A DNA stretch of 64,000 nucleotides from a candidate division FCPU426 bacterium (lineage in GTDB: Bacteria > Oederibacteriota > Muellerivitia > Muellerivitales > Muellerivitaceae): positions 96,001-160,000 of the forward strand of contig CAVTWJ010000002.1 of NCBI GenBank assembly GCA_963738405.1. The letters run 5' to 3'. Below, piece by piece: positions 1-64,000 of this stretch; position 1 is the first letter of the stretch, and each line of letters starts with the position of its first letter. The notes under the pieces are model-generated. The model made no database searches and was not told where the DNA came from. It worked only from the letters and a program-made list of their open reading frames with translations. A program made the translations under genes and the position numbers.

Positions 1-1191
1 CTGGTACCGGCTTCCGGCATATTCAACTGAACCCAATAGGCTGACTCCCTTTTGAATCGGCAGGGTTCCCTCAGCGCTAAGGCTTCCTACTTGGTACATC
101 CGGGCATAAGTCGAGGGGTTGCCAGGGACGTAAGCCAGATCAGCGGTGCCCGTATCATTCCAAAGCTGAATTCCCGCGCCCTTGATCGACAGGTTGTCGT
201 CCAGGAATCCCATGGACCCTTCGGCCCCCGCATAGTTGTTCCCGAAGGCGAAAAGAGAGGCGGTGTTTAATTCACCCGCCATGGCCTGCAAATGGAAGGA
301 ACTTATAACTTGGTTATCCAACACCATCTGGTCTGAGGAAGCCTGGAGACCCCGCATGTGCCAATCGGGTCCATGATCCATATAAACCAATTCCTCCACA
401 TCCTTGCGGGCACGGTAATAGGAAGTCGGTTCGATGAAGGTATAGACCGGAATTTCGGAATTCCAAAGGGTCAGGGGGGTGTAATGACGGTAGAAATCGC
501 CGGCGGTCAGATTGGCGATGTCGTTGACGTTGTTCAAGGATAGCCAGCGGATGTTGTAATCGGGGCTGATGGGTTCCCCATAGATGAAGCCAATGGTTCG
601 GTAAAGGCGCAGGTCCGCGTCAAAAAGCACAAAGGGCACCGGAACGCTTCTTAACTTCACATCCGCGAACATCACGTCGTTGTAGTCCATCGGGTTATAG
701 ATGGCGTTCGCCCCGAAACCCCGGAAGTTATTGAAGTAGCCTCGGGAGTAGCCCGAAAGCTGTGTTCCCGTCTTGCTCAAATCATCGGCTTGGAGACTGG
801 AGAATCTTTCGTTCATGTTTTCCACGTTAGAAAGCCGGTCCTCAATTTGGGAAACTTCAACATCCATAATCGAAAGTTCCACATCGAACTCATCCAACAG
901 TTCGTTGAGACTTCGCCCGGCCGCGGATTGACCGGGAGTGGCGGATGGCGGCAAGTCATTGACCTTCTTCGCGGCTTGGGCCGTCAACTGGGCTACTTCC
1001 AAGTTGTCCAGTTCACTGATCGGCTTTTCCGGTTGCGCGATCCATCCCGCCTGAACCAAATCCTCAAGGCTCTTGTCAATCCAACCGTCCCTTTGGACGG
1101 ACGTAAGGGTGCCATGTTCGGCCAAGGCGGGTAAAACCCAGCCCATGCCGAGGAGGCAGGCGAAAATTAAGATTAAACTTAACTTCTTCAT
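1..1191 (-). CDS. Outer-membrane protein with SLH-like N-terminus, coiled coil and probable beta-barrel (partial, runs off window start)
   Basis: Not in the ORF track; translated by hand from ATG at 1191. MKKLSLILIFACLLGMGWVLPALA signal peptide, SLH-like 'SVQRDGWIDKSLEDLVQAGWI...LDNLEVAQL', coiled coil 'LNELLDEFDVELSIMDVEVSQIEDRL', then aromatic-rich beta-strand-like sequence; frame open to base 1. Confidence 0.7.
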   Translation of the reverse strand, partial: MKKLSLILIFACLLGMGWVLPALAEHGTLTSVQRDGWIDKSLEDLVQAGWIAQPEKPISELDNLEVAQLTAQAAKKVNDLPPSATPGQSAAGRSLNELLDEFDVELSIMDVEVSQIEDRLSNVENMNERFSSLQADDLSKTGTQLSGYSRGYFNNFRGFGANAIYNPMDYNDVMFADVKLRSVPVPFVLFDADLRLYRTIGFIYGEPISPDYNIRWLSLNNVNDIANLTAGDFYRHYTPLTLWNSEIPVYTFIEPTSYYRARKDVEELVYMDHGPDWHMRGLQASSDQMVLDNQVISSFHLQAMAGELNTASLFAFGNNYAGAEGSMGFLDDNLSIKGAGIQLWNDTGTADLAYVPGNPSTYARMYQVGSLSAEGTLPIQKGVSLLGSVEYAGSRYQ

Positions 1192-1232
1192 TTCTCTTTC
1201 AATTCCTTTTCCACTTTCAAGTTTCATCCCTT

Positions 1233-3926
1233 TTAAAACTGCATCAGGAAGTAGGTATAAACCTGATCCGCCTGGTAATTATTGGCGGGCAGGTCGGCAT
1301 CCTGAAACGTCAGGTGCTTATAGCGGAATTCCAGTTTGGAACCGCCCCAGGGCATGTCGTAAGCCAACCCCGCCCCAATGGAATCGGTTCGGTAATCCAC
1401 CAGGGGCCAGGAGTAATGGGAGGTCCAAAGTTCCACACCGTAATCGGCCATAAGATTCACAAAGGGAAGGACTTGGTACATGAGGGAGCCGTCATAAACC
1501 GACTGGTCAAACAGGTTTGGAATTTGACCCAGCGTCTGACCCGGGCGGTTGGGGTCCGGCATGCTTGAAAAGAATGGATTGGTGGAGACGCCTGAGACCT
1601 GGTGGTCGGTAAAGAAAAAGTCCCCATAAAAGGGCCGGTCGCTTCCCAACATCTTGTTGAACTGGAATTTGGTAGTCAGGGTGATGTAATTGAAAGTTTT
1701 CAGGTGATCCAATGCGTAATAAACATTGTGCCCGCCGTTGGTTTGGATCACCCCAGGAGAGGAATAGACCGGCATGATGAAGGGCACCCGTTGGGTATTC
1801 CCGGCCGCGACAAAAATATCCTCGTTGGCGGTGGCGCTCCCCACGTTGCGGGCGTTCTCGATATTGCCGACATAGGCCTTCCCCACCGGGTTGACCCCGC
1901 TGTAACCGCCCCAGGCGGAGCCCCAAAGGCCCAGGTCCTCCGGGTAATAAGCCGTAATTAAATCGTAGGCTTCCACTACGTTCAGCCCCACTTCATCCGG
2001 CATGACGCGGTATTCGGTCTTTTGCGCCACGTCCATATTCACCACGATGTCATCCAGGAAATCGGGCCAATTTTTCATCCAGTCTTCCTGGCGGCCCTTC
2101 CATCCCAAGTTGGCCCGCCAGCCATAGCGGTCGCTGATCAAATCATCCGCCATGCCGACAAAGCCGTACAGGTTGTCCGTATATGGAGCCGCCGCGGGAG
2201 CTTGATAGCCATATTGGGCGCTGTTATAACCCGCCAATAGAACCTTACTTTGGGTGTTGATGAAGGTGTCGCTGATGGCGGTGTAATAGAGGGTAAAGGG
2301 ATAGACATTAAGGGAAGCTTGCCCAGCGGGAGCTTCCAAAGCCGACGGGTTGAGGGTTCCATTTATCAGGGAGGTACCCCCGGCCGCCAAACTCGCAGGT
2401 CCGCCGTTAGGCGTCAATAGGCCCGTGTTGAAACGCGAGAACCCTCCCTCGATTTCCAAAAAGGCCGGTTTCAAGTCGATTCCAAAATCAGCCGCGAAGG
2501 TTTTTTGATCCATGGCCGGCGTCATGGTGACCGGCGAATAGGGCACCGAGCCGTAGTTCTCGTTCACCCATTCAGTGGAAAAAGAAGCTTGGAGATGGCC
2601 GTCCAAGAAGGGCTGGGTGTACTTAAAGGCTTCTTCCCATTTCTGGGACGCCGTCCGGTCTACCCGGCCCACCAAAAAGGTGGTCTTTGCGTCTTTGCTG
2701 ACTAGGGGAAGCTGGGTCCCGATCATATACATTCCAGAAAAGACCTTTTGGGAATTGTTCGAGTTGATCCAGGAGGCGTAACTGGGGACATAGGCGAGAT
2801 TGGTGATGTAATCGTCCCAATTCTTCTGGTTCTTGTCCCCGGAATACTTTTTGATATCGAAGGGGTCCTCGTAGCGCTGGCTCCCGGTCGAGCCCCCCCG
2901 GGTGAAGTCGCCCAAGTCCGTGTCGCTGGAGTAATATTCCACCGCCACCGTGCTGTTCCATTTTCCCAGCATCCCGTCAAGTTCATAGTTCAAGGAAGGA
3001 CTACTGAGGTAGATAGTCGAGGGCCCTGCAGAGGCGTTGGAGTCGTATAGGGTGCCGCTGATCCCCAGGTTGATACTTCCCTTCCCCCCCAGGTCCCCCG
3101 AAACCCCCAAGTTCATTTCATTTTTGAATTTCATGGCATCAATGGTCGCGAGAGCCCCTGAAACATCGAGATCTTCGTACCGGACGTCGGATTCGTAGGT
3201 GAGATGGAGCGCCCCGCCGGACCGGTTGGATTTGCGGAAGGCATCCTCCACTTCATCCTGAACAGCGTTTAAATGATCTAGTTCCACCTCTTGCTCCTTG
3301 ACGCGGTTATCATCCAGGCTCAAGCGGGTCTTGAGAACTTGGGTCTCCAAGCGGAATTCCTTGCGAAGGGCCGTGATTTCCTTCTTCATGGCCTGGGAAA
3401 GGGTTGAGGCGATATAGGGTCCGCTATAGATGGAAACGGATGATTGGGAAACCCCGGCGGCCGAGGATGATTCCTTCATGACCGGAACGGGAGCATCCGG
3501 AGCGATGGACAAATCGGACGGGCCGCCTTCATAGACAGGGGCTTGAGCTTGCGGAACAGGTGCAGGCGCTGAGGGCATCACCACAGCGGATGACGGAGAG
3601 GATACTGCTGGGGCCGCAGTCGCGGGCACCGGAACTGCGGGGGCGGATGGTGAAACGGCGGGCGCTGGGGCTTCCCCATCCAACTTGGTTTCGGCCTTCT
3701 CGGTATAGAGGGCCAGTTCCAAACGGGTCACGACTAGGCCTTGATCCAGCACAGCCTTGTCCTGAGGGTCTAACAACCCGGCATCCCCCAGCTTCTTAAC
3801 CCTTTGGTAAAGGTCGCTGTCGGCGGTGACGTTTTCCATAGGGTAAGCCCCGAGGCCCTTGAGGCCCCCGAGAAAAAACAAACCCAGGAAAATTATTTTT
3901 ACAAAGGTTTTCATTATTTCTTTCAA
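1233..3926 (-). CDS. OmpM-like outer-membrane protein (SLH-like domain, Pro/Ala linker, coiled coil, beta-barrel)
   Basis: Signal peptide; 'VTADSDLYQRVKKLGDAGLL...VTRLELA' resembles SLH; 'ITALRKEFRLETQVLKTRL' coiled coil; ends YTYFLMQF (terminal Phe barrel signal). Alternative start ATG at 3914. Confidence 0.7.
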   Translation of the reverse strand: MKEIMKTFVKIIFLGLFFLGGLKGLGAYPMENVTADSDLYQRVKKLGDAGLLDPQDKAVLDQGLVVTRLELALYTEKAETKLDGEAPAPAVSPSAPAVPVPATAAPAVSSPSSAVVMPSAPAPVPQAQAPVYEGGPSDLSIAPDAPVPVMKESSSAAGVSQSSVSIYSGPYIASTLSQAMKKEITALRKEFRLETQVLKTRLSLDDNRVKEQEVELDHLNAVQDEVEDAFRKSNRSGGALHLTYESDVRYEDLDVSGALATIDAMKFKNEMNLGVSGDLGGKGSINLGISGTLYDSNASAGPSTIYLSSPSLNYELDGMLGKWNSTVAVEYYSSDTDLGDFTRGGSTGSQRYEDPFDIKKYSGDKNQKNWDDYITNLAYVPSYASWINSNNSQKVFSGMYMIGTQLPLVSKDAKTTFLVGRVDRTASQKWEEAFKYTQPFLDGHLQASFSTEWVNENYGSVPYSPVTMTPAMDQKTFAADFGIDLKPAFLEIEGGFSRFNTGLLTPNGGPASLAAGGTSLINGTLNPSALEAPAGQASLNVYPFTLYYTAISDTFINTQSKVLLAGYNSAQYGYQAPAAAPYTDNLYGFVGMADDLISDRYGWRANLGWKGRQEDWMKNWPDFLDDIVVNMDVAQKTEYRVMPDEVGLNVVEAYDLITAYYPEDLGLWGSAWGGYSGVNPVGKAYVGNIENARNVGSATANEDIFVAAGNTQRVPFIMPVYSSPGVIQTNGGHNVYYALDHLKTFNYITLTTKFQFNKMLGSDRPFYGDFFFTDHQVSGVSTNPFFSSMPDPNRPGQTLGQIPNLFDQSVYDGSLMYQVLPFVNLMADYGVELWTSHYSWPLVDYRTDSIGAGLAYDMPWGGSKLEFRYKHLTFQDADLPANNYQADQVYTYFLMQF

Positions 3927-3958
3927 TGTTCCCTTAAAGCCTAAGACATCCCAACGGA

Positions 3959-4726
3959 TCAGTAGAACTCCACCTCATCCACCCAGTAATCAATTTTGCA
4001 ATTCCCCTGGCTGTTGCCGTTGGCGTCCACCCATTCCACATCCAAAATCTCCTTCAAGTGGTCAGTGAAATCCGGTGGGGATACCGGCGAACCCCATCCC
4101 GAGCCCCTCTTCAAATTGGTAAAGGGCAGGTCTTTTTTCACCCAATCCAGTGTCTGGACCAGGTCCGCCCCGAAGTGGTTATAGCAACCATCGGAGCATA
4201 TCCCTCCCCCGGAAGAGGGCACGGTGGCGGCAATAGGGATATTGAATCGGTGGCTCGTGGCCTGGTCATCGGCCGGACACTTGTAATAAAAACGGATGCC
4301 ATGAAAGGGGGATGCGTCGTAAAAACCGCTTCGTTTGAACTTGCCCGACAAAACAAAGGAAGGATAACTATTGTCCCCCTTGTTGATGAGGGTTCCCGAA
4401 ACATGGAGGGCCATGGCGGTGCCGTTGGCTCCCCCCGGAACCACCAAAGGCGTATCCACGGTTCCGCTATAGATGTTGACGGTCCAAAGTCCGCCTTTCA
4501 TGCCGTACAACTTGGGATTCATGCGGACCGAGCCGTCCTCGAAATTGCTGATCAAGGCTTGGTCGGGTGGAATCACGATCTTAGGGGCAGAGTTTGCCGG
4601 GTCTTTTAAACCATCCGAGAGGGGTTCAGATTTGGAGCCTTCGTTAATAAGGACCGCCCCGCAACCCGCGAGAAGAAAAACCACAGACAGGCAGAGAAAG
4701 AGGGTGGTTGCTTTTGCCGGGGCCAT
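3959..4726 (-). CDS. Lipoprotein with CBM11/CIA30-like carbohydrate-binding domain
   Basis: Lipobox LAGC; 'ISNFEDG', 'DASPFHGIRFYYK', 'DWVKKDLPFTNL..GWG', C-terminal 'YWVDEVEFY'; start moved to ATG 4726. Confidence 0.7.
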   Translation of the reverse strand: MAPAKATTLFLCLSVVFLLAGCGAVLINEGSKSEPLSDGLKDPANSAPKIVIPPDQALISNFEDGSVRMNPKLYGMKGGLWTVNIYSGTVDTPLVVPGGANGTAMALHVSGTLINKGDNSYPSFVLSGKFKRSGFYDASPFHGIRFYYKCPADDQATSHRFNIPIAATVPSSGGGICSDGCYNHFGADLVQTLDWVKKDLPFTNLKRGSGWGSPVSPPDFTDHLKEILDVEWVDANGNSQGNCKIDYWVDEVEFY

Positions 4727-5043
4727 AATCACCTTTGAGGGGAAATCATATAGAACAACCAATCGGAACGAATGTCCCTTTTTCGGCAAAGCTTACTTTA
4801 CTAAAACCACCTGTCATATAAAACCAATAAAGTTCAAACCCTCGTTGTAAAAGGAAACATTCTTAAACAAATTTAAAAGTTTCCCGTTTCACGGGTCTTT
4901 CCTTTACCCGGTAACTTTCACCGGCCCTTTAAAAATGATCCAAGTCCTGCAAGATTTCTTTTTTCACAAGCCGGTCGAAAATTTCCCAGGCCGGACAATT
5001 AAACCTATAATGATTTTCCCCTAACCCAATTCAGGAGACTTTC

Positions 5044-7686
5044 ATGAACCGTCCGTCCCAAATATTTCTGCTGGCGTTTTTCTCGGGGGCCCTGGTTCTT
5101 TCCCAATCCGCCTGCACGATCCGCCCGATGGTGACGGCGGATAAATCCCAAACCGCCGCTTCCGACGTTATCCAGTTTTATTCCGCCTCCTGGGCCGACT
5201 CTTCCGGCAAGGACGGCAAGGGCGGCGTCAGCGTAGTATGCTCCGGCGACAGCCACGCCTTTTTGATTCGCCCCGACGCCACCAAGGAAAGGATCGACTC
5301 CAAAACCCTTACCGACAATCCCGACTGGGTGGTCTATGACAGCGGCAGTAACTCCGATTCCTGCCTTTCCTACGAATTCACCTGGGTCACAAACGTCAAC
5401 GACAAGTTTTGGGGGAAAAGATGGAGCGGCGGCGGGGTGGCTTTTGATAAAAGCTGGTCCACCAAGAACCTGGAAGACGCCAAATATCTGGTCTTTTACG
5501 CCAAGAGCAATGCCCCGGGGGTCGATTTCAACCTAAGTCTCTCTGGAACGACCGATCAGGTCGCCACGGGCAACGTCAGCGTTAAGGATTTCGCCTTGGG
5601 CCATCAAATCGGGGCGGATTGGACCCAGGTCATCATTCCTATTTCCTCCTTCCCCAACCTTTCCAAGATGGACCTGTCCCAATGCAAGATGATCCGGTTT
5701 GACCTGGCGGGCGATTACCCCGAAAACGCCCTGGTTTATTTTCACATCGACAAGATGTACTTCACCGACAGCCCCATGGTGACGCCCGTGAACAACCTGG
5801 GGTGGCAGCCCCTCCGGGATGGGGTCTTTGTAATTTGGGACAAGTCCCCCGATGAGGCGGTGGATCGTTTCATCCTGACCGTGGACGGCCAGCCTGCTGG
5901 CGAAGTGGATGGAAAACAACGCACCGCCAAGCTTCCCCTTTCCCTCTTCCAAGCCCCCGGCGTCCACAAATTGGGCGTGGTCGCGGCGGACGGCAAAAAC
6001 ACCTCTTCCATCCAAACGGTCACGGTGGATTTGACCCCCCATGCGGTCGCTACAGCAGTCGTAAGCCTGGCTTCCCAGGGGGACCATCCCATTTCGCCCT
6101 ATCTCTTTGGCTTCAACTACATGTCGAAGGACAGTCTTAAAAAAGTCGGCGGGACCCTGAACCGTTGGGGCGGCAACGCCACCACCAACTACAACTGGAA
6201 GGAGGACGCGGACAACAAGGGAGCGGACTGGTATTTCCTCAACGCCGCCCAAGCGGGCCCGGGCGCGCCCGAGAAGGATAAACGCTACTACCAATTCATC
6301 CAGGACGCTTTCGACGCCGGTTCCCAAGCCATCATCACCATACCCACCATCGGGTGGGTGGCCAAGGCGCCGCCGAAAGGCGGGCCGGAACTTTCATCCT
6401 TTCCCACCTCCCTCTATCCCGACCAGGAAGCCAATGACGGCCAAGGCTCCGGAAACGGGGTTCTGACGAATAAAAAAGGGTTGGTTTGGGATAACGACCC
6501 CAACCGTAATTACGTACCTTCGACCCCCGAATTCCAAAAAGAATGGGTGCAGACCATCGTGAAGAATTTCCATTCCGCTTCCCAGGGCGGGGTCAAGTTT
6601 TACCAGATGGACAACGAACCCGGCCTCTGGAACTGGAACCACCGGGATGTGGCCCCCAAGGGAATCAGCTACGACCAGATGGTGGATTTAAACGCGACCT
6701 ATGCCCAGGCGGTCAAATCGGTAGACCCCGACGCCAAGGTCATCGGCATGACGGCCTGGGGGGTGAAGGAACTGGCAGGGTCGGCTTGGGACGACATGCC
6801 CGGGGGCGTGGCCCATTACAAAGGCGACGGCACCGGCGATCGATGGACCGACCGCAAGGCCCACGGGGATATGCCCCAGGTCGCTTACTTTCTCCAGGAA
6901 ATGAACAAGCGCTCCCAAAAGGCGGGTATCCGGCTGATTGACTACCTGGACGACCACGGCTATCCGGAAGTCTGGGGCACGAACGCCCAGGGTCAAAACG
7001 TGAATGTACTGGGAGACTTCGCCTATGATCCGGTCCTTACTCCCAAGCAGTTTGACGCCCTTCGGATCTTTTACGACCCAACCTTCGAGGACCCCTCCAG
7101 CTGGTGCGCCCAGCCAAGCCTCAAACCCTATCTCTTTGATCCCTTCCGCCCCCTGATCCCCAACTTGAAAAAGATGATCGCCCAGTACTATCCAGGCACC
7201 AAGCTCTCCATGACCGAGTACTACCCGGCCAGTTCCCACTACTATCACGGGGGCCTATTGGAGATCGTGACTCTGGGTATCTATATGAGGGAAGGCATGG
7301 ACCTGGCCTGCGACTGGGGTTCTTCTTGGGAAGGCAATTACGTGTACCTGGGCCATAAGTTCTTTAGTAATTACGATGGGAACGGTTCCAGAGTGGGCGG
7401 CGACTACGTCAATTGCACCTCTTCCTCCCCCGATCTCTATTCTTTCGGGGCCAAAAATGGAGCCAAGACATTCGTGATTCTGGTAAACCGCAACCACGAC
7501 CAGAATTTCGAAACCACGGTTAACCTTTCCCAAGCGGCCGCCGACTACGAAATCTTCACCATGTCGGAAAGCCTGGGCTATCGTTTGATGGATTCGGGCG
7601 TCCATCCGGCGCCCGGCGCATCCTTAAAGATTCAGGTTCCGGCCTTCTCGGCCCTCTTGGTCGTGGCTGATACAACAAAGAAGTAA
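5044..7686 (+). CDS. GH44 endoglucanase/xyloglucanase with N-terminal CBM11-like and FN3-like domains, probable lipoprotein
   Basis: GH44 motifs ISPYLFGFN, RWGGNATTNYNW, MDNEPGLW (acid/base), SMTEY (nucleophile); signal ending SQSAC; SD aggag. Confidence 0.9.
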   Translation: MNRPSQIFLLAFFSGALVLSQSACTIRPMVTADKSQTAASDVIQFYSASWADSSGKDGKGGVSVVCSGDSHAFLIRPDATKERIDSKTLTDNPDWVVYDSGSNSDSCLSYEFTWVTNVNDKFWGKRWSGGGVAFDKSWSTKNLEDAKYLVFYAKSNAPGVDFNLSLSGTTDQVATGNVSVKDFALGHQIGADWTQVIIPISSFPNLSKMDLSQCKMIRFDLAGDYPENALVYFHIDKMYFTDSPMVTPVNNLGWQPLRDGVFVIWDKSPDEAVDRFILTVDGQPAGEVDGKQRTAKLPLSLFQAPGVHKLGVVAADGKNTSSIQTVTVDLTPHAVATAVVSLASQGDHPISPYLFGFNYMSKDSLKKVGGTLNRWGGNATTNYNWKEDADNKGADWYFLNAAQAGPGAPEKDKRYYQFIQDAFDAGSQAIITIPTIGWVAKAPPKGGPELSSFPTSLYPDQEANDGQGSGNGVLTNKKGLVWDNDPNRNYVPSTPEFQKEWVQTIVKNFHSASQGGVKFYQMDNEPGLWNWNHRDVAPKGISYDQMVDLNATYAQAVKSVDPDAKVIGMTAWGVKELAGSAWDDMPGGVAHYKGDGTGDRWTDRKAHGDMPQVAYFLQEMNKRSQKAGIRLIDYLDDHGYPEVWGTNAQGQNVNVLGDFAYDPVLTPKQFDALRIFYDPTFEDPSSWCAQPSLKPYLFDPFRPLIPNLKKMIAQYYPGTKLSMTEYYPASSHYYHGGLLEIVTLGIYMREGMDLACDWGSSWEGNYVYLGHKFFSNYDGNGSRVGGDYVNCTSSSPDLYSFGAKNGAKTFVILVNRNHDQNFETTVNLSQAAADYEIFTMSESLGYRLMDSGVHPAPGASLKIQVPAFSALLVVADTTKK

Positions 7687-7738
7687 TGGTTAGTGCTGAC
7701 TTTATAGATAGAACTGAAGAAAAGCCCTGGAACCCGGG

Positions 7739-7747
7739 TGGTATAAT
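7739..7747 (+). promoter_or_regulatory. Extended -10 sigma70-type promoter element
   Basis: TGgTATAAT about 65 nt upstream of ATG 7811, which has an AAGGAGG SD. Confidence 0.5.
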
Positions 7748-7810
7748 TCTTTTCGGGAAGTCTAAGGGCATTAAGTTTGTAACCGGTTTAAATCGCAAGG
7801 AGGCTTTTAG

Positions 7811-8518
7811 ATGAAGCGATGGCTCTTACTGGCCCCCCTATCCCTTTTGGTTTTATCCGCTCTTTGGTTGGGCAACCAAGGCTGCCATAACGAAAATGCG
7901 CCCATGTTCTTTTATACCGCCACTCCCACCGTCACTCTTTCCCCTACCCCCACCGTTACTTCCATTTACGCCACCTGCACCTCAACCTCCACCCCCGCGC
8001 TCATTGACGATTTTGAGGCCAACACCAATTCCAATACGGCCGTCCTGGCCAATCAATGCCGGGCGGGGTTCTATTTCACCTTTGGTTCCACCGCCAACCC
8101 CCAGATGAACGCTTCCATCGCCAACCCCGGCACCGGATACACCTGCGCCACCGGGTCCAGCAACAATGCCTTGCTATTGACCAGCGGGGCCGTGACGGGT
8201 TACGGGGCCGTTTTCGCCCTGGCGCCCCAGGCGGGCGGGAACCCTTACGATATCAGCCAATTCAGCGGTATCCAATTTTGCGGGCTTTTGAGTTCCACCG
8301 CCAACTCGGCCGGACCCAGCAGTTTTCAGATCGACGATTCGGGGAGCGGGGCCCTGAACGCCAACCTTTCCTTCACAACCTCCTGGAGCACCTACAGCAT
8401 TCCTTTTTCCTCTATGACGGGCACCGAAAACCTGAAACAAACTGTGCGGCTTCTTTGGATCACAGGAACCACAACCTCTTCCGTGAATTACTACCTGGAC
8501 AACATCAGCTTCTTTTAA
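7811..8518 (+). CDS. Lipoprotein with Thr/Pro linker and CBM11/CIA30-like domain
   Basis: Signal ending NQGC; TPT linker; 'LIDDFE', 'DISQFSGIQF', 'SWSTYSIPFSSM', 'YYLDNISFF'. Confidence 0.7.
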   Translation: MKRWLLLAPLSLLVLSALWLGNQGCHNENAPMFFYTATPTVTLSPTPTVTSIYATCTSTSTPALIDDFEANTNSNTAVLANQCRAGFYFTFGSTANPQMNASIANPGTGYTCATGSSNNALLLTSGAVTGYGAVFALAPQAGGNPYDISQFSGIQFCGLLSSTANSAGPSSFQIDDSGSGALNANLSFTTSWSTYSIPFSSMTGTENLKQTVRLLWITGTTTSSVNYYLDNISFF

Positions 8519-8536
8519 CGGTTCCTTCCGGAAAAT

Positions 8537-8573
8537 AAAAAAGCCCGGCCCCTAAAAGGGCACGGGCTTTTTT
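8537..8573. terminator. Bidirectional intrinsic terminator
   Basis: aaaaaa-gcccg-gccc..gggc-a-cgggc-tttttt between convergent genes. Confidence 0.85.
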
Positions 8574-8592
8574 ATGGTTAAGGCGGGTTAGT

Positions 8593-9909
8593 TTATTTTT
8601 GGTTGAAATACTTTCGGTTGAGCTCTGCCGTCAACTTGGGAAGAATCTCTTCGGGTTTCTTTTTCCCCAGCCAGGCCAGATCCAAAGCCGGCCCCACCTG
8701 CCCGTCCCAGATTTCCCCCCAATTCCCAATGAAGGGCGTGAAATAGCCGCTCTGGGGCATCCCCAACAGAATGTTTTTGTGGGCGGCCCCAAGGCTCTTC
8801 AGGAATGCGTCCGAACCCGCCACCTTAACCAATGCGGGTTGAATCATGCCGGTCTGGGCCACTTGGGCCGCCACTTCCGCGCTCGTCAATTCCTTGAGAA
8901 CAATCCAGGCGTTATCCATGTTCTTGCAATCCCTGCTGATAGCGTAACCCGACCCGCCGCATTGCCACCCTTGCTTCCCGCTTGGCCCGTGGGGAAATTC
9001 CACCACGTCAAAGTTCAGGTCTTTTTTCTCCAAAAAATGGGGCGTATGCCAAACCCCCGAGCACATCATGGCCGCTTGGCCGTTGAGGAACATGTTTTCC
9101 GCGCCCGTCCCGAAGCTGAAATTTTGCAGTTCGCTGGGGTTGGGCGAGACGTGGTAGGTGTGGATCATATCCCATCGGAAACGAAAGCCCGCCATGGCCT
9201 CGGGGGTATCCAGGGCCATCTTGGTGGGATGGTCTTCGCTATCCGTGAAATAACCTCCGTTACTGAGCATAAAATTCACCGCGTTGGTGCCGTAGGGGTC
9301 CACGAAAGCCCAGCGGGTGATCTTGCCCGAGGCGTCCTTTTTCACGAGCTTTTCGCAGATGGGAAGGAAATCATCCGGCCATTTCCAGGCCGCCGTGGGG
9401 TAAGGAATACCGGCATCGTCGAAGAACTTTTTGTTGTAATAGACCAAGCCGATGGGCGCAAGGTCTGAGGGAATCGCGTAGATTTTCCCTCCGGGGCTGA
9501 AACGGTTCAGGATGGTGGGGTAATAATCCTTCACGTCCATTCCGTCCTTCTGGAAATAGGGGGTCAGGTCCACAAAGGTGTTGCGAAGGTACAGATCGAC
9601 AAACTGGCTGGCTTCGGTGCTGACAATGTCGGGCGCGGTGCCCGCCACCAATTGGGTGACGATTTTTTCCTCGAATTGGGGGTAGGGGATGCTTTCCATC
9701 CGAACCTTCAAGCCCGGGTGGCGGGCCTGGATGTTTTCGATGGTTTTGTTGAGTATTTGGATGACAGTGGGGTCGGTGCTGAAAATCGCCACCCGCACCA
9801 GGTTCTTATCGGTCTTGCTACAGCCCACCGACAAAACCGCCAAAGCCAGTACCGCCGCAGCTAAAAGATTGGTTCTTTTCACAGACACACTCCGATTCTC
9901 TTTTATCAC
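8593..9909 (-). CDS. Sugar ABC transporter solute-binding lipoprotein (family 1)
   Basis: Lipobox SVGC; 'AGTAPDIV', 'VYYNKKFFDDAGIPYP', 'FLNGQAAM', 'GGSGYAIS'. Confidence 0.9.
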   Translation of the reverse strand: MIKENRSVSVKRTNLLAAAVLALAVLSVGCSKTDKNLVRVAIFSTDPTVIQILNKTIENIQARHPGLKVRMESIPYPQFEEKIVTQLVAGTAPDIVSTEASQFVDLYLRNTFVDLTPYFQKDGMDVKDYYPTILNRFSPGGKIYAIPSDLAPIGLVYYNKKFFDDAGIPYPTAAWKWPDDFLPICEKLVKKDASGKITRWAFVDPYGTNAVNFMLSNGGYFTDSEDHPTKMALDTPEAMAGFRFRWDMIHTYHVSPNPSELQNFSFGTGAENMFLNGQAAMMCSGVWHTPHFLEKKDLNFDVVEFPHGPSGKQGWQCGGSGYAISRDCKNMDNAWIVLKELTSAEVAAQVAQTGMIQPALVKVAGSDAFLKSLGAAHKNILLGMPQSGYFTPFIGNWGEIWDGQVGPALDLAWLGKKKPEEILPKLTAELNRKYFNQK

Positions 9910-9916
9910 TTAAACC

Positions 9917-12817
9917 TCACGGCACCGCAGGTGTTAAAGACGTCCCTACCGTTTCAATTTTCAGCGTTGCGGCCGAAAGGCCATCCGAATCAGCCTTCAG
10001 GGTCAGGGTTCCCGGCTGATGGCCTGACTGCACGATCACCTGGGCCAGACCGTTGAAGAGGCTTCGCTTCCAGGGTGTCGCCGGGATCACGGTGCGGATG
10101 GAACCCGGGTCCATATTCAGGTTATCCCAGGTCCACCTTCTCATCAGTTCCGGTCCCACCACCGCGTAAACATTGCGTCCCTTTTTCAAGATGGACTTGG
10201 GCAGGGGGAACCCCTGGTTTGGCTCGTCCCGTTTGATCTTTTCGGCGATCAACTGGCCGTTGACATAGATGGACTGGTCTTCCGCCAGGCTCTTGGGATA
10301 CAAAATAATCTCGGTGTAGTCATCCAGATTAGGCAGATCGAAATGCCCCCGGATCACCCGGTTGGCGGGCTTATCCTTCGAAACTTCGCCCTGGTCATCC
10401 TTTCGGCCTTGGAATAGATCGGCCCAATTGGAATCATCCTGGCCGAACTCCACTTCCGGGCGCTTGCCCAATTCGCCGCCATCCTTCATTTTCAGACCCT
10501 CAATTTTGACCTGGGTCACGGTGTCAAAATACCGATCCGCTTCATGGCAGGAAGGGTCGCCATTACCCACACCGATGATTTGGCCTTGCCCCTCCAACGA
10601 AAAGTGAATCAGGTTCCCGGCGGTAGGTACGGGTCTTCCCTGCTTGTCCACAACCCGCACGGTCACCACCGAAACATCATCCCCATCGGCTTTGATCGTG
10701 GATTGGTCGGGCATCAGCACAATGGATACCGGGTCGCCCGTGGTTTCCTGCAAAGCGTAAGTGGCTTCCTTTCCGCCTTTAAAACCCTTGGCCGATAACA
10801 TTCCCGGCGCATAGGGCACCTGCCATTCCAGATGCCCGTTCACCGGCACCTTTTGCTTGCCAAGGCTGGTGCCGTTCAAAGAAAGTTCCACCTCGTCGCA
10901 ATTGCTGTAGGCCCTAACCAGTATGTTTTTGCCCTCTTTGCCCTTCCAATTCCAATGGGGAGATAGCATCAACACCGGCTCGTTCGTCCACCAGGCTTTC
11001 AGGTAATCAAAAGAACTGTCCTTGGGAAACCCGCAGGTGTCGAGAACGCCGTATTGGGAGCTGATGGCGGGATAGGTAAAAGGCGTTTCCTCTCCCCTGT
11101 AGTCAAAACCCGTCCAAAGGAAAAGCCCGCCCAGATAGGGCCTATCGGCGTAGTATTTCCAAACTTCCTCAATGCTGGGGCCCTTGGGGTTAAGGTTGGT
11201 CGGCCCCAAGTGGCAGGCTGCCTTGTCCGTCTCATAAACGCCCCGGGTCTGGTTGGTGGTGCTTTCTTCGGTGGCGAAGCTGGGCTGGTCGGGGAACTTT
11301 TTGTGCTGGTCGTCCGTGCTTCCGTGAGCGTGATAGTTGTAGCCCATCACGTCAATGACGGTTGAAGAGCCATTTCCCCATCCCGAATCAATGGCGGCGG
11401 TTACCCGGCGGGTCGGGTCCAGGCGTTTTACGAAATCCTGCATGGGCGGAACAATCTGCGCCCCATAAACATTGCCTTCCATGCCCCATTCCTCGTTGCC
11501 CAGCGACCAGGCGAATACGCAGGGGTGGTTGCGGTCCAGAACAATCATGCGTTTCAATCGGTCCATCAGTTCCGGACTGGTACCCATCGACCGGTTTTCC
11601 ACCAGCACCAGCATGCCCAGTTTGTCGCAGGCATCCAGCAATTCAGGCGTGGGAGGGTTGTGGGAACAGCGGTAAGCGTTACAGTCCATTTCCTTCAGTT
11701 GTTTGATGCGGAAAGCTTGCAGGGCGTCCGGCAGGGCGGCCCCCACCCCCGCGTGGTCCTGGTGGTTGGAAGTTCCCTTCAGTTCCACCCGTTTGCCATT
11801 AAGAAGGAAGCCCTTATTCGGGTCGAAGGTTACGGTGCGTATGCCAAAGGGGGTTTCGGTGCGGTCCACTACTTCGGTACCGGACAAGACCGTGGTGATA
11901 ACTTTATAGAGGGTAGGTGATTCGAGTGACCAAAGTTGGGGCTTGGGCACCTGTACCGCAACCGAATACTGCCCGGTCTCGCCGGGGTGAAGCAGGGCCT
12001 TGGCGAGCGAACCCTTTCCTACAGTTTTTCCATTGGCGTCTTGAACAACCTGTTCAATTTTAAAAGAAGCGGCCTTTTCTTTTTCACAAACCACCGAAGT
12101 TTGAACTGTAATTTCGGCATTTCCCTTCCCAACCTTTGAAGTCACAAAGGTTCCGTTGTAGTCGATATGCAGAGGCGATGTTTTGGTCAACCAGACATGC
12201 CGATAGATTCCCGCGCCTTCGTAAAACCAGCCTTCTTCCGTGGTCGCGTCCACCCGCACGGACACGGTGTTATCCCCACCATAGTTAAGATAGGGGGTCA
12301 TGTCGTAGCGGAAGTTGTTGTAACCGCTTTGCTCCCGGCCCAGGTAAAAACCGTTCACCCAAACCACCGAATCCCGGTAAACCCCGTCAAACTCGATGCT
12401 GATTCGCTTTCCCTTGTCTGAAGCGGGAATGTTAAAGGTCTTGCGGTACCAGCCAATGCTTGCGCCCGGAAAATTGCGGCCTAGCGCCTTGAAGCCGTGG
12501 CTATAACTTCCCTTTTCGTCAAAGGGCAGTTCCACCGCCCAGTCATGGGGCAGGTTGAGTACTCTCCAGGCTCGGTCGTCAAATTTTGGGTCGGCGGGGC
12601 CGTCCGCCAAACCCGCCTTAGCGAAGTAGGAAAAAAAGGTCGTGGTGAATCCGTAATCCTGGTTTGGGTCGGTGGCATGCCCCAAGGCAAACCGCCAACC
12701 GGCATCCATTAGAAGATGTTCTCTGGGCGAAGACATGGTTTTATCCTCGGCCCAAACTTGAGTAATCATTAAAAGTAACGTTGCGAACACCAGCGTGAAT
12801 CTTTTCACGTAGGCCAT
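9917..12817 (-). CDS. GH2 beta-galactosidase, secreted
   Basis: LPHDWAVE, FDGVY, GIYRHVWL, NAYRCSHNP, DRNHPCVFAWSLGNEE, WTGFDYRGE; start moved to ATG 12817 because the ORF-track extension runs into an intergenic repeat. Confidence 0.92.
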   Translation of the reverse strand: MAYVKRFTLVFATLLLMITQVWAEDKTMSSPREHLLMDAGWRFALGHATDPNQDYGFTTTFFSYFAKAGLADGPADPKFDDRAWRVLNLPHDWAVELPFDEKGSYSHGFKALGRNFPGASIGWYRKTFNIPASDKGKRISIEFDGVYRDSVVWVNGFYLGREQSGYNNFRYDMTPYLNYGGDNTVSVRVDATTEEGWFYEGAGIYRHVWLTKTSPLHIDYNGTFVTSKVGKGNAEITVQTSVVCEKEKAASFKIEQVVQDANGKTVGKGSLAKALLHPGETGQYSVAVQVPKPQLWSLESPTLYKVITTVLSGTEVVDRTETPFGIRTVTFDPNKGFLLNGKRVELKGTSNHQDHAGVGAALPDALQAFRIKQLKEMDCNAYRCSHNPPTPELLDACDKLGMLVLVENRSMGTSPELMDRLKRMIVLDRNHPCVFAWSLGNEEWGMEGNVYGAQIVPPMQDFVKRLDPTRRVTAAIDSGWGNGSSTVIDVMGYNYHAHGSTDDQHKKFPDQPSFATEESTTNQTRGVYETDKAACHLGPTNLNPKGPSIEEVWKYYADRPYLGGLFLWTGFDYRGEETPFTYPAISSQYGVLDTCGFPKDSSFDYLKAWWTNEPVLMLSPHWNWKGKEGKNILVRAYSNCDEVELSLNGTSLGKQKVPVNGHLEWQVPYAPGMLSAKGFKGGKEATYALQETTGDPVSIVLMPDQSTIKADGDDVSVVTVRVVDKQGRPVPTAGNLIHFSLEGQGQIIGVGNGDPSCHEADRYFDTVTQVKIEGLKMKDGGELGKRPEVEFGQDDSNWADLFQGRKDDQGEVSKDKPANRVIRGHFDLPNLDDYTEIILYPKSLAEDQSIYVNGQLIAEKIKRDEPNQGFPLPKSILKKGRNVYAVVGPELMRRWTWDNLNMDPGSIRTVIPATPWKRSLFNGLAQVIVQSGHQPGTLTLKADSDGLSAATLKIETVGTSLTPAVP

Positions 12818-12917
12818 CCTTGGTTTGAGAGTGGTTTTTTTGGAAAAGGGACATCGAGGAAGAATTATAGATGCAAACCACGGACAGCCAAACAACACAA
12901 ACAGCAAAACCAATTTT

Positions 12918-13035
12918 GCCACAGATACATGGGATGCATTGGATGGACAAACATTTTTCGTTTAGGCTTCAACTAAGAAAGAATCATTTTTTTGTTTAAC
13001 CTTTGCCTATCCCATTTATCCCATGCATCTGTGGC
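12918..13035. repeat. Inverted-repeat element, family B (GCCACAGATACATGGGAT)
   Basis: gccacagatacatgggat (12918-12935) and atcccatgcatctgtggc (13018-13035); third copy at 25246. Confidence 0.85.
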
Positions 13036-13180
13036 CAATCTCGTTTTTAGGTCTTTTTGAAACTTACTTAAACTTTTCTCTAGCGGGCCAATCAGTATTT
13101 TCTGGTTTTTTTAAAGGTTTTATCCTTCCCGACCTCCTAGCCTATAATCATTTCCACTTGTCTTATATTTGGAGGAATTG

Positions 13181-14188
13181 ATGTCCTTGAAAACCCTCTT
13201 TTTACTCAGCCTGGCCCTTACTTTCCTCGGCGGATGCGGCAAACCCGCAAGCAACAAGATCAAAATCGGCCTTTCCCTCGACACCCTCAAGGAGGAACGT
13301 TGGCAGCATGACCGGGATCTTTTCGTAGCCAAAGCCCAGGAACTGGGCGCGGAAGTCGAGGTGCAGGCGGCAAATTCAGACGATGCCCGCCAGAATTCCC
13401 AGGCCGAAAACCTGCTCACCGAAGGGGTGAATGTGCTGGTCGTGGTTCCCCATAACGGCAAGACCATGGGAACCATTGTGGATTCAGCCCACAAGCTGGG
13501 CGTGCCGGTGATCGCCTATGACCGCCTCATCATGGATTCGGACCTCGACCTTTACATTTCCTTCAACAACGTAAAGGTGGGCGAGTTCCAGGCGGATTAT
13601 TTGGTTAAGCGCAAACCGAAGGGAAATTATGTTTTGATCGGCGGGGCACCAACCGACAACAACGCGAAGCTTTTCCGTCAGGGGCAGATGAATGTTTTGA
13701 ATCCCCTGATCCAAAAGGGAGATATCAAGATCGTGGCCGACCAATGGGCTGACGACTGGCTTCCCCTGAAGGCCCTGCAGATCATGGAAAACGCCCTCAC
13801 CAGCAACCACAACCAAGTGGATGCGGTGGTGGTTTCCAACGACGGCACGGCGGGGGGTGCCATCCAAGCCCTCTCCGAGCAAAACCTGGCGGGCAAGGTC
13901 TTGGTTTCCGGGCAAGATGCCGACCTAGCAGGCTGTCAACGCATCGCGGCGGGCACCCAAAGCATGACAGTTTATAAGCCCATCAAGAAGTTGGCGGAAA
14001 AGGCCGCTGAAATAGCGGTCCTCATGGCACAAAAGAAGCCCCTCACCGACCCCACGACCACTGTTCCCAACGGCAAGAAAGACGTGACTTCAATTCTTAT
14101 CGAACCCATCGAAGTTGATAAGGACAACCTGGATTCCACTGTCATCGCGGATGGCTACCAGAAGAAAGAAGACGTGTACAAAAAATAA
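13181..14188 (+). CDS. xylF: D-xylose ABC transporter substrate-binding protein
   Basis: IGLSLDTLKEERWQHDRD, YDRLI, GGAPTDNNA, VSGQDADL, QSMTVYKPI; SD ggagg before ATG 13181. Confidence 0.92.
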   Translation: MSLKTLFLLSLALTFLGGCGKPASNKIKIGLSLDTLKEERWQHDRDLFVAKAQELGAEVEVQAANSDDARQNSQAENLLTEGVNVLVVVPHNGKTMGTIVDSAHKLGVPVIAYDRLIMDSDLDLYISFNNVKVGEFQADYLVKRKPKGNYVLIGGAPTDNNAKLFRQGQMNVLNPLIQKGDIKIVADQWADDWLPLKALQIMENALTSNHNQVDAVVVSNDGTAGGAIQALSEQNLAGKVLVSGQDADLAGCQRIAAGTQSMTVYKPIKKLAEKAAEIAVLMAQKKPLTDPTTTVPNGKKDVTSILIEPIEVDKDNLDSTVIADGYQKKEDVYKK

Positions 14189-14201
14189 ACACCTAATTAT
14201 T

Positions 14202-14330
14202 CACCACCAAGACACCAAGGCACCAAGTTAAGACAGAATAAAAAACTTTAGACTTAGTTTTTCAAAGGCTTGATTTTCGGTTTTGCAAATAATTATTAGG
14301 CTGTTCTTGGTGACTTGGTGTCTTGGTGGT
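14202..14330. repeat. Inverted pair of family A repeat (CACCACCAAGACACCAAGGCACCAAG)
   Basis: Forward copy 14202-14227, inverted copy 14306-14330, AT-rich spacer. Confidence 0.9.
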
Positions 14331-14356
14331 AAACATTTCTTTTTTGGTGGTGAGGT

Positions 14357-15868
14357 TTGTCTTTACTTGAACTTAAAAACATAACCAAAGACTTCCCCGG
14401 CGTGCGGGCGCTGGACGGCGTCTCCTTTGACCTGCAAAAGGGCGAAATCCACGCCCTTTGCGGCGAAAACGGCGCGGGCAAAAGCACCCTCATTAAAATC
14501 CTTTGCGGTTACCACCCCCACGGTTCCTACCAGGGTGAAATTCTGCTCAAAGACAAGTCCGTCCATTTTCACGACCTGAAAGATTCAGAAGAATCGGGTA
14601 TCGCCCTCATCGCACAAGAACTAGCCCTTGTTCCTGAGTTATCGGTAGCGGAAAACCTAATGTTGGGTAAGGAACCTACCCGCAACGGCTTTATCCAATG
14701 GTCCGAAGTCAAAGCGAAGGCCCAGGAAGCCCTTCAATTGGTGGATTTGAAAGTGGACTTGAACCGTCCGGTCAAGGAATTGGGTATCGGCCAGCAACAG
14801 ATGATCGAAATCGCCAAGGCCCTTTCCAAGAAGGCCGAAATTTTGGTTTTGGATGAACCCACAGCAGCCCTGACCGAATCGGATACCGCCCGCCTGTTGA
14901 ATTTCCTGAAACAGCTTAAATCCCAAGGCGTTTCCTGCGTCTATATCAGCCACCGGCTAGAGGAAGTGCGCCAAATCGCCGACCGGGTCACGGTCTTGCG
15001 AGACGGCAAGTCCGTCATTACCAAACCCCTGGGCGAATTGACCCAAGACCAAATCATCAGCCACATGGTGGGCCGAAAGGTTGAAAGCCTCTATCCCCGG
15101 CTCCAAACACAGGAAGGGCCGGTAATCCTTTCGGTCAAAAACCTAAGTGTCGAAGACCCTGCCAACCCGGGTCGTTACGTGGTGAAAAATGTCTCTTTCG
15201 ATGTAAAGCAGGGCGAAATACTGGGAATCGGCGGGCTTATGGGCGCTGGCCGTACCGCCCTTTTAAGTTCTCTTTTCGGCGCGGCCCGGGGCCGCATGCA
15301 AGGCCGTATCGAGGTTAATGGCAAGGTGCGGGGGCCCTTTAACTCTCCCCAGGAAGCCATTGCCGAAGGCATTGCCTTGGTCAGCGAAGACCGCAAACGC
15401 TATGGGCTGGTTCTGGGTTCTTCGGTTCAAGAAAACATCATCTTGGCCATTCTTCATAAACTCGTTTCCAAGAGCCTGATTAACTGGCCGGAAGTTCAGA
15501 AAGTTTGTTCTGAATATGTGGATTCTTTGCGAATCAAGATTCCCAGCTTGGATACCCAGGCCAACAAGCTTTCAGGCGGCAATCAGCAGAAGGTGATTCT
15601 GGGCAAATGGCTGGCCACTCACCCCAAGGTGCTTTTGTTGGATGAACCTACCCGCGGAATTGATGTGGGCGCCAAGGCAGAGATTTATGAACTCATGAGT
15701 CGGTTAGCGGCCCAAGGATTGGGAATCGTTTTGGTTTCTTCGGATTTGCCTGAGTTCCAGGGCCTTTGCCATCGCATGATCGTACTGAATCAGGGTCGTA
15801 TGACAGCGGAATTTGGATATAAGGACGCAACACCGGAAAAATTGCTGGCTGCGGCGGCACTTTCTTAA
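14357..15868 (+). CDS. xylG: Xylose ABC transporter ATP-binding protein (two ABC domains)
   Basis: GENGAGKST, LDEPT twice, LSGGNQQK; follows xylF. Confidence 0.9.
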   Translation: MSLLELKNITKDFPGVRALDGVSFDLQKGEIHALCGENGAGKSTLIKILCGYHPHGSYQGEILLKDKSVHFHDLKDSEESGIALIAQELALVPELSVAENLMLGKEPTRNGFIQWSEVKAKAQEALQLVDLKVDLNRPVKELGIGQQQMIEIAKALSKKAEILVLDEPTAALTESDTARLLNFLKQLKSQGVSCVYISHRLEEVRQIADRVTVLRDGKSVITKPLGELTQDQIISHMVGRKVESLYPRLQTQEGPVILSVKNLSVEDPANPGRYVVKNVSFDVKQGEILGIGGLMGAGRTALLSSLFGAARGRMQGRIEVNGKVRGPFNSPQEAIAEGIALVSEDRKRYGLVLGSSVQENIILAILHKLVSKSLINWPEVQKVCSEYVDSLRIKIPSLDTQANKLSGGNQQKVILGKWLATHPKVLLLDEPTRGIDVGAKAEIYELMSRLAAQGLGIVLVSSDLPEFQGLCHRMIVLNQGRMTAEFGYKDATPEKLLAAAALS

Positions 15869-15963
15869 TAGCAGGGAGAAATTAAAAGTTTAAATAAATA
15901 AAGAAAAATTAAAAGCAAGCAGCAACTATAAGTTTCAAACTTTTATAACGGAAAGGTACAAGG

Positions 15964-16506
15964 TTGAAATTTTTCAAAAACAAAAAAGGTATATTTAGTT
16001 TTATCGTTGGTTTTATTTGTTGTGGGGGCTTCCTTCTAATTCAAGCATTAACTTGGAATGTAAATCTTATTGCTAATCATGGTTTAAATATGGCAGTGAG
16101 TGCTTATTATACGATTTTATTTTCTTTTGGTTCTCTAGGTTGTGTGGTTGGGTTAGTAGTTGGAGTTTTGGGATTAAAAGACAAAAACGCAAAAACAAAA
16201 GCTTTTCCACTTTTCAACCTGCTGGGCATTTTTTTAACCTTATTTTTTATTTTTATTACCGTTTGGCAACTTCGCTTAAATTGGGAAAAATATTTTTTTA
16301 TATTACTTCTTCTCCTTCAACAAATCATTTTCTGGGTGATTTTAATTTCAGTACCTGGTTTTTTGATTTGGTCTTTATTCGTATGGAAACCCAAGAGTAA
16401 AACAGAAAACACTTTAAAAAGAATACTAGATTTTATACTCGTTTTGCTTATCGCTGTTTTCTGTCTCTATATAGCACTTATGGTGCATTTCGGAACAAAA
16501 GTTTAG
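15964..16506 (+). CDS. AT-rich multi-pass membrane protein of unknown function
   Basis: About 5 hydrophobic segments; DNA visibly far more AT-rich than flanking xylG/xylH. Confidence 0.6.
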   Translation: MKFFKNKKGIFSFIVGFICCGGFLLIQALTWNVNLIANHGLNMAVSAYYTILFSFGSLGCVVGLVVGVLGLKDKNAKTKAFPLFNLLGIFLTLFFIFITVWQLRLNWEKYFFILLLLLQQIIFWVILISVPGFLIWSLFVWKPKSKTENTLKRILDFILVLLIAVFCLYIALMVHFGTKV

Positions 16507-16594
16507 GCCTTACATAAAAAGCATGGAGCTATAACTCCACTGCACATAATGGTTAATTCATTATGTAACCTAATTCACAATGGGAAAGTAAGCC

Positions 16595-17683
16595 ATGAAA
16601 GAATTGAATACCAACATCCCCTGGCGAGCCCTCACCCTACTAGGTGCGCTCCTTCTAATCTGGATCATCTTCACCGCCACGACCGGCGGCACCTTCGTCA
16701 CGCCCCGAAACCTTTCCCTGCTTCTGCGGCAAATGTCCGTCACATCCATCCTGGCCATCGGCATGGTTTTGGTTATCGTCTGCGCTGAAATCGACCTGTC
16801 GGTCGGGGCCATGACCGGCTTTTTAGGGGCCCTCTCGGCCATTCTATTCGTTAACCACAACTGGCCCCTCTGGAGCGTCTTCCTTACCACCATTGTGGCC
16901 GGGGCCTTGTTGGGGCACCTGCAAGGACATATCGTCACCTGGTTCAAGATGCCCTCTTTCATTGTCACCCTGGGCGGCATGCTCATCTACCAAGGAAGCC
17001 TTTTGGGCCTGACCGGCGGCGTCGCCATCAGCCCCACCCCGGATTATCTCTTCGTAGGCCAGGCCTTTTTGCCCAAAACCATGGGCTGGACCTTGGCGGC
17101 GGTTTTAGCCCTTATTCTTTGCTACCAAGGCTTTCGGGCCCAAACAGGCCGGTGGAAATCCCTCGTTTTGGCCGTTCTCGCCCTGGGTATCACGGCGGTT
17201 TTAAGCGCCTATGACGGGGTGCCGGTTCCGGTCTTGATCATGCTGGTTTTGGCGGCGGTCTTTTCCATCCTGGCTTCTCAGACCCCCTTCGGACGCCACC
17301 TTTACGCCATCGGCGGCAACCGTGAGGCGGCCTTTTATTCGGGCATCAACATACAACGGCACCTGATTCTGGTTTTTACCCTTATGGGCGCCTTGTGCGG
17401 TGTGGCGGGCATTGTGCTGACCGCCCGGGTGGGCGCGGCCACATCGGACGCGGGACGCATGATGGAACTGGACGCCATCGCGGCCACGGTGATCGGCGGA
17501 ACATCGCTGATGGGCGGGCGGGGCACGGTTTGGGGCGCGCTTTTGGGGGCGTTGATGATGGCTTCGATTGATAACGGCATGAGCCTGATGAACACCGAAT
17601 CCTTCTGGCAGCCGATCATCAAAGGAAGCATTTTAATTACGGCAGTAGCGTTGGATATGATGGGAAGGAAAGGCAAAAACTAA
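16595..17683 (+). CDS. xylH: Xylose ABC transporter permease
   Basis: EIDLSVG, PSFIVTLGG, FGRHLYAIGGNREAA, ELDAIAATVIGGTSL. Confidence 0.9.
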   Translation: MKELNTNIPWRALTLLGALLLIWIIFTATTGGTFVTPRNLSLLLRQMSVTSILAIGMVLVIVCAEIDLSVGAMTGFLGALSAILFVNHNWPLWSVFLTTIVAGALLGHLQGHIVTWFKMPSFIVTLGGMLIYQGSLLGLTGGVAISPTPDYLFVGQAFLPKTMGWTLAAVLALILCYQGFRAQTGRWKSLVLAVLALGITAVLSAYDGVPVPVLIMLVLAAVFSILASQTPFGRHLYAIGGNREAAFYSGINIQRHLILVFTLMGALCGVAGIVLTARVGAATSDAGRMMELDAIAATVIGGTSLMGGRGTVWGALLGALMMASIDNGMSLMNTESFWQPIIKGSILITAVALDMMGRKGKN

Positions 17684-17693
17684 AGGCAACGGC

Positions 17694-17942
17694 CCATTAA
17701 CCACCAAGACACCAAGGCACCAAGAACGACGAAAAGTGGAATAGGAAAACAGCAAAAACTAAAAGCAAAAGCCATTAATCACTAAGAACTACGAAAAGCA
17801 GAACTGGGAAGCAGCAAAAACTGAAAAGCAAAGGCAGGTTTACCACCAAGACACAAAGACACCAAGGAAAGAAAATTAGAATTTAGGTTTTACAATCTTT
17901 AAGCCCTTTTTCAGTTCTTGGTGACTTGGTGTCTTGGTGGTG
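17694..17942. repeat. Cluster of family A repeats with local tandem duplication
   Basis: Forward copies 17700-17724 and 17842-17866, shortened copy near 17779, inverted copy 17917-17942. Confidence 0.85.
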
Positions 17943-17980
17943 AAAATTTTTTGTGGTTTTAATTTTGATAAGGAGCTGTC

Positions 17981-20356
17981 ATGAAAGAACTTACCAATCC
18001 AATCCTGAACCATCCGGTCGATATCAGCCGGGAGTTTTCGAACATGGAAAACACCATGTTTTTGCCGGAAAAATTGGAGCGGTTCAATCCCGCCAAGGCG
18101 GAAGGCGAAATTTCCTACGGGCGCTACGCCTACAAGGTGCGCATGGCCTTCAACCAGGAAGGCATCAACCTGATCACCAACCCGCCCTGGGAATTCCCCA
18201 ACGAATACGGAAACGAAAAAGAGCCCTACCCCTTCTCCATTTCCTTCCACGGGGACCGGACCCTGCGCCTGCGCATGCACGGCCGCACCTACCCCAAAAA
18301 AGCCGAACCTTCACTCATGCTCAAAAGCGAACCCAAGGCCACCAGCCCCTGGAAGGTCACCGAGAACACCCTTTTCTCACCACCAAGACACCAAGGCACC
18401 AAGAAAGGCACAAAGTCGGATTCAAACAAAACCGTTAAAGGCAGAATCGTATACCAAGGCAAATATGGCTCAGTCACCATCAAGGAAAACCCTTGGGCCA
18501 TCGAGATCCACGACGCATCGGGAAAGCTTTTAACCAAAACCATCCACCTGAAAGACAACGAGAGCCTGCGCAATACCGACCCCCTGCCCTTTTGCTTTAT
18601 GCGCCCCACCCCCGAGTACGGACGCCGTTTCGCGGCCACCTTCAGCCTAGCCAACGGTGAGAAAATATACGGATGCGGCGAATCTTTCACACGCCTCAAC
18701 AAGCGCGGGCAAAAGGTGGTGCTTTGGAGCTACGACTGCCACGGGGTTCAGCATGACGGCATGTACAAACCCGTTCCCTTCTTCATGAGCGACCGGGGCT
18801 ACGGCATGTTTCTGCATACCACCGCGCCCGCCACCTTCGATTTCGGCCATGCCTACAACGAAACCACCACCCTCTTCACCGGGGACGAGGACTTGGACCT
18901 CTTTATCTTCTTGGGCAGTCCTAAGGAAGTTCTTTCCGAATACACCACCTTAACTGGACGGAGCCCTTTGCCCCCTCTCTGGAGCTTCGGGCTTTGGATG
19001 AGCAAGTGCACCTACAAGAGCGAAAAGGAAGCCAGGGACGTGGCGAAGAAACTGCGAAGCCACAAGATTCCATCCGACGTGATTCATTTGGATACGGGCT
19101 GGTTCGAGGAAGACTGGCGTTGTGACTACAAGTTTTCCAAGACTCGGTTCAAGAACCCTCTCAAGATGATCAAAGACCTGGCCAAACAGGGCTTCAAGAT
19201 CAGCCTTTGGCAATTGAGCTACTTCAACCCCAAGAACCGGCTGTTCCCCGAGATCTTAAAAGAAGGCTTGGCGGTGACCGACGGCAAGGGAGGATTGCCC
19301 ACCGAGGACGCCACCCTGGATTTCAGCAACCCCAAGACCGTGAAGTGGTATCAAAAGAACCTGGCCGGGCTGTTGAAGATGGGCGTGGGCGCCATCAAGG
19401 TGGATTTTGGCGAAGGAGCCCCCCTGAAGGGCGTCTACCACTCGGGCAAGACAGGCTTTGCCGAGCATAACCTCTACCCGCTTCGCTACAACAAGGCCGC
19501 CGCTGAGGGTTCAACAGCGGTGAACGGCGAACACATCATCTGGGCCCGAAGCGCCTGGGCGGGAAGCCAGCGCTACCCCCTGCATTGGGGCGGCGACGCC
19601 GAGGACAGTTTTGGGGGGATGGCTTCCTCGTTACGGGGCGGGCTTTCCATAGGGCTTTCCGGCTTCAGCTTTTGGAGCCACGATATCGGCGGGTTTGTGA
19701 AGGGACCTTCCAAGGAACTTTACCGCCGTTGGACGCCCTTTGGCCTTTTGACCTCGCACAGCCGCTGCCACGGCATGTACCCCCGGGAACCCTGGGTTTA
19801 CGGGAAAGATTTTGAGGACGAGTTTCGCCTATCAGCTGAGATGAAATACAAGCTCATGCCCTATGTCTATGCCCAGGCGGTGAACAGCGCCAAAAGGGGC
19901 TTCCCGATGCTGCGCACCCTGTTTTTCGAGTACCCCGAAGACCCGACCAGCTGGCTGATTGAGGATGAGTACCTTTTCGGGTCGGACATCCTGGTGGCGC
20001 CCCTGCTGGAAAAGGTGAACGAACGGGATGTTTACCTGCCGCCCGGAACCTGGGTGGATTACCAAACCGGCTCTTCCTATAAGGGGGGGCAATGGCACCA
20101 AATTAATGCGGGGAAGATACCCTGCGTCATCCTGGTGAAGGGGGGCTCGGTGATACCCCACCTCAAACTCGCCCAATCGACCAAGGATATGGACTGGAGC
20201 CAGATTGAGCTAAAGGTCTACGGCTCGGCGGTGGAATCTAAGGGGTTATTGGCCCTGCCCAAGGACCAGGTTTTGAAGGAATTGGTGGTGGTTCGCCGGG
20301 GTAGCGGCTGGGAACTGGTAAAGGGGGCTATCCCGAAGGTGAAATTTAGCTTTTAA
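17981..20356 (+). CDS. GH31 alpha-xylosidase (YicI-like)
   Basis: YKPVPFFMS, WSFGLWMS, IHLDTGW, IKVDFGE (nucleophile Asp), HWGGD, WSHDIGGF, SHSRCHG; no signal peptide. Confidence 0.92.
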   Translation: MKELTNPILNHPVDISREFSNMENTMFLPEKLERFNPAKAEGEISYGRYAYKVRMAFNQEGINLITNPPWEFPNEYGNEKEPYPFSISFHGDRTLRLRMHGRTYPKKAEPSLMLKSEPKATSPWKVTENTLFSPPRHQGTKKGTKSDSNKTVKGRIVYQGKYGSVTIKENPWAIEIHDASGKLLTKTIHLKDNESLRNTDPLPFCFMRPTPEYGRRFAATFSLANGEKIYGCGESFTRLNKRGQKVVLWSYDCHGVQHDGMYKPVPFFMSDRGYGMFLHTTAPATFDFGHAYNETTTLFTGDEDLDLFIFLGSPKEVLSEYTTLTGRSPLPPLWSFGLWMSKCTYKSEKEARDVAKKLRSHKIPSDVIHLDTGWFEEDWRCDYKFSKTRFKNPLKMIKDLAKQGFKISLWQLSYFNPKNRLFPEILKEGLAVTDGKGGLPTEDATLDFSNPKTVKWYQKNLAGLLKMGVGAIKVDFGEGAPLKGVYHSGKTGFAEHNLYPLRYNKAAAEGSTAVNGEHIIWARSAWAGSQRYPLHWGGDAEDSFGGMASSLRGGLSIGLSGFSFWSHDIGGFVKGPSKELYRRWTPFGLLTSHSRCHGMYPREPWVYGKDFEDEFRLSAEMKYKLMPYVYAQAVNSAKRGFPMLRTLFFEYPEDPTSWLIEDEYLFGSDILVAPLLEKVNERDVYLPPGTWVDYQTGSSYKGGQWHQINAGKIPCVILVKGGSVIPHLKLAQSTKDMDWSQIELKVYGSAVESKGLLALPKDQVLKELVVVRRGSGWELVKGAIPKVKFSF
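18378..18403 (+). repeat. Family A repeat inside the GH31 coding frame
   Basis: Identical to 14202-14227; translated within SPPRHQGTK. Confidence 0.9.
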
Positions 20357-20399
20357 GAACCTGAATTAAGGGTGTTGTTTACCAGATTTGGCGCTTTCG

Positions 20400-20640
20400 T
20401 TCACCGGATTACGTCGCTTGTTCACTGGAAATAGGTGGGCTTTTCACCGGAAAAAACTCTTCTTCACCGGAAACGTGGGTGCCGTTCACCGGAAAACACC
20501 ATTCTTCACCGGAAACGTGGGTGCCGTTCACCGGAAAACACCCTTCTTCACCGGAAATGGGGGCACCCTTCACCGGAAAACACCATTCTTCACCGGAAAC
20601 GGGGGCGCCCTTCACCGGAAATGGTTGTGCCTTCACTGGA
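20400..20640. repeat. Tandem array of 12 TTCAC(C/T)GGA cores, 20/22-bp alternating spacing
   Basis: Cores start at 20400, 20421, 20443, 20463, 20485, 20505, 20527, 20547, 20569, 20589, 20611, 20632. Confidence 0.95.
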
Positions 20641-20707
20641 TTGTAAAAAGAAGGACGAAAAAGGGTTTAAAACTGTCTAATCAACCGAAACCTTTAAGGG
20701 AGCTCAA

Positions 20708-22708
20708 ATGTCACCCAAATTCTCAAAGTTTAGCGGACTGGCTTTAGCCTTGATAACCCTGGCGGTGGGTTCGGCCCATGCCGGTCTGGAACTGCCCTGT
20801 CTCTTTGGGAACCACATGGTCTTCCAGGCGGGTAAACCTGCCGTGATTTGGGGCAAGGACAAGCCGGGCCAAAAGATCACTATTACGTTAGGGGACCAGA
20901 CCGGCTCGACCCGGGCTAATCTTTTGGGGCGATGGAAGGTTTCCCTGCCCCTCCCCGCCCCAGGCCCCGCCTTAGGGATGACCGTGACCGGTTCTTCCAC
21001 CAAGGTTTTCCAGGACATCTTGGTGGGCGAGGTATGGCTGGCTTCGGGCCAATCAAACATGGAATTCCGCATGGATCAAACCAATGACGCGGATAAGGCC
21101 ATTGCCCAGGCGAATGACGGCCAGATTCGACTGTTTCTTCAGAAACCCGTCATGTCCCCCAAACCCCTGGACTCCCCCGAAGGAATCTGGAAGGTCTGTT
21201 CCCCCGAAACAGTGAAGGATTTTTCGGCAGTAGCCTATTACTTCGGCAAGGGCCTGCGTGAAAAGCTGAAGGTTCCTGTGGGGCTTATCGCCACCAGTTG
21301 GGGCGGTTCCTACGCCGAGAGTTGGATTCCCGAGAAGGCGCTTCACAAGGGCGGCGCCTTCAAACCTGTCTGGGACCGATGGAACAAACTATCCTCAAAG
21401 GAAAAGGCTTCCTGGCAAAAGGGGCGCTTCCCCGTGAACCTGGCGGTGCGGAATCTGCGTTTCATTCCTACCAACTCGGGACAGGCGCCCCTGGCTCCTT
21501 TGAGCCAGGGACAACCAAATCCCGGGTCTCGGCTTGAGGCCTCGACCCAGGTGCCCCTAACCATCCAGGCTTTGAATGTCTCCGCACCCACAACAGCTAC
21601 CCTCCCTCCCGGAACCTGGAGTTGGAGCGTCAAGGTGGGTTCGGATGCCGCCGTGAAGATCTCTTCCCACATTCCCCGGATGACCGGAGAGTTCCTGACC
21701 GACGCTTGGGGTTTCATGACCACGTCGCTATCCGCCTCCTCAAAGGGACAAGACCTTTCGGCCTATCACGCGATTGAGTTTGAGACGAAGGGCGACGGGA
21801 AATACATCCTTTTCCTTTCCCAGCCTTCCATCACCGATTGGGACAATTACCGAACCCCTTCCGTTTTCCCGGTCACGAATCAATGGGTCAAGCACCGCAT
21901 TGAGTTCACCGACCTCAAGCAATCGGGATGGGGAAAGCCCCAGCCTTTTACGGCCGACGCCCTCTCCAACCTTTCCTTCGGGGTCGACCCCAAGCCCCTC
22001 ATCGAGATACCTTCCGCCCTCTATAACGGAATGATAAATCCCTTTGTTCCCTTTCCCCTTAAGGGTTTCCTTTGGTACCAGGGGGAGGCCAACACGGTTC
22101 ACGCAGATGAGTACGAAAAGCTTTTAAACACCCTCATCTCCAGTTGGGGACAGGCCTGGGGCGACCCCAACATGCCGTTCATTTTGGCCCAGCTTCCCAA
22201 CTACCTTCCAACCGCCGGGCAAGGCGGGGGATATTGGAGCGATATCCGTGAAATCCAACGCCGGGTGGCCCAACAGCCCCACCGTGCCATGGCGGTCTTG
22301 CTGGACCTGGGCGACTCCCACGACATTCACCCCAAAGACAAGGCCGACCCCGGATACCGCCTCTGCCAAGCGGCGTTGGAGACCGCCTACGGCAAGACCG
22401 ACACGGTCTTAAGCCCCCTCTTTGACCACGCGGTGGTGGAGAATGGAAAAGTTCGGGTTTATTTCTGGCAGGCGGATGAGGGGTTGGTCGGGAATGGGGA
22501 CATTTTAGTGGGGTTCGAGCTTGCGGGGGCCGACGGAAATTTTCAACCTGCCCATGCTAGGATCGACAAGGATACGGTTGTTGTTTGGAAAGAGGGCCTG
22601 ACCTCGCCAAGTGCAGTGCGATATGCCTGGGGCGACGACCCGGTCTTCAACCTTTTAGGAAAAAACGGGATGCCCGCTTCGCCGTTCAAGGCCGAGCTAA
22701 AACCTTAA
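20708..22708 (+). CDS. Sialate O-acetylesterase-family (SGNH) carbohydrate acetylesterase with inserted CBM11-like domain
   Basis: GEVWLASGQSNME, FSAVAYYF, WYQGEAN, DIHP; insert 'DLSAYHAIEFETKG...WVKHRIEFTDLKQSGWG'; signal peptide. Confidence 0.88.
   Translation: MSPKFSKFSGLALALITLAVGSAHAGLELPCLFGNHMVFQAGKPAVIWGKDKPGQKITITLGDQTGSTRANLLGRWKVSLPLPAPGPALGMTVTGSSTKVFQDILVGEVWLASGQSNMEFRMDQTNDADKAIAQANDGQIRLFLQKPVMSPKPLDSPEGIWKVCSPETVKDFSAVAYYFGKGLREKLKVPVGLIATSWGGSYAESWIPEKALHKGGAFKPVWDRWNKLSSKEKASWQKGRFPVNLAVRNLRFIPTNSGQAPLAPLSQGQPNPGSRLEASTQVPLTIQALNVSAPTTATLPPGTWSWSVKVGSDAAVKISSHIPRMTGEFLTDAWGFMTTSLSASSKGQDLSAYHAIEFETKGDGKYILFLSQPSITDWDNYRTPSVFPVTNQWVKHRIEFTDLKQSGWGKPQPFTADALSNLSFGVDPKPLIEIPSALYNGMINPFVPFPLKGFLWYQGEANTVHADEYEKLLNTLISSWGQAWGDPNMPFILAQLPNYLPTAGQGGGYWSDIREIQRRVAQQPHRAMAVLLDLGDSHDIHPKDKADPGYRLCQAALETAYGKTDTVLSPLFDHAVVENGKVRVYFWQADEGLVGNGDILVGFELAGADGNFQPAHARIDKDTVVVWKEGLTSPSAVRYAWGDDPVFNLLGKNGMPASPFKAELKP
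21482..21558. repeat. In-frame 66-bp hairpin-rich segment between 11-bp direct repeats
   Basis: caggcgcccct (21482) and caggtgcccct (21548); perfect 9-bp stem ccctggctc-cttt-gagccaggg. Confidence 0.65.
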
Positions 22709-22720
22709 AGCCAGAATTTT

Positions 22721-22746
22721 CACCACTAAGACTCGAAGACTCCAAG
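22721..22746 (+). repeat. Degenerate solo family A repeat
   Basis: caccactaagactcgaagactccaag between convergent genes. Confidence 0.75.
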
Positions 22747-22795
22747 AACACCGAAAACCAATACCTATTAGGATTGTTTAAGTTATTTTCAGCTT

Positions 22796-23620
22796 TTACT
22801 GGTTGATCCGGTAGTTTGAGACCGTGAAGAGGATTTCGATGAAGGTCTTGGATACTTCCGGCACGAAGACCTTAATACTCAAGGTCTTGGGCATCCAATA
22901 CTTTCCCTGGACCCCGTAATCAATGACACAGGTCTGGCTCACCCCCGGGCCCGTTATGCGGAATCCCCGCAAAAGATACCCCTTCGCCGTATAGATGAAG
23001 GCAGGTTCGATGGTCGTTTTGTTCTTTCCGCTCACCGAAACAAGCTGCAGAAGCTTTCCCTTCTTATCGAAAAACCCCGTCATGCTGTCGCCCGAGGGGA
23101 TGGCTTGAAGCACCTGGAAGCCGTCAGCGGTCTGGATGAACTTGAGGTTGCCCTGGTTGATATCGGACGGGTCGTTCAAGGGCTCGACCCCCAGGGCTTT
23201 CCAGAAATCCAGGAAGCTCTTGAACGCAATCAAGGTCGTCAGGTTGAGGTTGGACACCCTCTCGTCAAATGCCCTGTCGCCCGTTCGGGCCGGGGCTCTT
23301 CCCAGGATGGAAATCGAAGCCCCGCTTACATCGACCACCGAATACCGAAAACCCTCCATCGCCTTCCAGAATTTCGGATCGTAGAGGTTCTGGGCCTTCA
23401 ACTGGGACGCGGTCTTAGCCGAGAGTGTGCAGGTCACATCACAGCTGTAGTCGTCGACCCCGGCCCGGGAGAGGCAGTAGTAATAACCGTTGAGCTTGGT
23501 GAGGAATTTGACGGTGGATAAACTTGTCTGAGCATGGGCCGAAACTCCCAGCACCGACCAGAGGGACAGCGCGAGCAAGAGCTTGGCGGGAGCTTTGATG
23601 GGTTTTAACGACTTAAACAT
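22796..23620 (-). CDS. Secreted hypothetical protein
   Basis: Signal ending SAHA; beta-rich C-terminus; ATG 23620 preferred because the upstream extension lies in a repeat. Confidence 0.7.
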   Translation of the reverse strand: MFKSLKPIKAPAKLLLALSLWSVLGVSAHAQTSLSTVKFLTKLNGYYYCLSRAGVDDYSCDVTCTLSAKTASQLKAQNLYDPKFWKAMEGFRYSVVDVSGASISILGRAPARTGDRAFDERVSNLNLTTLIAFKSFLDFWKALGVEPLNDPSDINQGNLKFIQTADGFQVLQAIPSGDSMTGFFDKKGKLLQLVSVSGKNKTTIEPAFIYTAKGYLLRGFRITGPGVSQTCVIDYGVQGKYWMPKTLSIKVFVPEVSKTFIEILFTVSNYRINQ

Positions 23621-23629
23621 AAAACATTT

Positions 23630-23725
23630 CACCACCAAGACACAAAGACACCAAGAACACCGAGAAGCATAGATTTCGTAGCTTCAAATCTATTGTTTCC
23701 CTTGGTGACTTGGTGCCTTCGTGGT
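23630..23725. repeat. Inverted pair of family A repeat
   Basis: Forward 23630-23655, inverted 23701-23725. Confidence 0.88.
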
Positions 23726-23776
23726 AATTATCGGTTTTGTTGTATGTTCCGAGAGATTCGCGCAATCCGTTGTTCC

Positions 23777-25219
23777 TTACCGGGTTTTCCACCGGTTGGC
23801 ATCATAACGGATGCGGGCTTGAGGAATACAGGCCAGCTTGGCAACAACTTGAGCGGCTCCCGCAGGGTTTATGCCTGATTCGGGGGGCGCGAAGAGGCGG
23901 ATGGGAAAGGGTTTGGCGGTTCCCCATTCGACCGCGGCTTGGGTGACATCCACCCATTCCACACCCGGCTTCTTATAGAACCATTTCTTCCCGGCTCCGA
24001 TGAGCAGATTGGCCTTCTTATCTAACAACAATTCCAGGAATACCGGCTTCTTCTTTAAAGAAACCTTCCAACCCAAACCGTCCGAGTCATCTGAGGCCCG
24101 CCATTCAGTCTTAAGGGCTCCCCTCAAGCGGCTCCAGTTTTCTTTAGGTTGGAAATAGGGGTTTAGGATCAGCTCCCGGTATTCCGAAAGGTAGGACGTG
24201 GGCAGACCATTGCGGGAATTATTGGGGTCTTCCCTTTCCAATCCCAGCCTTCCCCGGTCACGGAATTGGTAATAGGTGATGCCCCTTAGAAAATCCGGTT
24301 TGTGTTTCAACACCAGCCCAAAAAACTGCCGGACCAATTGGCTTTGGAGTTCCTCACCACCCACGTTTCCGTCCGCGTTGAATTCGCCGATTTCCAAACC
24401 CTTATCTTCACCCGTGAGCTGGCAAAACCTGCGGTGGGTGGCTTGGAGCTGGCTCCAGATCGTTGAAACCGTCTGAATGGTATAGGTCTTTTTCAAACCG
24501 CCCGGTTCGCACGGCTTTCGCGGCCAGGCATAGTGAAGACTAACGTACTTGTCCGTGGACCAAATATCCGCCGCGCCCAGGATCGGAAACAACTTCTTTT
24601 CGAACCTTAACCCGCCCTTTTTAGAATTGACCCAATGACCCCAACAGGACATCAATTGGACGTTGGGAGCCTCATTTTTAAGGACACTTGCGAAGCGGAC
24701 AAAAAAGGCGGCGACCTGGGCGTAGCTGTACCGGCGGTTAAAGGCGAACCAGAACCCATCGCACTCGTGGTTCAAGCGAAGGCGCAATCGGCCAAAGGGC
24801 TTTAATTGACGGGCGATGACACGGATATGGTCGTCAGGAACCGCGCAGTCCATGGTCAGGGTCAGGGTGACATCCTGTCCGTGGCGGCGGATCTCCCGCA
24901 TTTGTTCGAACACCGGCCCGGCGGTATTGCCTTTGGGGCCCCCGCTAAAGGGAAAGTAATCGTCGTATGGATAGGGCCAGTCCCGGTCGCCTTTGGGTTT
25001 GTGGGCCACTGATGCCCGAAGGGGCCATCCCTTGTCGAAGGGATAGTAGCAATACATGAGGTTGATAGAGCGGTGGGGGCGGCCCAAAGAAGCCAGGATA
25101 TAGTCCTGGTCCACATATTCGCCCCGCTCGCTCCCATCCCCCAGGTCCAGGGAACAGGAAGCGGGTGAAAGGATGACCCGGTAGGGTTGGGTGAGGGTTT
25201 GGAGGCCGATTACTTTCAT
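23777..25219 (-). CDS. Divergent GH26-like (clan GH-A) glycoside hydrolase, no signal peptide
   Basis: 'RLRLNHECDGFWF' resembles the GH26 acid/base motif R-x-x-HEMNG-x-W; 'IGEFNA' candidate nucleophile; 'GITYYQF'. Confidence 0.55.
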   Translation of the reverse strand: MKVIGLQTLTQPYRVILSPASCSLDLGDGSERGEYVDQDYILASLGRPHRSINLMYCYYPFDKGWPLRASVAHKPKGDRDWPYPYDDYFPFSGGPKGNTAGPVFEQMREIRRHGQDVTLTLTMDCAVPDDHIRVIARQLKPFGRLRLRLNHECDGFWFAFNRRYSYAQVAAFFVRFASVLKNEAPNVQLMSCWGHWVNSKKGGLRFEKKLFPILGAADIWSTDKYVSLHYAWPRKPCEPGGLKKTYTIQTVSTIWSQLQATHRRFCQLTGEDKGLEIGEFNADGNVGGEELQSQLVRQFFGLVLKHKPDFLRGITYYQFRDRGRLGLEREDPNNSRNGLPTSYLSEYRELILNPYFQPKENWSRLRGALKTEWRASDDSDGLGWKVSLKKKPVFLELLLDKKANLLIGAGKKWFYKKPGVEWVDVTQAAVEWGTAKPFPIRLFAPPESGINPAGAAQVVAKLACIPQARIRYDANRWKTR

Positions 25220-25245
25220 TTTTCATCCTTAAAGAAATCAATTCA

Positions 25246-25446
25246 GCCACAGATACATGGGATTCATAGGATAGGCAAAAAGCCTTTAAAGATTCTAAAA
25301 AATCACAACTACAAACACACAAATTCCAAACCTTAAAACCTCTAACAAAAACCATTTTCACCACCAAGACACCAAGTCACCAAGAAATGATTTCGATTTA
25401 AACCCTAAAATTTTGCCGTTCTTGGCGTCTTGGTGCCTTGGTGGTG
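25246..25446. repeat. Family B half-element plus inverted pair of family A repeat
   Basis: gccacagatacatgggat at 25246; family A forward 25359-25384, inverted 25421-25446. Confidence 0.88.
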
Positions 25447-25467
25447 AATAATTAGATTTTCCTCTTC

Positions 25468-26511
25468 TTATTTCCCCGGCTGGGGCCACTGATCTTTCGG
25501 TACGTCTTTATAAACGTCTTCCAACTTTTGAAATCCATCGGCGATCACCGTGCTGACCATGTTGTCCTTGGTGACAGGGATGGGATCGAGGAAATAACTG
25601 GGTACGTCCTTTTTGCCGTTGTTGGTCGTGGTGGGAGCCGGGGGCAAAGCCTGACCCTTGGCCAGCTTGACGGCGATATCCGCCGCCTCAGCGGCCAAAA
25701 ATTTCACAGGTTTGTAAACGGTCATGGTTTGGGTGCCCGCCACGATACGCTGACAGCCGGCCAGTTCGGCGTCCTGCCCCGAAACGACCACCTTGCCCGC
25801 CAAGCCTTGCTCCGTCAAGGCCTGGATGTCCCCGCCCGCCGTGCCGTCGTAAGAATCCACCACCGCGTCCACCTTGTTGTTGTTCATGGTCAATATGTTT
25901 TCCATCTTCTTCAAAGCGTTGACCGCCAGCCAATCATCCGCCCATTGATCGCCCACGATCTTGATGTCGCCTTTCTTCACCAGCGGGTCCAGCACGATCC
26001 GCTGGCCCTTTCGAAAAAGAATCGCGTTGTAGTCGGTGGGCGCACCGCCCATGAGCACGTAATTGCCCTTGGGGCGCAAGTTGACGAGGGAGGAGGCCTG
26101 TAGTTCCCCGACCTTGATGTTATCGAAGGACACATAGGCGTCCACGTCCGAATCGAGAACGAGCCGGTCGTAGGAAAGTACGGGAACGCCCATCTTGTGG
26201 GCTTCATCCACAATCGTGGCGCAGCTTTTGGCGTTGTGGGGGATCACCACCAGGCACTTAATGCCCTGGGTGAGGAGATTTTCGGCCTGCGAATTCTGAA
26301 GGGTGTCGTTGGAATCGGCGCATTGAACCAGCACCTCGATTCCCTGGGCGTTGCACTTGGCCGTGAGGATGTCCCGGTCCTGGGCCCAGCGAGCAGCTCG
26401 GAGGGTATCCATGGAAAGGCCGATCTTGGTGTCGTAATGGGGCTTGGAAGCGCACCCCGACAGAAATCCCGCGGTCGCGAGCAAGGCCAAAATAGCTTTC
26501 GAAGATTTCAT
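25468..26511 (-). CDS. xylF: Second XylF-like sugar-binding lipoprotein
   Basis: Lipobox LSGC; IGLSMDTLRAARWAQDRD, GGAPTDYNA, QTMTVYKPV; SD gagga before ATG 26511. Confidence 0.85.
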   Translation of the reverse strand: MKSSKAILALLATAGFLSGCASKPHYDTKIGLSMDTLRAARWAQDRDILTAKCNAQGIEVLVQCADSNDTLQNSQAENLLTQGIKCLVVIPHNAKSCATIVDEAHKMGVPVLSYDRLVLDSDVDAYVSFDNIKVGELQASSLVNLRPKGNYVLMGGAPTDYNAILFRKGQRIVLDPLVKKGDIKIVGDQWADDWLAVNALKKMENILTMNNNKVDAVVDSYDGTAGGDIQALTEQGLAGKVVVSGQDAELAGCQRIVAGTQTMTVYKPVKFLAAEAADIAVKLAKGQALPPAPTTTNNGKKDVPSYFLDPIPVTKDNMVSTVIADGFQKLEDVYKDVPKDQWPQPGK

Positions 26512-26535
26512 TTTTTCCTCTTTAAATGATTTGTC

Positions 26536-26675
26536 TGTCATCGCGAGGAGCCGCCCCAATCGGGGTGGTTGGCGACGCGGCGATCCCAGTTCACATTTCT
26601 CTTTTTAAGACATATTCAAACTGAGATTGCCACGTCATAAACATCCCCTATTCGGGGATATTCCTCGCAATGACA
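26536..26675. repeat. Palindromic REP/RPE-like element, family C (TGTCATCGCGAGGA...TCCTCGCAATGACA)
   Basis: 14-bp terminal inverted repeat with one mismatch; inner cgcggcgatccc/gagattgccacg arms; small hairpins gcccc-aatc-ggggt and atcccc-tattc-ggggat. Confidence 0.85.
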
Positions 26676-26676
26676 G

Positions 26677-28929
26677 CTACTTCACTTCAATCGGGCCCAG
26701 CGGGCCATCATATAAACCAGCGCCCCCCGTCATGTTATAGACACGGATGGCAATCACGTTGTCTTCCCCAAAACGAATGGCCGAAGCCGGAACCTCGTAA
26801 TGGCGTTCCTGGTTCCAGGCGGTTTGGGCGTTGGGCGGCAGGCCCCCCATATGACCGATTTCTTCACCGTTCCAATAGGTGGCGTCCGCATCGTCAATCT
26901 TGCCAAAGGGGATCAGGAGGGAATGCCCTTTCCATTCCGCCGGAATATAGAGGTGCTTCCGGTACCAGCCGTAGCAATTTTCGCATTTATAGCCTTGGTC
27001 TTCCCACTTCGCCGGTAACTTTACCTTGTCCCAGGCCTGGTCGTCAAAACCCGGATTTTGCCAGGCGAGATCATCCCCTTTGGAAAAAAGCCATTCACCC
27101 GTGAGGTCAATGGAGGGCAAGGCCACTTGCCATTGGAAAGAAACGTTGGTGGTCGGCCCTTGAGGAAGATACATAAAACTCGCCGTATTAATACCAGCCT
27201 TGGGATTCTCGTAGGAAAAGTTGAAAGATTGGAGGGATTTCCCTCCGACCGTCACTGGTTTTGAATCCACCTTTTCACCGTCAACCGCAAACTCAACCTC
27301 TTTAACCATTTCGTTTGGGTCGTAGTTTTGGATAAACCCTCCGACGGTTAAACTGTTCCCCTGGACTTGGGGTTTGACACCGCCCATGAGAAACCCGCTT
27401 AATTCCAACTTATAAACTATGGGATCACTTCCCGCTTTGGCGGGCGGAGAAAGAACCAAGGCCTGGCTTTGGCGGTCCCACTTCATTTCTTCCGCAGAGC
27501 CAAGCAAAGATACCTTTTTAATTTCCAGGTCAGGACAGGCAATAAGGCCCAAATGAGCGAGGGTTAAAGGTTTGGTAGGCGGCACCATGCAAAAGACGTA
27601 AAGAACATTTCCCTTTCGGGTATATCGCACATCCCCTTCCTGGTACTTCACGTCCATCTCGCTAAACTTTCCTCCTTCAACGTTTGTGGGACCCTCACCA
27701 AAGGTCACCCAGGGACGAGTTCCATAGATGGCCTCGCCGTTCACTTTCAACCAATCGCCAATTTGAAGAAGAATCTTTTCTTGTTCTTCCGGAATGGTGC
27801 CGTCAGGCTTGGGCCCGATATCCAAAAGCAGGTTCCCATTACGGCTCACCGTGTCGATGAGGGTGCGGATCAAGTATCCCGCGTCTTTGAGCGAGTCGTC
27901 GTTTAGGTAGGCCCATGACCGCCAGCTCACCGAGGTGTCTGTTTGCCAGGGCACCGGATTAATACCGGGAAGTTTTCCCTTTTCCACATCCTGAACCGAG
28001 GCGCCCGGCACGAAGGCTTTGTCCTTGGTGTTCAGGACCACACCTTCCTTCCATTGCGCCGCACGGTCGTAATAGTAGGCGGCGAATTTACGAACATAGG
28101 GATCGAATACAGGCTTCTCGCCGATCCACCAGTCGAAATACACCAATTGAGGGTGATATTTGTCCACCAACTCGGTAGAACGGGCCAGCCAATTGTTCAG
28201 GTACTCGTCATTGGGCGCCGTATCATCCGGCTGGGCAGGGCCGTAAAAATCGGCGTACTTGGGGTTTTGGACGTCTGAATCAAATTTCATGCCCCCATTC
28301 ATGAACCACCAATGTTCCGCCCGGTGGGAGGAAAGCCCGAAAACCAACCCTTGGGATCGCACCGCCTTGGCCAATTCACCGATCACGTCCCTCTTGGGGC
28401 CCATCTTTTTCGCCGTCCATTTCGAAAAACCGGAGTCATACATGGCGAACCCATCATGGTGCTCGGCCACCGGCACCACATACTTCGCCCCCGCTTCTTT
28501 AAATACTTTCGCCCAGTGGGCTGGATCGAATTTCTCAGCCTTGAAGAGGGGGATAAAATCCTTATAGCCGAACTTGGATTGGTCGCCATAAGTGGCCAAG
28601 TGATGCTTGAAGGCATCATCGCCCTGCTGGTACATGTTTCGGGAATACCACTCATTGGCGTAAGCGGGCACCGAATAGAGACCCCAATGGATGAAGATGC
28701 CGAATTTGGCGTCCCGGTACCAACCGGGCGCTTGGTAACCCTTGAGGGATTCCCATTGATCCTTGAAAGCATCGGCCCGGATAACCGAATCAACCTTCTT
28801 CACTTGGCTTTTCACTTTTTTCTGGGTATCGGATGATTCCCACTTGAGATCCTCGGAAAAGGCCTTTAGGGGAATGGCCATGCAAACCACCGCAAGGATA
28901 AAAAAGTTTTTCGCTCGCTGAAACTTCAT
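26677..28929 (-). CDS. GH29 alpha-L-fucosidase with C-terminal sugar-binding beta-sandwich
   Basis: AKFGIFIHWG, AEHHDGF, VYFDWW, NGNLLLDIGP, WLKVNGEAIYGTRPW; C-terminal GWYRK..IDDAD domain; start ATG 28929. Confidence 0.92.
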   Translation of the reverse strand: MKFQRAKNFFILAVVCMAIPLKAFSEDLKWESSDTQKKVKSQVKKVDSVIRADAFKDQWESLKGYQAPGWYRDAKFGIFIHWGLYSVPAYANEWYSRNMYQQGDDAFKHHLATYGDQSKFGYKDFIPLFKAEKFDPAHWAKVFKEAGAKYVVPVAEHHDGFAMYDSGFSKWTAKKMGPKRDVIGELAKAVRSQGLVFGLSSHRAEHWWFMNGGMKFDSDVQNPKYADFYGPAQPDDTAPNDEYLNNWLARSTELVDKYHPQLVYFDWWIGEKPVFDPYVRKFAAYYYDRAAQWKEGVVLNTKDKAFVPGASVQDVEKGKLPGINPVPWQTDTSVSWRSWAYLNDDSLKDAGYLIRTLIDTVSRNGNLLLDIGPKPDGTIPEEQEKILLQIGDWLKVNGEAIYGTRPWVTFGEGPTNVEGGKFSEMDVKYQEGDVRYTRKGNVLYVFCMVPPTKPLTLAHLGLIACPDLEIKKVSLLGSAEEMKWDRQSQALVLSPPAKAGSDPIVYKLELSGFLMGGVKPQVQGNSLTVGGFIQNYDPNEMVKEVEFAVDGEKVDSKPVTVGGKSLQSFNFSYENPKAGINTASFMYLPQGPTTNVSFQWQVALPSIDLTGEWLFSKGDDLAWQNPGFDDQAWDKVKLPAKWEDQGYKCENCYGWYRKHLYIPAEWKGHSLLIPFGKIDDADATYWNGEEIGHMGGLPPNAQTAWNQERHYEVPASAIRFGEDNVIAIRVYNMTGGAGLYDGPLGPIEVK

Positions 28930-29335
28930 GGATGCCCCTTGAGAAATGGATTCTCCCCGCCGACCCCTGCTCGAAGAACACCATTTAAACGCAAACAAAT
29001 CATTCCATGCTCCTTTTTTTCAAGGAACCCATTCCATCCAAAAAGAATCCAAACAAATCAGTTAAACGAGGAAGAAAATGAAACAGACCGAAACCTTTTC
29101 AATCCTTTTTCAGTGCCAACCAGAATTTTCACGGGGCACCTCCGCCCTTTTCATCAAAGCCCTTTTCTCTTGGTTAAAGAGGGGCTTTACTTCATTCCAC
29201 GGTATCTTCTTTGGTGGTATGATTAATTCGTTTTGGCGTACTTGAAGCAAATCTCAACCCCGCCCAATGAGTAAATCGATCAGGGCCTAACGGGGCTGTT
29301 GAAATCCGGCGCAAGACCATCCGCGGAGGAAAATA

Positions 29336-31744
29336 ATGGGACGTTTGAAGAAATTGATTTATGTGGCTGAAGCCAGCATCCTGATCGCCGCCGTTATTGT
29401 CGGCTGTACCAGAAACCTCCCTCCCCTAGCGCCAACTCAAATATTGCCCGAGCCCGGTGTTTGGAACATTGTCTTCGGCCCTCCCTCCAGCACCTCTACG
29501 AATGTCACGATTACCCAATCCGGAAACAACGTAACCGTGACCGGCAACATCGGCGGAACCCCCATTACCCTGACCGGAACGGTCTCGGGCAATAACATCA
29601 ACTTAACCAACGGCAGCAGCATGACCATTACCGGAACCCTCTCAGGCACCCAAACGACCGGAACCTCTATTTCGGGCAATTACACCTCCACCGGTATTCC
29701 CACAATCTCCAGCGGAACCGCGACTGGAACTTTCGTCGGCCCCATCACCAACACACCCACCACCAGCCCGACCCCGTCCGTGACGGCGACAACCACCCGA
29801 ACCCCCACAGGAACTTCAACCGCCACCCCAAGCGGGCCTACCAACACCCCAACTTCATCTTCAACACCCACCAGCACGGGAACCCCCACTTTGACTGCCA
29901 CCGTTACCAACTCCCCGACGGACACCCCCACTTTAACTATTACGGATACTCCAACTGTCACGAACAGCCCCACCGTGACGCCAAGTCCCACGGTCACCGA
30001 TTCACCCACCGTGACTTCTTCGCCGACTGACACTTTGTCCGTTACGTCAACGGGCACGGACACCCCGACCCAGCAAAACACTTCTACTTCGACATCTACC
30101 GGCACTCCCACTTTGACCAGCACTCCAGGTGTCACCTTGACGCCCTACGCCAACGTCACCCCCTGCGCCTCGAGCCCTTCGACTTTCCAAACGAATTACG
30201 ACTTCACCAACGGGATTCAATGCTGGACAGCGAAGGTGGATACCGGGACCAATTACATCACCGGATTCGGTACGACGAGCCTGGTCCAATACACAGGGCA
30301 AAGCGTACTGGCGGTATCCGTCAGCAACCCCACCGGGAGCCCGGTGACGGTCTCCATTGATTTCATAGAGGCCACCTCAGCGGCCGAAGTCCTGACCGGC
30401 GGGAGCGTCACGGCCTACGCCAGGATCGATTCGAACTTGACGGTCGCCGGCCCCCAAGCCCAGATCTATAGCATCGGCGGCGCCCCCGGATACGGTTATG
30501 ACGACTCCAACAACAATTGGCCGTCGGTTACTTCCTCAGGCTGGGCCCAAATCATTGAAAACGGCGTGGGGAACGCGAATTCCCAACAACTCGGGGTGCA
30601 GGTGTATAACGTCGCGGTCCCCGCCAACTCCTCGGGCAACATTTACCTTGCCGACGTGTCCCTAAATATTCCACCGGCTTCGACTCCCACCATGACCCCC
30701 AGTCCGACCGTCACAAGTACCCCGGGCGGGCCTACAGCCACCGCCACAAGCACCACGGTGAGTTCCGGTTGCACCCTTCTTTATGACTGCCAAGCCTTGG
30801 TGGAAAACAACTACAGTTGGGCGGCCGGGGCCAACGCCGCCATCAGTACGTCCTCGACATGGCATACCTACGGAACCCAGTCCATTGATTGCAATGTGAC
30901 GACGGGCAACACCTGGTGCAAGATCGCCAACATCAACAGCTTCTTCCCGATTTCAACCACCGGCATGACTCAAATCATCGCGGATGTGGATGTGGATGCC
31001 TCCATGGTTACCGGCAACGGCGGGTATGACCAATTGGTCTTGCAAACCAATGCAGGAAACACGTTAGCCACGGCTGCAATCGGACTTGCGGCAGGTGCAC
31101 AATCAGTCACTTTCACGGTCTCAGGAAGTGTTGCAGCGTCCATCAACGATTATGAGTTCATCTATCAATCCGGAGGAACCCCGACTGGAAATATCTACCT
31201 AGATAATATCCAGGTGGTCTTTACTGGCGCCTGTCCCACGCCGGTGCCTGATACTTATATCCAAGGTTGGAACTTCGAGGGTAATTCCCTCACGGATACC
31301 GTCGGCACTTGGGTCACGATCGGCGGCGCGGACCTCGGAATGAATTTGCTAGTCACACAACCGGGCGACTTAAGTAGTTATTGCGCCGATGTTACGGCCA
31401 ACTTTACGGCCGCCAACCAAACAGCTGGGATGATTATGGTCCCAGGCACCGCCATTGACGGGTCCTCTTTTACCGGAATCCGGGCTAGCTTTTGGATCGA
31501 TTCATCTTGCGCCCCCGGCCAGTACCCCAGCGGGGAGATTCAATTGGGAGATGGAACCAATTACCCCTCGAGTCCTTGGACCAATCTGACTCTGGGAGGA
31601 TGGACGACCATTACTTATCCAGTGTCAAGCTGGGGAACATTTACCACATCGAACATCAATATGGTTAAGGTGTTTGTGAACCTAGGCGGAGCCTCCGCGT
31701 TTGGTTCCGGCCATGTGAAATTCGATAACATCGAATTTTATTGA
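29336..31744 (+). CDS. Large Thr/Pro/Ser-rich surface lipoprotein with three CBM-like beta-sandwich domains
   Basis: Lipobox IVGC; ~130-aa TPT stalk with 6-aa units (SPTVT); domains ending IYLADVSL, IYLDNIQV, VKFDNIEFY; SD ggagg. Confidence 0.75.
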   Translation: MGRLKKLIYVAEASILIAAVIVGCTRNLPPLAPTQILPEPGVWNIVFGPPSSTSTNVTITQSGNNVTVTGNIGGTPITLTGTVSGNNINLTNGSSMTITGTLSGTQTTGTSISGNYTSTGIPTISSGTATGTFVGPITNTPTTSPTPSVTATTTRTPTGTSTATPSGPTNTPTSSSTPTSTGTPTLTATVTNSPTDTPTLTITDTPTVTNSPTVTPSPTVTDSPTVTSSPTDTLSVTSTGTDTPTQQNTSTSTSTGTPTLTSTPGVTLTPYANVTPCASSPSTFQTNYDFTNGIQCWTAKVDTGTNYITGFGTTSLVQYTGQSVLAVSVSNPTGSPVTVSIDFIEATSAAEVLTGGSVTAYARIDSNLTVAGPQAQIYSIGGAPGYGYDDSNNNWPSVTSSGWAQIIENGVGNANSQQLGVQVYNVAVPANSSGNIYLADVSLNIPPASTPTMTPSPTVTSTPGGPTATATSTTVSSGCTLLYDCQALVENNYSWAAGANAAISTSSTWHTYGTQSIDCNVTTGNTWCKIANINSFFPISTTGMTQIIADVDVDASMVTGNGGYDQLVLQTNAGNTLATAAIGLAAGAQSVTFTVSGSVAASINDYEFIYQSGGTPTGNIYLDNIQVVFTGACPTPVPDTYIQGWNFEGNSLTDTVGTWVTIGGADLGMNLLVTQPGDLSSYCADVTANFTAANQTAGMIMVPGTAIDGSSFTGIRASFWIDSSCAPGQYPSGEIQLGDGTNYPSSPWTNLTLGGWTTITYPVSSWGTFTTSNINMVKVFVNLGGASAFGSGHVKFDNIEFY

Positions 31745-31771
31745 GCGAATTTTAAATCTAGATTTCTTTTC

Positions 31772-31803
31772 AAGCGGCTCCGTCCAAAGCGGGGCCGCTT
31801 TTT
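31772..31803 (+). terminator. Intrinsic terminator
   Basis: aagcggctccg-tccaaag-cggggccgctt-ttt. Confidence 0.85.
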
Positions 31804-31858
31804 GTTTAAGGCCTGTTCTTTTTAAGACGTTGATTTTTCCTATATCTTTGGAGTCCCG

Positions 31859-34051
31859 ATGATTACCTTTAACCCTTCCTCTAAAACCTTTCGCCTAGAC
31901 GGCCAAAACTCCACCACCCTTTTGGCGGTCAACCCCCTGAGGGGGCTGGGCCACCTCCATTGGGGTTCTCCCCTTTCAAACGATGAAGAAGCAAAACTGG
32001 TCGAGGATTGGCTATTACTGACGAAGGACACCAGCCCCAACGCCAACCTGGATCTGATGAAGCGGGAATACGCCGATTTCGGACACAACGACTTGCGCTG
32101 TCCCGCCTTTATTCTTGAATATTCCAACGGATCGCGGATTACTGAATTCATCTATCATTCGCATGAAATACTCAACGGCAAGCCTCCCCTCCCTGGGCTC
32201 CCCTCCACCCTTGCCGAATCGGGTGACGGGGCCCAAACCCTCATCATCACCCTTAAAGACAATCCTTCTGGTTTGGAAATCGATCTTTTTTTCAGTCTCT
32301 ATCCCAGCCACAACATCCTGATCCGCCGAAGCCGACTGAGAAACACCGGCTCCCAACCTGTTCAGATTTTTAAATTCACGAGTCTGGGACTCGACCTTGA
32401 TGCGGGCGATTACCGCCTCGTGAGTTTCGGCGGCGCCTGGGCGAGGGAGCGCATGTTCCAGGAACGCTCTCTTTTACAGGGGATGGTCCGGCTGGAAAGC
32501 CGGAGGGGCATTTCCTCCCACGACATGAACCCCTTTGTCATGATCACCCGTGGCCCGGCGGACGAGGAACAAGGCGAGGTTTACGGATTGGCCCTTTCCT
32601 ACAGCGGCAACTGGCTGCTGGAAGCCGAGGTCAACCACTTGGGAGGCTTAAGGCTCAACATGGGTTTGAACGACTTTGGTTTTAGCTGGCAATTGGAAGC
32701 AGGCCAAGACTTCGATGCCCCCGAGTGCGTGACCGCCTATTCGCCGAAAGGTTATGGGGATTTAAGCCTGGCCCTACACCGGTTCGTCCGCGACCGTGTT
32801 TCAAGGGGAGCCTGGAGCCTAAAGGAACGGCCCATCCTTATTAACAACTGGGAAGCCACCTATTTCAACTTCACCCACGAGGATATTGTCCGAATCGGCA
32901 AAAGCGCTGCGGAGGCGGGAATCGAAATGCTGGTGTTGGATGACGGGTGGTTCGGAAAGAGGGATCAGGATAACACCTCTTTGGGCGACTGGTACGCGGA
33001 CCCCAAAAAACTTCCCCAGGGTATCGCCGGGCTCGCTCGGGAAATTCACGCTTTGGGGCTCAAGTTCGGGCTTTGGTTTGAGCCTGAGATGGTCTCACCT
33101 GAAAGCCAACTCTACCAAAAGCATCCCGGTTGGTGCCTGCATGCCCCGGGACGCCTGCGCAAAACCGCCCGTTGGCAGCTGGTACTGGACATGACCCGAA
33201 GCGAGGTTCGGGATTACCTCTTTGAGACCATCGGAAAAGTCTTGGAGGAAGGCCGGGTGGATTATGTGAAATGGGACATGAACCGTTCCCTAACCGAGGC
33301 CGAAAGCCTTTCCCTTCCCCCCGGCCGCCAGGGGGAGGTTTACCACCGCTACTGCCTGGGGGTCTACGAGCTGATGGAAAGATTCAACCAAAAGTTCCCC
33401 CATATCCTCTTTGAGGGCTGCGCGGGCGGGGGCGGCCGCTTTGACCTGGGACTCCTCAGCTACCAGCCCCAGATCTGGGCCTCGGACAACATGGATGGCT
33501 TGGACCGGCTCTTCATCCAGTACGGCACCAGCTTCGCCTATCCCGCCAACGCCCAAGGCTCCCATATCTCTTCTTCTCCCAACCACATCACCAAGCGGGA
33601 AACACCCCTCAAGTGGCGGGCCTTGGTGGCCATGTCGGCGAACATGGGTGTGGAGGCGGATATTTCCAAGTGGAGCGAAAAAGATCGCAAGGAACTGGCC
33701 GGATATGTGGCCCTATATAAAAAAATTCGCCCCCTAGTCCAATTCGGAGATTTTCACAGGCTGGAAGCCCCTTATCAATCATCCCGGGCCACTTGGATGT
33801 TCACGAGCGGAGATCAAAAAGAAGCCCTGCTTTTTGTTTTTCAAATCAAGCCGCCGGAAAAAGCGGAAAAAGTAAAACCAATCTGTCTCAGAGGCCTGGC
33901 ACCTAATTTTAATTATGAAATACAGGACGAGGGTTTGAACCTCAAAGGTTTCGAGTTAATGATCAAGGGCTGGATTCCAAAGGCCTTTCAAGCCGCTTCC
34001 ATCCCCGGGCCGTTCCATTGCGCCCTCTACCGCCTAACCGCCGGGAAATAA
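31859..34051 (+). CDS. GH36 alpha-galactosidase
   Basis: NNWEATYF, VLDDGWFG, FGLWFEPEMV, YVKWDMNR, EGCAGGGGRFDLG, WASDN. Confidence 0.95.
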   Translation: MITFNPSSKTFRLDGQNSTTLLAVNPLRGLGHLHWGSPLSNDEEAKLVEDWLLLTKDTSPNANLDLMKREYADFGHNDLRCPAFILEYSNGSRITEFIYHSHEILNGKPPLPGLPSTLAESGDGAQTLIITLKDNPSGLEIDLFFSLYPSHNILIRRSRLRNTGSQPVQIFKFTSLGLDLDAGDYRLVSFGGAWARERMFQERSLLQGMVRLESRRGISSHDMNPFVMITRGPADEEQGEVYGLALSYSGNWLLEAEVNHLGGLRLNMGLNDFGFSWQLEAGQDFDAPECVTAYSPKGYGDLSLALHRFVRDRVSRGAWSLKERPILINNWEATYFNFTHEDIVRIGKSAAEAGIEMLVLDDGWFGKRDQDNTSLGDWYADPKKLPQGIAGLAREIHALGLKFGLWFEPEMVSPESQLYQKHPGWCLHAPGRLRKTARWQLVLDMTRSEVRDYLFETIGKVLEEGRVDYVKWDMNRSLTEAESLSLPPGRQGEVYHRYCLGVYELMERFNQKFPHILFEGCAGGGGRFDLGLLSYQPQIWASDNMDGLDRLFIQYGTSFAYPANAQGSHISSSPNHITKRETPLKWRALVAMSANMGVEADISKWSEKDRKELAGYVALYKKIRPLVQFGDFHRLEAPYQSSRATWMFTSGDQKEALLFVFQIKPPEKAEKVKPICLRGLAPNFNYEIQDEGLNLKGFELMIKGWIPKAFQAASIPGPFHCALYRLTAGK

Positions 34052-34088
34052 GGGATTAAACCCGCCCCTATCTTGTCAAAAATTTCAG

Positions 34089-34805
34089 GTGCTACTCTCA
34101 TCGCAGGTCACTTGCTCAACATTTGAAAGAAGTTCCTTGAAACTATCTAACGAGCCCAATTCACCCGATTATCAATCTCCCGGCGAGGAATTAGCTAATG
34201 GCATCACCCACGGTGCCTCCGCAATTCTGGCTTGCGGGGGATCGGCGGTTCTCATCACATTGGCGGCTTTAAGGGGAACGGCCTGGCACGTGGTCAGCTT
34301 CAGCCTCTTTTCAGGAACCCTGATCCTTTTGTTCGTCATCTCCACCCTTTACCACAGTTTCCGGTCGCCCAAGGTGAAGTTTGTCTTTGAGGTCCTGGAC
34401 CATTCCTCCATTTTCCTTTTGATCGCCGGGACCTATACACCCTTCGCCCTCATTACCCTGCACGGGGCCCTGGGCTGGACCCTTTTTGGAATTATTTGGG
34501 GATTGGCGGCGGGGGGAATCGTCATGAAGGCCTTTTGGACCGGGCGCTTCAACCTGGCTTCCACCCTGCTTTACCTGGGGATGGGATGGATGATCGTGGC
34601 GGCGGGCAAACCCCTCCTGGCGTCGCTGCCCATGGGAGGGGTGGAACTTCTGATCACGGGGGGAGTTTGTTACAGCCTCGGGACGATCTTTTATCTATGG
34701 GAAAAGCTTCCCTACCATCACGCCATCTGGCACCTTTTCGTCCTAGCCGGGGCGCTTTGCCACTACTTCACGATCCTTATTTATGTTTTGCCGCAAAGGG
34801 TCTAG
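34089..34805 (+). CDS. Hemolysin III / PAQR family membrane protein
   Basis: EELANGITHG, STLYH, DHSSIFLLIAGTYTP, HAIWHLFV; true start probably slightly downstream. Confidence 0.92.
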   Translation: MLLSSQVTCSTFERSSLKLSNEPNSPDYQSPGEELANGITHGASAILACGGSAVLITLAALRGTAWHVVSFSLFSGTLILLFVISTLYHSFRSPKVKFVFEVLDHSSIFLLIAGTYTPFALITLHGALGWTLFGIIWGLAAGGIVMKAFWTGRFNLASTLLYLGMGWMIVAAGKPLLASLPMGGVELLITGGVCYSLGTIFYLWEKLPYHHAIWHLFVLAGALCHYFTILIYVLPQRV

Positions 34806-34819
34806 TTCCACAGGACGTA

Positions 34820-35110
34820 TCAATCGGCGGAGGAAATCACCGATGTTCCGACTTCGCTTTTTAATTTTCCCAATTTGATGAATTGAACGGTGTTGGTGAT
34901 TAAAAAGTAGCCCGTGTAAAAGAAGGACTTGATCCCCCACCAGCCCAAAAAGAGATTGGTGAGGAAGGTGGACCAGAAGGTGGATTGGACGCATTTTTTG
35001 CAGAAAAGGCCCCGGCAGGCTTTGCGGATATGCATGATGATCAGCCCGATATTCTGCTGAAAGTTTACTTCGTAAAGAGGCGCTTCCTTACCGCACTTGG
35101 TGCATTGCAT
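34820..35110 (-). CDS. Small zinc-ribbon membrane protein
   Basis: CxxC...CxxC followed by hydrophobic 'LFLGWWG' segment; SD gaggagg. Confidence 0.7.
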   Translation of the reverse strand: MQCTKCGKEAPLYEVNFQQNIGLIIMHIRKACRGLFCKKCVQSTFWSTFLTNLFLGWWGIKSFFYTGYFLITNTVQFIKLGKLKSEVGTSVISSAD

Positions 35111-35276
35111 AACCCCTCCTCGAGTCCTTCTGAATGGTCCAACCCACGCCTTATTTTAAACCTAATATTCAGAAAATGTTAAAATGGGAAAAACCCTTAT
35201 TTTCGAACCTTTTATCCTTCTCTCTCCTTGTACCCACCATTAAGATGACAACGTTTGATTCGGCGGGAGGAAAACC

Positions 35277-35684
35277 ATGAAAAACACTACGGAAGAGATG
35301 GCCAGCCATTTGGAATTTTTAGGCTACACCATCCAAAAACCCCAGAAGAAAGAACCTAAAAACCCTCAGATCTACGCGGCCACCCACGCCAAAAAATGGA
35401 ACCTTGTATTTTGGGAAATCGCTCCCGAATTGGTGATGTTTCAAGTTTCCATCGCCATTGCCAAAAAGCAAACCAAGGAAATGGACGCGTGCGTCAACCG
35501 AGCCAACGAAAAATTATTTATCGCGAAGACCTATTACTATCTGGCGGATAAAAAAATAACCCTAAGGTTCGAGGCTTTCTACACGGGCCAATATTCCAAA
35601 AGCATTTTCGGGGCTTTCATTGACGCGCTGCTCAACGATGTCCAAACCTTCAGACTTCAGGACTCTCAAAACGCTTTTTATTAA
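35277..35684 (+). CDS. Hypothetical protein, possibly YbjN-like fold
   Basis: SD ggagg; 'LEFLGY', 'VNRAN' pattern and size are compatible; fold call is tentative. Confidence 0.55.
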   Translation: MKNTTEEMASHLEFLGYTIQKPQKKEPKNPQIYAATHAKKWNLVFWEIAPELVMFQVSIAIAKKQTKEMDACVNRANEKLFIAKTYYYLADKKITLRFEAFYTGQYSKSIFGAFIDALLNDVQTFRLQDSQNAFY

Positions 35685-35727
35685 GTCTTCGAAGGGTATT
35701 TGCCGATAGGCGGGATTGAGACCGGTT

Positions 35728-36639
35728 TTAGTTTTTCGCGAACACCGTCAGGGGCGTGACCGCCAGAATCGCGGTATAGTCCGGCACCAAGACATATAGG
35801 CTTTTACCCTGAACGCGAACCTGGCAATTCTTCGCTTTTAAAAAATCCACCGCGTATTTCTTCCCATAAATGAACCCCACACTCGTTTCGGTGGCGTAGA
35901 AAAGACCCGACTTTTCAGAAAAAGCCAGGCTTTGGACATTTCCAGCTATACCCGTCGGAAGCAGGGATAGTTTCCCATTTTCATACATCAAGATTCCTTG
36001 GTTTTGAGCCAAGAAAGTCAGGGTGCCGTTGCCGGCGATGGCGCTGGGGACGAAATCCGTCACAAGAACCTGATGGATCTTGGAAGCCTTGGGATCGGGC
36101 AACACGTAATAAATCTCGCATTTTTTTGTCGTGGGGTTCACGCCTGACAAATAAAACCCAGTCCGGGTCGCGTCGAACAACCGCACATTGTCCAGTTTGA
36201 AACGTAGGATGGGGACCAGTTCCATGATGGGAAACAAATCTTTGGTATGGGCGAAAACTTTCGTGGATTGAGTGGCATAGGCGACGCCATGGGAGGTTCC
36301 AAAAAACGCAGCCCCCGTTCCCATGTAGCAAACATCGCTGAAAACGCCGCTGGTACCGAAAGTAATCTGCTTCAAGGGTTCTGTCAGGTATTGGGAACCG
36401 AAACTCATCCAAATTTGGGCGTTCGTGTCGATGCCGAAGGAATCGGCCAGGCCCTTTTCGGGCGCTTTGGGATTTGGGGGGATGACCCAGTGGGACGTGA
36501 GGCCCTTTAACTGAACAGGAACCTTAAATTGAACATCGGTTGGTGTATCCTGCGCCCTTAACCCCAAAGCCAAGCTGAAAGTTCCTAGGCACAACAATAA
36601 GGCAAAACATCTAAGGAGCCGGACCGGGTTCAAAGTCAT
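35728..36639 (-). CDS. Secreted beta-rich (propeller-like) hypothetical protein
   Basis: Signal peptide; repeated short beta strands; ATGA overlap with upstream gene. Confidence 0.65.
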   Translation of the reverse strand: MTLNPVRLLRCFALLLCLGTFSLALGLRAQDTPTDVQFKVPVQLKGLTSHWVIPPNPKAPEKGLADSFGIDTNAQIWMSFGSQYLTEPLKQITFGTSGVFSDVCYMGTGAAFFGTSHGVAYATQSTKVFAHTKDLFPIMELVPILRFKLDNVRLFDATRTGFYLSGVNPTTKKCEIYYVLPDPKASKIHQVLVTDFVPSAIAGNGTLTFLAQNQGILMYENGKLSLLPTGIAGNVQSLAFSEKSGLFYATETSVGFIYGKKYAVDFLKAKNCQVRVQGKSLYVLVPDYTAILAVTPLTVFAKN

Positions 36640-38522
36640 TCTTTTTCCCCCGATTCCTTATTCCCCAGGAATTGTTCCTTCATTTTTTCGCCCAGTTCCT
36701 TGCCCTTTTCAAAGGTTTGCTCAAATTTTTCTTTATATTCCTGAATTTCCATGCCCTGTTCAATGTATTCAGAAACCACATGTTCGCGCTGGGGATTCAC
36801 GACCGAACCAAGCATGGTTTTGCGCCAGGTCTTGACTGTTTTATCTTCCGCTTTGTCCGTCAGCCACTTCCAAGTCGGGGTCGAAACTTCCGTGGTCACG
36901 GTCTCAAATCCGGGCACTCCATCCTTCACTACCACTCCAACGGTGGTGACTTTGTCGGTGATGTCGTGGGTGGCGACCAGCTTGGCAAAGTCCACAACGA
37001 CCGCCCCACCTTCCTTGCTATACACGGATTTCCAGGCCGCCTTGAACTTATCCGGCTCCTCAAAGGTATCGTCCTCAAGCTTCGCGCCCAACAAGAAACT
37101 GTCTTTGATGAGATCGTTCGCGGGCATGAAATCCCAAAGCTTTTTGAGCACCACGGGAGGAACGCTGTTGGTGATCTGGTTGAGCGCGCTGGCCGAGGAG
37201 GAATCCAGGTCCTTCAGCCATTGCGGCCTTTGCTCGTAATATTTCTGTCGGTCATCCTCTTTTTTCATGGCCGCTATTTCTTGGGCGGAGAATTGAGGAG
37301 CGGGAACATCAATCGGGGCTGTGTAATGGGTGGAAACAGCGGGGGGTGTAAACAGAATCACACTGGGAAGCTGCCTTTGACCGGCGTCCCAGTCCAAGGG
37401 TACAGCGCTCGTATCCTGCGAAAAGGACTGAACCGTACCAACCGGCGGAGCTGTCTCATTTTTCCTTTCCTCATTTGGCACATTGGTATTCACGTTTGTG
37501 TTCTCGTTGGTATTGTTAGTGGTTTCGGGTTCTTCAATGGAAACGTTGTTATTATTGTTGAAGGGCGTCAACGGAACCTGAATGGGGCTTTCCGGGGCCC
37601 CTGGCAAGGAGACATCGTCGGGGGCGACTACAGCGTTTTGAGGGTTCACGTTATCCCAGTCGGCGTTTTCTCCCTGCGCCGCTAGGGTTTTTAATTGGTC
37701 AAAAGCACTGGTCGGCTTTTGATTGTTGTCCGTGGAAGGCCCAGGCCAGCCTTCATACCCGTCCCCACTGGTCCCGCCTGCCATGAAGAAGGGGGTCTTG
37801 CCTCCCCCCGGGGGAAAGAGGTTGGCTTTGGATTTTCCAAACCTTTTTTCCATCTCCTCCGCAAGGTATCCCTTGTAGGCCACCGCCACGTATTGAATAA
37901 CCGTTGGTTTGAGTCCTTGGATCAGGTTGTAGCTCGCGCCAATGACGAACACCGATGCCACAACCAGTTTTCGCAGTGCTTCCCTGGCTTTCCCGGAGAC
38001 CGGATCGCCCAGTTCATAATTAAGAGTGTCGGCGACCGGCTTGCCCTTGACGGCGCCCGTCCGCACTTCACATTCGATGTTTTCGTCCGCGTCCATAGCC
38101 AACATTAAGCGCTTTTGGTCCTTGTCCCTTAACCGAAGGGAGCCGTTAGTGGGAAGAAGTTTCTTACCACGGCCTTCCTTGCCGCCCTGGATGAGAGTGT
38201 GGAAACGGCCGTTTGCGTCCGCCAAAGCGGCATCGCCGCCAGCGGGTTGAAGCACCAAAACGTTATGAGGGCCAAATTGTTTTTTCGGAAGAGCTGTGCC
38301 AAAACCAGAAGGGAGAATCCCCAAGACGCGGTACAAGCCAAGAGGGGTGTCGCCGAAAGGAAGAAGGGTGTTGCGGGAAGGATTGCCGTGGCGCTCGGCG
38401 GCTTTGGAATCGGCGCGACCGCAAACGGGAAAGGGGCCAGCCAATAGTTCGCCGTCTTCCTCAAGATGGACCGTTCCCTCCAAATCGCGGTTCGGAGGCA
38501 GGGTCACGATTAGTTTGCGCAT
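36636..38522 (-). CDS. Protein with N-terminal L,D-transpeptidase/Tlde1-like domain lacking catalytic His/Cys, hydrophobic segment and low-complexity C-terminal region
   Basis: GDTPLGLYRV and IQGG...PTNGSLRL compared with HGG...T/S-x-GC-I-R; ATG 38522 has an AGGA SD. Confidence 0.6.
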   Translation of the reverse strand: MRKLIVTLPPNRDLEGTVHLEEDGELLAGPFPVCGRADSKAAERHGNPSRNTLLPFGDTPLGLYRVLGILPSGFGTALPKKQFGPHNVLVLQPAGGDAALADANGRFHTLIQGGKEGRGKKLLPTNGSLRLRDKDQKRLMLAMDADENIECEVRTGAVKGKPVADTLNYELGDPVSGKAREALRKLVVASVFVIGASYNLIQGLKPTVIQYVAVAYKGYLAEEMEKRFGKSKANLFPPGGGKTPFFMAGGTSGDGYEGWPGPSTDNNQKPTSAFDQLKTLAAQGENADWDNVNPQNAVVAPDDVSLPGAPESPIQVPLTPFNNNNNVSIEEPETTNNTNENTNVNTNVPNEERKNETAPPVGTVQSFSQDTSAVPLDWDAGQRQLPSVILFTPPAVSTHYTAPIDVPAPQFSAQEIAAMKKEDDRQKYYEQRPQWLKDLDSSSASALNQITNSVPPVVLKKLWDFMPANDLIKDSFLLGAKLEDDTFEEPDKFKAAWKSVYSKEGGAVVVDFAKLVATHDITDKVTTVGVVVKDGVPGFETVTTEVSTPTWKWLTDKAEDKTVKTWRKTMLGSVVNPQREHVVSEYIEQGMEIQEYKEKFEQTFEKGKELGEKMKEQFLGNKESGEKE

Positions 38523-38568
38523 ACGATTTCCTAAAGAGAAATGGGGCCCTGCGGTACCGCTGACTTTG

Positions 38569-41500
38569 TCAAGAATATCCCTTTTTACCTGCCATGACAC
38601 TTCTTTTTTGGGGTTTTAATACCTCCAAATAGCGCCTCAACATTAGATCCATCGTAAATTTTTCGTTAACGATTTTCCGGCTGGCCTTCCCAAAACGCTC
38701 CAGTTTCGCCGGATTGGACAACAGCATTCGAACCGCATGGGCCATTTCCTTGGGATCGGCATCGGAAACCAAAAAGCCGTTCACGCCCGGCTCCACCTGT
38801 TCCTTGGTGCCTCCGAGGCCGGAGGCGACGATAGGCAGGCCCACACTCATAGCCTCCAGGGAGGCGTTGGGAGAGCCGTGGTCCGTGCCCAGCAGGAGGA
38901 AAACCTTGAATTTCCGCAGGTATGGCACCACATCCGTTTGGTGTCCCGCGAAATGAATATTGGCGACCCCCAATTCCTGGATACGCTTGTTGATGAATTT
39001 CCAATATTCCTCGTACTTGGGGTTGCCCGCGCCCACCACGACCAGCTTCACGCCCGGCAGGCGGCGGTTCAATTCGGAAAGCATCTCCACCAAAAACTCG
39101 ATGCGCTTGCTTGGCAATATACGGCAGCAGGTTCCGATCACGAGTTCCGATTCCCCCGCCCAATCGATTTGTGGATCATTCTTCCCCGGGGCCGCGGCCG
39201 AAAGGTCCGGCACCCCGTTGGGAATCACCGAAAGTTTTTCGGCTCCCAGTTTAATTCCTGGCGGATGACCGCCCTGGTATTTGGAAACGAAATGGTCCAG
39301 GCGTCGGAAGTAATCCTTGCCCGTAAAGGCGATGCGCTGTTGAAAGCCCGAGGCGTTGTCGATATCGGTAAAAAGCCATGGGCCGGGACTCACATCCATC
39401 ACCCTGATTGAACCCTTCGGCAAAATCTTGGCCAGCATCAGCTTCACCTTGGCTTCCACGTTCCAAAACACGATGGTTCCCGCGCCCAAGTGCCGGATCA
39501 TGCTCAGGATCTGCTCCACGCGGGTCAAGTAGGTCCGGGCCGAGCGCATGCAAAAAACGGGCACGCCCGCCGATTCCAGCTCATTGAGGAAAGCGGAATG
39601 GTTGATGGATTGGATTACTCCCAGCCAGGTTTGGCCGTCCTTGGGCATTCGGCACAAGAGATTCACCAAAGATCTGGGCGACCCCCCCAAGTTCAGATTG
39701 TCAGTTAAAAAGAAGACCCTAGCGGGGTCCGTTTTCCCCTCATAGAAGGCGGGCACGCCATATTGGCCCATATAGCACCAGAGCCGGGGAACCAGGTCGG
39801 CGTCCGGGGGCTGAAGAGGCACCAACCTTTCCGCCTTGGATAAAACCTGAGCGATGCCCCGCACATAAGCCCCGACATCGGAAGAATCCGTCACCAGCAC
39901 CGAATCGGGCGGCAGGCATTCACGGTTCCCGCCCGCGTCGGCCGAAACGATGGGGCATCCCGCGTGTATGGCCTCCAGCGTGGCTACGCTCAAACCCTCA
40001 TAAAGGCTGGTGTTTAAAAAGACGTCAAAAGCGGCGTAGTAGGGGCTCACGTCCTTCATAGGCCCCGGCGTCAAAAGGTCCGCCATTACCCCTAGTTCCA
40101 GGGCCTGGCGGCAGGTGGCCTCATAAGTCACCCGGCCGTTGCCCCATTGGTGGTCCCATCCGCCCAGGATCATCAGCTTGGCGGCTCGGTGGCGCCTCAC
40201 CTCGGCCAAAACCCGCACCGCCCGGGCGTAAGCCTTTTGGGTTTTAAATTCCCCCACCATTCCAATCAACAGGGTGTTATCAGGAATCGAATGCAGTTCC
40301 CTCATCTTTTGGCGCTGGGCCTGTAACTCCTCGGGGGTAAACCAGCGCTGAAGCTCGTGCCGGACCGCCACCACCGGCTTAGGGCAACGGGCGGACCGCA
40401 ATTGTTCCGCCACGTCCTCGGATACCGCCGCCACATAAGGCACATGGGGGTCGTTGAATTCCCTCGGGTCGTTCTGCCAGGAAGGGCGTGAATTCTGGAT
40501 GACCGGGATGGTATGGACCCCATATTTCCATAGGGCCCTTAAGTAGGGCATATGGATCATGTGGGTAAAGACCACCGGGTTGGGGGAAGCGAGAATCTCA
40601 AAAGCCGCCATGCGCATCTTGGTGGCCGCGTCAAGGGAGTGAAGCCGGTAAACCTTCCTCCCGGGCTCGCCCTTGTATTCGTAGCAAGGCTTGTGCTCCG
40701 CGAGCAGGAACAATTTGGAAGTCGCCCCGGCTTTCACCAGCCCCTGCAGGGTCTCAAGAACGCTACGCTCAGCGCCTCCCCGGGCCAAGGAAGGAAGCAT
40801 GATATTGATATGGTGGGAATGGGTTATTTCGGGGGTTACCGGCTGGCGCACCTCGCCGCTCAGGGATTGGACCGGCATGGGAGGCATTTCAAAAATCGGA
40901 GCGGGAAGCGGCGGATTATTTTCATCTTCCGGGCCGGCCGGATCTTCCGTCAGACCATATTCGGCGTAAAGACGGCCCAGGGTCGACTCGGCGGGCACCG
41001 AATCTTTGTTAGGAGGTTCCTCCACACATTGCACGCCCCGGTATTTTCCCCCATCCAACTGCAGGGTGCGCCACATCTCGTTGATCCAATGGATACCGTG
41101 CCACTCTTCAGGGATCGGCTCTTCCCTTTCAATGAAGGGCAGGATGATCTTTTCCCAGCGGTCCTCGTTGCAAATACCCTTCAGAATGAAACGCTCCAGC
41201 TTCAGTTTTTTCACGTTTCTTGAAAGCACCCGATTGGGCATCAGCCAGGGGCTTTTCTCGTCGGCTTCCTTCTCGACCTGATCGTAGGTCATCTTCATCA
41301 AGGGGCTTCCCGCGGGGCATTTCATGATGTTGCCCACCACCCCCACCCGGTGGGGCCGAAAAAGGTACTCGCCCTTGAAATTCAAGGGCTTCAGGCAGGT
41401 CACATCCATATCCACCCAGGTCCCGCCCTTCATATAAAGGAGCTTGTAGCGGAAAAGATCCGAAAAGGGCGCGCCGACGCTTCCCTTTCCCACCCCGGTC

Positions 41501-42675
41501 TCGGGGTCGATGTCTTTTTTTCTGAAAATCTTCTCTCGGGGAATAATTTCTGACGCGTCCTCCAAGATCACTTCCTTGGGCAGGGGGGTTTCCAAATCGT
41601 CATAGAGCCAAAGGTGAAACTCATGGCCGTGGCGGATAAAGGAACGGACGGTGAGCTGTTCCAATTTGGAGAGGGTCTTTCCGATCCAAAGCCCGTGAAC
41701 GACGCGGTTGTTCGGGCTCAAACGGCCCTTTCGCAGGGATTCCTTCCCGCTCGCCTCGTCCCCGCCCTCCTCGGCAAGGAGGGCCTCCGCCTCATCCCAA
41801 TTTCTCCAGCCTCTCTTCTTCACCCCGCCATTGATGAAATGGATGAAATTCGGGGAGGGCTTCGTTCGATGGGGCCGCAGGCTGTAGGTCTCGTTGAAGG
41901 GAATATTCTTGCCCTGAAGGGATTGGCGGTTCTTGAGGGGCGTCCCCTCATAGCAATCCACGATGAAGTTGTAATCCCGCGGAAGGGTCGGGGTCTTTTG
42001 AAGGCCCAATTTCCAAGCGGCCGCTACCAGGGTGCCCTGGTCACGGGTCTTCCAGTAGGGGTCGTCAAAAATGTTCCGGCTGTAGCGGTTCCAGAGGTCA
42101 AAAAAAGGTTTGGATTCCGGCTTAAACACAAAAACCCCGCCGTTCCAATGGGCCCAGCCCGGGTCCTTGACGGTCACCTTGAATTTTTTTTGGATCGCCT
42201 CAACCAGGTGATTGCATTGGGACTCGGCGCAGCCGCAGTCCACCGCGTAACGGCTAAAGGTGGGAAGCTGGTAGTGGTCGGGTGCGAAGGCAAAGGGGCC
42301 CTTCACGCGGGAGAAAATCGAATCGATGTCCTTATTCACCGCGATCACGTCATTATCCAGGTAACAGCCGGTGAGGTTCGGGCCATTGAGATAGTGGTGG
42401 ATGCCGGTTTTAATCATGATGGCCATCTGATGGTCATCAAAACCCTCAATGCGGGCGACATGCACCAATTGGTCGTGGTTCACGGGCGCGCTGATCCCGC
42501 ATCCCAGGATCACAATGTCCTTGCGCGTGTATTTTTTAAGAAATTCCAGCGAGGTGTTGACGCGGTCGGCGTGCTCATTGCCGCAGACCACATAAACATA
42601 GCTTTGGCGCGAAGGCTTGCGGCTTTTAGCACGGGAGGAAACGGTTTTAGGAGTCGGTTTTGACGGTATTCCCAT
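38569..42675 (-). CDS. Four-domain glycosyltransferase (GT8-like, GT32-like, two GT4)
   Basis: YLDND/NGGVFVF/DQGTL; HGLWIG/SDLFRYKLLY..GG.WVDMD; GGAERS/EGLSVATLEA; GGSPRS/PNASLEAM; start ATG 42675. Confidence 0.85.
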   Translation of the reverse strand: MGIPSKPTPKTVSSRAKSRKPSRQSYVYVVCGNEHADRVNTSLEFLKKYTRKDIVILGCGISAPVNHDQLVHVARIEGFDDHQMAIMIKTGIHHYLNGPNLTGCYLDNDVIAVNKDIDSIFSRVKGPFAFAPDHYQLPTFSRYAVDCGCAESQCNHLVEAIQKKFKVTVKDPGWAHWNGGVFVFKPESKPFFDLWNRYSRNIFDDPYWKTRDQGTLVAAAWKLGLQKTPTLPRDYNFIVDCYEGTPLKNRQSLQGKNIPFNETYSLRPHRTKPSPNFIHFINGGVKKRGWRNWDEAEALLAEEGGDEASGKESLRKGRLSPNNRVVHGLWIGKTLSKLEQLTVRSFIRHGHEFHLWLYDDLETPLPKEVILEDASEIIPREKIFRKKDIDPETGVGKGSVGAPFSDLFRYKLLYMKGGTWVDMDVTCLKPLNFKGEYLFRPHRVGVVGNIMKCPAGSPLMKMTYDQVEKEADEKSPWLMPNRVLSRNVKKLKLERFILKGICNEDRWEKIILPFIEREEPIPEEWHGIHWINEMWRTLQLDGGKYRGVQCVEEPPNKDSVPAESTLGRLYAEYGLTEDPAGPEDENNPPLPAPIFEMPPMPVQSLSGEVRQPVTPEITHSHHINIMLPSLARGGAERSVLETLQGLVKAGATSKLFLLAEHKPCYEYKGEPGRKVYRLHSLDAATKMRMAAFEILASPNPVVFTHMIHMPYLRALWKYGVHTIPVIQNSRPSWQNDPREFNDPHVPYVAAVSEDVAEQLRSARCPKPVVAVRHELQRWFTPEELQAQRQKMRELHSIPDNTLLIGMVGEFKTQKAYARAVRVLAEVRRHRAAKLMILGGWDHQWGNGRVTYEATCRQALELGVMADLLTPGPMKDVSPYYAAFDVFLNTSLYEGLSVATLEAIHAGCPIVSADAGGNRECLPPDSVLVTDSSDVGAYVRGIAQVLSKAERLVPLQPPDADLVPRLWCYMGQYGVPAFYEGKTDPARVFFLTDNLNLGGSPRSLVNLLCRMPKDGQTWLGVIQSINHSAFLNELESAGVPVFCMRSARTYLTRVEQILSMIRHLGAGTIVFWNVEAKVKLMLAKILPKGSIRVMDVSPGPWLFTDIDNASGFQQRIAFTGKDYFRRLDHFVSKYQGGHPPGIKLGAEKLSVIPNGVPDLSAAAPGKNDPQIDWAGESELVIGTCCRILPSKRIEFLVEMLSELNRRLPGVKLVVVGAGNPKYEEYWKFINKRIQELGVANIHFAGHQTDVVPYLRKFKVFLLLGTDHGSPNASLEAMSVGLPIVASGLGGTKEQVEPGVNGFLVSDADPKEMAHAVRMLLSNPAKLERFGKASRKIVNEKFTMDLMLRRYLEVLKPQKRSVMAGKKGYS

Positions 42676-42879
42676 TCCACCCTGTCTTTCAAGTTCAATG
42701 GCCCCTGGCCTGCTTCGGGAGGCGCCTAGTATAAGTGAGCGATTATTGGGGGAAGAAGGATAAATATCGGCCAGACCCCTCACGAAGCCCTAAAGAACAA
42801 GGTTTTTTTATGGGCCCCGATTCATTAAACTCGGTTGGCGACATCCCTATTTCCATGAATCCAAAAAGGAATCCCCAAC

Positions 42880-45039
42880 TTGTCCCTCTCGGTTTTCAGC
42901 TACAAGCCCCCCCACGACGGGGCTATTGTGTATCTACAAGATGGAAAACTGGTCTTTTCCATCGAGGGCGAAAAGGACAACCACAAGCGCTATTCGGGCT
43001 TTGATTCCTTTTACCGCGCCATCAAGACCGCCGACCGCTATGACGTCAGGCCTGATGTCATCGCCTGGGGCGGCGGCTCCTCACCCCGCGACCCCGGGGA
43101 CCTCTACCATGGCACCTCCAACGACATCATCGTGACCGAGAAAATCGACCTCTTCGGCCATAGCGTCTCCCTCTTTCGTTCAAGCCACGAGCGGGCCCAT
43201 ATCTTCTGTTCTTATGGCCTTTCACCCTTTCCCCAGGGCCAGCCGGTTTACGCCCTGGTTTGGGAAGGCGGCATCGGTTCTTTCTACGAAATCGACGAAA
43301 AAATGAACATCCATAAGTTCGAGACCGTGTTGTCCGAACCGGGCCAACGTTACGCCCTTCCCTACACCCTGGCCAATCCCCGCTATTCCAAAACCAACCC
43401 CGCCTGGTTCAGGACCGGATCGGACGCCGGAAAAACCATGGCTCTTGCCGCCTATGGCGAGGTACTCCCTAAGGAAAAGCGGCGGGATTGGACAAAAGAA
43501 GTGGACGTCTTCATGAAATACAAGATGTCCTTCGAGGCCCCCGACCCCTTCCAACCCCAAAAACAAAAGAACGTGGAAGAACTGTTGGAGCAGGTGCAGA
43601 AAATCGGGCTTGTGGATATCGGGGTGGAAACGGACGATTTTAAGGATTTCACCTATGCCCTGAGCAACCAAATATTCGATGTCTTTTACAAGTTCGCCAG
43701 GGCCAACCTCACCAAGGGCTATCCCTTGATTATCAGCGGCGGCTGCGGTCTGAACTGTGATTGGAATACCCATTGGAAAGATAGCGGGATTTTCGCCGAC
43801 ATCTTCATTCCCCCTAACACCAACGACAGCGGGATCGCCCTCGGCATGGCCATCGACGCGCAAAGGCATTTCGTCGGGAACGCCAAGCTCGATTGGACAG
43901 TCTATAGCGGGGAAACCTTTATCGAGGACGCCTTCGAAACCCCCGGCTTTGACCAGCACGAGTTCAGCTTCGACCAGGTGGCCTCTCTTTTGGAGCAGGG
44001 CAAGGTCTTGGGCTGGGTGGAAGGAAAATACGAAATCGGACCCCGAGCCCTCTGTCACCGCTCGCTCCTGGCCGCGCCCTTCAAGGCGGAAATGACCGAG
44101 CGTTTGAACAAGATCAAAAAACGCGAGAATTTTCGGCCCATCGCGCCCGTTTGCCTGGAAGAGGAGGTTTCGGAGCATTTCGATTGGCGCGGGCCCAGCC
44201 CCTTCATGCTGTTCTTCCAAAAGGTCAAGTCGCCCCGGCTTCAGGCGGTCACTCACATCAACGGCACCGCGCGGGTACAGACCGTGAACGAAAAAACCAA
44301 CCCCCGCATGACGGAACTGCTCCGGGCCTTCAAGAAAAAAACGGGCTTCGGGGTCCTGTGCAACACTTCCCTTAATTTTCCCGGCATGGGCTTCATCAAC
44401 CGAATATCCGATTTGGTCCGCTACGCCCAAATATCAGGTTTGGACGGCTTTGTGGTAGAGGACCGGCTCTATCTGAAAAGGGTTCCAGTCCTGGAACAGT
44501 CGGAGGTCAAGGCCGCGCCCCAGCCCATCCGACCCTATCTGGATTTGACCCGTGAAATCACGGTTTTCCAGCTCAAAAATAAAATCGAGACCCACATCAC
44601 GCCACAAGCCGTCACCCTCCATTTTGACGCCAAGACGGACATCTGTATCTTCAGCTGCCCCTCGAATGTCTTTCCCTTCGCCGCGCCCGGCGTGGTGGAT
44701 TTAAGCAGCTATCATTTTTTCCGGTTCCAGGCCCTAATCCCCAAGGACCTTCAATTTTTCGTGACCCTCACCGAATCCGGGGCCAACGCCCCCGAAAGCA
44801 CGAATTTTCCGGGGGTGAATGGGGCCGATGGGGAGCGCTACGGCTTTCCCTTGATGCAGGGCGCGGGCGTGTGGCAAAGCTACCAGATCGACCTAGCCGC
44901 CAGGGAAAAATGGAAATATTGGGGTAACCAGCACGGGAACAATGTTTTGGACCTGCAGGGCCTTCGGTCGGTCGATTTTTTCGTCAAGGGAAACCAACAA
45001 GGCGAGATCCAGTTAAAAGACTTAGAATTTCTTATTTAA
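42880..45039 (+). CDS. NodU/CmcH-family O-carbamoyltransferase with C-terminal CBM11-like domain
   Basis: HDGA, HERAH, GKTMALAAYG, SGGCGLNC, NDSGIALG, EIGPRALCHRS, KKRENFRPIAP, CNTSLN; tail 'DLSSYHFFRF...WQSYQIDL...LKDLEF'. Confidence 0.88.
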   Translation: MSLSVFSYKPPHDGAIVYLQDGKLVFSIEGEKDNHKRYSGFDSFYRAIKTADRYDVRPDVIAWGGGSSPRDPGDLYHGTSNDIIVTEKIDLFGHSVSLFRSSHERAHIFCSYGLSPFPQGQPVYALVWEGGIGSFYEIDEKMNIHKFETVLSEPGQRYALPYTLANPRYSKTNPAWFRTGSDAGKTMALAAYGEVLPKEKRRDWTKEVDVFMKYKMSFEAPDPFQPQKQKNVEELLEQVQKIGLVDIGVETDDFKDFTYALSNQIFDVFYKFARANLTKGYPLIISGGCGLNCDWNTHWKDSGIFADIFIPPNTNDSGIALGMAIDAQRHFVGNAKLDWTVYSGETFIEDAFETPGFDQHEFSFDQVASLLEQGKVLGWVEGKYEIGPRALCHRSLLAAPFKAEMTERLNKIKKRENFRPIAPVCLEEEVSEHFDWRGPSPFMLFFQKVKSPRLQAVTHINGTARVQTVNEKTNPRMTELLRAFKKKTGFGVLCNTSLNFPGMGFINRISDLVRYAQISGLDGFVVEDRLYLKRVPVLEQSEVKAAPQPIRPYLDLTREITVFQLKNKIETHITPQAVTLHFDAKTDICIFSCPSNVFPFAAPGVVDLSSYHFFRFQALIPKDLQFFVTLTESGANAPESTNFPGVNGADGERYGFPLMQGAGVWQSYQIDLAAREKWKYWGNQHGNNVLDLQGLRSVDFFVKGNQQGEIQLKDLEFLI

Positions 45040-45073
45040 TCAAGCCTCAAACCCGTTTAGATTTTTGGGAATG

Positions 45074-45709
45074 TCATTTGGAATCGGGATTGTATTTCGT
45101 CTTGTAGCCAGGATTGACATCGGGCCTCATGGCGTTAGGATAGTTTTCATCGGTGCGTATATCCACCGAGATCTCCTTGATCTTCTTAAAGACCTCATAG
45201 GGCTGGGGGATGGCCCTGAAATAGCTGACCACGGCGGTACCCCGGTTGGTCATCACCCCGGTGTTGAATCGAATGCTCCCCACCCCGAAATGTTTCTCGA
45301 TAGGCCCCACCGAAACCTCCAGGTTGGTAATCTTAGGATAATCGAAGGTTTTGATGTCGGTACCAATGGCGCCAGTTTTGATCATCAGTCTGCGGTTGGA
45401 ATAAGCGTAAAAGGTTTTGGTGTGGGCCATCCAAAGCCAGCCCATGTAGAGCCAGCTGCCCCAGCAGGGGAAGGAGTGGAGGGCGAGAAAGGGGATCACG
45501 AACCAGCCGACTTCACTCTTGCTGCTCATGGAGGCAACAAGAAAAAACAAATCAAAACAACCCCAAAACAAGCCAAGGATCAAAAAGGGTATGCCGCTGA
45601 GCATGAAACAAACGGCGTTTGGCTTCCCAACCCAATAGAGGGTTTCGTTCTTGTCCCGAACCGACTCAAAAATTTCAGGCGCATAGTCGCCGCTTAGAAC
45701 ACCAGGCAT
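45074..45709 (-). CDS. Membrane protein with bacterial PH domain
   Basis: E-x-L-x-W-x-GKP, two TM helices, YAYSNRRL, GPIEKHFGVGSI; SD gaggt before ATG 45709. Confidence 0.75.
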   Translation of the reverse strand: MPGVLSGDYAPEIFESVRDKNETLYWVGKPNAVCFMLSGIPFLILGLFWGCFDLFFLVASMSSKSEVGWFVIPFLALHSFPCWGSWLYMGWLWMAHTKTFYAYSNRRLMIKTGAIGTDIKTFDYPKITNLEVSVGPIEKHFGVGSIRFNTGVMTNRGTAVVSYFRAIPQPYEVFKKIKEISVDIRTDENYPNAMRPDVNPGYKTKYNPDSK

Positions 45710-45717
45710 AGACACCT

Positions 45718-46038
45718 CTAGGGGTTTCGAGTTCCCGCAGCGGACCTTCCATTGTCTTGCGGCGGGGTAACCGCCGGAGCGGCATGGCGCTTGTGATGAT
45801 GGGTCGACTTGGGGCAAGGCACGGGGGTGCCCTGAGGGTTGTAGCAAATCTGGGGCTGGCCGGAGGTGCCGCCGCCTGTCTGAAAAAAGTCCACATGGCC
45901 ATAGGCGGTCGTGGTGGTTGCAGCCGGTGTTGGAGAAACGAAGGGGGTCGGCGTAAGGTCATCCGCACTTGATATCATAGAAACCATCCCTACACTAAGG
46001 CTCAAACAACCCATCACGGCCAATGAACGAATTTTCAT
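45718..46038 (-). CDS. Small secreted Pro/Thr-rich protein
   Basis: MKIRSLAVMGCLSL signal; SD agggag; C-terminal part of the 273-aa track ORF. Confidence 0.65.
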   Translation of the reverse strand: MKIRSLAVMGCLSLSVGMVSMISSADDLTPTPFVSPTPAATTTTAYGHVDFFQTGGGTSGQPQICYNPQGTPVPCPKSTHHHKRHAAPAVTPPQDNGRSAAGTRNP

Positions 46039-46103
46039 GGTTGGCTCCCTTTCAACTGAACGATGAACCATTTTATCACTTCCTAGAAGGAAAAATGGTT
46101 GAA

Positions 46104-46634
46104 CTAGTTGGAAGGCGGCTGAAGGACGAGAAAAAAGGTTTCCACCGTAATCTGCACTAGATCCCCAAGGCATTCGGTTGAAACCAATAGTTCCATCCGT
46201 ACCTTTCGGCCTTCCTCGTACCGTTCCAGGTGGGCCGGCACATGTTTTTGGGGCCGGCCCGTTTTCAAGGTGGTTTGGGCAGCCTTGCGGATAGCGCATT
46301 CCAGGCAGGCCGGGGTACCGCCGCACCGCTCCGGCATTTGGGAATTCAGACATCCCAAAAACTCGCCCCCTAAAAGCCCCGTAGGCGGGGAAGCCCCGCC
46401 GCACAGTTTTTTCAAACAGCTTTCGTTGCTGGCCAGCACGCGTAAATCCCGGTCCACCAGCAGCACCGGAAACTCCACCGCTTGCTGAAACTTTTCGAGT
46501 TCTTCTCCCTTTAATTTGCTTCGAAAGGATTCCTGACATTTGGGACAGACGTCATAGGCAGGGTGACTTGTCCCGCTACCTTTCCTCAGAAAAAGAACCT
46601 TCCCGCAATTGGAACAAAGGGTTTTGGTAGTCAT
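46104..46634 (-). CDS. Stand-alone Cys-rich PAS-like protein with N-terminal zinc ribbon
   Basis: CSNC/CPKC; PVLLVDRDLRVLASN; GEFLGC..CG...C..C.IR. Confidence 0.7.
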   Translation of the reverse strand: MTTKTLCSNCGKVLFLRKGSGTSHPAYDVCPKCQESFRSKLKGEELEKFQQAVEFPVLLVDRDLRVLASNESCLKKLCGGASPPTGLLGGEFLGCLNSQMPERCGGTPACLECAIRKAAQTTLKTGRPQKHVPAHLERYEEGRKVRMELLVSTECLGDLVQITVETFFLVLQPPSN

Positions 46635-46762
46635 TCCAAGCTCCGATCTTCAAAAGGAAGAGAAAAGGGCTGGGGAAAGCATAGACTCTGGCAGGCAGTG
46701 GGGATATCAACCCAGGGGATGGAAAAAGTCTACAATGAGCAAAAGGAATTCAGGAGACAACA

Positions 46763-47119
46763 ATGGCCGAATGGCTCTTCAACAGCAAAGGGGTTCCTTC
46801 CCTGATCTTGGATGGAACCATGGTGCGCGACCAGCGGGGTTATGTGATCGGGTGGATCAACGGGCCCAACATCTATTCATCCCACGGAGCGCATATCGGC
46901 TGGTTCGAGGGGGGAGTGATGTACGACATCGACAATTGCCCGCTCCTCTTTTGCCGCAACCACTCCAGCTACCTGCCCACCAAGCCCGGTCTCACCGGCA
47001 CTTCGTCTATGCCTGGCTTCGCCAGCCCCATGGGTAAACCGGGCTTCCAGGGTGCCCACATCCGCCCCGGCCTCGCCCAGCGATGGAGCGGGTCTGACCC
47101 CTTGAGTTATTTTAAATAA
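46763..47119 (+). CDS. 4-fold beta-flower-like small protein
   Basis: Repeats of (F/Y)-x-x-x-G-x-x-IGW; SD aggag. Confidence 0.65.
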   Translation: MAEWLFNSKGVPSLILDGTMVRDQRGYVIGWINGPNIYSSHGAHIGWFEGGVMYDIDNCPLLFCRNHSSYLPTKPGLTGTSSMPGFASPMGKPGFQGAHIRPGLAQRWSGSDPLSYFK

Positions 47120-48010
47120 TCAGTTCTTCTTCCAAACCGGCTTCAGGGTCTTGCCCGGCGCCGAAAGCAGGTCACCGCTCTTGCCCGCCCCCTTAAAGTC
47201 TTTCTTGATTTGAACAAATATTTTTTTGGCTTTCGAACTTAAGGACGCGAACCACTTTTGGCCGGCCAGATCGGTGAGTTGGTTCTTTTGGGCCCATCCG
47301 CTTTCTTCCAACGCCGATTCGGCCTTTTCCTTGTTCCCCTTCAAGAGCCAGTAGCGGAAAAGGTTGAAATTGGGGTACATCCGGCGCCCATCCCCTGCGG
47401 GATAGGCGTTGACCGCCAGGTTAAACAGAGGGAAGGAATCCTCCAGCGAAGCGGGGTCGGTCAGGCCTTTCTCCAAAAGCAGGCATCCCACCCGGTCGTA
47501 AAAGTCGCCGGACTTGAACTGGCTGAATTTCACCGCGTCCGATCGCAAAGGCTGCACCACGGTCAAGGCCTGGTCCAATTCCCCCTCCCGGTCCAACGAG
47601 TCCAGGTATTCAATGAGCACTCGCTCATCCCGGGGGTCCTGCTCATAAGAAGCCTTGAGATAGGGGATGGCGTCCTGGAAATAATTGTGCTGGTAGAGGA
47701 AATAGCCTCTTTCCAGCCCAAAAACCCTGGCGGAAATCTCGCGGTTGGTCTTCTCCATTTGCGCCGTCGCGTCGTTCAGGGCCTTCTGCCAGGAAAAGTA
47801 GGCGTAGACCGCCACAAGAATCACCACCACCGCGATGACCAGCCCCGTCATCTTTGCCTTGTTGACTTCCAACTTCACTTCATCGCGAAAAGTTCCGTAT
47901 TGTTTGAAATGCTCTGTCTCAAGCTGCAGCCGGGTCAGCTCGGCCTGCAGCCGAGCGATCTCCTTCTCTTTTTCCATAAAGGCGATGACTTCTTTCGACA
48001 GTCGGGGCAT
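47120..48010 (-). CDS. Membrane-anchored TPR-like protein with N-terminal coiled coil
   Basis: Coiled coil, one TM, 'FQDAIPYLKASYEQDP' TPR-like helices; SD aaggag before ATG 48010. Confidence 0.7.
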   Translation of the reverse strand: MPRLSKEVIAFMEKEKEIARLQAELTRLQLETEHFKQYGTFRDEVKLEVNKAKMTGLVIAVVVILVAVYAYFSWQKALNDATAQMEKTNREISARVFGLERGYFLYQHNYFQDAIPYLKASYEQDPRDERVLIEYLDSLDREGELDQALTVVQPLRSDAVKFSQFKSGDFYDRVGCLLLEKGLTDPASLEDSFPLFNLAVNAYPAGDGRRMYPNFNLFRYWLLKGNKEKAESALEESGWAQKNQLTDLAGQKWFASLSSKAKKIFVQIKKDFKGAGKSGDLLSAPGKTLKPVWKKN

Positions 48011-48176
48011 GGGCTTTCTCCTTGGTAAATAGCAAAGCAAAATATCCGATAAGATAGCTCCATTGCTACACCTAATAGGTTTCCCGCAAATTAAATGTGG
48101 AGATAAACCGGGAGGGTCTCACTCCCATACGTTACTTATCAGGCCACCCGTTAAACGCTCTCCCCTCCTAACCCCA

Positions 48177-48214
48177 ACAAAAAAGCCAAACCCCAAAGGG
48201 CTTGGCTTTTTTGT
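48177..48214. terminator. Intrinsic terminator (A/T tracts on both sides)
   Basis: acaaaaaagccaa-accc-caaa-gggc-ttggcttttttgt. Confidence 0.85.
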
Positions 48215-48246
48215 CGCCTTTTCTCATATCCGATGGCCACGGCTGG

Positions 48247-48546
48247 TTACATATGCTTGGCGGCCTTTTCCAACCCGATCTGCACATCCTGGGCGGTCAT
48301 CACCGGCTGAAGCTCCAGTTCGGCGCCCAGTTCCATGAAGAGGGGCTCGGCGATCATGGGCACGTCGCTGTTTTCCTTCATGTCGAAAAAGATGAACCCT
48401 GTGCGAAGGCCGTCGGACAGCGCGAAATAGGCGGCTTCCGGCTTCACCATATCCATCAATTTCATTAAGACCTTCGATATTTTTCCGCTCTTGATGGCCT
48501 CGTTCCCCAATTCGTTATCCATCGTAAATTTCAGCATCATTCTCAT
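48247..48546 (-). CDS. Small conserved-looking protein (DUF3303/GYD-like)
   Basis: MRMMLKF, KPEAAYF, G.RTGFIFFD, PMIAEPLF..LGA....PVM; SD ggggag. Confidence 0.7.
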   Translation of the reverse strand: MRMMLKFTMDNELGNEAIKSGKISKVLMKLMDMVKPEAAYFALSDGLRTGFIFFDMKENSDVPMIAEPLFMELGAELELQPVMTAQDVQIGLEKAAKHM

Positions 48547-48647
48547 AGCGCTCCCCTTTGATCGTGGTACAGACAACGGAAAATTATAGGAAAGCACATT
48601 TAGGAATAGATATGCGGCGGGAAGTTAAATGGGAGTAAAACCCGCAG

Positions 48648-49040
48648 TCAAGCCGGACTGACCTGTACGGCCGCAGGCTGGGCGGTCATTCGGTTCAAAA
48701 AGGCGTTCAAGGCCGACTTTTGTTTTTCGTTCATGATCAAAAATTGTAATCCCGCGCCTTTAGGGGTCGTCCAAACCACCTTGGCGAAAAGGCTCAAGGG
48801 AGCCGCGCCCGTTTCAAAGACCAGCTCAAATTGGGATAGGTAGCCCACTTCAAGGTGTTTTTCCAACTCGATTTGCATCCCATTCAAGCTTAAATCCACC
48901 GCCACCGCGTCCACCTTTTCATTCTGCCAATTACGCACACCCCGAACAACGACCCCGTCTTGTTCTAAACGCACCAGCACGGGAATCTTGACCGAGAAAC
49001 GTGTCTTTACTCTTTTATCGGCGGATTGGGGAATAGGCAT
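48648..49040 (-). CDS. Stand-alone PilZ domain protein
   Basis: RVKTR (RxxxR) and DLSLNG (DxSxxG), AKVVW, GLQF; SD ggagg. Confidence 0.85.
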   Translation of the reverse strand: MPIPQSADKRVKTRFSVKIPVLVRLEQDGVVVRGVRNWQNEKVDAVAVDLSLNGMQIELEKHLEVGYLSQFELVFETGAAPLSLFAKVVWTTPKGAGLQFLIMNEKQKSALNAFLNRMTAQPAAVQVSPA

Positions 49041-49154
49041 AAACACCTCCAAACTCAGTGGCTCAAATCAGATCAACAACGGGGTTTATTTTAAGGGCCC
49101 CGGAAAGGATGTCAGCCGGGTTTTGAAATCTTTATCGATTCTTTACCGCGAATT

Positions 49155-49790
49155 TTAAGGAAATTTAGGGTGGGAGGGATTCACTTGGGATGTTGGAGTG
49201 AGGACGGGTGTTGAAACCGCCTTGGCTATTTCAGCTGGAGTTTGGGACGGGGTGGCCGTTCCCTGTGGAACCGGCGGGATTGAGGTTGTGGGAGTCACTT
49301 TAAGAGGGATGGCCCCCGGTGTGCCGACAGTGGGTGTTACAGCCAAAGGGGTTGAGGTAGGTACCGGCGCGGCTGGCACCGGCTTTTCTTTGTAGGCCAT
49401 TGTCTGAAAGTTAAATTGAACCCTCGCTTTGGTTGGAAAATAACTCACGCTGGCAATGGCCACCGTTTGGAACCGGTAGGTTTCAAACCACTGGGGTTGG
49501 CCGCCCTGAACTTGATGGTACCGGGATATCAACATATGGCGGAAAACACCCCCGTTTCTCATGCAAAACTTGGCCAGCCCCCCCTTTTCGGTGGGGAAGG
49601 TCACGGTGACATGGGGCCTGATCGTTCGGCTGTGGGTGTTGGCGTTGGAGACCTGAAAGGATAGCAGGGGCACCCCCAGCGTGTTGCCGTGGGAAAAATC
49701 CCTCCCCGGAAGGGTGAGATAGGCCACGTCGTCCGCCCAGCCAAGACCGCAGAGCAACAGTAAGAAACATATAAAGAAGCTTTTCTTCAT
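49155..49790 (-). CDS. Secreted protein with Pro/Thr-rich C-terminal tail
   Basis: Signal ending GWA; ~80-aa PT-rich tail. Confidence 0.7.
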   Translation of the reverse strand: MKKSFFICFLLLLCGLGWADDVAYLTLPGRDFSHGNTLGVPLLSFQVSNANTHSRTIRPHVTVTFPTEKGGLAKFCMRNGGVFRHMLISRYHQVQGGQPQWFETYRFQTVAIASVSYFPTKARVQFNFQTMAYKEKPVPAAPVPTSTPLAVTPTVGTPGAIPLKVTPTTSIPPVPQGTATPSQTPAEIAKAVSTPVLTPTSQVNPSHPKFP

Positions 49791-49994
49791 GGGAGGCGAT
49801 TATATCAAATATGACCCTTGCCATACTTCGCCCAACTCCACTCCCCTAATCTATTCCCACGCGAGGCTTTAACAGGCGGTAAAAAATCCCGAAAACGGAT
49901 TTTTGCATCTAATGAACAAATCAAAAAAGATTTGTTCTGATCCCCTGACTGTTACAGATCCAAAAGATCTGAAACAACCAACTTGCCCCGGCGT

Positions 49995-51439
<1,445 letters not shown>

Positions 51440-51443
51440 CCCC

Positions 51444-52379
51444 ATGGGAAAAATATACCAAGACATCACTAAAACAGTGGGGCGCACCCCGCTCGTTCGC
51501 CTTAACCGCGTCACCGAAGGCGCAAAGGCGCGGGTGCTGGCCAAGCTGGAGTTTTTTAATCCCCAATCGAGCGTAAAAGACCGCATCGGGGAAGCGATGA
51601 TCACGGACGCCGAGTTGAGAGGCATCCTTAAAAAAGACACGGTGATTATTGAACCCACCAGCGGCAACACCGGGGTGGGACTCGCCTTTGTGGCGGCGGC
51701 CCGTGGTTACCGGCTGATTTTGGTCATGCCCGACACCATGAGCCTGGAACGCCGGCAGCTCATGCGCATCTTTGGCGCCGAGTTGGTCCTCACCGAAGGC
51801 GCCAAGGGCATGAAGGGCGCGATCGCGAAGGCGGAGGAATTATCCCAGCAGATGCCCAATAGCTGGATACCCCAGCAGTTCAACAACCCCGCAAATCCGG
51901 AGATTCACCGCCAAACCACCGCCGAGGAAATATGGAACGATACCGACGGTAAGGCGGACATCCTCATTTCGGGCGTAGGCACGGGGGGCACTTTGACCGG
52001 CGTGGCCGAAGTCATTAAAAAACGCAAACCCTCTTTCAAGGTTATCGCCGTGGAACCCGACGCTTCCCCAGTGTTATCGGGCGGCGAGCCCGGGCCCCAT
52101 AAAATTCAGGGTATCGGCGCTGGGTTTGTGCCCAAGGTCCTCAACCGGGGCATGATCGATGAGGTCATCCGGGTCACCCAGGACCAGGCTGGCGAAACCG
52201 CCAGGGCCATGGCTAAAAAGGAAGGTATTTTAGTAGGTATCTCCGGTGGAGCGGCGGTTTGGGCCGCGCTTCACGTGGCCCAGCGCCCTGAAAACCAGGG
52301 CAAAAACCTGGTGGTCATCATTCCCGACTCGGGCGAAAGGTATCTTTCCACCTGGCTCTATGAGGAGGCCAAACAATGA
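51444..52379 (+). CDS. cysK: Cysteine synthase A
   Basis: [37 protein letters not shown]. Confidence 0.96.
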
Positions 52380-53524
52380 GCGACCAGGGCCCAACCGAAA
52401 CAAAGGGTTTGGGAATGGTGGAAACCCAGAACTTTTCATTTGAGGGGCTGACCCTCGAAAGCGGGGAGTGGTTCGGTCCCGTGAACCTGGCCTACGAGAC
52501 CTACGGCAGGCTGAACGAGGATAAATCCAACGCCATCCTGGTTTTTCACGCCTTCTCCGGCAACGCCCACGCGGCGGGCTATCTGGAGGGCGACAAGGAC
52601 CCGGGCTGGTGGGACGACTTGATCGGCCCCGGCAAGGCCTTTGACACCGACCTCTATTTCGTCATTTGCTCCAACGTACTGGGAGGGTGCAAGGGCTCCA
52701 CGGGCCCGGGCAGTTTGAACCCCGCCAAGGGCAGGCCCTATGGTTTGGACTTTCCCCTCATCACCGTCGGCGACATCGTGGTTTGCCAAAGGCGCCTGGT
52801 GGAGCATTTGGGAATCAAGCGGCTGCTTTCCGTTTCCGGCGGGTCCATGGGGGGCATGCAGGTGCTTTCCTGGATGATGAAATACCCCGAGATAGTGCAT
52901 AGCGCCATCCCCATCGCCACCACCCTCAAGCACTCGCCCCAGCAGATCGCCTTCAACGAGGTTGGGCGCCAGGCCGTGATGGCTGACCCGGACTGGGCCC
53001 AGGGCCAGTATTACGGCGGTCCCCCGCCCGCCAAGGGCCTTTCGGTGGCGCGCATGGTGGGCCATATCACCTACATGAGCGATACCTCCATGGCCGACAA
53101 GTTCGGCCGGCAGAAAAAGTCCAACGCGGGCGCGGAGAAATTCAAGGCCGATTTCGAGGTGGAAGGCTACCTGAAATACCGAGGGGAAAATTTCGTCAAG
53201 CGCTTCGACGCCAATTCCTATCTTTACATCACCAAAGCCATGGACAATTTCGACGCCTCCTATGGGCGCCCCTTCCAGGAGGTCCTGCGGGGCCGCCACC
53301 TGCATGTGCTGGTGATCGGGTTCAAGTCCGACTGGCTGTACCCCCTTTACCAGTCCCAGGAAATCGTAAAAGCCTGCAAACTGGCAGGCATCCCGGCGAC
53401 CTACTGCGAGATTGATTCCACCTACGGCCATGACGCTTTCCTGCTTGAGATCGAGGAAGAAACCCACCTCATCAAGCATTTCCTCAAAAAGGTCTACAAC
53501 GGCTACGAGGTGGCCAATGACTAG
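52376..53524 (+). CDS. metX: Homoserine O-acetyltransferase
   Basis: AYETYG.LN, GWWD..IGPG, GGSMGG, RFDANSY, GHDAFL. Confidence 0.95.
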
Positions 53525-54110
53525 CCCCTGGAACCCGGACCATCGGGTGATTGTGGAATGGGTGGCGCATGGAAGCTCGGTGCTGGACCTTGGCTGCGGG
53601 GACGGGGACCTTTTGGTGCACCTGATTCAGGAAAAGGGTGTGAAGGGCCAGGGGGTCGAGATTGACGAGAAGGCGGTCTACAACTGCGTGGCCAAGGGCC
53701 TGAACGTGTTTCATGACGATATCGAGGGGGGCCTCACCGATTACCAGGACGGGGCCTTTGACTACGCCGTGCTGGACCAGACCTTTCAGCAGATCAAGGA
53801 AATCGACCGGGCGCTCACCGCGGCCCTTCGGGTGGGAAAAAAGGTGATCGTGGGTTTCCCGAACTTCGCCTATTACAAATCACGCTTCCAAACCTTTTTC
53901 CTGGGGCGCACCCCGGTGACCCCTTCCCTTCCCTACATGTGGTACGAAACCCCCAACCTGCATTCGGTTTCGATTTTGGATTTCACCGACTACTGTTCGA
54001 AAAAGGGGATTTTGATTGAGAGCCGAACCTTCTTGGACGGTGAAAAAAAGGTGGGCTTCATGCCCAACTTTTTTGCCCAAGTGGGCCTCTTTATGATCTC
54101 GATGGGTTGA
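53517..54110 (+). CDS. metW: Methionine biosynthesis protein MetW
   Basis: VLDLGCGDG, FPNF, LPY.WYETPN.H; follows metX; ATG 53517 overlaps the metX end. Confidence 0.92.
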   Translation: MTSPWNPDHRVIVEWVAHGSSVLDLGCGDGDLLVHLIQEKGVKGQGVEIDEKAVYNCVAKGLNVFHDDIEGGLTDYQDGAFDYAVLDQTFQQIKEIDRALTAALRVGKKVIVGFPNFAYYKSRFQTFFLGRTPVTPSLPYMWYETPNLHSVSILDFTDYCSKKGILIESRTFLDGEKKVGFMPNFFAQVGLFMISMG

Positions 54111-54124
54111 GAGGCTGGTTCGTT

Positions 54125-54886
54125 TTAGTGGCTTTTCTTCGCCGCGCGGTGGGGCAGGAAAAAGACGCAAGCCAGGATAAAAGCCATCAGGCACGCGGTG
54201 GCCGAATAGCGGCTTAAATTCAGGCCCCCGTGGTCGAGGGGCTTGTCCAAAAAATCCCCCAAGACCGCGCCCAAGGGACGGGTGAGAATAAAAGCGGACC
54301 AAAAAAGGATCGTGTGGGAAACCTTGGTCCACTGATAAAGCGCGAAGACCACAGCCAGCAAAATCACAAAAAGGGTAGCCCCCCCTAGGTAACCTAGCCC
54401 TTCCGAATCGGCCGTCCAGTCCCCCAGGGCAGTCCCCAAGGTCTGTGAAAACATGATGGTCACCCAATAGAACATCTCGGACTTAGGATCTTTTACCGAA
54501 TCCACCGCCACTGTGCCCAGGGTTTTATACCAGAGAAAGAGGGAACCCATGAGAAGGCAAAAGAGGATCGAGGAACCGCCCGCGTAACCGATGCCGAGCG
54601 AACGGTCGCAGAAATCAGCCATCGTGGTGCCCACGGTGGTGGTGGCGATGATGGTGAACCAGTAGATGTAGGGGTGAAATTTTTCAGCCTTGATCTGGAC
54701 GATAACAGCCGCCAAAAAAATAACCGCGAAGATAGCCGTACCCACCAGGTATCCAAGGTTCATGGACATGGAAACCATATCCCCGCCCGTCTCCCCCACG
54801 GTGGTGGCGGCGATCTTGATGATCCAAAAGAGGAGGGTGACTTCGGGAACCTTGCTCAAAGCGCTGTTGTTTGTTTTGTTTTTCAT
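54125..54886 (-). CDS. COG4705 / DUF347 repeat membrane protein
   Basis: SKVPEVTLLFWIIKI..TT.GET.GD, YW....SQTLGTALGD, FW.AFILTRPLGA..GD. Confidence 0.9.
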   Translation of the reverse strand: MKNKTNNSALSKVPEVTLLFWIIKIAATTVGETGGDMVSMSMNLGYLVGTAIFAVIFLAAVIVQIKAEKFHPYIYWFTIIATTTVGTTMADFCDRSLGIGYAGGSSILFCLLMGSLFLWYKTLGTVAVDSVKDPKSEMFYWVTIMFSQTLGTALGDWTADSEGLGYLGGATLFVILLAVVFALYQWTKVSHTILFWSAFILTRPLGAVLGDFLDKPLDHGGLNLSRYSATACLMAFILACVFFLPHRAAKKSH

Positions 54887-54947
54887 GTGTGTCCATTCTT
54901 AACCAGTTGAGCCCTAAAGGAAACCCATCCCGGCGGATTTCCGACAT

Positions 54948-54981
54948 AAAAAAGGCTGCCCGCATAAGCGGACAGCCTTTT
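54948..54981 (-). terminator. Intrinsic terminator after the YncE-like gene
   Basis: aaaaaaggctg-c-ccgc-ataa-gcgg-a-cagcctttt. Confidence 0.8.
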
Positions 54982-54990
54982 AACGGAGAT

Positions 54991-56028
54991 TTACTTCCCT
55001 ATCACTAGGAGATGAAAGGTCCCCGGCACCGCCTTTCGGTGCGGCTTGGGGTCTTTATCGGTAGGCGTAGGCGGGGGCTCCATCTGGGCGGTCATCATAA
55101 AGATACGGCCCGTCTTGGAATCAATCGCCAGGGTACGGGCTGCCGGTTCGGTCGGAAACTGCTCCAGCAGGGTGTACTTGTTGGGGCTATCCTCGTGGAT
55201 AACCGTGAGGGTGCCGTCGCCGTTTGAGCTGAACACGTTGCCCGTCGTTGGGTCAAAAGCGGTCCCATCCACATGGTCGCCGATTGGAAGGGTCTGGATG
55301 ACCTTGCCGTTTTTGGCATTCATTACCACTAAGTTCTTGTTGTGGCAGCCGGAAAAGAGCCGGTTGTTTTTTACATCCATGGAAAGGCCGGAGGGCGATT
55401 CGCCCGGAGCCAGGGGCCAGGTCTTCAGGACCTTCATGCTCTTGGCGTCGATCTTGAGGACCACGCTTTTGGTTTCCAGGTTGTCGAAGAGAAAACCCTT
55501 GCCGTTGGACACCCCCACTTCGGGCCCTCCATCGAGGGCGACCGTGGTCACCGCCTTGTCGGTGGCGGGATCAATCACGGTGCAATCGTGGCTGTCGCCG
55601 TCGAAGGTGATGACATGTTTGGTGGCCGGGTCGTAGATAATCACGTCCGCGTCCTTGGAATCGGGTATTTCAGAAAGCTTTTTCAGGGTCTTCAAGTCGA
55701 AGACCACCACGCTTCCAGGCTGGCCGCTGGTGGCGTAGCCCTTGCCCAGGTCGTTTAAAACCACCACGCCGTGGGGATGGGGCACGTTGTCGAGGGTGCC
55801 GATCAAGGTCAAGGCATCGGCGTCGACCACCTGCACGCTGTTGTTGTGGGTAAGGTAGACCCTCCGACTGTCCGCGTCGGCGGTGAGAAAATCCCAGCCG
55901 CCGTCGCCCGGCAAGGGAACTTTTTGAAGTATCTTGTAGCCGCTTGGGCCCGGCGTTACCTGGGCCTGTACCGCGCCCGCCAAACCCAGCAAAATGCCCA
56001 GCACCGCGAATGCCATCATCTTATTCAT
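54991..56028 (-). CDS. YncE/YVTN-family secreted beta-propeller protein
   Basis: GDGGWDFL, repeated blades ending V.D..T, P.GL.MD....RLF. Confidence 0.85.
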   Translation of the reverse strand: MNKMMAFAVLGILLGLAGAVQAQVTPGPSGYKILQKVPLPGDGGWDFLTADADSRRVYLTHNNSVQVVDADALTLIGTLDNVPHPHGVVVLNDLGKGYATSGQPGSVVVFDLKTLKKLSEIPDSKDADVIIYDPATKHVITFDGDSHDCTVIDPATDKAVTTVALDGGPEVGVSNGKGFLFDNLETKSVVLKIDAKSMKVLKTWPLAPGESPSGLSMDVKNNRLFSGCHNKNLVVMNAKNGKVIQTLPIGDHVDGTAFDPTTGNVFSSNGDGTLTVIHEDSPNKYTLLEQFPTEPAARTLAIDSKTGRIFMMTAQMEPPPTPTDKDPKPHRKAVPGTFHLLVIGK

Positions 56029-56184
56029 TCAACCACCTCGTTTATTAAAATCCTGCCCTCAGCCCTAACTACAGACGCTTCTCCGGCCCTTTCGCCTCTC
56101 TCTTCCAACTCCGCCCGCAAACAAAATATCAACCTGGTCGCGACCTCTTGACCCCTGCCAAAGGGGCTGATACCGGCACCCCCT

Positions 56185-58206
56185 TTATTTCGAAGCGGAA
56201 CCGCTGAGATGGGCTTGGGGCCGGGGATCAAAATCAGCCGGGATGGGGTTCGGCAGCCCCAAGGCCTGGTCGACGGGAACGATCCCGATATCCTTCATGC
56301 CATATCCGCTCGTTTGAGGAAGTTTTCCCACGATGTCCTCGGGAATTTCGGCGTAATCCGGCGGGAGCGGCGGGGCATCGCCCTTCAGCCGGGCCGGATC
56401 AAAAGCCGTCAAAAGGTCGCTGATATCGGGCGTAAGCGCGTCATCCGGACCCCAGTCGGATTGGCCCCAATTTTTCTTGCCGAGTTTCCGGCCCTTCATT
56501 TCATCCGGAAGCTTGGCCAGGGGCGTGAGCCCGAAGAGCGTATCCACGAACTTAACCACCGACCCATGGTCCCCGTTCTCGTGCACCACCGCGTGAACCC
56601 GGGAAAAGGGGGAAAGGAAAATAAAGGGAACGCGGGGGCCGTCCGTCAGTGGTTCCTTGTCCGGGGTGAGGGAGTGGATGGGCGGCGGGACGTGGTCATA
56701 GAACCCGCCTTCGTCGTCCCAGGTAATCACGATGGCGCATTGGTTCCAATATTTGCTTTGGGCGATGGCGTTGATGGCATGGGCCAGCATGGCCTCGCTG
56801 ATCTGGGAGTCCGAACCGCCCGGATGGTCGTCATCCCCCTGGAATTTTTTCTGCGCCGCTTCGTCCGGATCGGCCGACTTCAAGCCGAAGATGTTTTGGC
56901 CGCCCCCCTTCACGTAATAGACCCCGCCCTGGTCGGACAAGGTTCCCTGTTTCACGGCGTTGAAAAAATCCTGCAGGTCGTGGAGGCTCTTTTGCATGGC
57001 CGGACTGTGGACGATGTACCCGAAATATTGCGGGCCGTTATGGTGGGTGACGTAGGAGAAATGCTGGCCCTCGGCATCGGTGGGGTCCTCCCCCCCGCCC
57101 CAGGGATGGCCGAAACCCTCCTGGAACCAGCCCCAGGGGATGGGCGCCTGGCCCTTTTTACCCAGGTAAGCCACGTCCTCCTGAAGGTCCTCGAGGTCGG
57201 TTCCCTTTTGGGGGTCGTCGTCGGTCTCGCTTTGGGCCTGGGAACCGGCCAGTGAAAGGGGGATCGTCGCGTAGGTCTGGTTTAAATGGGTTTCTTTTAC
57301 CTTGTCCTTATTCTTGCCGGAATATTCCTTGGGGTTCACGGGCATCTTGGGGTCGGACGTGTCCGGCGGGGAGCCCCAGAAGGGGTCGCTGCTGTTGAGG
57401 ACCGGCTCCCCCGGAGCCTTCTTCCCGCCATCCTGCTCCAGTTCCTTGGTGTGAAGGGCGGCTTGGGTCTGGCCGCTTTGGGCGGCGATGATGGAAAGGT
57501 TGCCCGGGCCCGAGGGGCCCACCATCAATTGGAAGATATGGTCGAATATCACGAAGCGGTTGGCCCAGCGCCAGAGGAAGGGGATGGTGTCGCCGTCCAC
57601 GTGGGCCATGGTCAGTTCCCCGAACTGCTTGTCGGCCAGGGCGGGCGGGGTATCGGTACCTTTCTTGAATTCTTCCGCTAGAGCGAACCGGTCCATTTTC
57701 GGTATCCCGTCCACCAGGTCCATCTTTTGTACCAGGGCGATGTGGGAGTGTTTGGTGTCGGCAAGGTCGGAGGCGTATTGCTTGGCCCCGATCAAGAAGG
57801 GCTGGATGGGCTGCTGCGTGCCGTCGGGGTTTTGGACGAACTGGTTAAATCCAGGGGTCAGGCTCGCGGGCTGGGAATAGATGCCGTCCACCCCGGGAAA
57901 GGTGCCGAAATAATGGTCGAAGGAGCGGTTTTCCTGGTAGAGGATGAACACATATTTGACGTGCTGGCGAAGCAGGGACACCAACTGCTTACGGCTGAGC
58001 TTGGGTTCCTGGGTTTCAGGAACCTCCAGGGGGGCCACCTGGGAGTCGCCGGTGGGAGGCAGGGGCTCGACCAAGGGCCGGGCTTTGGATTTAGAACCCT
58101 TCGACGGGCTAAGGGCAGACTGCGCGAGAGCGGAGAAGGAAAAGCTAAGGGCCGCAAAAAGGACAAATACAGTCACGACCTTGACGGCGGTTCGAAAGGT
58201 TTTCAT
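56185..58206 (-). CDS. Phosphoesterase (phospholipase C / acid phosphatase AcpA family), secreted
   Basis: QENRSFDHYFG, DDHPG, ITWDDEGGFYDHVPPP, GPRVP. Confidence 0.9.
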   Translation of the reverse strand: MKTFRTAVKVVTVFVLFAALSFSFSALAQSALSPSKGSKSKARPLVEPLPPTGDSQVAPLEVPETQEPKLSRKQLVSLLRQHVKYVFILYQENRSFDHYFGTFPGVDGIYSQPASLTPGFNQFVQNPDGTQQPIQPFLIGAKQYASDLADTKHSHIALVQKMDLVDGIPKMDRFALAEEFKKGTDTPPALADKQFGELTMAHVDGDTIPFLWRWANRFVIFDHIFQLMVGPSGPGNLSIIAAQSGQTQAALHTKELEQDGGKKAPGEPVLNSSDPFWGSPPDTSDPKMPVNPKEYSGKNKDKVKETHLNQTYATIPLSLAGSQAQSETDDDPQKGTDLEDLQEDVAYLGKKGQAPIPWGWFQEGFGHPWGGGEDPTDAEGQHFSYVTHHNGPQYFGYIVHSPAMQKSLHDLQDFFNAVKQGTLSDQGGVYYVKGGGQNIFGLKSADPDEAAQKKFQGDDDHPGGSDSQISEAMLAHAINAIAQSKYWNQCAIVITWDDEGGFYDHVPPPIHSLTPDKEPLTDGPRVPFIFLSPFSRVHAVVHENGDHGSVVKFVDTLFGLTPLAKLPDEMKGRKLGKKNWGQSDWGPDDALTPDISDLLTAFDPARLKGDAPPLPPDYAEIPEDIVGKLPQTSGYGMKDIGIVPVDQALGLPNPIPADFDPRPQAHLSGSASK

Positions 58207-58225
58207 TTTTCACTCCTAAAAAACT

Positions 58226-58594
58226 TTAAGGGTTAACCAACAATAGGGCGACCGGAAGGATGCCCCCCGCCGCCAGCAGGGCCCAAACGACCCATTGAGG
58301 ACGAAAGTATTTAAAAGCCATCACCAGCCCCGCCAGGGTACTGAAGATAAACCCGGCGGACATCAGAAGCACAAACCCTTGAAGGGCCCAGGGCTGGGTC
58401 TGGGCCGGCGAGTCGGGCATCTTTTGATCCTTATGTATTTTCGCCAGAACCTTCAGTATTACCGGCGCCTGATAGCCGTTTTTCACATCCTTATGCAGCC
58501 GCAGGGTTTGGAAAATCCCTGAAACGGTGAAGAAAAGCAAAGCCGGGGCGAAGAAAGATCCCAAGAGCAGGTGAAAGCGGCGCATCTGGTTCAT
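58226..58594 (-). CDS. Small PepSY-associated-TM-like membrane protein
   Basis: RRFH..LG.FFAP.LLFF.VSG, second His in LAKIHK, three TM segments. Confidence 0.65.
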   Translation of the reverse strand: MNQMRRFHLLLGSFFAPALLFFTVSGIFQTLRLHKDVKNGYQAPVILKVLAKIHKDQKMPDSPAQTQPWALQGFVLLMSAGFIFSTLAGLVMAFKYFRPQWVVWALLAAGGILPVALLLVNP

Positions 58595-58620
58595 TCCGGC
58601 ACCCATCGATTGGAAACCCC

Positions 58621-59196
58621 TTAATTGAGCTTGAACGAAATGGGAAGCCGAACCCGGCAATTCATCGGCTCGCCAAGTTTATCCAGCGCGGGCCGGAACC
58701 TGGCGTCTTTGAGCTTATCCAATACCACTTGGTTGAAAGCCGGGTCCGAACCCTGAAGAATGGTTACGTTATCGACCTTCCCCTCGATATTGATCAGAAG
58801 CTCCACGATCACTCTGCCTTCCTTCTTTTGTTTCCGCATCTCCACGGGATAATCGTTCTCGTCAATGAACCCACCCACAAGAGAAGGCTGGCGGCTGGCG
58901 ACCACATAGGGCGTCGCCGGTTCAGGGGTGGGTGTGGGCTGAACCTTAGGCGGCGGTGGGATCTTGCCTTTTTTAGCCATAACCCAGGGCTCAGGGGGAG
59001 GCGGTGGAACCGTCTTGGACTGCAAGGCCAATAACGGAGTGGCCTTGAGGTCGATATCCGTCCGGTATTCGGCATGCGCTTCCCCCCAGGCGATCAAACC
59101 TAAAGCCACCCCCAAAATCGTAAGGTGAAGCAGGACGGATAAAAGGATTCCGCTGAAAAGCGGGTTCACCAAAAGTCCACCGAAAAGCCGGTTCAA
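58621..59196 (-). CDS. tonB: Energy transducer TonB (5' end possibly frameshifted; upstream start at 59249 or 59237)
   Basis: S...H TM motif (SVLLH), Pro-rich linker, YP......EGRV, RFRPA, PISFKL. Confidence 0.85.
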   Translation of the reverse strand: MNRLFGGLLVNPLFSGILLSVLLHLTILGVALGLIAWGEAHAEYRTDIDLKATPLLALQSKTVPPPPPEPWVMAKKGKIPPPPKVQPTPTPEPATPYVVASRQPSLVGGFIDENDYPVEMRKQKKEGRVIVELLINIEGKVDNVTILQGSDPAFNQVVLDKLKDARFRPALDKLGEPMNCRVRLPISFKLN

Positions 59197-59248
59197 GGGG
59201 GGGAGCCAAAAAACCGGTTCGCCCGAACTTCGCTCATAGGGACGCTCA

Positions 59249-59650
59249 CTATTTCCTGTCCATAGCTAAAGCAACTTTCTGAACCCCGCCCATCTTGATC
59301 GCGTCCAGGACCTGGGCCAGCTTCTCATAGGGAATGTCTTTGTCGGCCTTCAGGATCACCTTCACCTCGGGGTAGACGCTCGTCTCGACGGTCATCTGCT
59401 GGGTCAAACCCGAAAGGTCGATATCTTTTTGGTTGAACTTGAGCTGTCCCTGCAGGCCTAGGGTCACCACTAGGGCAGGCTGAGGGGCCTTTTCTTCCTT
59501 CACAACCTTGGGCAGGTGAACCTGCAGGGCCTGCTCGCTAATAAAGGTGGCCGTCACCATGAAGATGATCAAGAGCACCAGCGTGATATCCACCATGGGA
59601 GTCACGTTGATGCCGGTCACCAGGCCCCGGTCGCTGGATCCGGGAAGCAT
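59249..59650 (-). CDS. exbD: ExbD/TolR family protein
   Basis: INVTPMVDITLVLLIIFMVT, KADK...Y. Confidence 0.92.
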   Translation of the reverse strand: MLPGSSDRGLVTGINVTPMVDITLVLLIIFMVTATFISEQALQVHLPKVVKEEKAPQPALVVTLGLQGQLKFNQKDIDLSGLTQQMTVETSVYPEVKVILKADKDIPYEKLAQVLDAIKMGGVQKVALAMDRK

Positions 59651-60276
59651 TACTTCACCTTCTCTTGTTTGAGGTAGGCCAGAAGGATACGGGACAAGCT
59701 GTCGGTGTTTGTTTGAATCTCGCCCAGCCGGGTGAGGAAGAAATTGTTGGCCACCACCGCCGGGATCGCCACCAGGATGCCGAAGGCCGTGGCAATGAGA
59801 GCGGCCGAAATGCCCGCCATGACCACCGAAACGCCGCTCTGTCCTGTGGTTCCCAGGTCGTTAAAGGCCTTGATCACGCCCAGTACCGTCCCGAACAACC
59901 CCACGAAGGGGGCGTTGTTGCCAAGGGTCCCCAGGATGATCAAATACTTTTCATGCACCAGTTTTTCCCTCAGCCAATGGGAAGCCATGACTTCCTCCAC
60001 GGCCGGGGCCCCTTTTTTGTAATTCTTTAACCCCGCCAAGGCCACCCGGGCCTCCACCCTGTGGCTGTTTTCCGCCAAGGCAATCGCCCCTGGAATATCG
60101 TGGTCTTCCAAACAGGAGGCCAGGCCATCCATCAAAGCGGACAGGTCGCCTTTATTTTTACGAAAGACCATCCACCGTTCAAACATGACTCCGATAGAAA
60201 CCACACTGGCAAGGATGAGCAAGGCAATCACCCAGTTGTCCCCCACTAAAGCCATGTGCATAAAGATCAAATTCAT
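59650..60276 (-). CDS. exbB: ExbB/TolQ family protein
   Basis: APFVGLFGTVLG, GIS.ALIATA.G..VAIPA. Confidence 0.92.
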   Translation of the reverse strand: MNLIFMHMALVGDNWVIALLILASVVSIGVMFERWMVFRKNKGDLSALMDGLASCLEDHDIPGAIALAENSHRVEARVALAGLKNYKKGAPAVEEVMASHWLREKLVHEKYLIILGTLGNNAPFVGLFGTVLGVIKAFNDLGTTGQSGVSVVMAGISAALIATAFGILVAIPAVVANNFFLTRLGEIQTNTDSLSRILLAYLKQEKVK

Positions 60277-60534
60277 TTCAATTTCCTTTTACCTTTGTAT
60301 TAGCCGCAGAAGAAGCCCTGCCATTTTCTGTTTTAATTGGGATCTGGATAAATAGGCCATCTCACGCTTCGTTAACATTTAACCGGAATTTAACCCACTT
60401 ACAGTGCCGGAAATGGCCAAAACCCGGCACAGGATTTCGGTCCCTGAATCCGAAACCCTGTTGGGTTTTAAAAACTCGCGCCGGGCCGGCCGGGGGATTT
60501 TGGAAAAATCCCCCTAAATGCTTAACTGTGAATC

Positions 60535-63264
60535 TTAAAAGTCGATCACGACCCCGCCATCGACTGTGGCGCCGTAGTACTCGTTTTGAATCGGATAATT
60601 GGTTGATCCCTGATAGAAACGATGGTTGGCGTTGTTCAGGTTGTTCCCATCGGCGTAGATCGTGAAGTCCTTCGTGATGGCGTACTGGGCCTTCGCGTCG
60701 ATCTGGAAATAATCGTCGTAGTAAATGTTCGGGGAATACGCGCCGCCCGCAGCGGGCGCATTTGGGTCCCCGATCACCGTCAGGTTTTTACCCGTGAAGT
60801 CACCACCGATGTCGAAGGTAAACCCATCTTTCTTATAAAACACACCCGTATTCCAGAGGAGGTCGGATTGGCTGGGAAGTTCGCCGTAGAGACCCGGCGA
60901 GAGCTCACCCTGTGACCCCAGGAAGGATATGGACCCCCGGAAACCCAACCCGCCCAGGAAACCGGGCAGCATGGTGTATTGCTGCTGGTACTGGAATTCC
61001 ACTCCGTAGATAGAGGAAGAAGGAATGTTAATGTAGTTCAAAATGTCAGTCACCCCTCCGGAGTTATCGATCGCGGAATAATTCTGTCCGAAATAGTTGT
61101 CGATACTCTTGTAAAACGCGTCCACCGCCAGGATGGCACCCTTTTGTGGATAAAGCTCGCAAGAGAAATCGAAGTTGTTCGATATCATCGGTTTCAGGTT
61201 CGGGTTGCCGAAGGTGTACTGAACTATCGAGTTACCACTCTGTGCGTCAAGGGCCTGGCTTAAGTTAAACGAGGGAATATACTGGCTTTGGGTCGGCCGT
61301 GCGATGGTCTCCGAGAAGTTCATTCGGGTGGTGAGCTGGTCATTGAACTTATAATTGAATCCCAGGCTCGGCAGGACATTGGCATAGTCGATAGTCCCCA
61401 CTTTGGCGACCGCCGGCAATTCGGTAGACGTATCCGGATCACCACTGGGGAGCGTGTTATATATATCCCACCAGTTGTATTGGATATGCGTGGCCTCGAC
61501 CCGGGCCCCGGCCATGACCGTCATCTTGCCTGAGGTGAGGGTGTACATACCGTAGCCTGCGTAAACATCCTCCCAGTTGTTGTAATCGCCCCCCTGGTCG
61601 TTATTCGGATCGGTTTGAACAAAGGATCCGTAATATCCTTTGCCCGGATTGGTGAGAAGGTTGACGGCCTGGTTCATATCGGGAAGCGGCCCCATGTTAT
61701 ACATATTGTTAAGATAGAATGGGGTGCTGGTGGCGCCCAATACGGTGCTCATGTTAAGGTTTTGCAGATGCGTAGCGGTAAAACTTTCTCCGGTGTTATT
61801 GGAATACTCCCACCTCGAAGCCGCGCCGAACTTGACCGTTCCGGTATCATCACCCCCGAGAGGCGTATCAAATTTGCCGTCGGCCTTCAGGCCGTACGCG
61901 TTCACGGTGTAAGCATTGGTGCTGTTACTCCCGTCACTTTTATCAACGTAATTGGTCGGATCGTTCAGCCCGGTCAAACCACTTGTGTCAACCGTCGGGC
62001 TATTCCCGTTATTCGTCGAATTGTTATAAGTAAGCGATGTGCCCCCTATACTTGCGCTTTTGAATTTAAACCCGTAACTGTAGGGCACGTTTTCATCCGT
62101 ATAGGCAAAGCTGGCTTTATAATCCAATATGAAACCGCCGAGATTGTTGACGCCCCCCAACCCCGCGGCCAAGGTGCGGAACTGCGTCAACTCGCTGGTC
62201 ATACTTTTCGAGACTTTGATTTGGCTAGCAGGTACCGTAATGCTGCCATCGGGGTTGACCACAGCGCCACCTTCAGCATCCAAGCCTGTAATATCCGTGT
62301 GCCAAACGGGTTCGCGGTATTCGTCATAACCACCGTACATCAAATTAGCAGTGAGCTTGTTATCCTTATCCATGGACAGGTCAATGTTCGCGCCGATTCC
62401 GCCCCGTTCCCGCTCATAGTCATAGTAGCGGAAATCGTAATCCGTGGCGGAATTGGGGACTAAAGGCGGATCGGCTGGATCCGAATAACCGTTTTCCAAA
62501 TCGTCGATCCCGAACCTTCTATATTCAAATTGTGTTGCGACAAGGATCCCCAGTTTGGCGGTTCCCCCCAGGCCAAAGGTGTTGCCCCAAGTCAAATTCC
62601 CAGCGGCGGTGCCCTGACTGCGTTGCGGGACATATCCTCCCTGGGCGTTCAACTCGAAAAGACCGCCCGGATAATCCTCGGCCTTTTTGGGAACAAGGTT
62701 CATCTGCCCGCCGACGCCTTGTGCGTCCATATCCGGCAGAATCGTCTTGAAAACTTCCATCTCACCGAACAAGCCGGCCGGGAGGGCATCGAGATCCACC
62801 GACCTCTCCGATTCGTCATAAGACGGAATAATGGTTTGATCGAAAGTGATGATGTTCAGATTCGAATCCGTTCCCCGAATGTCGATATATCGGGGTTCGC
62901 TAGTGTCATGCTGGACCCCGACTCCAGGAAATTGCTGGGCCGCCTGGGCCACGGACTTGGCCGGCGTCTGGTTGATCTGGTCCTGAGAGAGGATGTTGAC
63001 CTTGTTCAGGGAGTCATGCATTTGGTCGAAAGCGGCGGCTTGGTCGATGCCATGGGCTTTCACAGTGATTTCAGGAAGTTCGGATACCCCCGTGGCGGTT
63101 TCGGCGGAGGGAGTAGCGACCGCGGAAGCGGCAGGTGTGTTGCCTTGGGCGTCGGTGGGTGTCGCAGAAACTTGGGCTTTGGCGTTGTAGGCGGACATCA
63201 AAAGGGCGATCATTAAGAACAACCCCTTCGTAATAAAACTGAAACCTCTCGGCTTGATTCGCAT
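60535..63264 (-). CDS. TonB-dependent receptor
   Basis: EITVKA TonB-box-like; plug 'PGVGV..D..E.RYIDIRG'; GNPNLKP; NNLNN; terminal Phe; SD ggag before ATG 63264. Confidence 0.92.
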   Translation of the reverse strand: MRIKPRGFSFITKGLFLMIALLMSAYNAKAQVSATPTDAQGNTPAASAVATPSAETATGVSELPEITVKAHGIDQAAAFDQMHDSLNKVNILSQDQINQTPAKSVAQAAQQFPGVGVQHDTSEPRYIDIRGTDSNLNIITFDQTIIPSYDESERSVDLDALPAGLFGEMEVFKTILPDMDAQGVGGQMNLVPKKAEDYPGGLFELNAQGGYVPQRSQGTAAGNLTWGNTFGLGGTAKLGILVATQFEYRRFGIDDLENGYSDPADPPLVPNSATDYDFRYYDYERERGGIGANIDLSMDKDNKLTANLMYGGYDEYREPVWHTDITGLDAEGGAVVNPDGSITVPASQIKVSKSMTSELTQFRTLAAGLGGVNNLGGFILDYKASFAYTDENVPYSYGFKFKSASIGGTSLTYNNSTNNGNSPTVDTSGLTGLNDPTNYVDKSDGSNSTNAYTVNAYGLKADGKFDTPLGGDDTGTVKFGAASRWEYSNNTGESFTATHLQNLNMSTVLGATSTPFYLNNMYNMGPLPDMNQAVNLLTNPGKGYYGSFVQTDPNNDQGGDYNNWEDVYAGYGMYTLTSGKMTVMAGARVEATHIQYNWWDIYNTLPSGDPDTSTELPAVAKVGTIDYANVLPSLGFNYKFNDQLTTRMNFSETIARPTQSQYIPSFNLSQALDAQSGNSIVQYTFGNPNLKPMISNNFDFSCELYPQKGAILAVDAFYKSIDNYFGQNYSAIDNSGGVTDILNYINIPSSSIYGVEFQYQQQYTMLPGFLGGLGFRGSISFLGSQGELSPGLYGELPSQSDLLWNTGVFYKKDGFTFDIGGDFTGKNLTVIGDPNAPAAGGAYSPNIYYDDYFQIDAKAQYAITKDFTIYADGNNLNNANHRFYQGSTNYPIQNEYYGATVDGGVVIDF

Positions 63265-63413
63265 AAAGACTCCCTTTCGCAGACGAATAAATGGAGACCC
63301 TTCGCGGGAATCCATAAATGAAATTAGACCGAGAGCTTGGAAAATCCCGGCTTCAGTCGCGGGAGAATTTAGTGGTTCTCATGTCCTCGTGAGTTTCGGA
63401 GAAATCAAAAAAC

Positions 63414-63464
63414 GGTTACGAGTTGATGACGGTTTCGTCATCTTCCTTTCAGAGTCCCGTCATC
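63414..63464. promoter_or_regulatory. CusR/CopR-box-like operator
   Basis: Palindrome GATGACG-gttt-CGTCATC (63425-63442) with further half-sites 11 and 22 bp away. Confidence 0.65.
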
Positions 63465-63642
63465 TTTGTTATTCCCTATTGGGTAAATCGTTTCGAACTA
63501 TGAGGAATATCATTCTCGCCTTTTCCATTTTGTTCAGGGCACGTCGTAAGAGAACAAGGGCCTATGTTTTCCCCAGGTTAATTCTTTTAGGTGACCTATC
63601 ATTGAACTTGCACCTGCCGTCGATTTGAAATTACATGGCCCC

Positions 63643-64000
63643 ATGAAGATATTGATCATCGAGGACGAGCCCAAAACCATGGCCTATTTGGCCAAGGGCC
63701 TGGAAGAAAACGGCTATACGGTGAACGGCGCCGGGAACGGCGAGGACGGCTTTCACATGGCCCGGGTGGGCGAATACGACCTTCTGATCCTGGATGTCAT
63801 GCTTCCGGACAAGGATGGGTGGTCAATCCTTGAGGACTTACGACAGTCGGGCCATCGTTTCCCAATTCTTTTCCTGACCGCAAGGGACGGAATAGAGGAT
63901 CGCGTGAAGGGCCTTGAATCGGGAGCGGATGATTACCTGGTGAAACCCTTCGCCTTCGCGGAACTATTGGCCCGAGTCCACACACTTCTCCGTCGCGGCT
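63643..64000 (+). CDS. OmpR-family heavy-metal-type response regulator (CusR/CzcR-like), partial
   Basis: Not in the ORF track; hand translation [25 protein letters not shown]...[11 protein letters not shown]...[33 protein letters not shown]. Confidence 0.9.

Follow-up and report, generated by a model that had tools for sequence, protein, structure and literature searches.

The window analysed here is a 64,000-nucleotide stretch of contig CAVTWJ010000002.1 from a candidate division FCPU426 bacterium, and one of its ends carries a compact module of outer-membrane and glycan-related genes. All open reading frames of the original prediction were found at their positions, and their tight spacing was confirmed: L1 is separated from barrel gene A by 32 nt and A from B by 5 nt, while B and C overlap. 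The two tandem barrels described there are indeed adjacent and co-oriented, but the count is three, since C lies just outside the window, and the gene order of the module is L1, barrels A, B and C, and then a further lipoprotein. Translation of B probably starts at its second ATG, at position 1191. A LacI gene is also present at the locus, together with GH44, GH2, GH31, GH29 and GH36. Signal peptides were called by eye, without a predictor.

Table 1 Features of the module and of the surrounding glycan cluster
Feature	Position	Strand	Remarks
Barrel protein B	1-1227	-	first 409 of 747 aa in window; runs on to G000:C2:94984
SLH-like head of B	952-1122	-	about residues 36-92; TNLEVA-type motif replaces TRxE
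Barrel protein A	1233-3926	-	897 aa; signal peptide, SLH-like head, Pro/Ala/Ser linker, coiled coil, barrel
SLH-like head of A	3678-3845	-	residues 28-83; TRLELA motif
Predicted coiled-coil stalk of A	3219-3395	-	residues 178-236; one long helix in model
Barrel domain of A	1236-3206	-	residues 241-897; without N-terminal plug domain
Lipoprotein L1	3959-4726	-	255 aa; lipobox LLAGC; CBM11-like fold
GH44 endoglucanase/xyloglucanase	5044-7686	+	880 aa; Pfam PF12891, E 1.3e-59
Second CBM-like lipoprotein	7811-8518	+	235 aa; Thr/Pro linker; L-family profile E 1e-9
Sugar-binding ABC lipoprotein	8593-9909	-	recurrent neighbour of type I copies
GH2	9917-12922	-	recurrent neighbour of type I copies
Sugar ABC transporter	13169-17683		wider glycan cluster
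GH31	17981-20356		wider glycan cluster
SASA esterase	20708-22708		wider glycan cluster
GH29	26677-28998		wider glycan cluster
GH36	31859-34051		wider glycan cluster
Barrel protein C	G000:C2:92661-95000		779 aa; after B, just outside window
Further lipoprotein	G000:C2:91935-92627		after C, outside window

Structure prediction indicated that A and B both fold as C-terminal barrels. The model of A (pLDDT 76.7, pTM 0.69) contained an SLH head, a coiled coil and about 22 long strands, counted by hand from the DSSP lines; the AF2 model of B (mean pLDDT 84, pTM 0.73) contained an SLH-like head, a short coiled coil with its helix at about residues 90-138, and again about 22 strands. The stalks of A and B are homologous (HH probability 97), and B and C are paralogous along their whole length (HH probability 100). 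The barrel region of A had been thought unusually long; its 657 residues are due to large loops (at about 333-394, 552-599 and 639-741) and not to extra strands, and a giant barrel of SlpA size was rejected for both A and B on the strand number, which is not unusual. The A barrel ends in Phe, as do 40/40 A homologues, and a terminal aromatic residue was found in 39/39 B and 35/37 C proteins. In a fold search with B, all 50 matches listed were membrane barrels. Among the barrel matches of A, those of lowest rmsd were the barrels of TonB-dependent transporters (TBDTs), at about 3.7-4.4 Å over about 385-407 residues. No solved structure stood out as a close barrel match for A or B (best Z 14.8 and 14.3, many porins scoring level), and neither Pfam nor NCBIfam offered an informative family for any of A, B, C and L1. 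A TBDT identity of A, B and C was rejected because the models lack a plug and no PF00593 or PF07715 match was obtained; in the models of A and B, the SLH head and coil stand where a plug would be.

The SLH-like heads were recognized by profile and by fold. The head profile matched the SLH domain of Veillonella OmpM1 (8bz2) at E 2.2e-11, and the head of A superimposed on the same domain with Z 11.3 and rmsd 2.1 over 82/83 residues at 30% identity; its profile match to 8bys had an E value of 1.9e-5, and an independent profile of distant-family heads found 8bys at E 3.4e-9. The proposed SLH, coiled-coil and barrel architecture of the OmpM type is thus borne out. Like OmpM1 (8bys/8bz2/8bym) and SlpA (7zgx), the proteins combine a signal peptide, a single SLH domain, homologous to that of OmpM1, a coiled coil and a C-terminal barrel. 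They differ in strand number (about 22, compared with 16 in OmpM1 and 30 in Deinococcus SlpA) and in a head that, unlike those of OmpM and SlpA, falls below Pfam SLH detection. Moreover, the solved OmpM and SlpA structures are homotrimers, whereas three divergent paralogues occur here in fixed order with CBM-like lipoproteins.

L1 has two invariant Cys residues and, near its N-terminus, the conserved segment CGAVxxNxGS; it lies directly 5' of A in 35/37 order-level loci having upstream sequence. Its likeness to CBM11 is weak: the best PDB match of the L family profile was CtCBM11 (1v0a/2lro), at E 8e-4, and neither L1 nor the 235-aa lipoprotein matched any Pfam family, PF03425 (CBM11) included. 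Two lipoproteins at distant loci (L031, L045) do pass PF03425. The description of the lipoproteins as SusD-like binders is an analogy only, because they resemble CBM11 and CBM30 (that is, SGBP-B-like proteins) and not SusD. The GH44 identity of the neighbouring enzyme stands; it has a weak CBM30-like region (PF21582, E 0.003) and a possible lipobox at Cys24. A Cys lipobox was seen in the GH44 of the window and of L005 and L052, but by eye none in the homologues of L006, L017, L049 and L066, so the surface location once proposed was not borne out. A complex prediction for the A barrel (236-897) with L1 (22-255) gave a score of 0.00, which counts neither way.

The module is strongly conserved in its order. 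A was followed by B and then C in 39/39 non-redundant order-level loci, as far as the contigs reach, and A adjoined a B/C-type gene in 18/19 distant phylum loci, the 19th being a 2-kb contig; neither profile found a match in the 29 genomes of the phylum family groups f3-f7 and f9. Trees of A, B, C and L1 from 30 loci all split them identically, into 14 of type I and 16 of type II, and this concordance indicates that the module was duplicated as a unit. Glycoside hydrolase genes made up 21/93 flanking ORFs at type I loci, compared with 4/95 in random family regions, and 15/107 at distant loci, compared with 2/82 in random stretches drawn from four of these distant genomes; these counts overstate significance because the kin are not independent. 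Duplicate loci (L008, L013, L016, L062) and a random control region overlapping test locus L032 (L075) were left out of the neighbourhood counts. No Pfam glycoside hydrolase lay within the fetched stretch at 7/18 type I and 10/19 distant loci. SusD (PF07980) was found in 0/99 phylum genomes, with B. thetaiotaomicron matched as positive control. No glycoside hydrolase cluster was seen by eye around the seven listed TBDTs of the genome itself; an eighth, within the window, adjoins phosphoesterase and TonB/ExbB genes.

Relatives of the barrels that lack the SLH head were found in other phyla. Contigs from Bacteroidota and, probably, Fibrobacterota carry such headless A-B pairs with CBM-type proteins behind them; the probable Fibrobacterota members have only a short helical N-terminal extension. 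In all 27 remote metagenome loci that include upstream sequence, some of them redundant, the A-type gene lay directly 5' of the B-type gene. The proteins that follow these pairs are CBM30/CBM9/SGBP-B-like or bear a CBM11, with GH3, GH16 and GH2-like genes nearby, and the cluster-mates of the pairs carry the names Flavobacteriales, Bacteroidota and Crocinitomicaceae. A profile built from 16 headless B-type proteins matched just four proteins among the 8,524 ORFs of the genome, all of B/C type, at E 1e-14 to 2e-18. For A, the link is profile-to-profile: hmmsearch with the Bacteroidota A profile did not recover the A of this genome, but the two were connected at an HH probability of 92 directly, and of 99.8 and 99.7 via distant phylum members. 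The A profile gave 59 matches among 1.8 billion representatives without reaching the Bacteroidota forms, which were reached with distant phylum members as intermediates. P0118, a headless protein, had no match when metagenomes were scanned with it. The CAZyme linkage expected of homologues thus extends to glycan loci of other phyla. Since headless pairs exist, the SLH head is dispensable for the core job of the pair; and since these relatives lie beside sugar-degrading genes, the trio likely imports plant-polysaccharide fragments without SusC/SusD.

We therefore consider it reasonably probable that A, B and C, with the CBM-like lipoproteins, form a TonB-independent complex for glycan capture and import that probably also tethers the outer membrane; import, glycan binding and the heteromeric assembly are what we infer from the data above. 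The substrate of the window copy is likely xyloglucan or a related beta-glucan. In such a system, GH44 would cleave xyloglucan or cellulose, either extracellularly or in the periplasm, and the CBM11/CBM30-like lipoproteins would keep the chains at the entrance of the barrel, acting as SGBP-B does and not as SusD does. Fragments could then pass by diffusion through a plug-less barrel of about 22 strands that is narrowed by its loops, A-type and B-type subunits both being needed, and the gradient would be kept up by binding proteins of the periplasm, ABC transporters and exo-enzymes (GH2, GH31, GH29 and the esterase). The three stalks may join in one mixed A:B:C coiled coil, with the three SLH heads binding the wall. 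Several observations speak against this reading: the few glycoside hydrolases beside the type II copies, the type I and distant loci without a Pfam glycoside hydrolase, the weak CBM11 likeness of L1, the existence of headless pairs, the phylum groups without a profile match and, for the tether, the lack of a CsaB match in a genome that encodes OmpA-domain proteins able to take over that role.

A second reading, which we regard as rather unlikely, holds that the proteins are the general OmpM-type tether and porin of the lineage, with the CBM-like lipoproteins as structural partners and extra copies that drifted into CAZyme clusters. It accords with the complete OmpM tripartite architecture, with the function of OmpM1 as a general porin (PMC10628300), and with an A-family match in 30/30 family genomes. 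It also draws on the type II copy, a paralogue that most family genomes have and that is flanked by an RlmD fusion and lepA, with hrcA and dnaK near: only 1/96 flanking ORFs there, in 1/21 loci, was a glycoside hydrolase. The CAZyme linkage therefore holds for type I copies and distant homologues, while the type II context is largely housekeeping, a finding that speaks against the original prediction in part. Against a general porin, however, type II copies too are accompanied by CBM-type lipoproteins, the nearest barrel kin are the pairs without a head that lie within glycan loci of other phyla, the 16-stranded OmpM barrels are a poor match (Z about 12, rmsd 6-7), and such a porin would have no need for a fixed A and B pair across phyla.

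Glycan import could also hold with a head that has lost wall binding and, with the coiled coil, serves to assemble subunits, which we judge improbable. None of 90 heads matched Pfam SLH, and PF00395 had no match in the whole genome; in the alignment to OmpM1 the GYPDG loop region of the head is shortened; B has TNLE where TRxE is expected; and the probable Fibrobacterota members retain no more than their short helical extension. No CsaB (TIGR03609) match was found in the genome, which is 90.7% complete, CsaB being usual but not universal in OmpM/SlpA-type connectors; the single PF04230 match sits in a glycosyltransferase cluster. On the other hand, A, B and C have all kept the head, as have distant families, and Negativicutes OmpM binds polyaminated peptidoglycan and not a pyruvylated polymer (PMC10628300). 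It is very improbable that the barrels export polysaccharide or secreted enzymes, or scaffold surface glycans as AlgE- or Wzi-like proteins without import. In favour of it, B has AlgE (0.94) and Wzi (0.91) clusters among its ESM Atlas neighbours, several loci have CTD-bearing secreted proteins nearby, and a GT2 lies upstream at one remote locus (L118). Against it, the surrounding genes code overwhelmingly for binding proteins, importers and enzymes of degradation, and no recurring polymer-synthesis operon was seen.

Under the favoured reading of glycan capture and import, the closest published counterpart is chu_1276-1280 of Cytophaga hutchinsonii, described as a non-SusCD PUL (PMC12016534). 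Growth on cellulose there depends on the outer-membrane proteins CHU_1276/1277 and on the CBM11-like CHU_1279, CHU_1276 being a predicted beta-barrel with structural matches to TBDTs. Both systems have two tandem outer-membrane genes, CBM-like surface proteins, a hydrolase and no SusD, and the C-domain of CHU_1279 is closest to CtCBM11 (6R3M), the same sequence entry as matched by our L profile. The Bacteroidota relatives of A and B share this layout. Compared with the Cytophaga locus, the present module has an SLH head and stalk on each barrel, three barrels, single-domain lipoproteins and a xyloglucan-type enzyme set. The likeness to chu_1276-1280 is one of layout, sequence homology having been seen for the Flavobacteriales/Crocinitomicaceae-type pairs. 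A PUL design different from SusCD is supported by the lack of SusD and of a plug, but it is not wholly new, given the Cytophaga precedent. SusC/SusD utilisomes resemble the module in barrel size, in lipoproteins that bind glycans, and in the hydrolase and regulator genes at the same locus; here, in contrast, there is no plug or TonB-receptor Pfam match, the barrels form a two- or three-gene set and a wall-anchor head is present. As in LamB/MalE/ABC systems, a passive barrel would feed periplasmic binding proteins and ABC importers, but there is no specific fold or sequence match to LamB (Z 12.6, rmsd 6.5-7.1, level with other porins), and CBM-like surface lipoproteins and SLH stalks are additional here. 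No description of the module was found in the main texts of the open-access literature.

How contact-dependent degraders of the Cytophaga and Fibrobacter type import cellulose products without SusCD is a long-standing question. A broader proposal, which we put forward tentatively as possible but not yet probable, is that glycans cross the outer membrane by a third general design, distinct from both SusCD and the single sugar porin. Its core would be two plug-less 22-strand barrels, ancient paralogues in an obligate heteromer, with lids formed by CBM lipoproteins. Goldiibacteriota-like bacteria, Fibrobacterota and SusCD-independent Bacteroidota including Cytophaga would share it, and here it would be fused to OmpM-type SLH stalks and enlarged to an A:B:C heterotrimer serving as both wall tether and feeding port. 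If true, it would explain product uptake by contact-dependent cellulose degraders, and an SLH tether missed by Pfam would occur outside Terrabacteria, to which the host probably does not belong. The SLH-stalked triple form is relevant to the view that only Terrabacteria have OmpM-type tethers: one survey found OmpM absent elsewhere (10.1101/2021.05.31.446380), and SlpA-like proteins have been listed in Chlorobi and Bacteroidetes (PMC9388160). A/B/C is a natural candidate for a heterotrimeric porin-tether. The two-barrel family, for which neither Pfam nor NCBIfam has a model, has members in two phyla at the least and probably in three, in every case as an A-type and B-type pair beside CBM-like proteins, and the pair thereby offers a concrete transporter candidate and a marker for PULs overlooked by current pipelines.

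All open reading frames claimed in the original prediction were found as described, and both adjacent barrel proteins it described, here called A and B, were recovered together with a third of the same build, C, beyond the left end of the window, which spans G000:C2:96001-160000. A, B and C are predicted outer-membrane barrels, each with an SLH-like head and a coiled-coil stalk. Read past the window edge, B is 747 aa in full; C (779 aa) follows directly, and the two genes overlap. Downstream of C lie a 230-aa lipoprotein gene (L), a LacI regulator and, recognised by eye, galactokinase, xylose isomerase and xylulokinase. The tightly packed module is ordered L1-A-B-C-L, L1 encoding a weakly CBM11-like lipoprotein, and a second full copy occurs in the same genome, flanked by an RlmD fusion and lepA. 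Neither Pfam nor NCBIfam gave an informative match for A, B, C or L1. L1 has a true lipobox and, near its N-terminus, a conserved segment, and the best PDB match of the lipoprotein family profile was CtCBM11 (E 8e-4). The GH44 assignment was solid (Pfam E 1e-59), and further along the window Pfam identified a sugar-binding protein, GH2, a sugar ABC transporter, GH31, SASA esterase, GH29 and GH36. Judged against what is known of xyloglucan loci, the set points to xyloglucan as the likely substrate of the window copy. Two further proteins of the glycan cluster, of 480 and 802 aa, may be new CAZymes or binders.

In the AlphaFold2 model of A, built from 71 sequences (pLDDT 76.7), residues 38-83 are helical, 86-174 form a disordered linker and 178-236 a long helix; by our own count, 22 long strands lie between 241 and 896. 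B, modelled at pLDDT 84, followed the same plan with 22 strands, and in both proteins strands 5, 13 and 15 are followed by large loops. The proposed barrel-like C-terminus is predicted in each. The fold matches listed were membrane barrels, except where the head of A matched the OmpM1 SLH domain. The tightest barrel fits of A were to TonB-dependent-transporter barrels (rmsd about 3.7-4.4 Å), yet the model had no plug. The head superposed on the SLH domain of Veillonella OmpM1 (Z 11.3, rmsd 2.1, 82/83 residues); a profile built from 90 heads matched OmpM1 at E 2e-11, with weak matches to Sap and SbsB, and a separate profile from distant families independently matched OmpM1 (E 3e-9). The SLH-like segment thus holds by profile and by fold, although the HMM search for SLH gave a divided answer: OmpM1 was matched, whereas Pfam SLH matched none of the 90 heads and no ORF of this genome. 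B and C are paralogues over their full length (HH probability 100), A and B are homologous in head and stalk (HH probability 97), and the A-type and B-type barrels are remotely related (HH probability 96 between Bacteroidota forms). A 327-aa protein on another contig has a weakly matching head without a barrel and, as we take it, recalls Thermotoga Omp-alpha.

The host lineage (Goldbacteria/FCPU426) lies, we assume, outside Terrabacteria. The accessible part of one study describes it as CBM11-rich cellulose degraders, beside Firestonebacteria and Elusimicrobia (PMC7031533). We found 72 close homologues of A. The A profile matched 30/30 family genomes (one weakly) and the order's one other genome; phylum-wide (n = 99 genomes), it matched 52 and the B profile 60, with no match to either in families f3-f7 and f9 (29 genomes). 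The Atlas cluster closest to B was mostly Candidatus Goldiibacteriota. The order A, B, C was kept in 39 non-redundant order-level loci as far as contigs extend, and L1 lay upstream of A in 35 of the 37 having upstream DNA. The B gene split at one of these loci (L061) and a stop-bearing extra copy elsewhere reflect either decay or assembly error. At 19 loci of other families, picked by weak A-profile matches, the A proteins were full-length homologues (HH probability 99.7), a single B/C-type gene stood directly behind A in 18, and CBM-like lipoproteins often came after the pair. Because these distant loci carry one B/C-type gene, an A + B pair is the ancestral unit, and C is a duplicate of B that arose within this order. 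Trees built for A, B, C and L1 (30 loci; FastTree, midpoint root, without topology test) each split the same 14 type I loci, like the window's, from 16 type II loci, the paralogous copies near lepA; since all four agree, the module was duplicated as a whole.

Relatives also occurred in other phyla. Atlas neighbours of one distant A barrel fell in clusters with Fibrobacterota as the commonest phylum (0.96). A metagenome motif scan with the distant B alignment gave 48 loci, of which 30 were remote; one own-family triplet was set aside, leaving 29. An A-type gene lay directly upstream of the B-type gene in 27/27 with upstream DNA (five pairs of loci being near-duplicates), and the SLH profile matched none of the 29. 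Most encoded a headless A (about 650 aa) and a headless B (about 575-600 aa), followed by one lipoprotein of 330 aa and one of 400 aa with CBM30, CBM9 or SGBP-B-type domains; nearby, most pairs had GH3, GH16 or GH2-like genes as well as genes for type IX-tailed proteins (Pfam scan of 37 proteins, about 9 loci). Organism-named mates, found for 3/10 clusters looked up, were all Bacteroidota (Flavobacteriales, Crocinitomicaceae). Three more remote loci, probably Fibrobacterota, carried a 1062-aa CBM11/CBM30 lipoprotein (scanned in locus L105) and ABC genes. A profile of 16 Bacteroidota-type B proteins matched exactly the four B/C proteins among the genome's 8,524 ORFs, with HH probabilities of 99.8 to B and 99.7 to C of this lineage. 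The direct A link was weaker (HH probability 91.8; no hmmsearch match of the Bacteroidota A profile in this genome) and reached 99.8 via distant phylum members. The remote layout is that of Cytophaga hutchinsonii chu_1276-1280, for which the accessible parts of two papers report that cellulose use depends on a pair of outer-membrane proteins, a cellulose-binding protein that is CBM11-like and an endoglucanase, but not on SusC/D homologues (PMC12016534; PMC6247017). By layout, CHU_1276 and CHU_1277 are likely members of the A/B family.

Positions and contents of the additional features and loci
Feature	Location	Observation
Second module copy	C9:270897-281278	L1-A-B-C-L2-L3 (L2, L3, further lipoproteins)
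RlmD fusion	L002:4520-8707 (G000:C9:266520-270707)	N-terminal ~480 aa RlmD (23S rRNA methyltransferase; TIGR00479 matched on homologue L051); low-complexity linker and hydrophobic segment; ~600-aa domain without Pfam match; homologues at type II loci, where the fusion directly precedes most modules
Gene pair between LacI and RlmD fusion at most type II loci	L002:1762-4272 (G000:C9:263762-266272)	Conserved ~250-aa protein, CBM-like by eye; convergent ~500-aa barrel-like protein with aromatic C-terminal residue; neither with Pfam match
Head without barrel	G000:C11:1527-2510	327 aa; SLH-like head (E 0.005), long coiled coil, C-terminal hydrophobic anchor where the barrel would be
Split B	L061:10556-12755	Two frames, one genome
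Extra module copy	G048:C52	Internal stops
480-aa protein	window 23777-25219	No Pfam/NCBIfam match
802-aa probable lipoprotein	window 29336-31744	No Pfam/NCBIfam match; one domain resembles the downstream Lx lipoprotein (E 7e-18)
TonB group	window 56185-63315	TonB-dependent receptor, ExbB-like and TonB genes, phosphoesterase; unrelated to glycan cluster
Distant-family modules	L028, L029, L032, L033, L035, L045	Repeatedly xyloglucan-type sets: BNR-repeat (GH74-like), GH44, GH2, GH29, GH31, GH35, GH62; sugar-binding protein cluster shared with some type I loci
Distant modules	L030, L038, L039	Adjoin large O-antigen-ligase (Wzy_C) membrane proteins, not GH genes
Sorting-type domains near modules	L034, L039, L041, L043, L050	FlgD_ig, Por_Secre_tail, PorP/SprF-like
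Remote A-B pairs without SLH, probably Fibrobacterota	L105, L107, L108	Short helical N-terminal extension; then 1062-aa CBM30/CBM11 lipoprotein and carbohydrate phosphorylase; ABC genes upstream

For the neighbourhoods, the 450 flanking ORFs of ≥150 aa were grouped into 222 clusters, and Pfam labels from 93 + 104 flanking proteins were carried to cluster members; the scan left out ~28/129 non-distant representatives, taken for housekeeping or shadow ORFs. Types were assigned by neighbourhood and best match, in agreement with the trees where compared. In counts that come from related genomes and hence are not independent, GH genes made up 21/93 ORFs at type I loci (11/18 loci; one split GH2 counted twice), against 4/95 in ten random family regions, and 15/107 at distant loci (9/19 loci; excluding eight BNR-repeat proteins, GH74-like by eye), against 2/82 in nine seeded random regions of four of those genomes, a tenth being dropped for overlap. 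Type II loci had 1/96, at 1/21 loci, though they kept their CBM-like lipoproteins and often had a LacI gene close by. The predicted CAZyme linkage was borne out at type I and distant loci but not at type II. Near some modules, Wzy_C neighbours make a link to surface-protein glycosylation possible, and domains of the FlgD_ig, Por_Secre_tail and PorP/SprF-like kinds suggest that the phylum has a type IX-like sorting system.

What the analysis shows is gene content, homology, predicted fold and neighbourhood; from these we infer the mechanism: a heteromeric plug-less barrel complex probably imports oligosaccharides with the CBM-like lipoproteins. An endo-enzyme would free oligosaccharides, the lipoproteins would keep them at the mouth of the complex, and they would enter by diffusion, to be cleared by binding proteins, ABC transporters and exo-enzymes; the SLH stalks would likely fasten the complex to the cell wall. 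A heteromer is suggested because A-B pairing is invariant across phyla and solved SLH stalks, in the accessible parts of two reports, are trimers (PMC10628300, PMC9388160). The type II GH scarcity argues against a purely PUL-bound role. A general OmpM-type tether-porin is an unlikely reading, though the strongest of the alternatives. Import with a head that does not really bind the wall is favoured by the several OmpA-domain proteins and by CsaB not being found in this genome; we consider it improbable. Export by the barrels is the least probable.

SusD was absent from 99/99 phylum genomes, TBDTs were present in 97/99, and the module is not a SusCD system. The accessible part of a 2026 review of glycoside transporters names no such class (PMC13543919), and neither the stalked triple form nor the cross-phylum pair turned up in our searches of the open-access literature, supplements aside. 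As far as their accessible parts go, one survey reports OmpM absent from Gracilicutes (10.1101/2021.05.31.446380) and another lists some OmpM-like proteins in Chlorobi and Bacteroidetes (PMC9388160); because they disagree on OmpM outside Terrabacteria, the taxonomic surprise is moderate. The module would work like the atypical PUL of Cytophaga and is built like OmpM.
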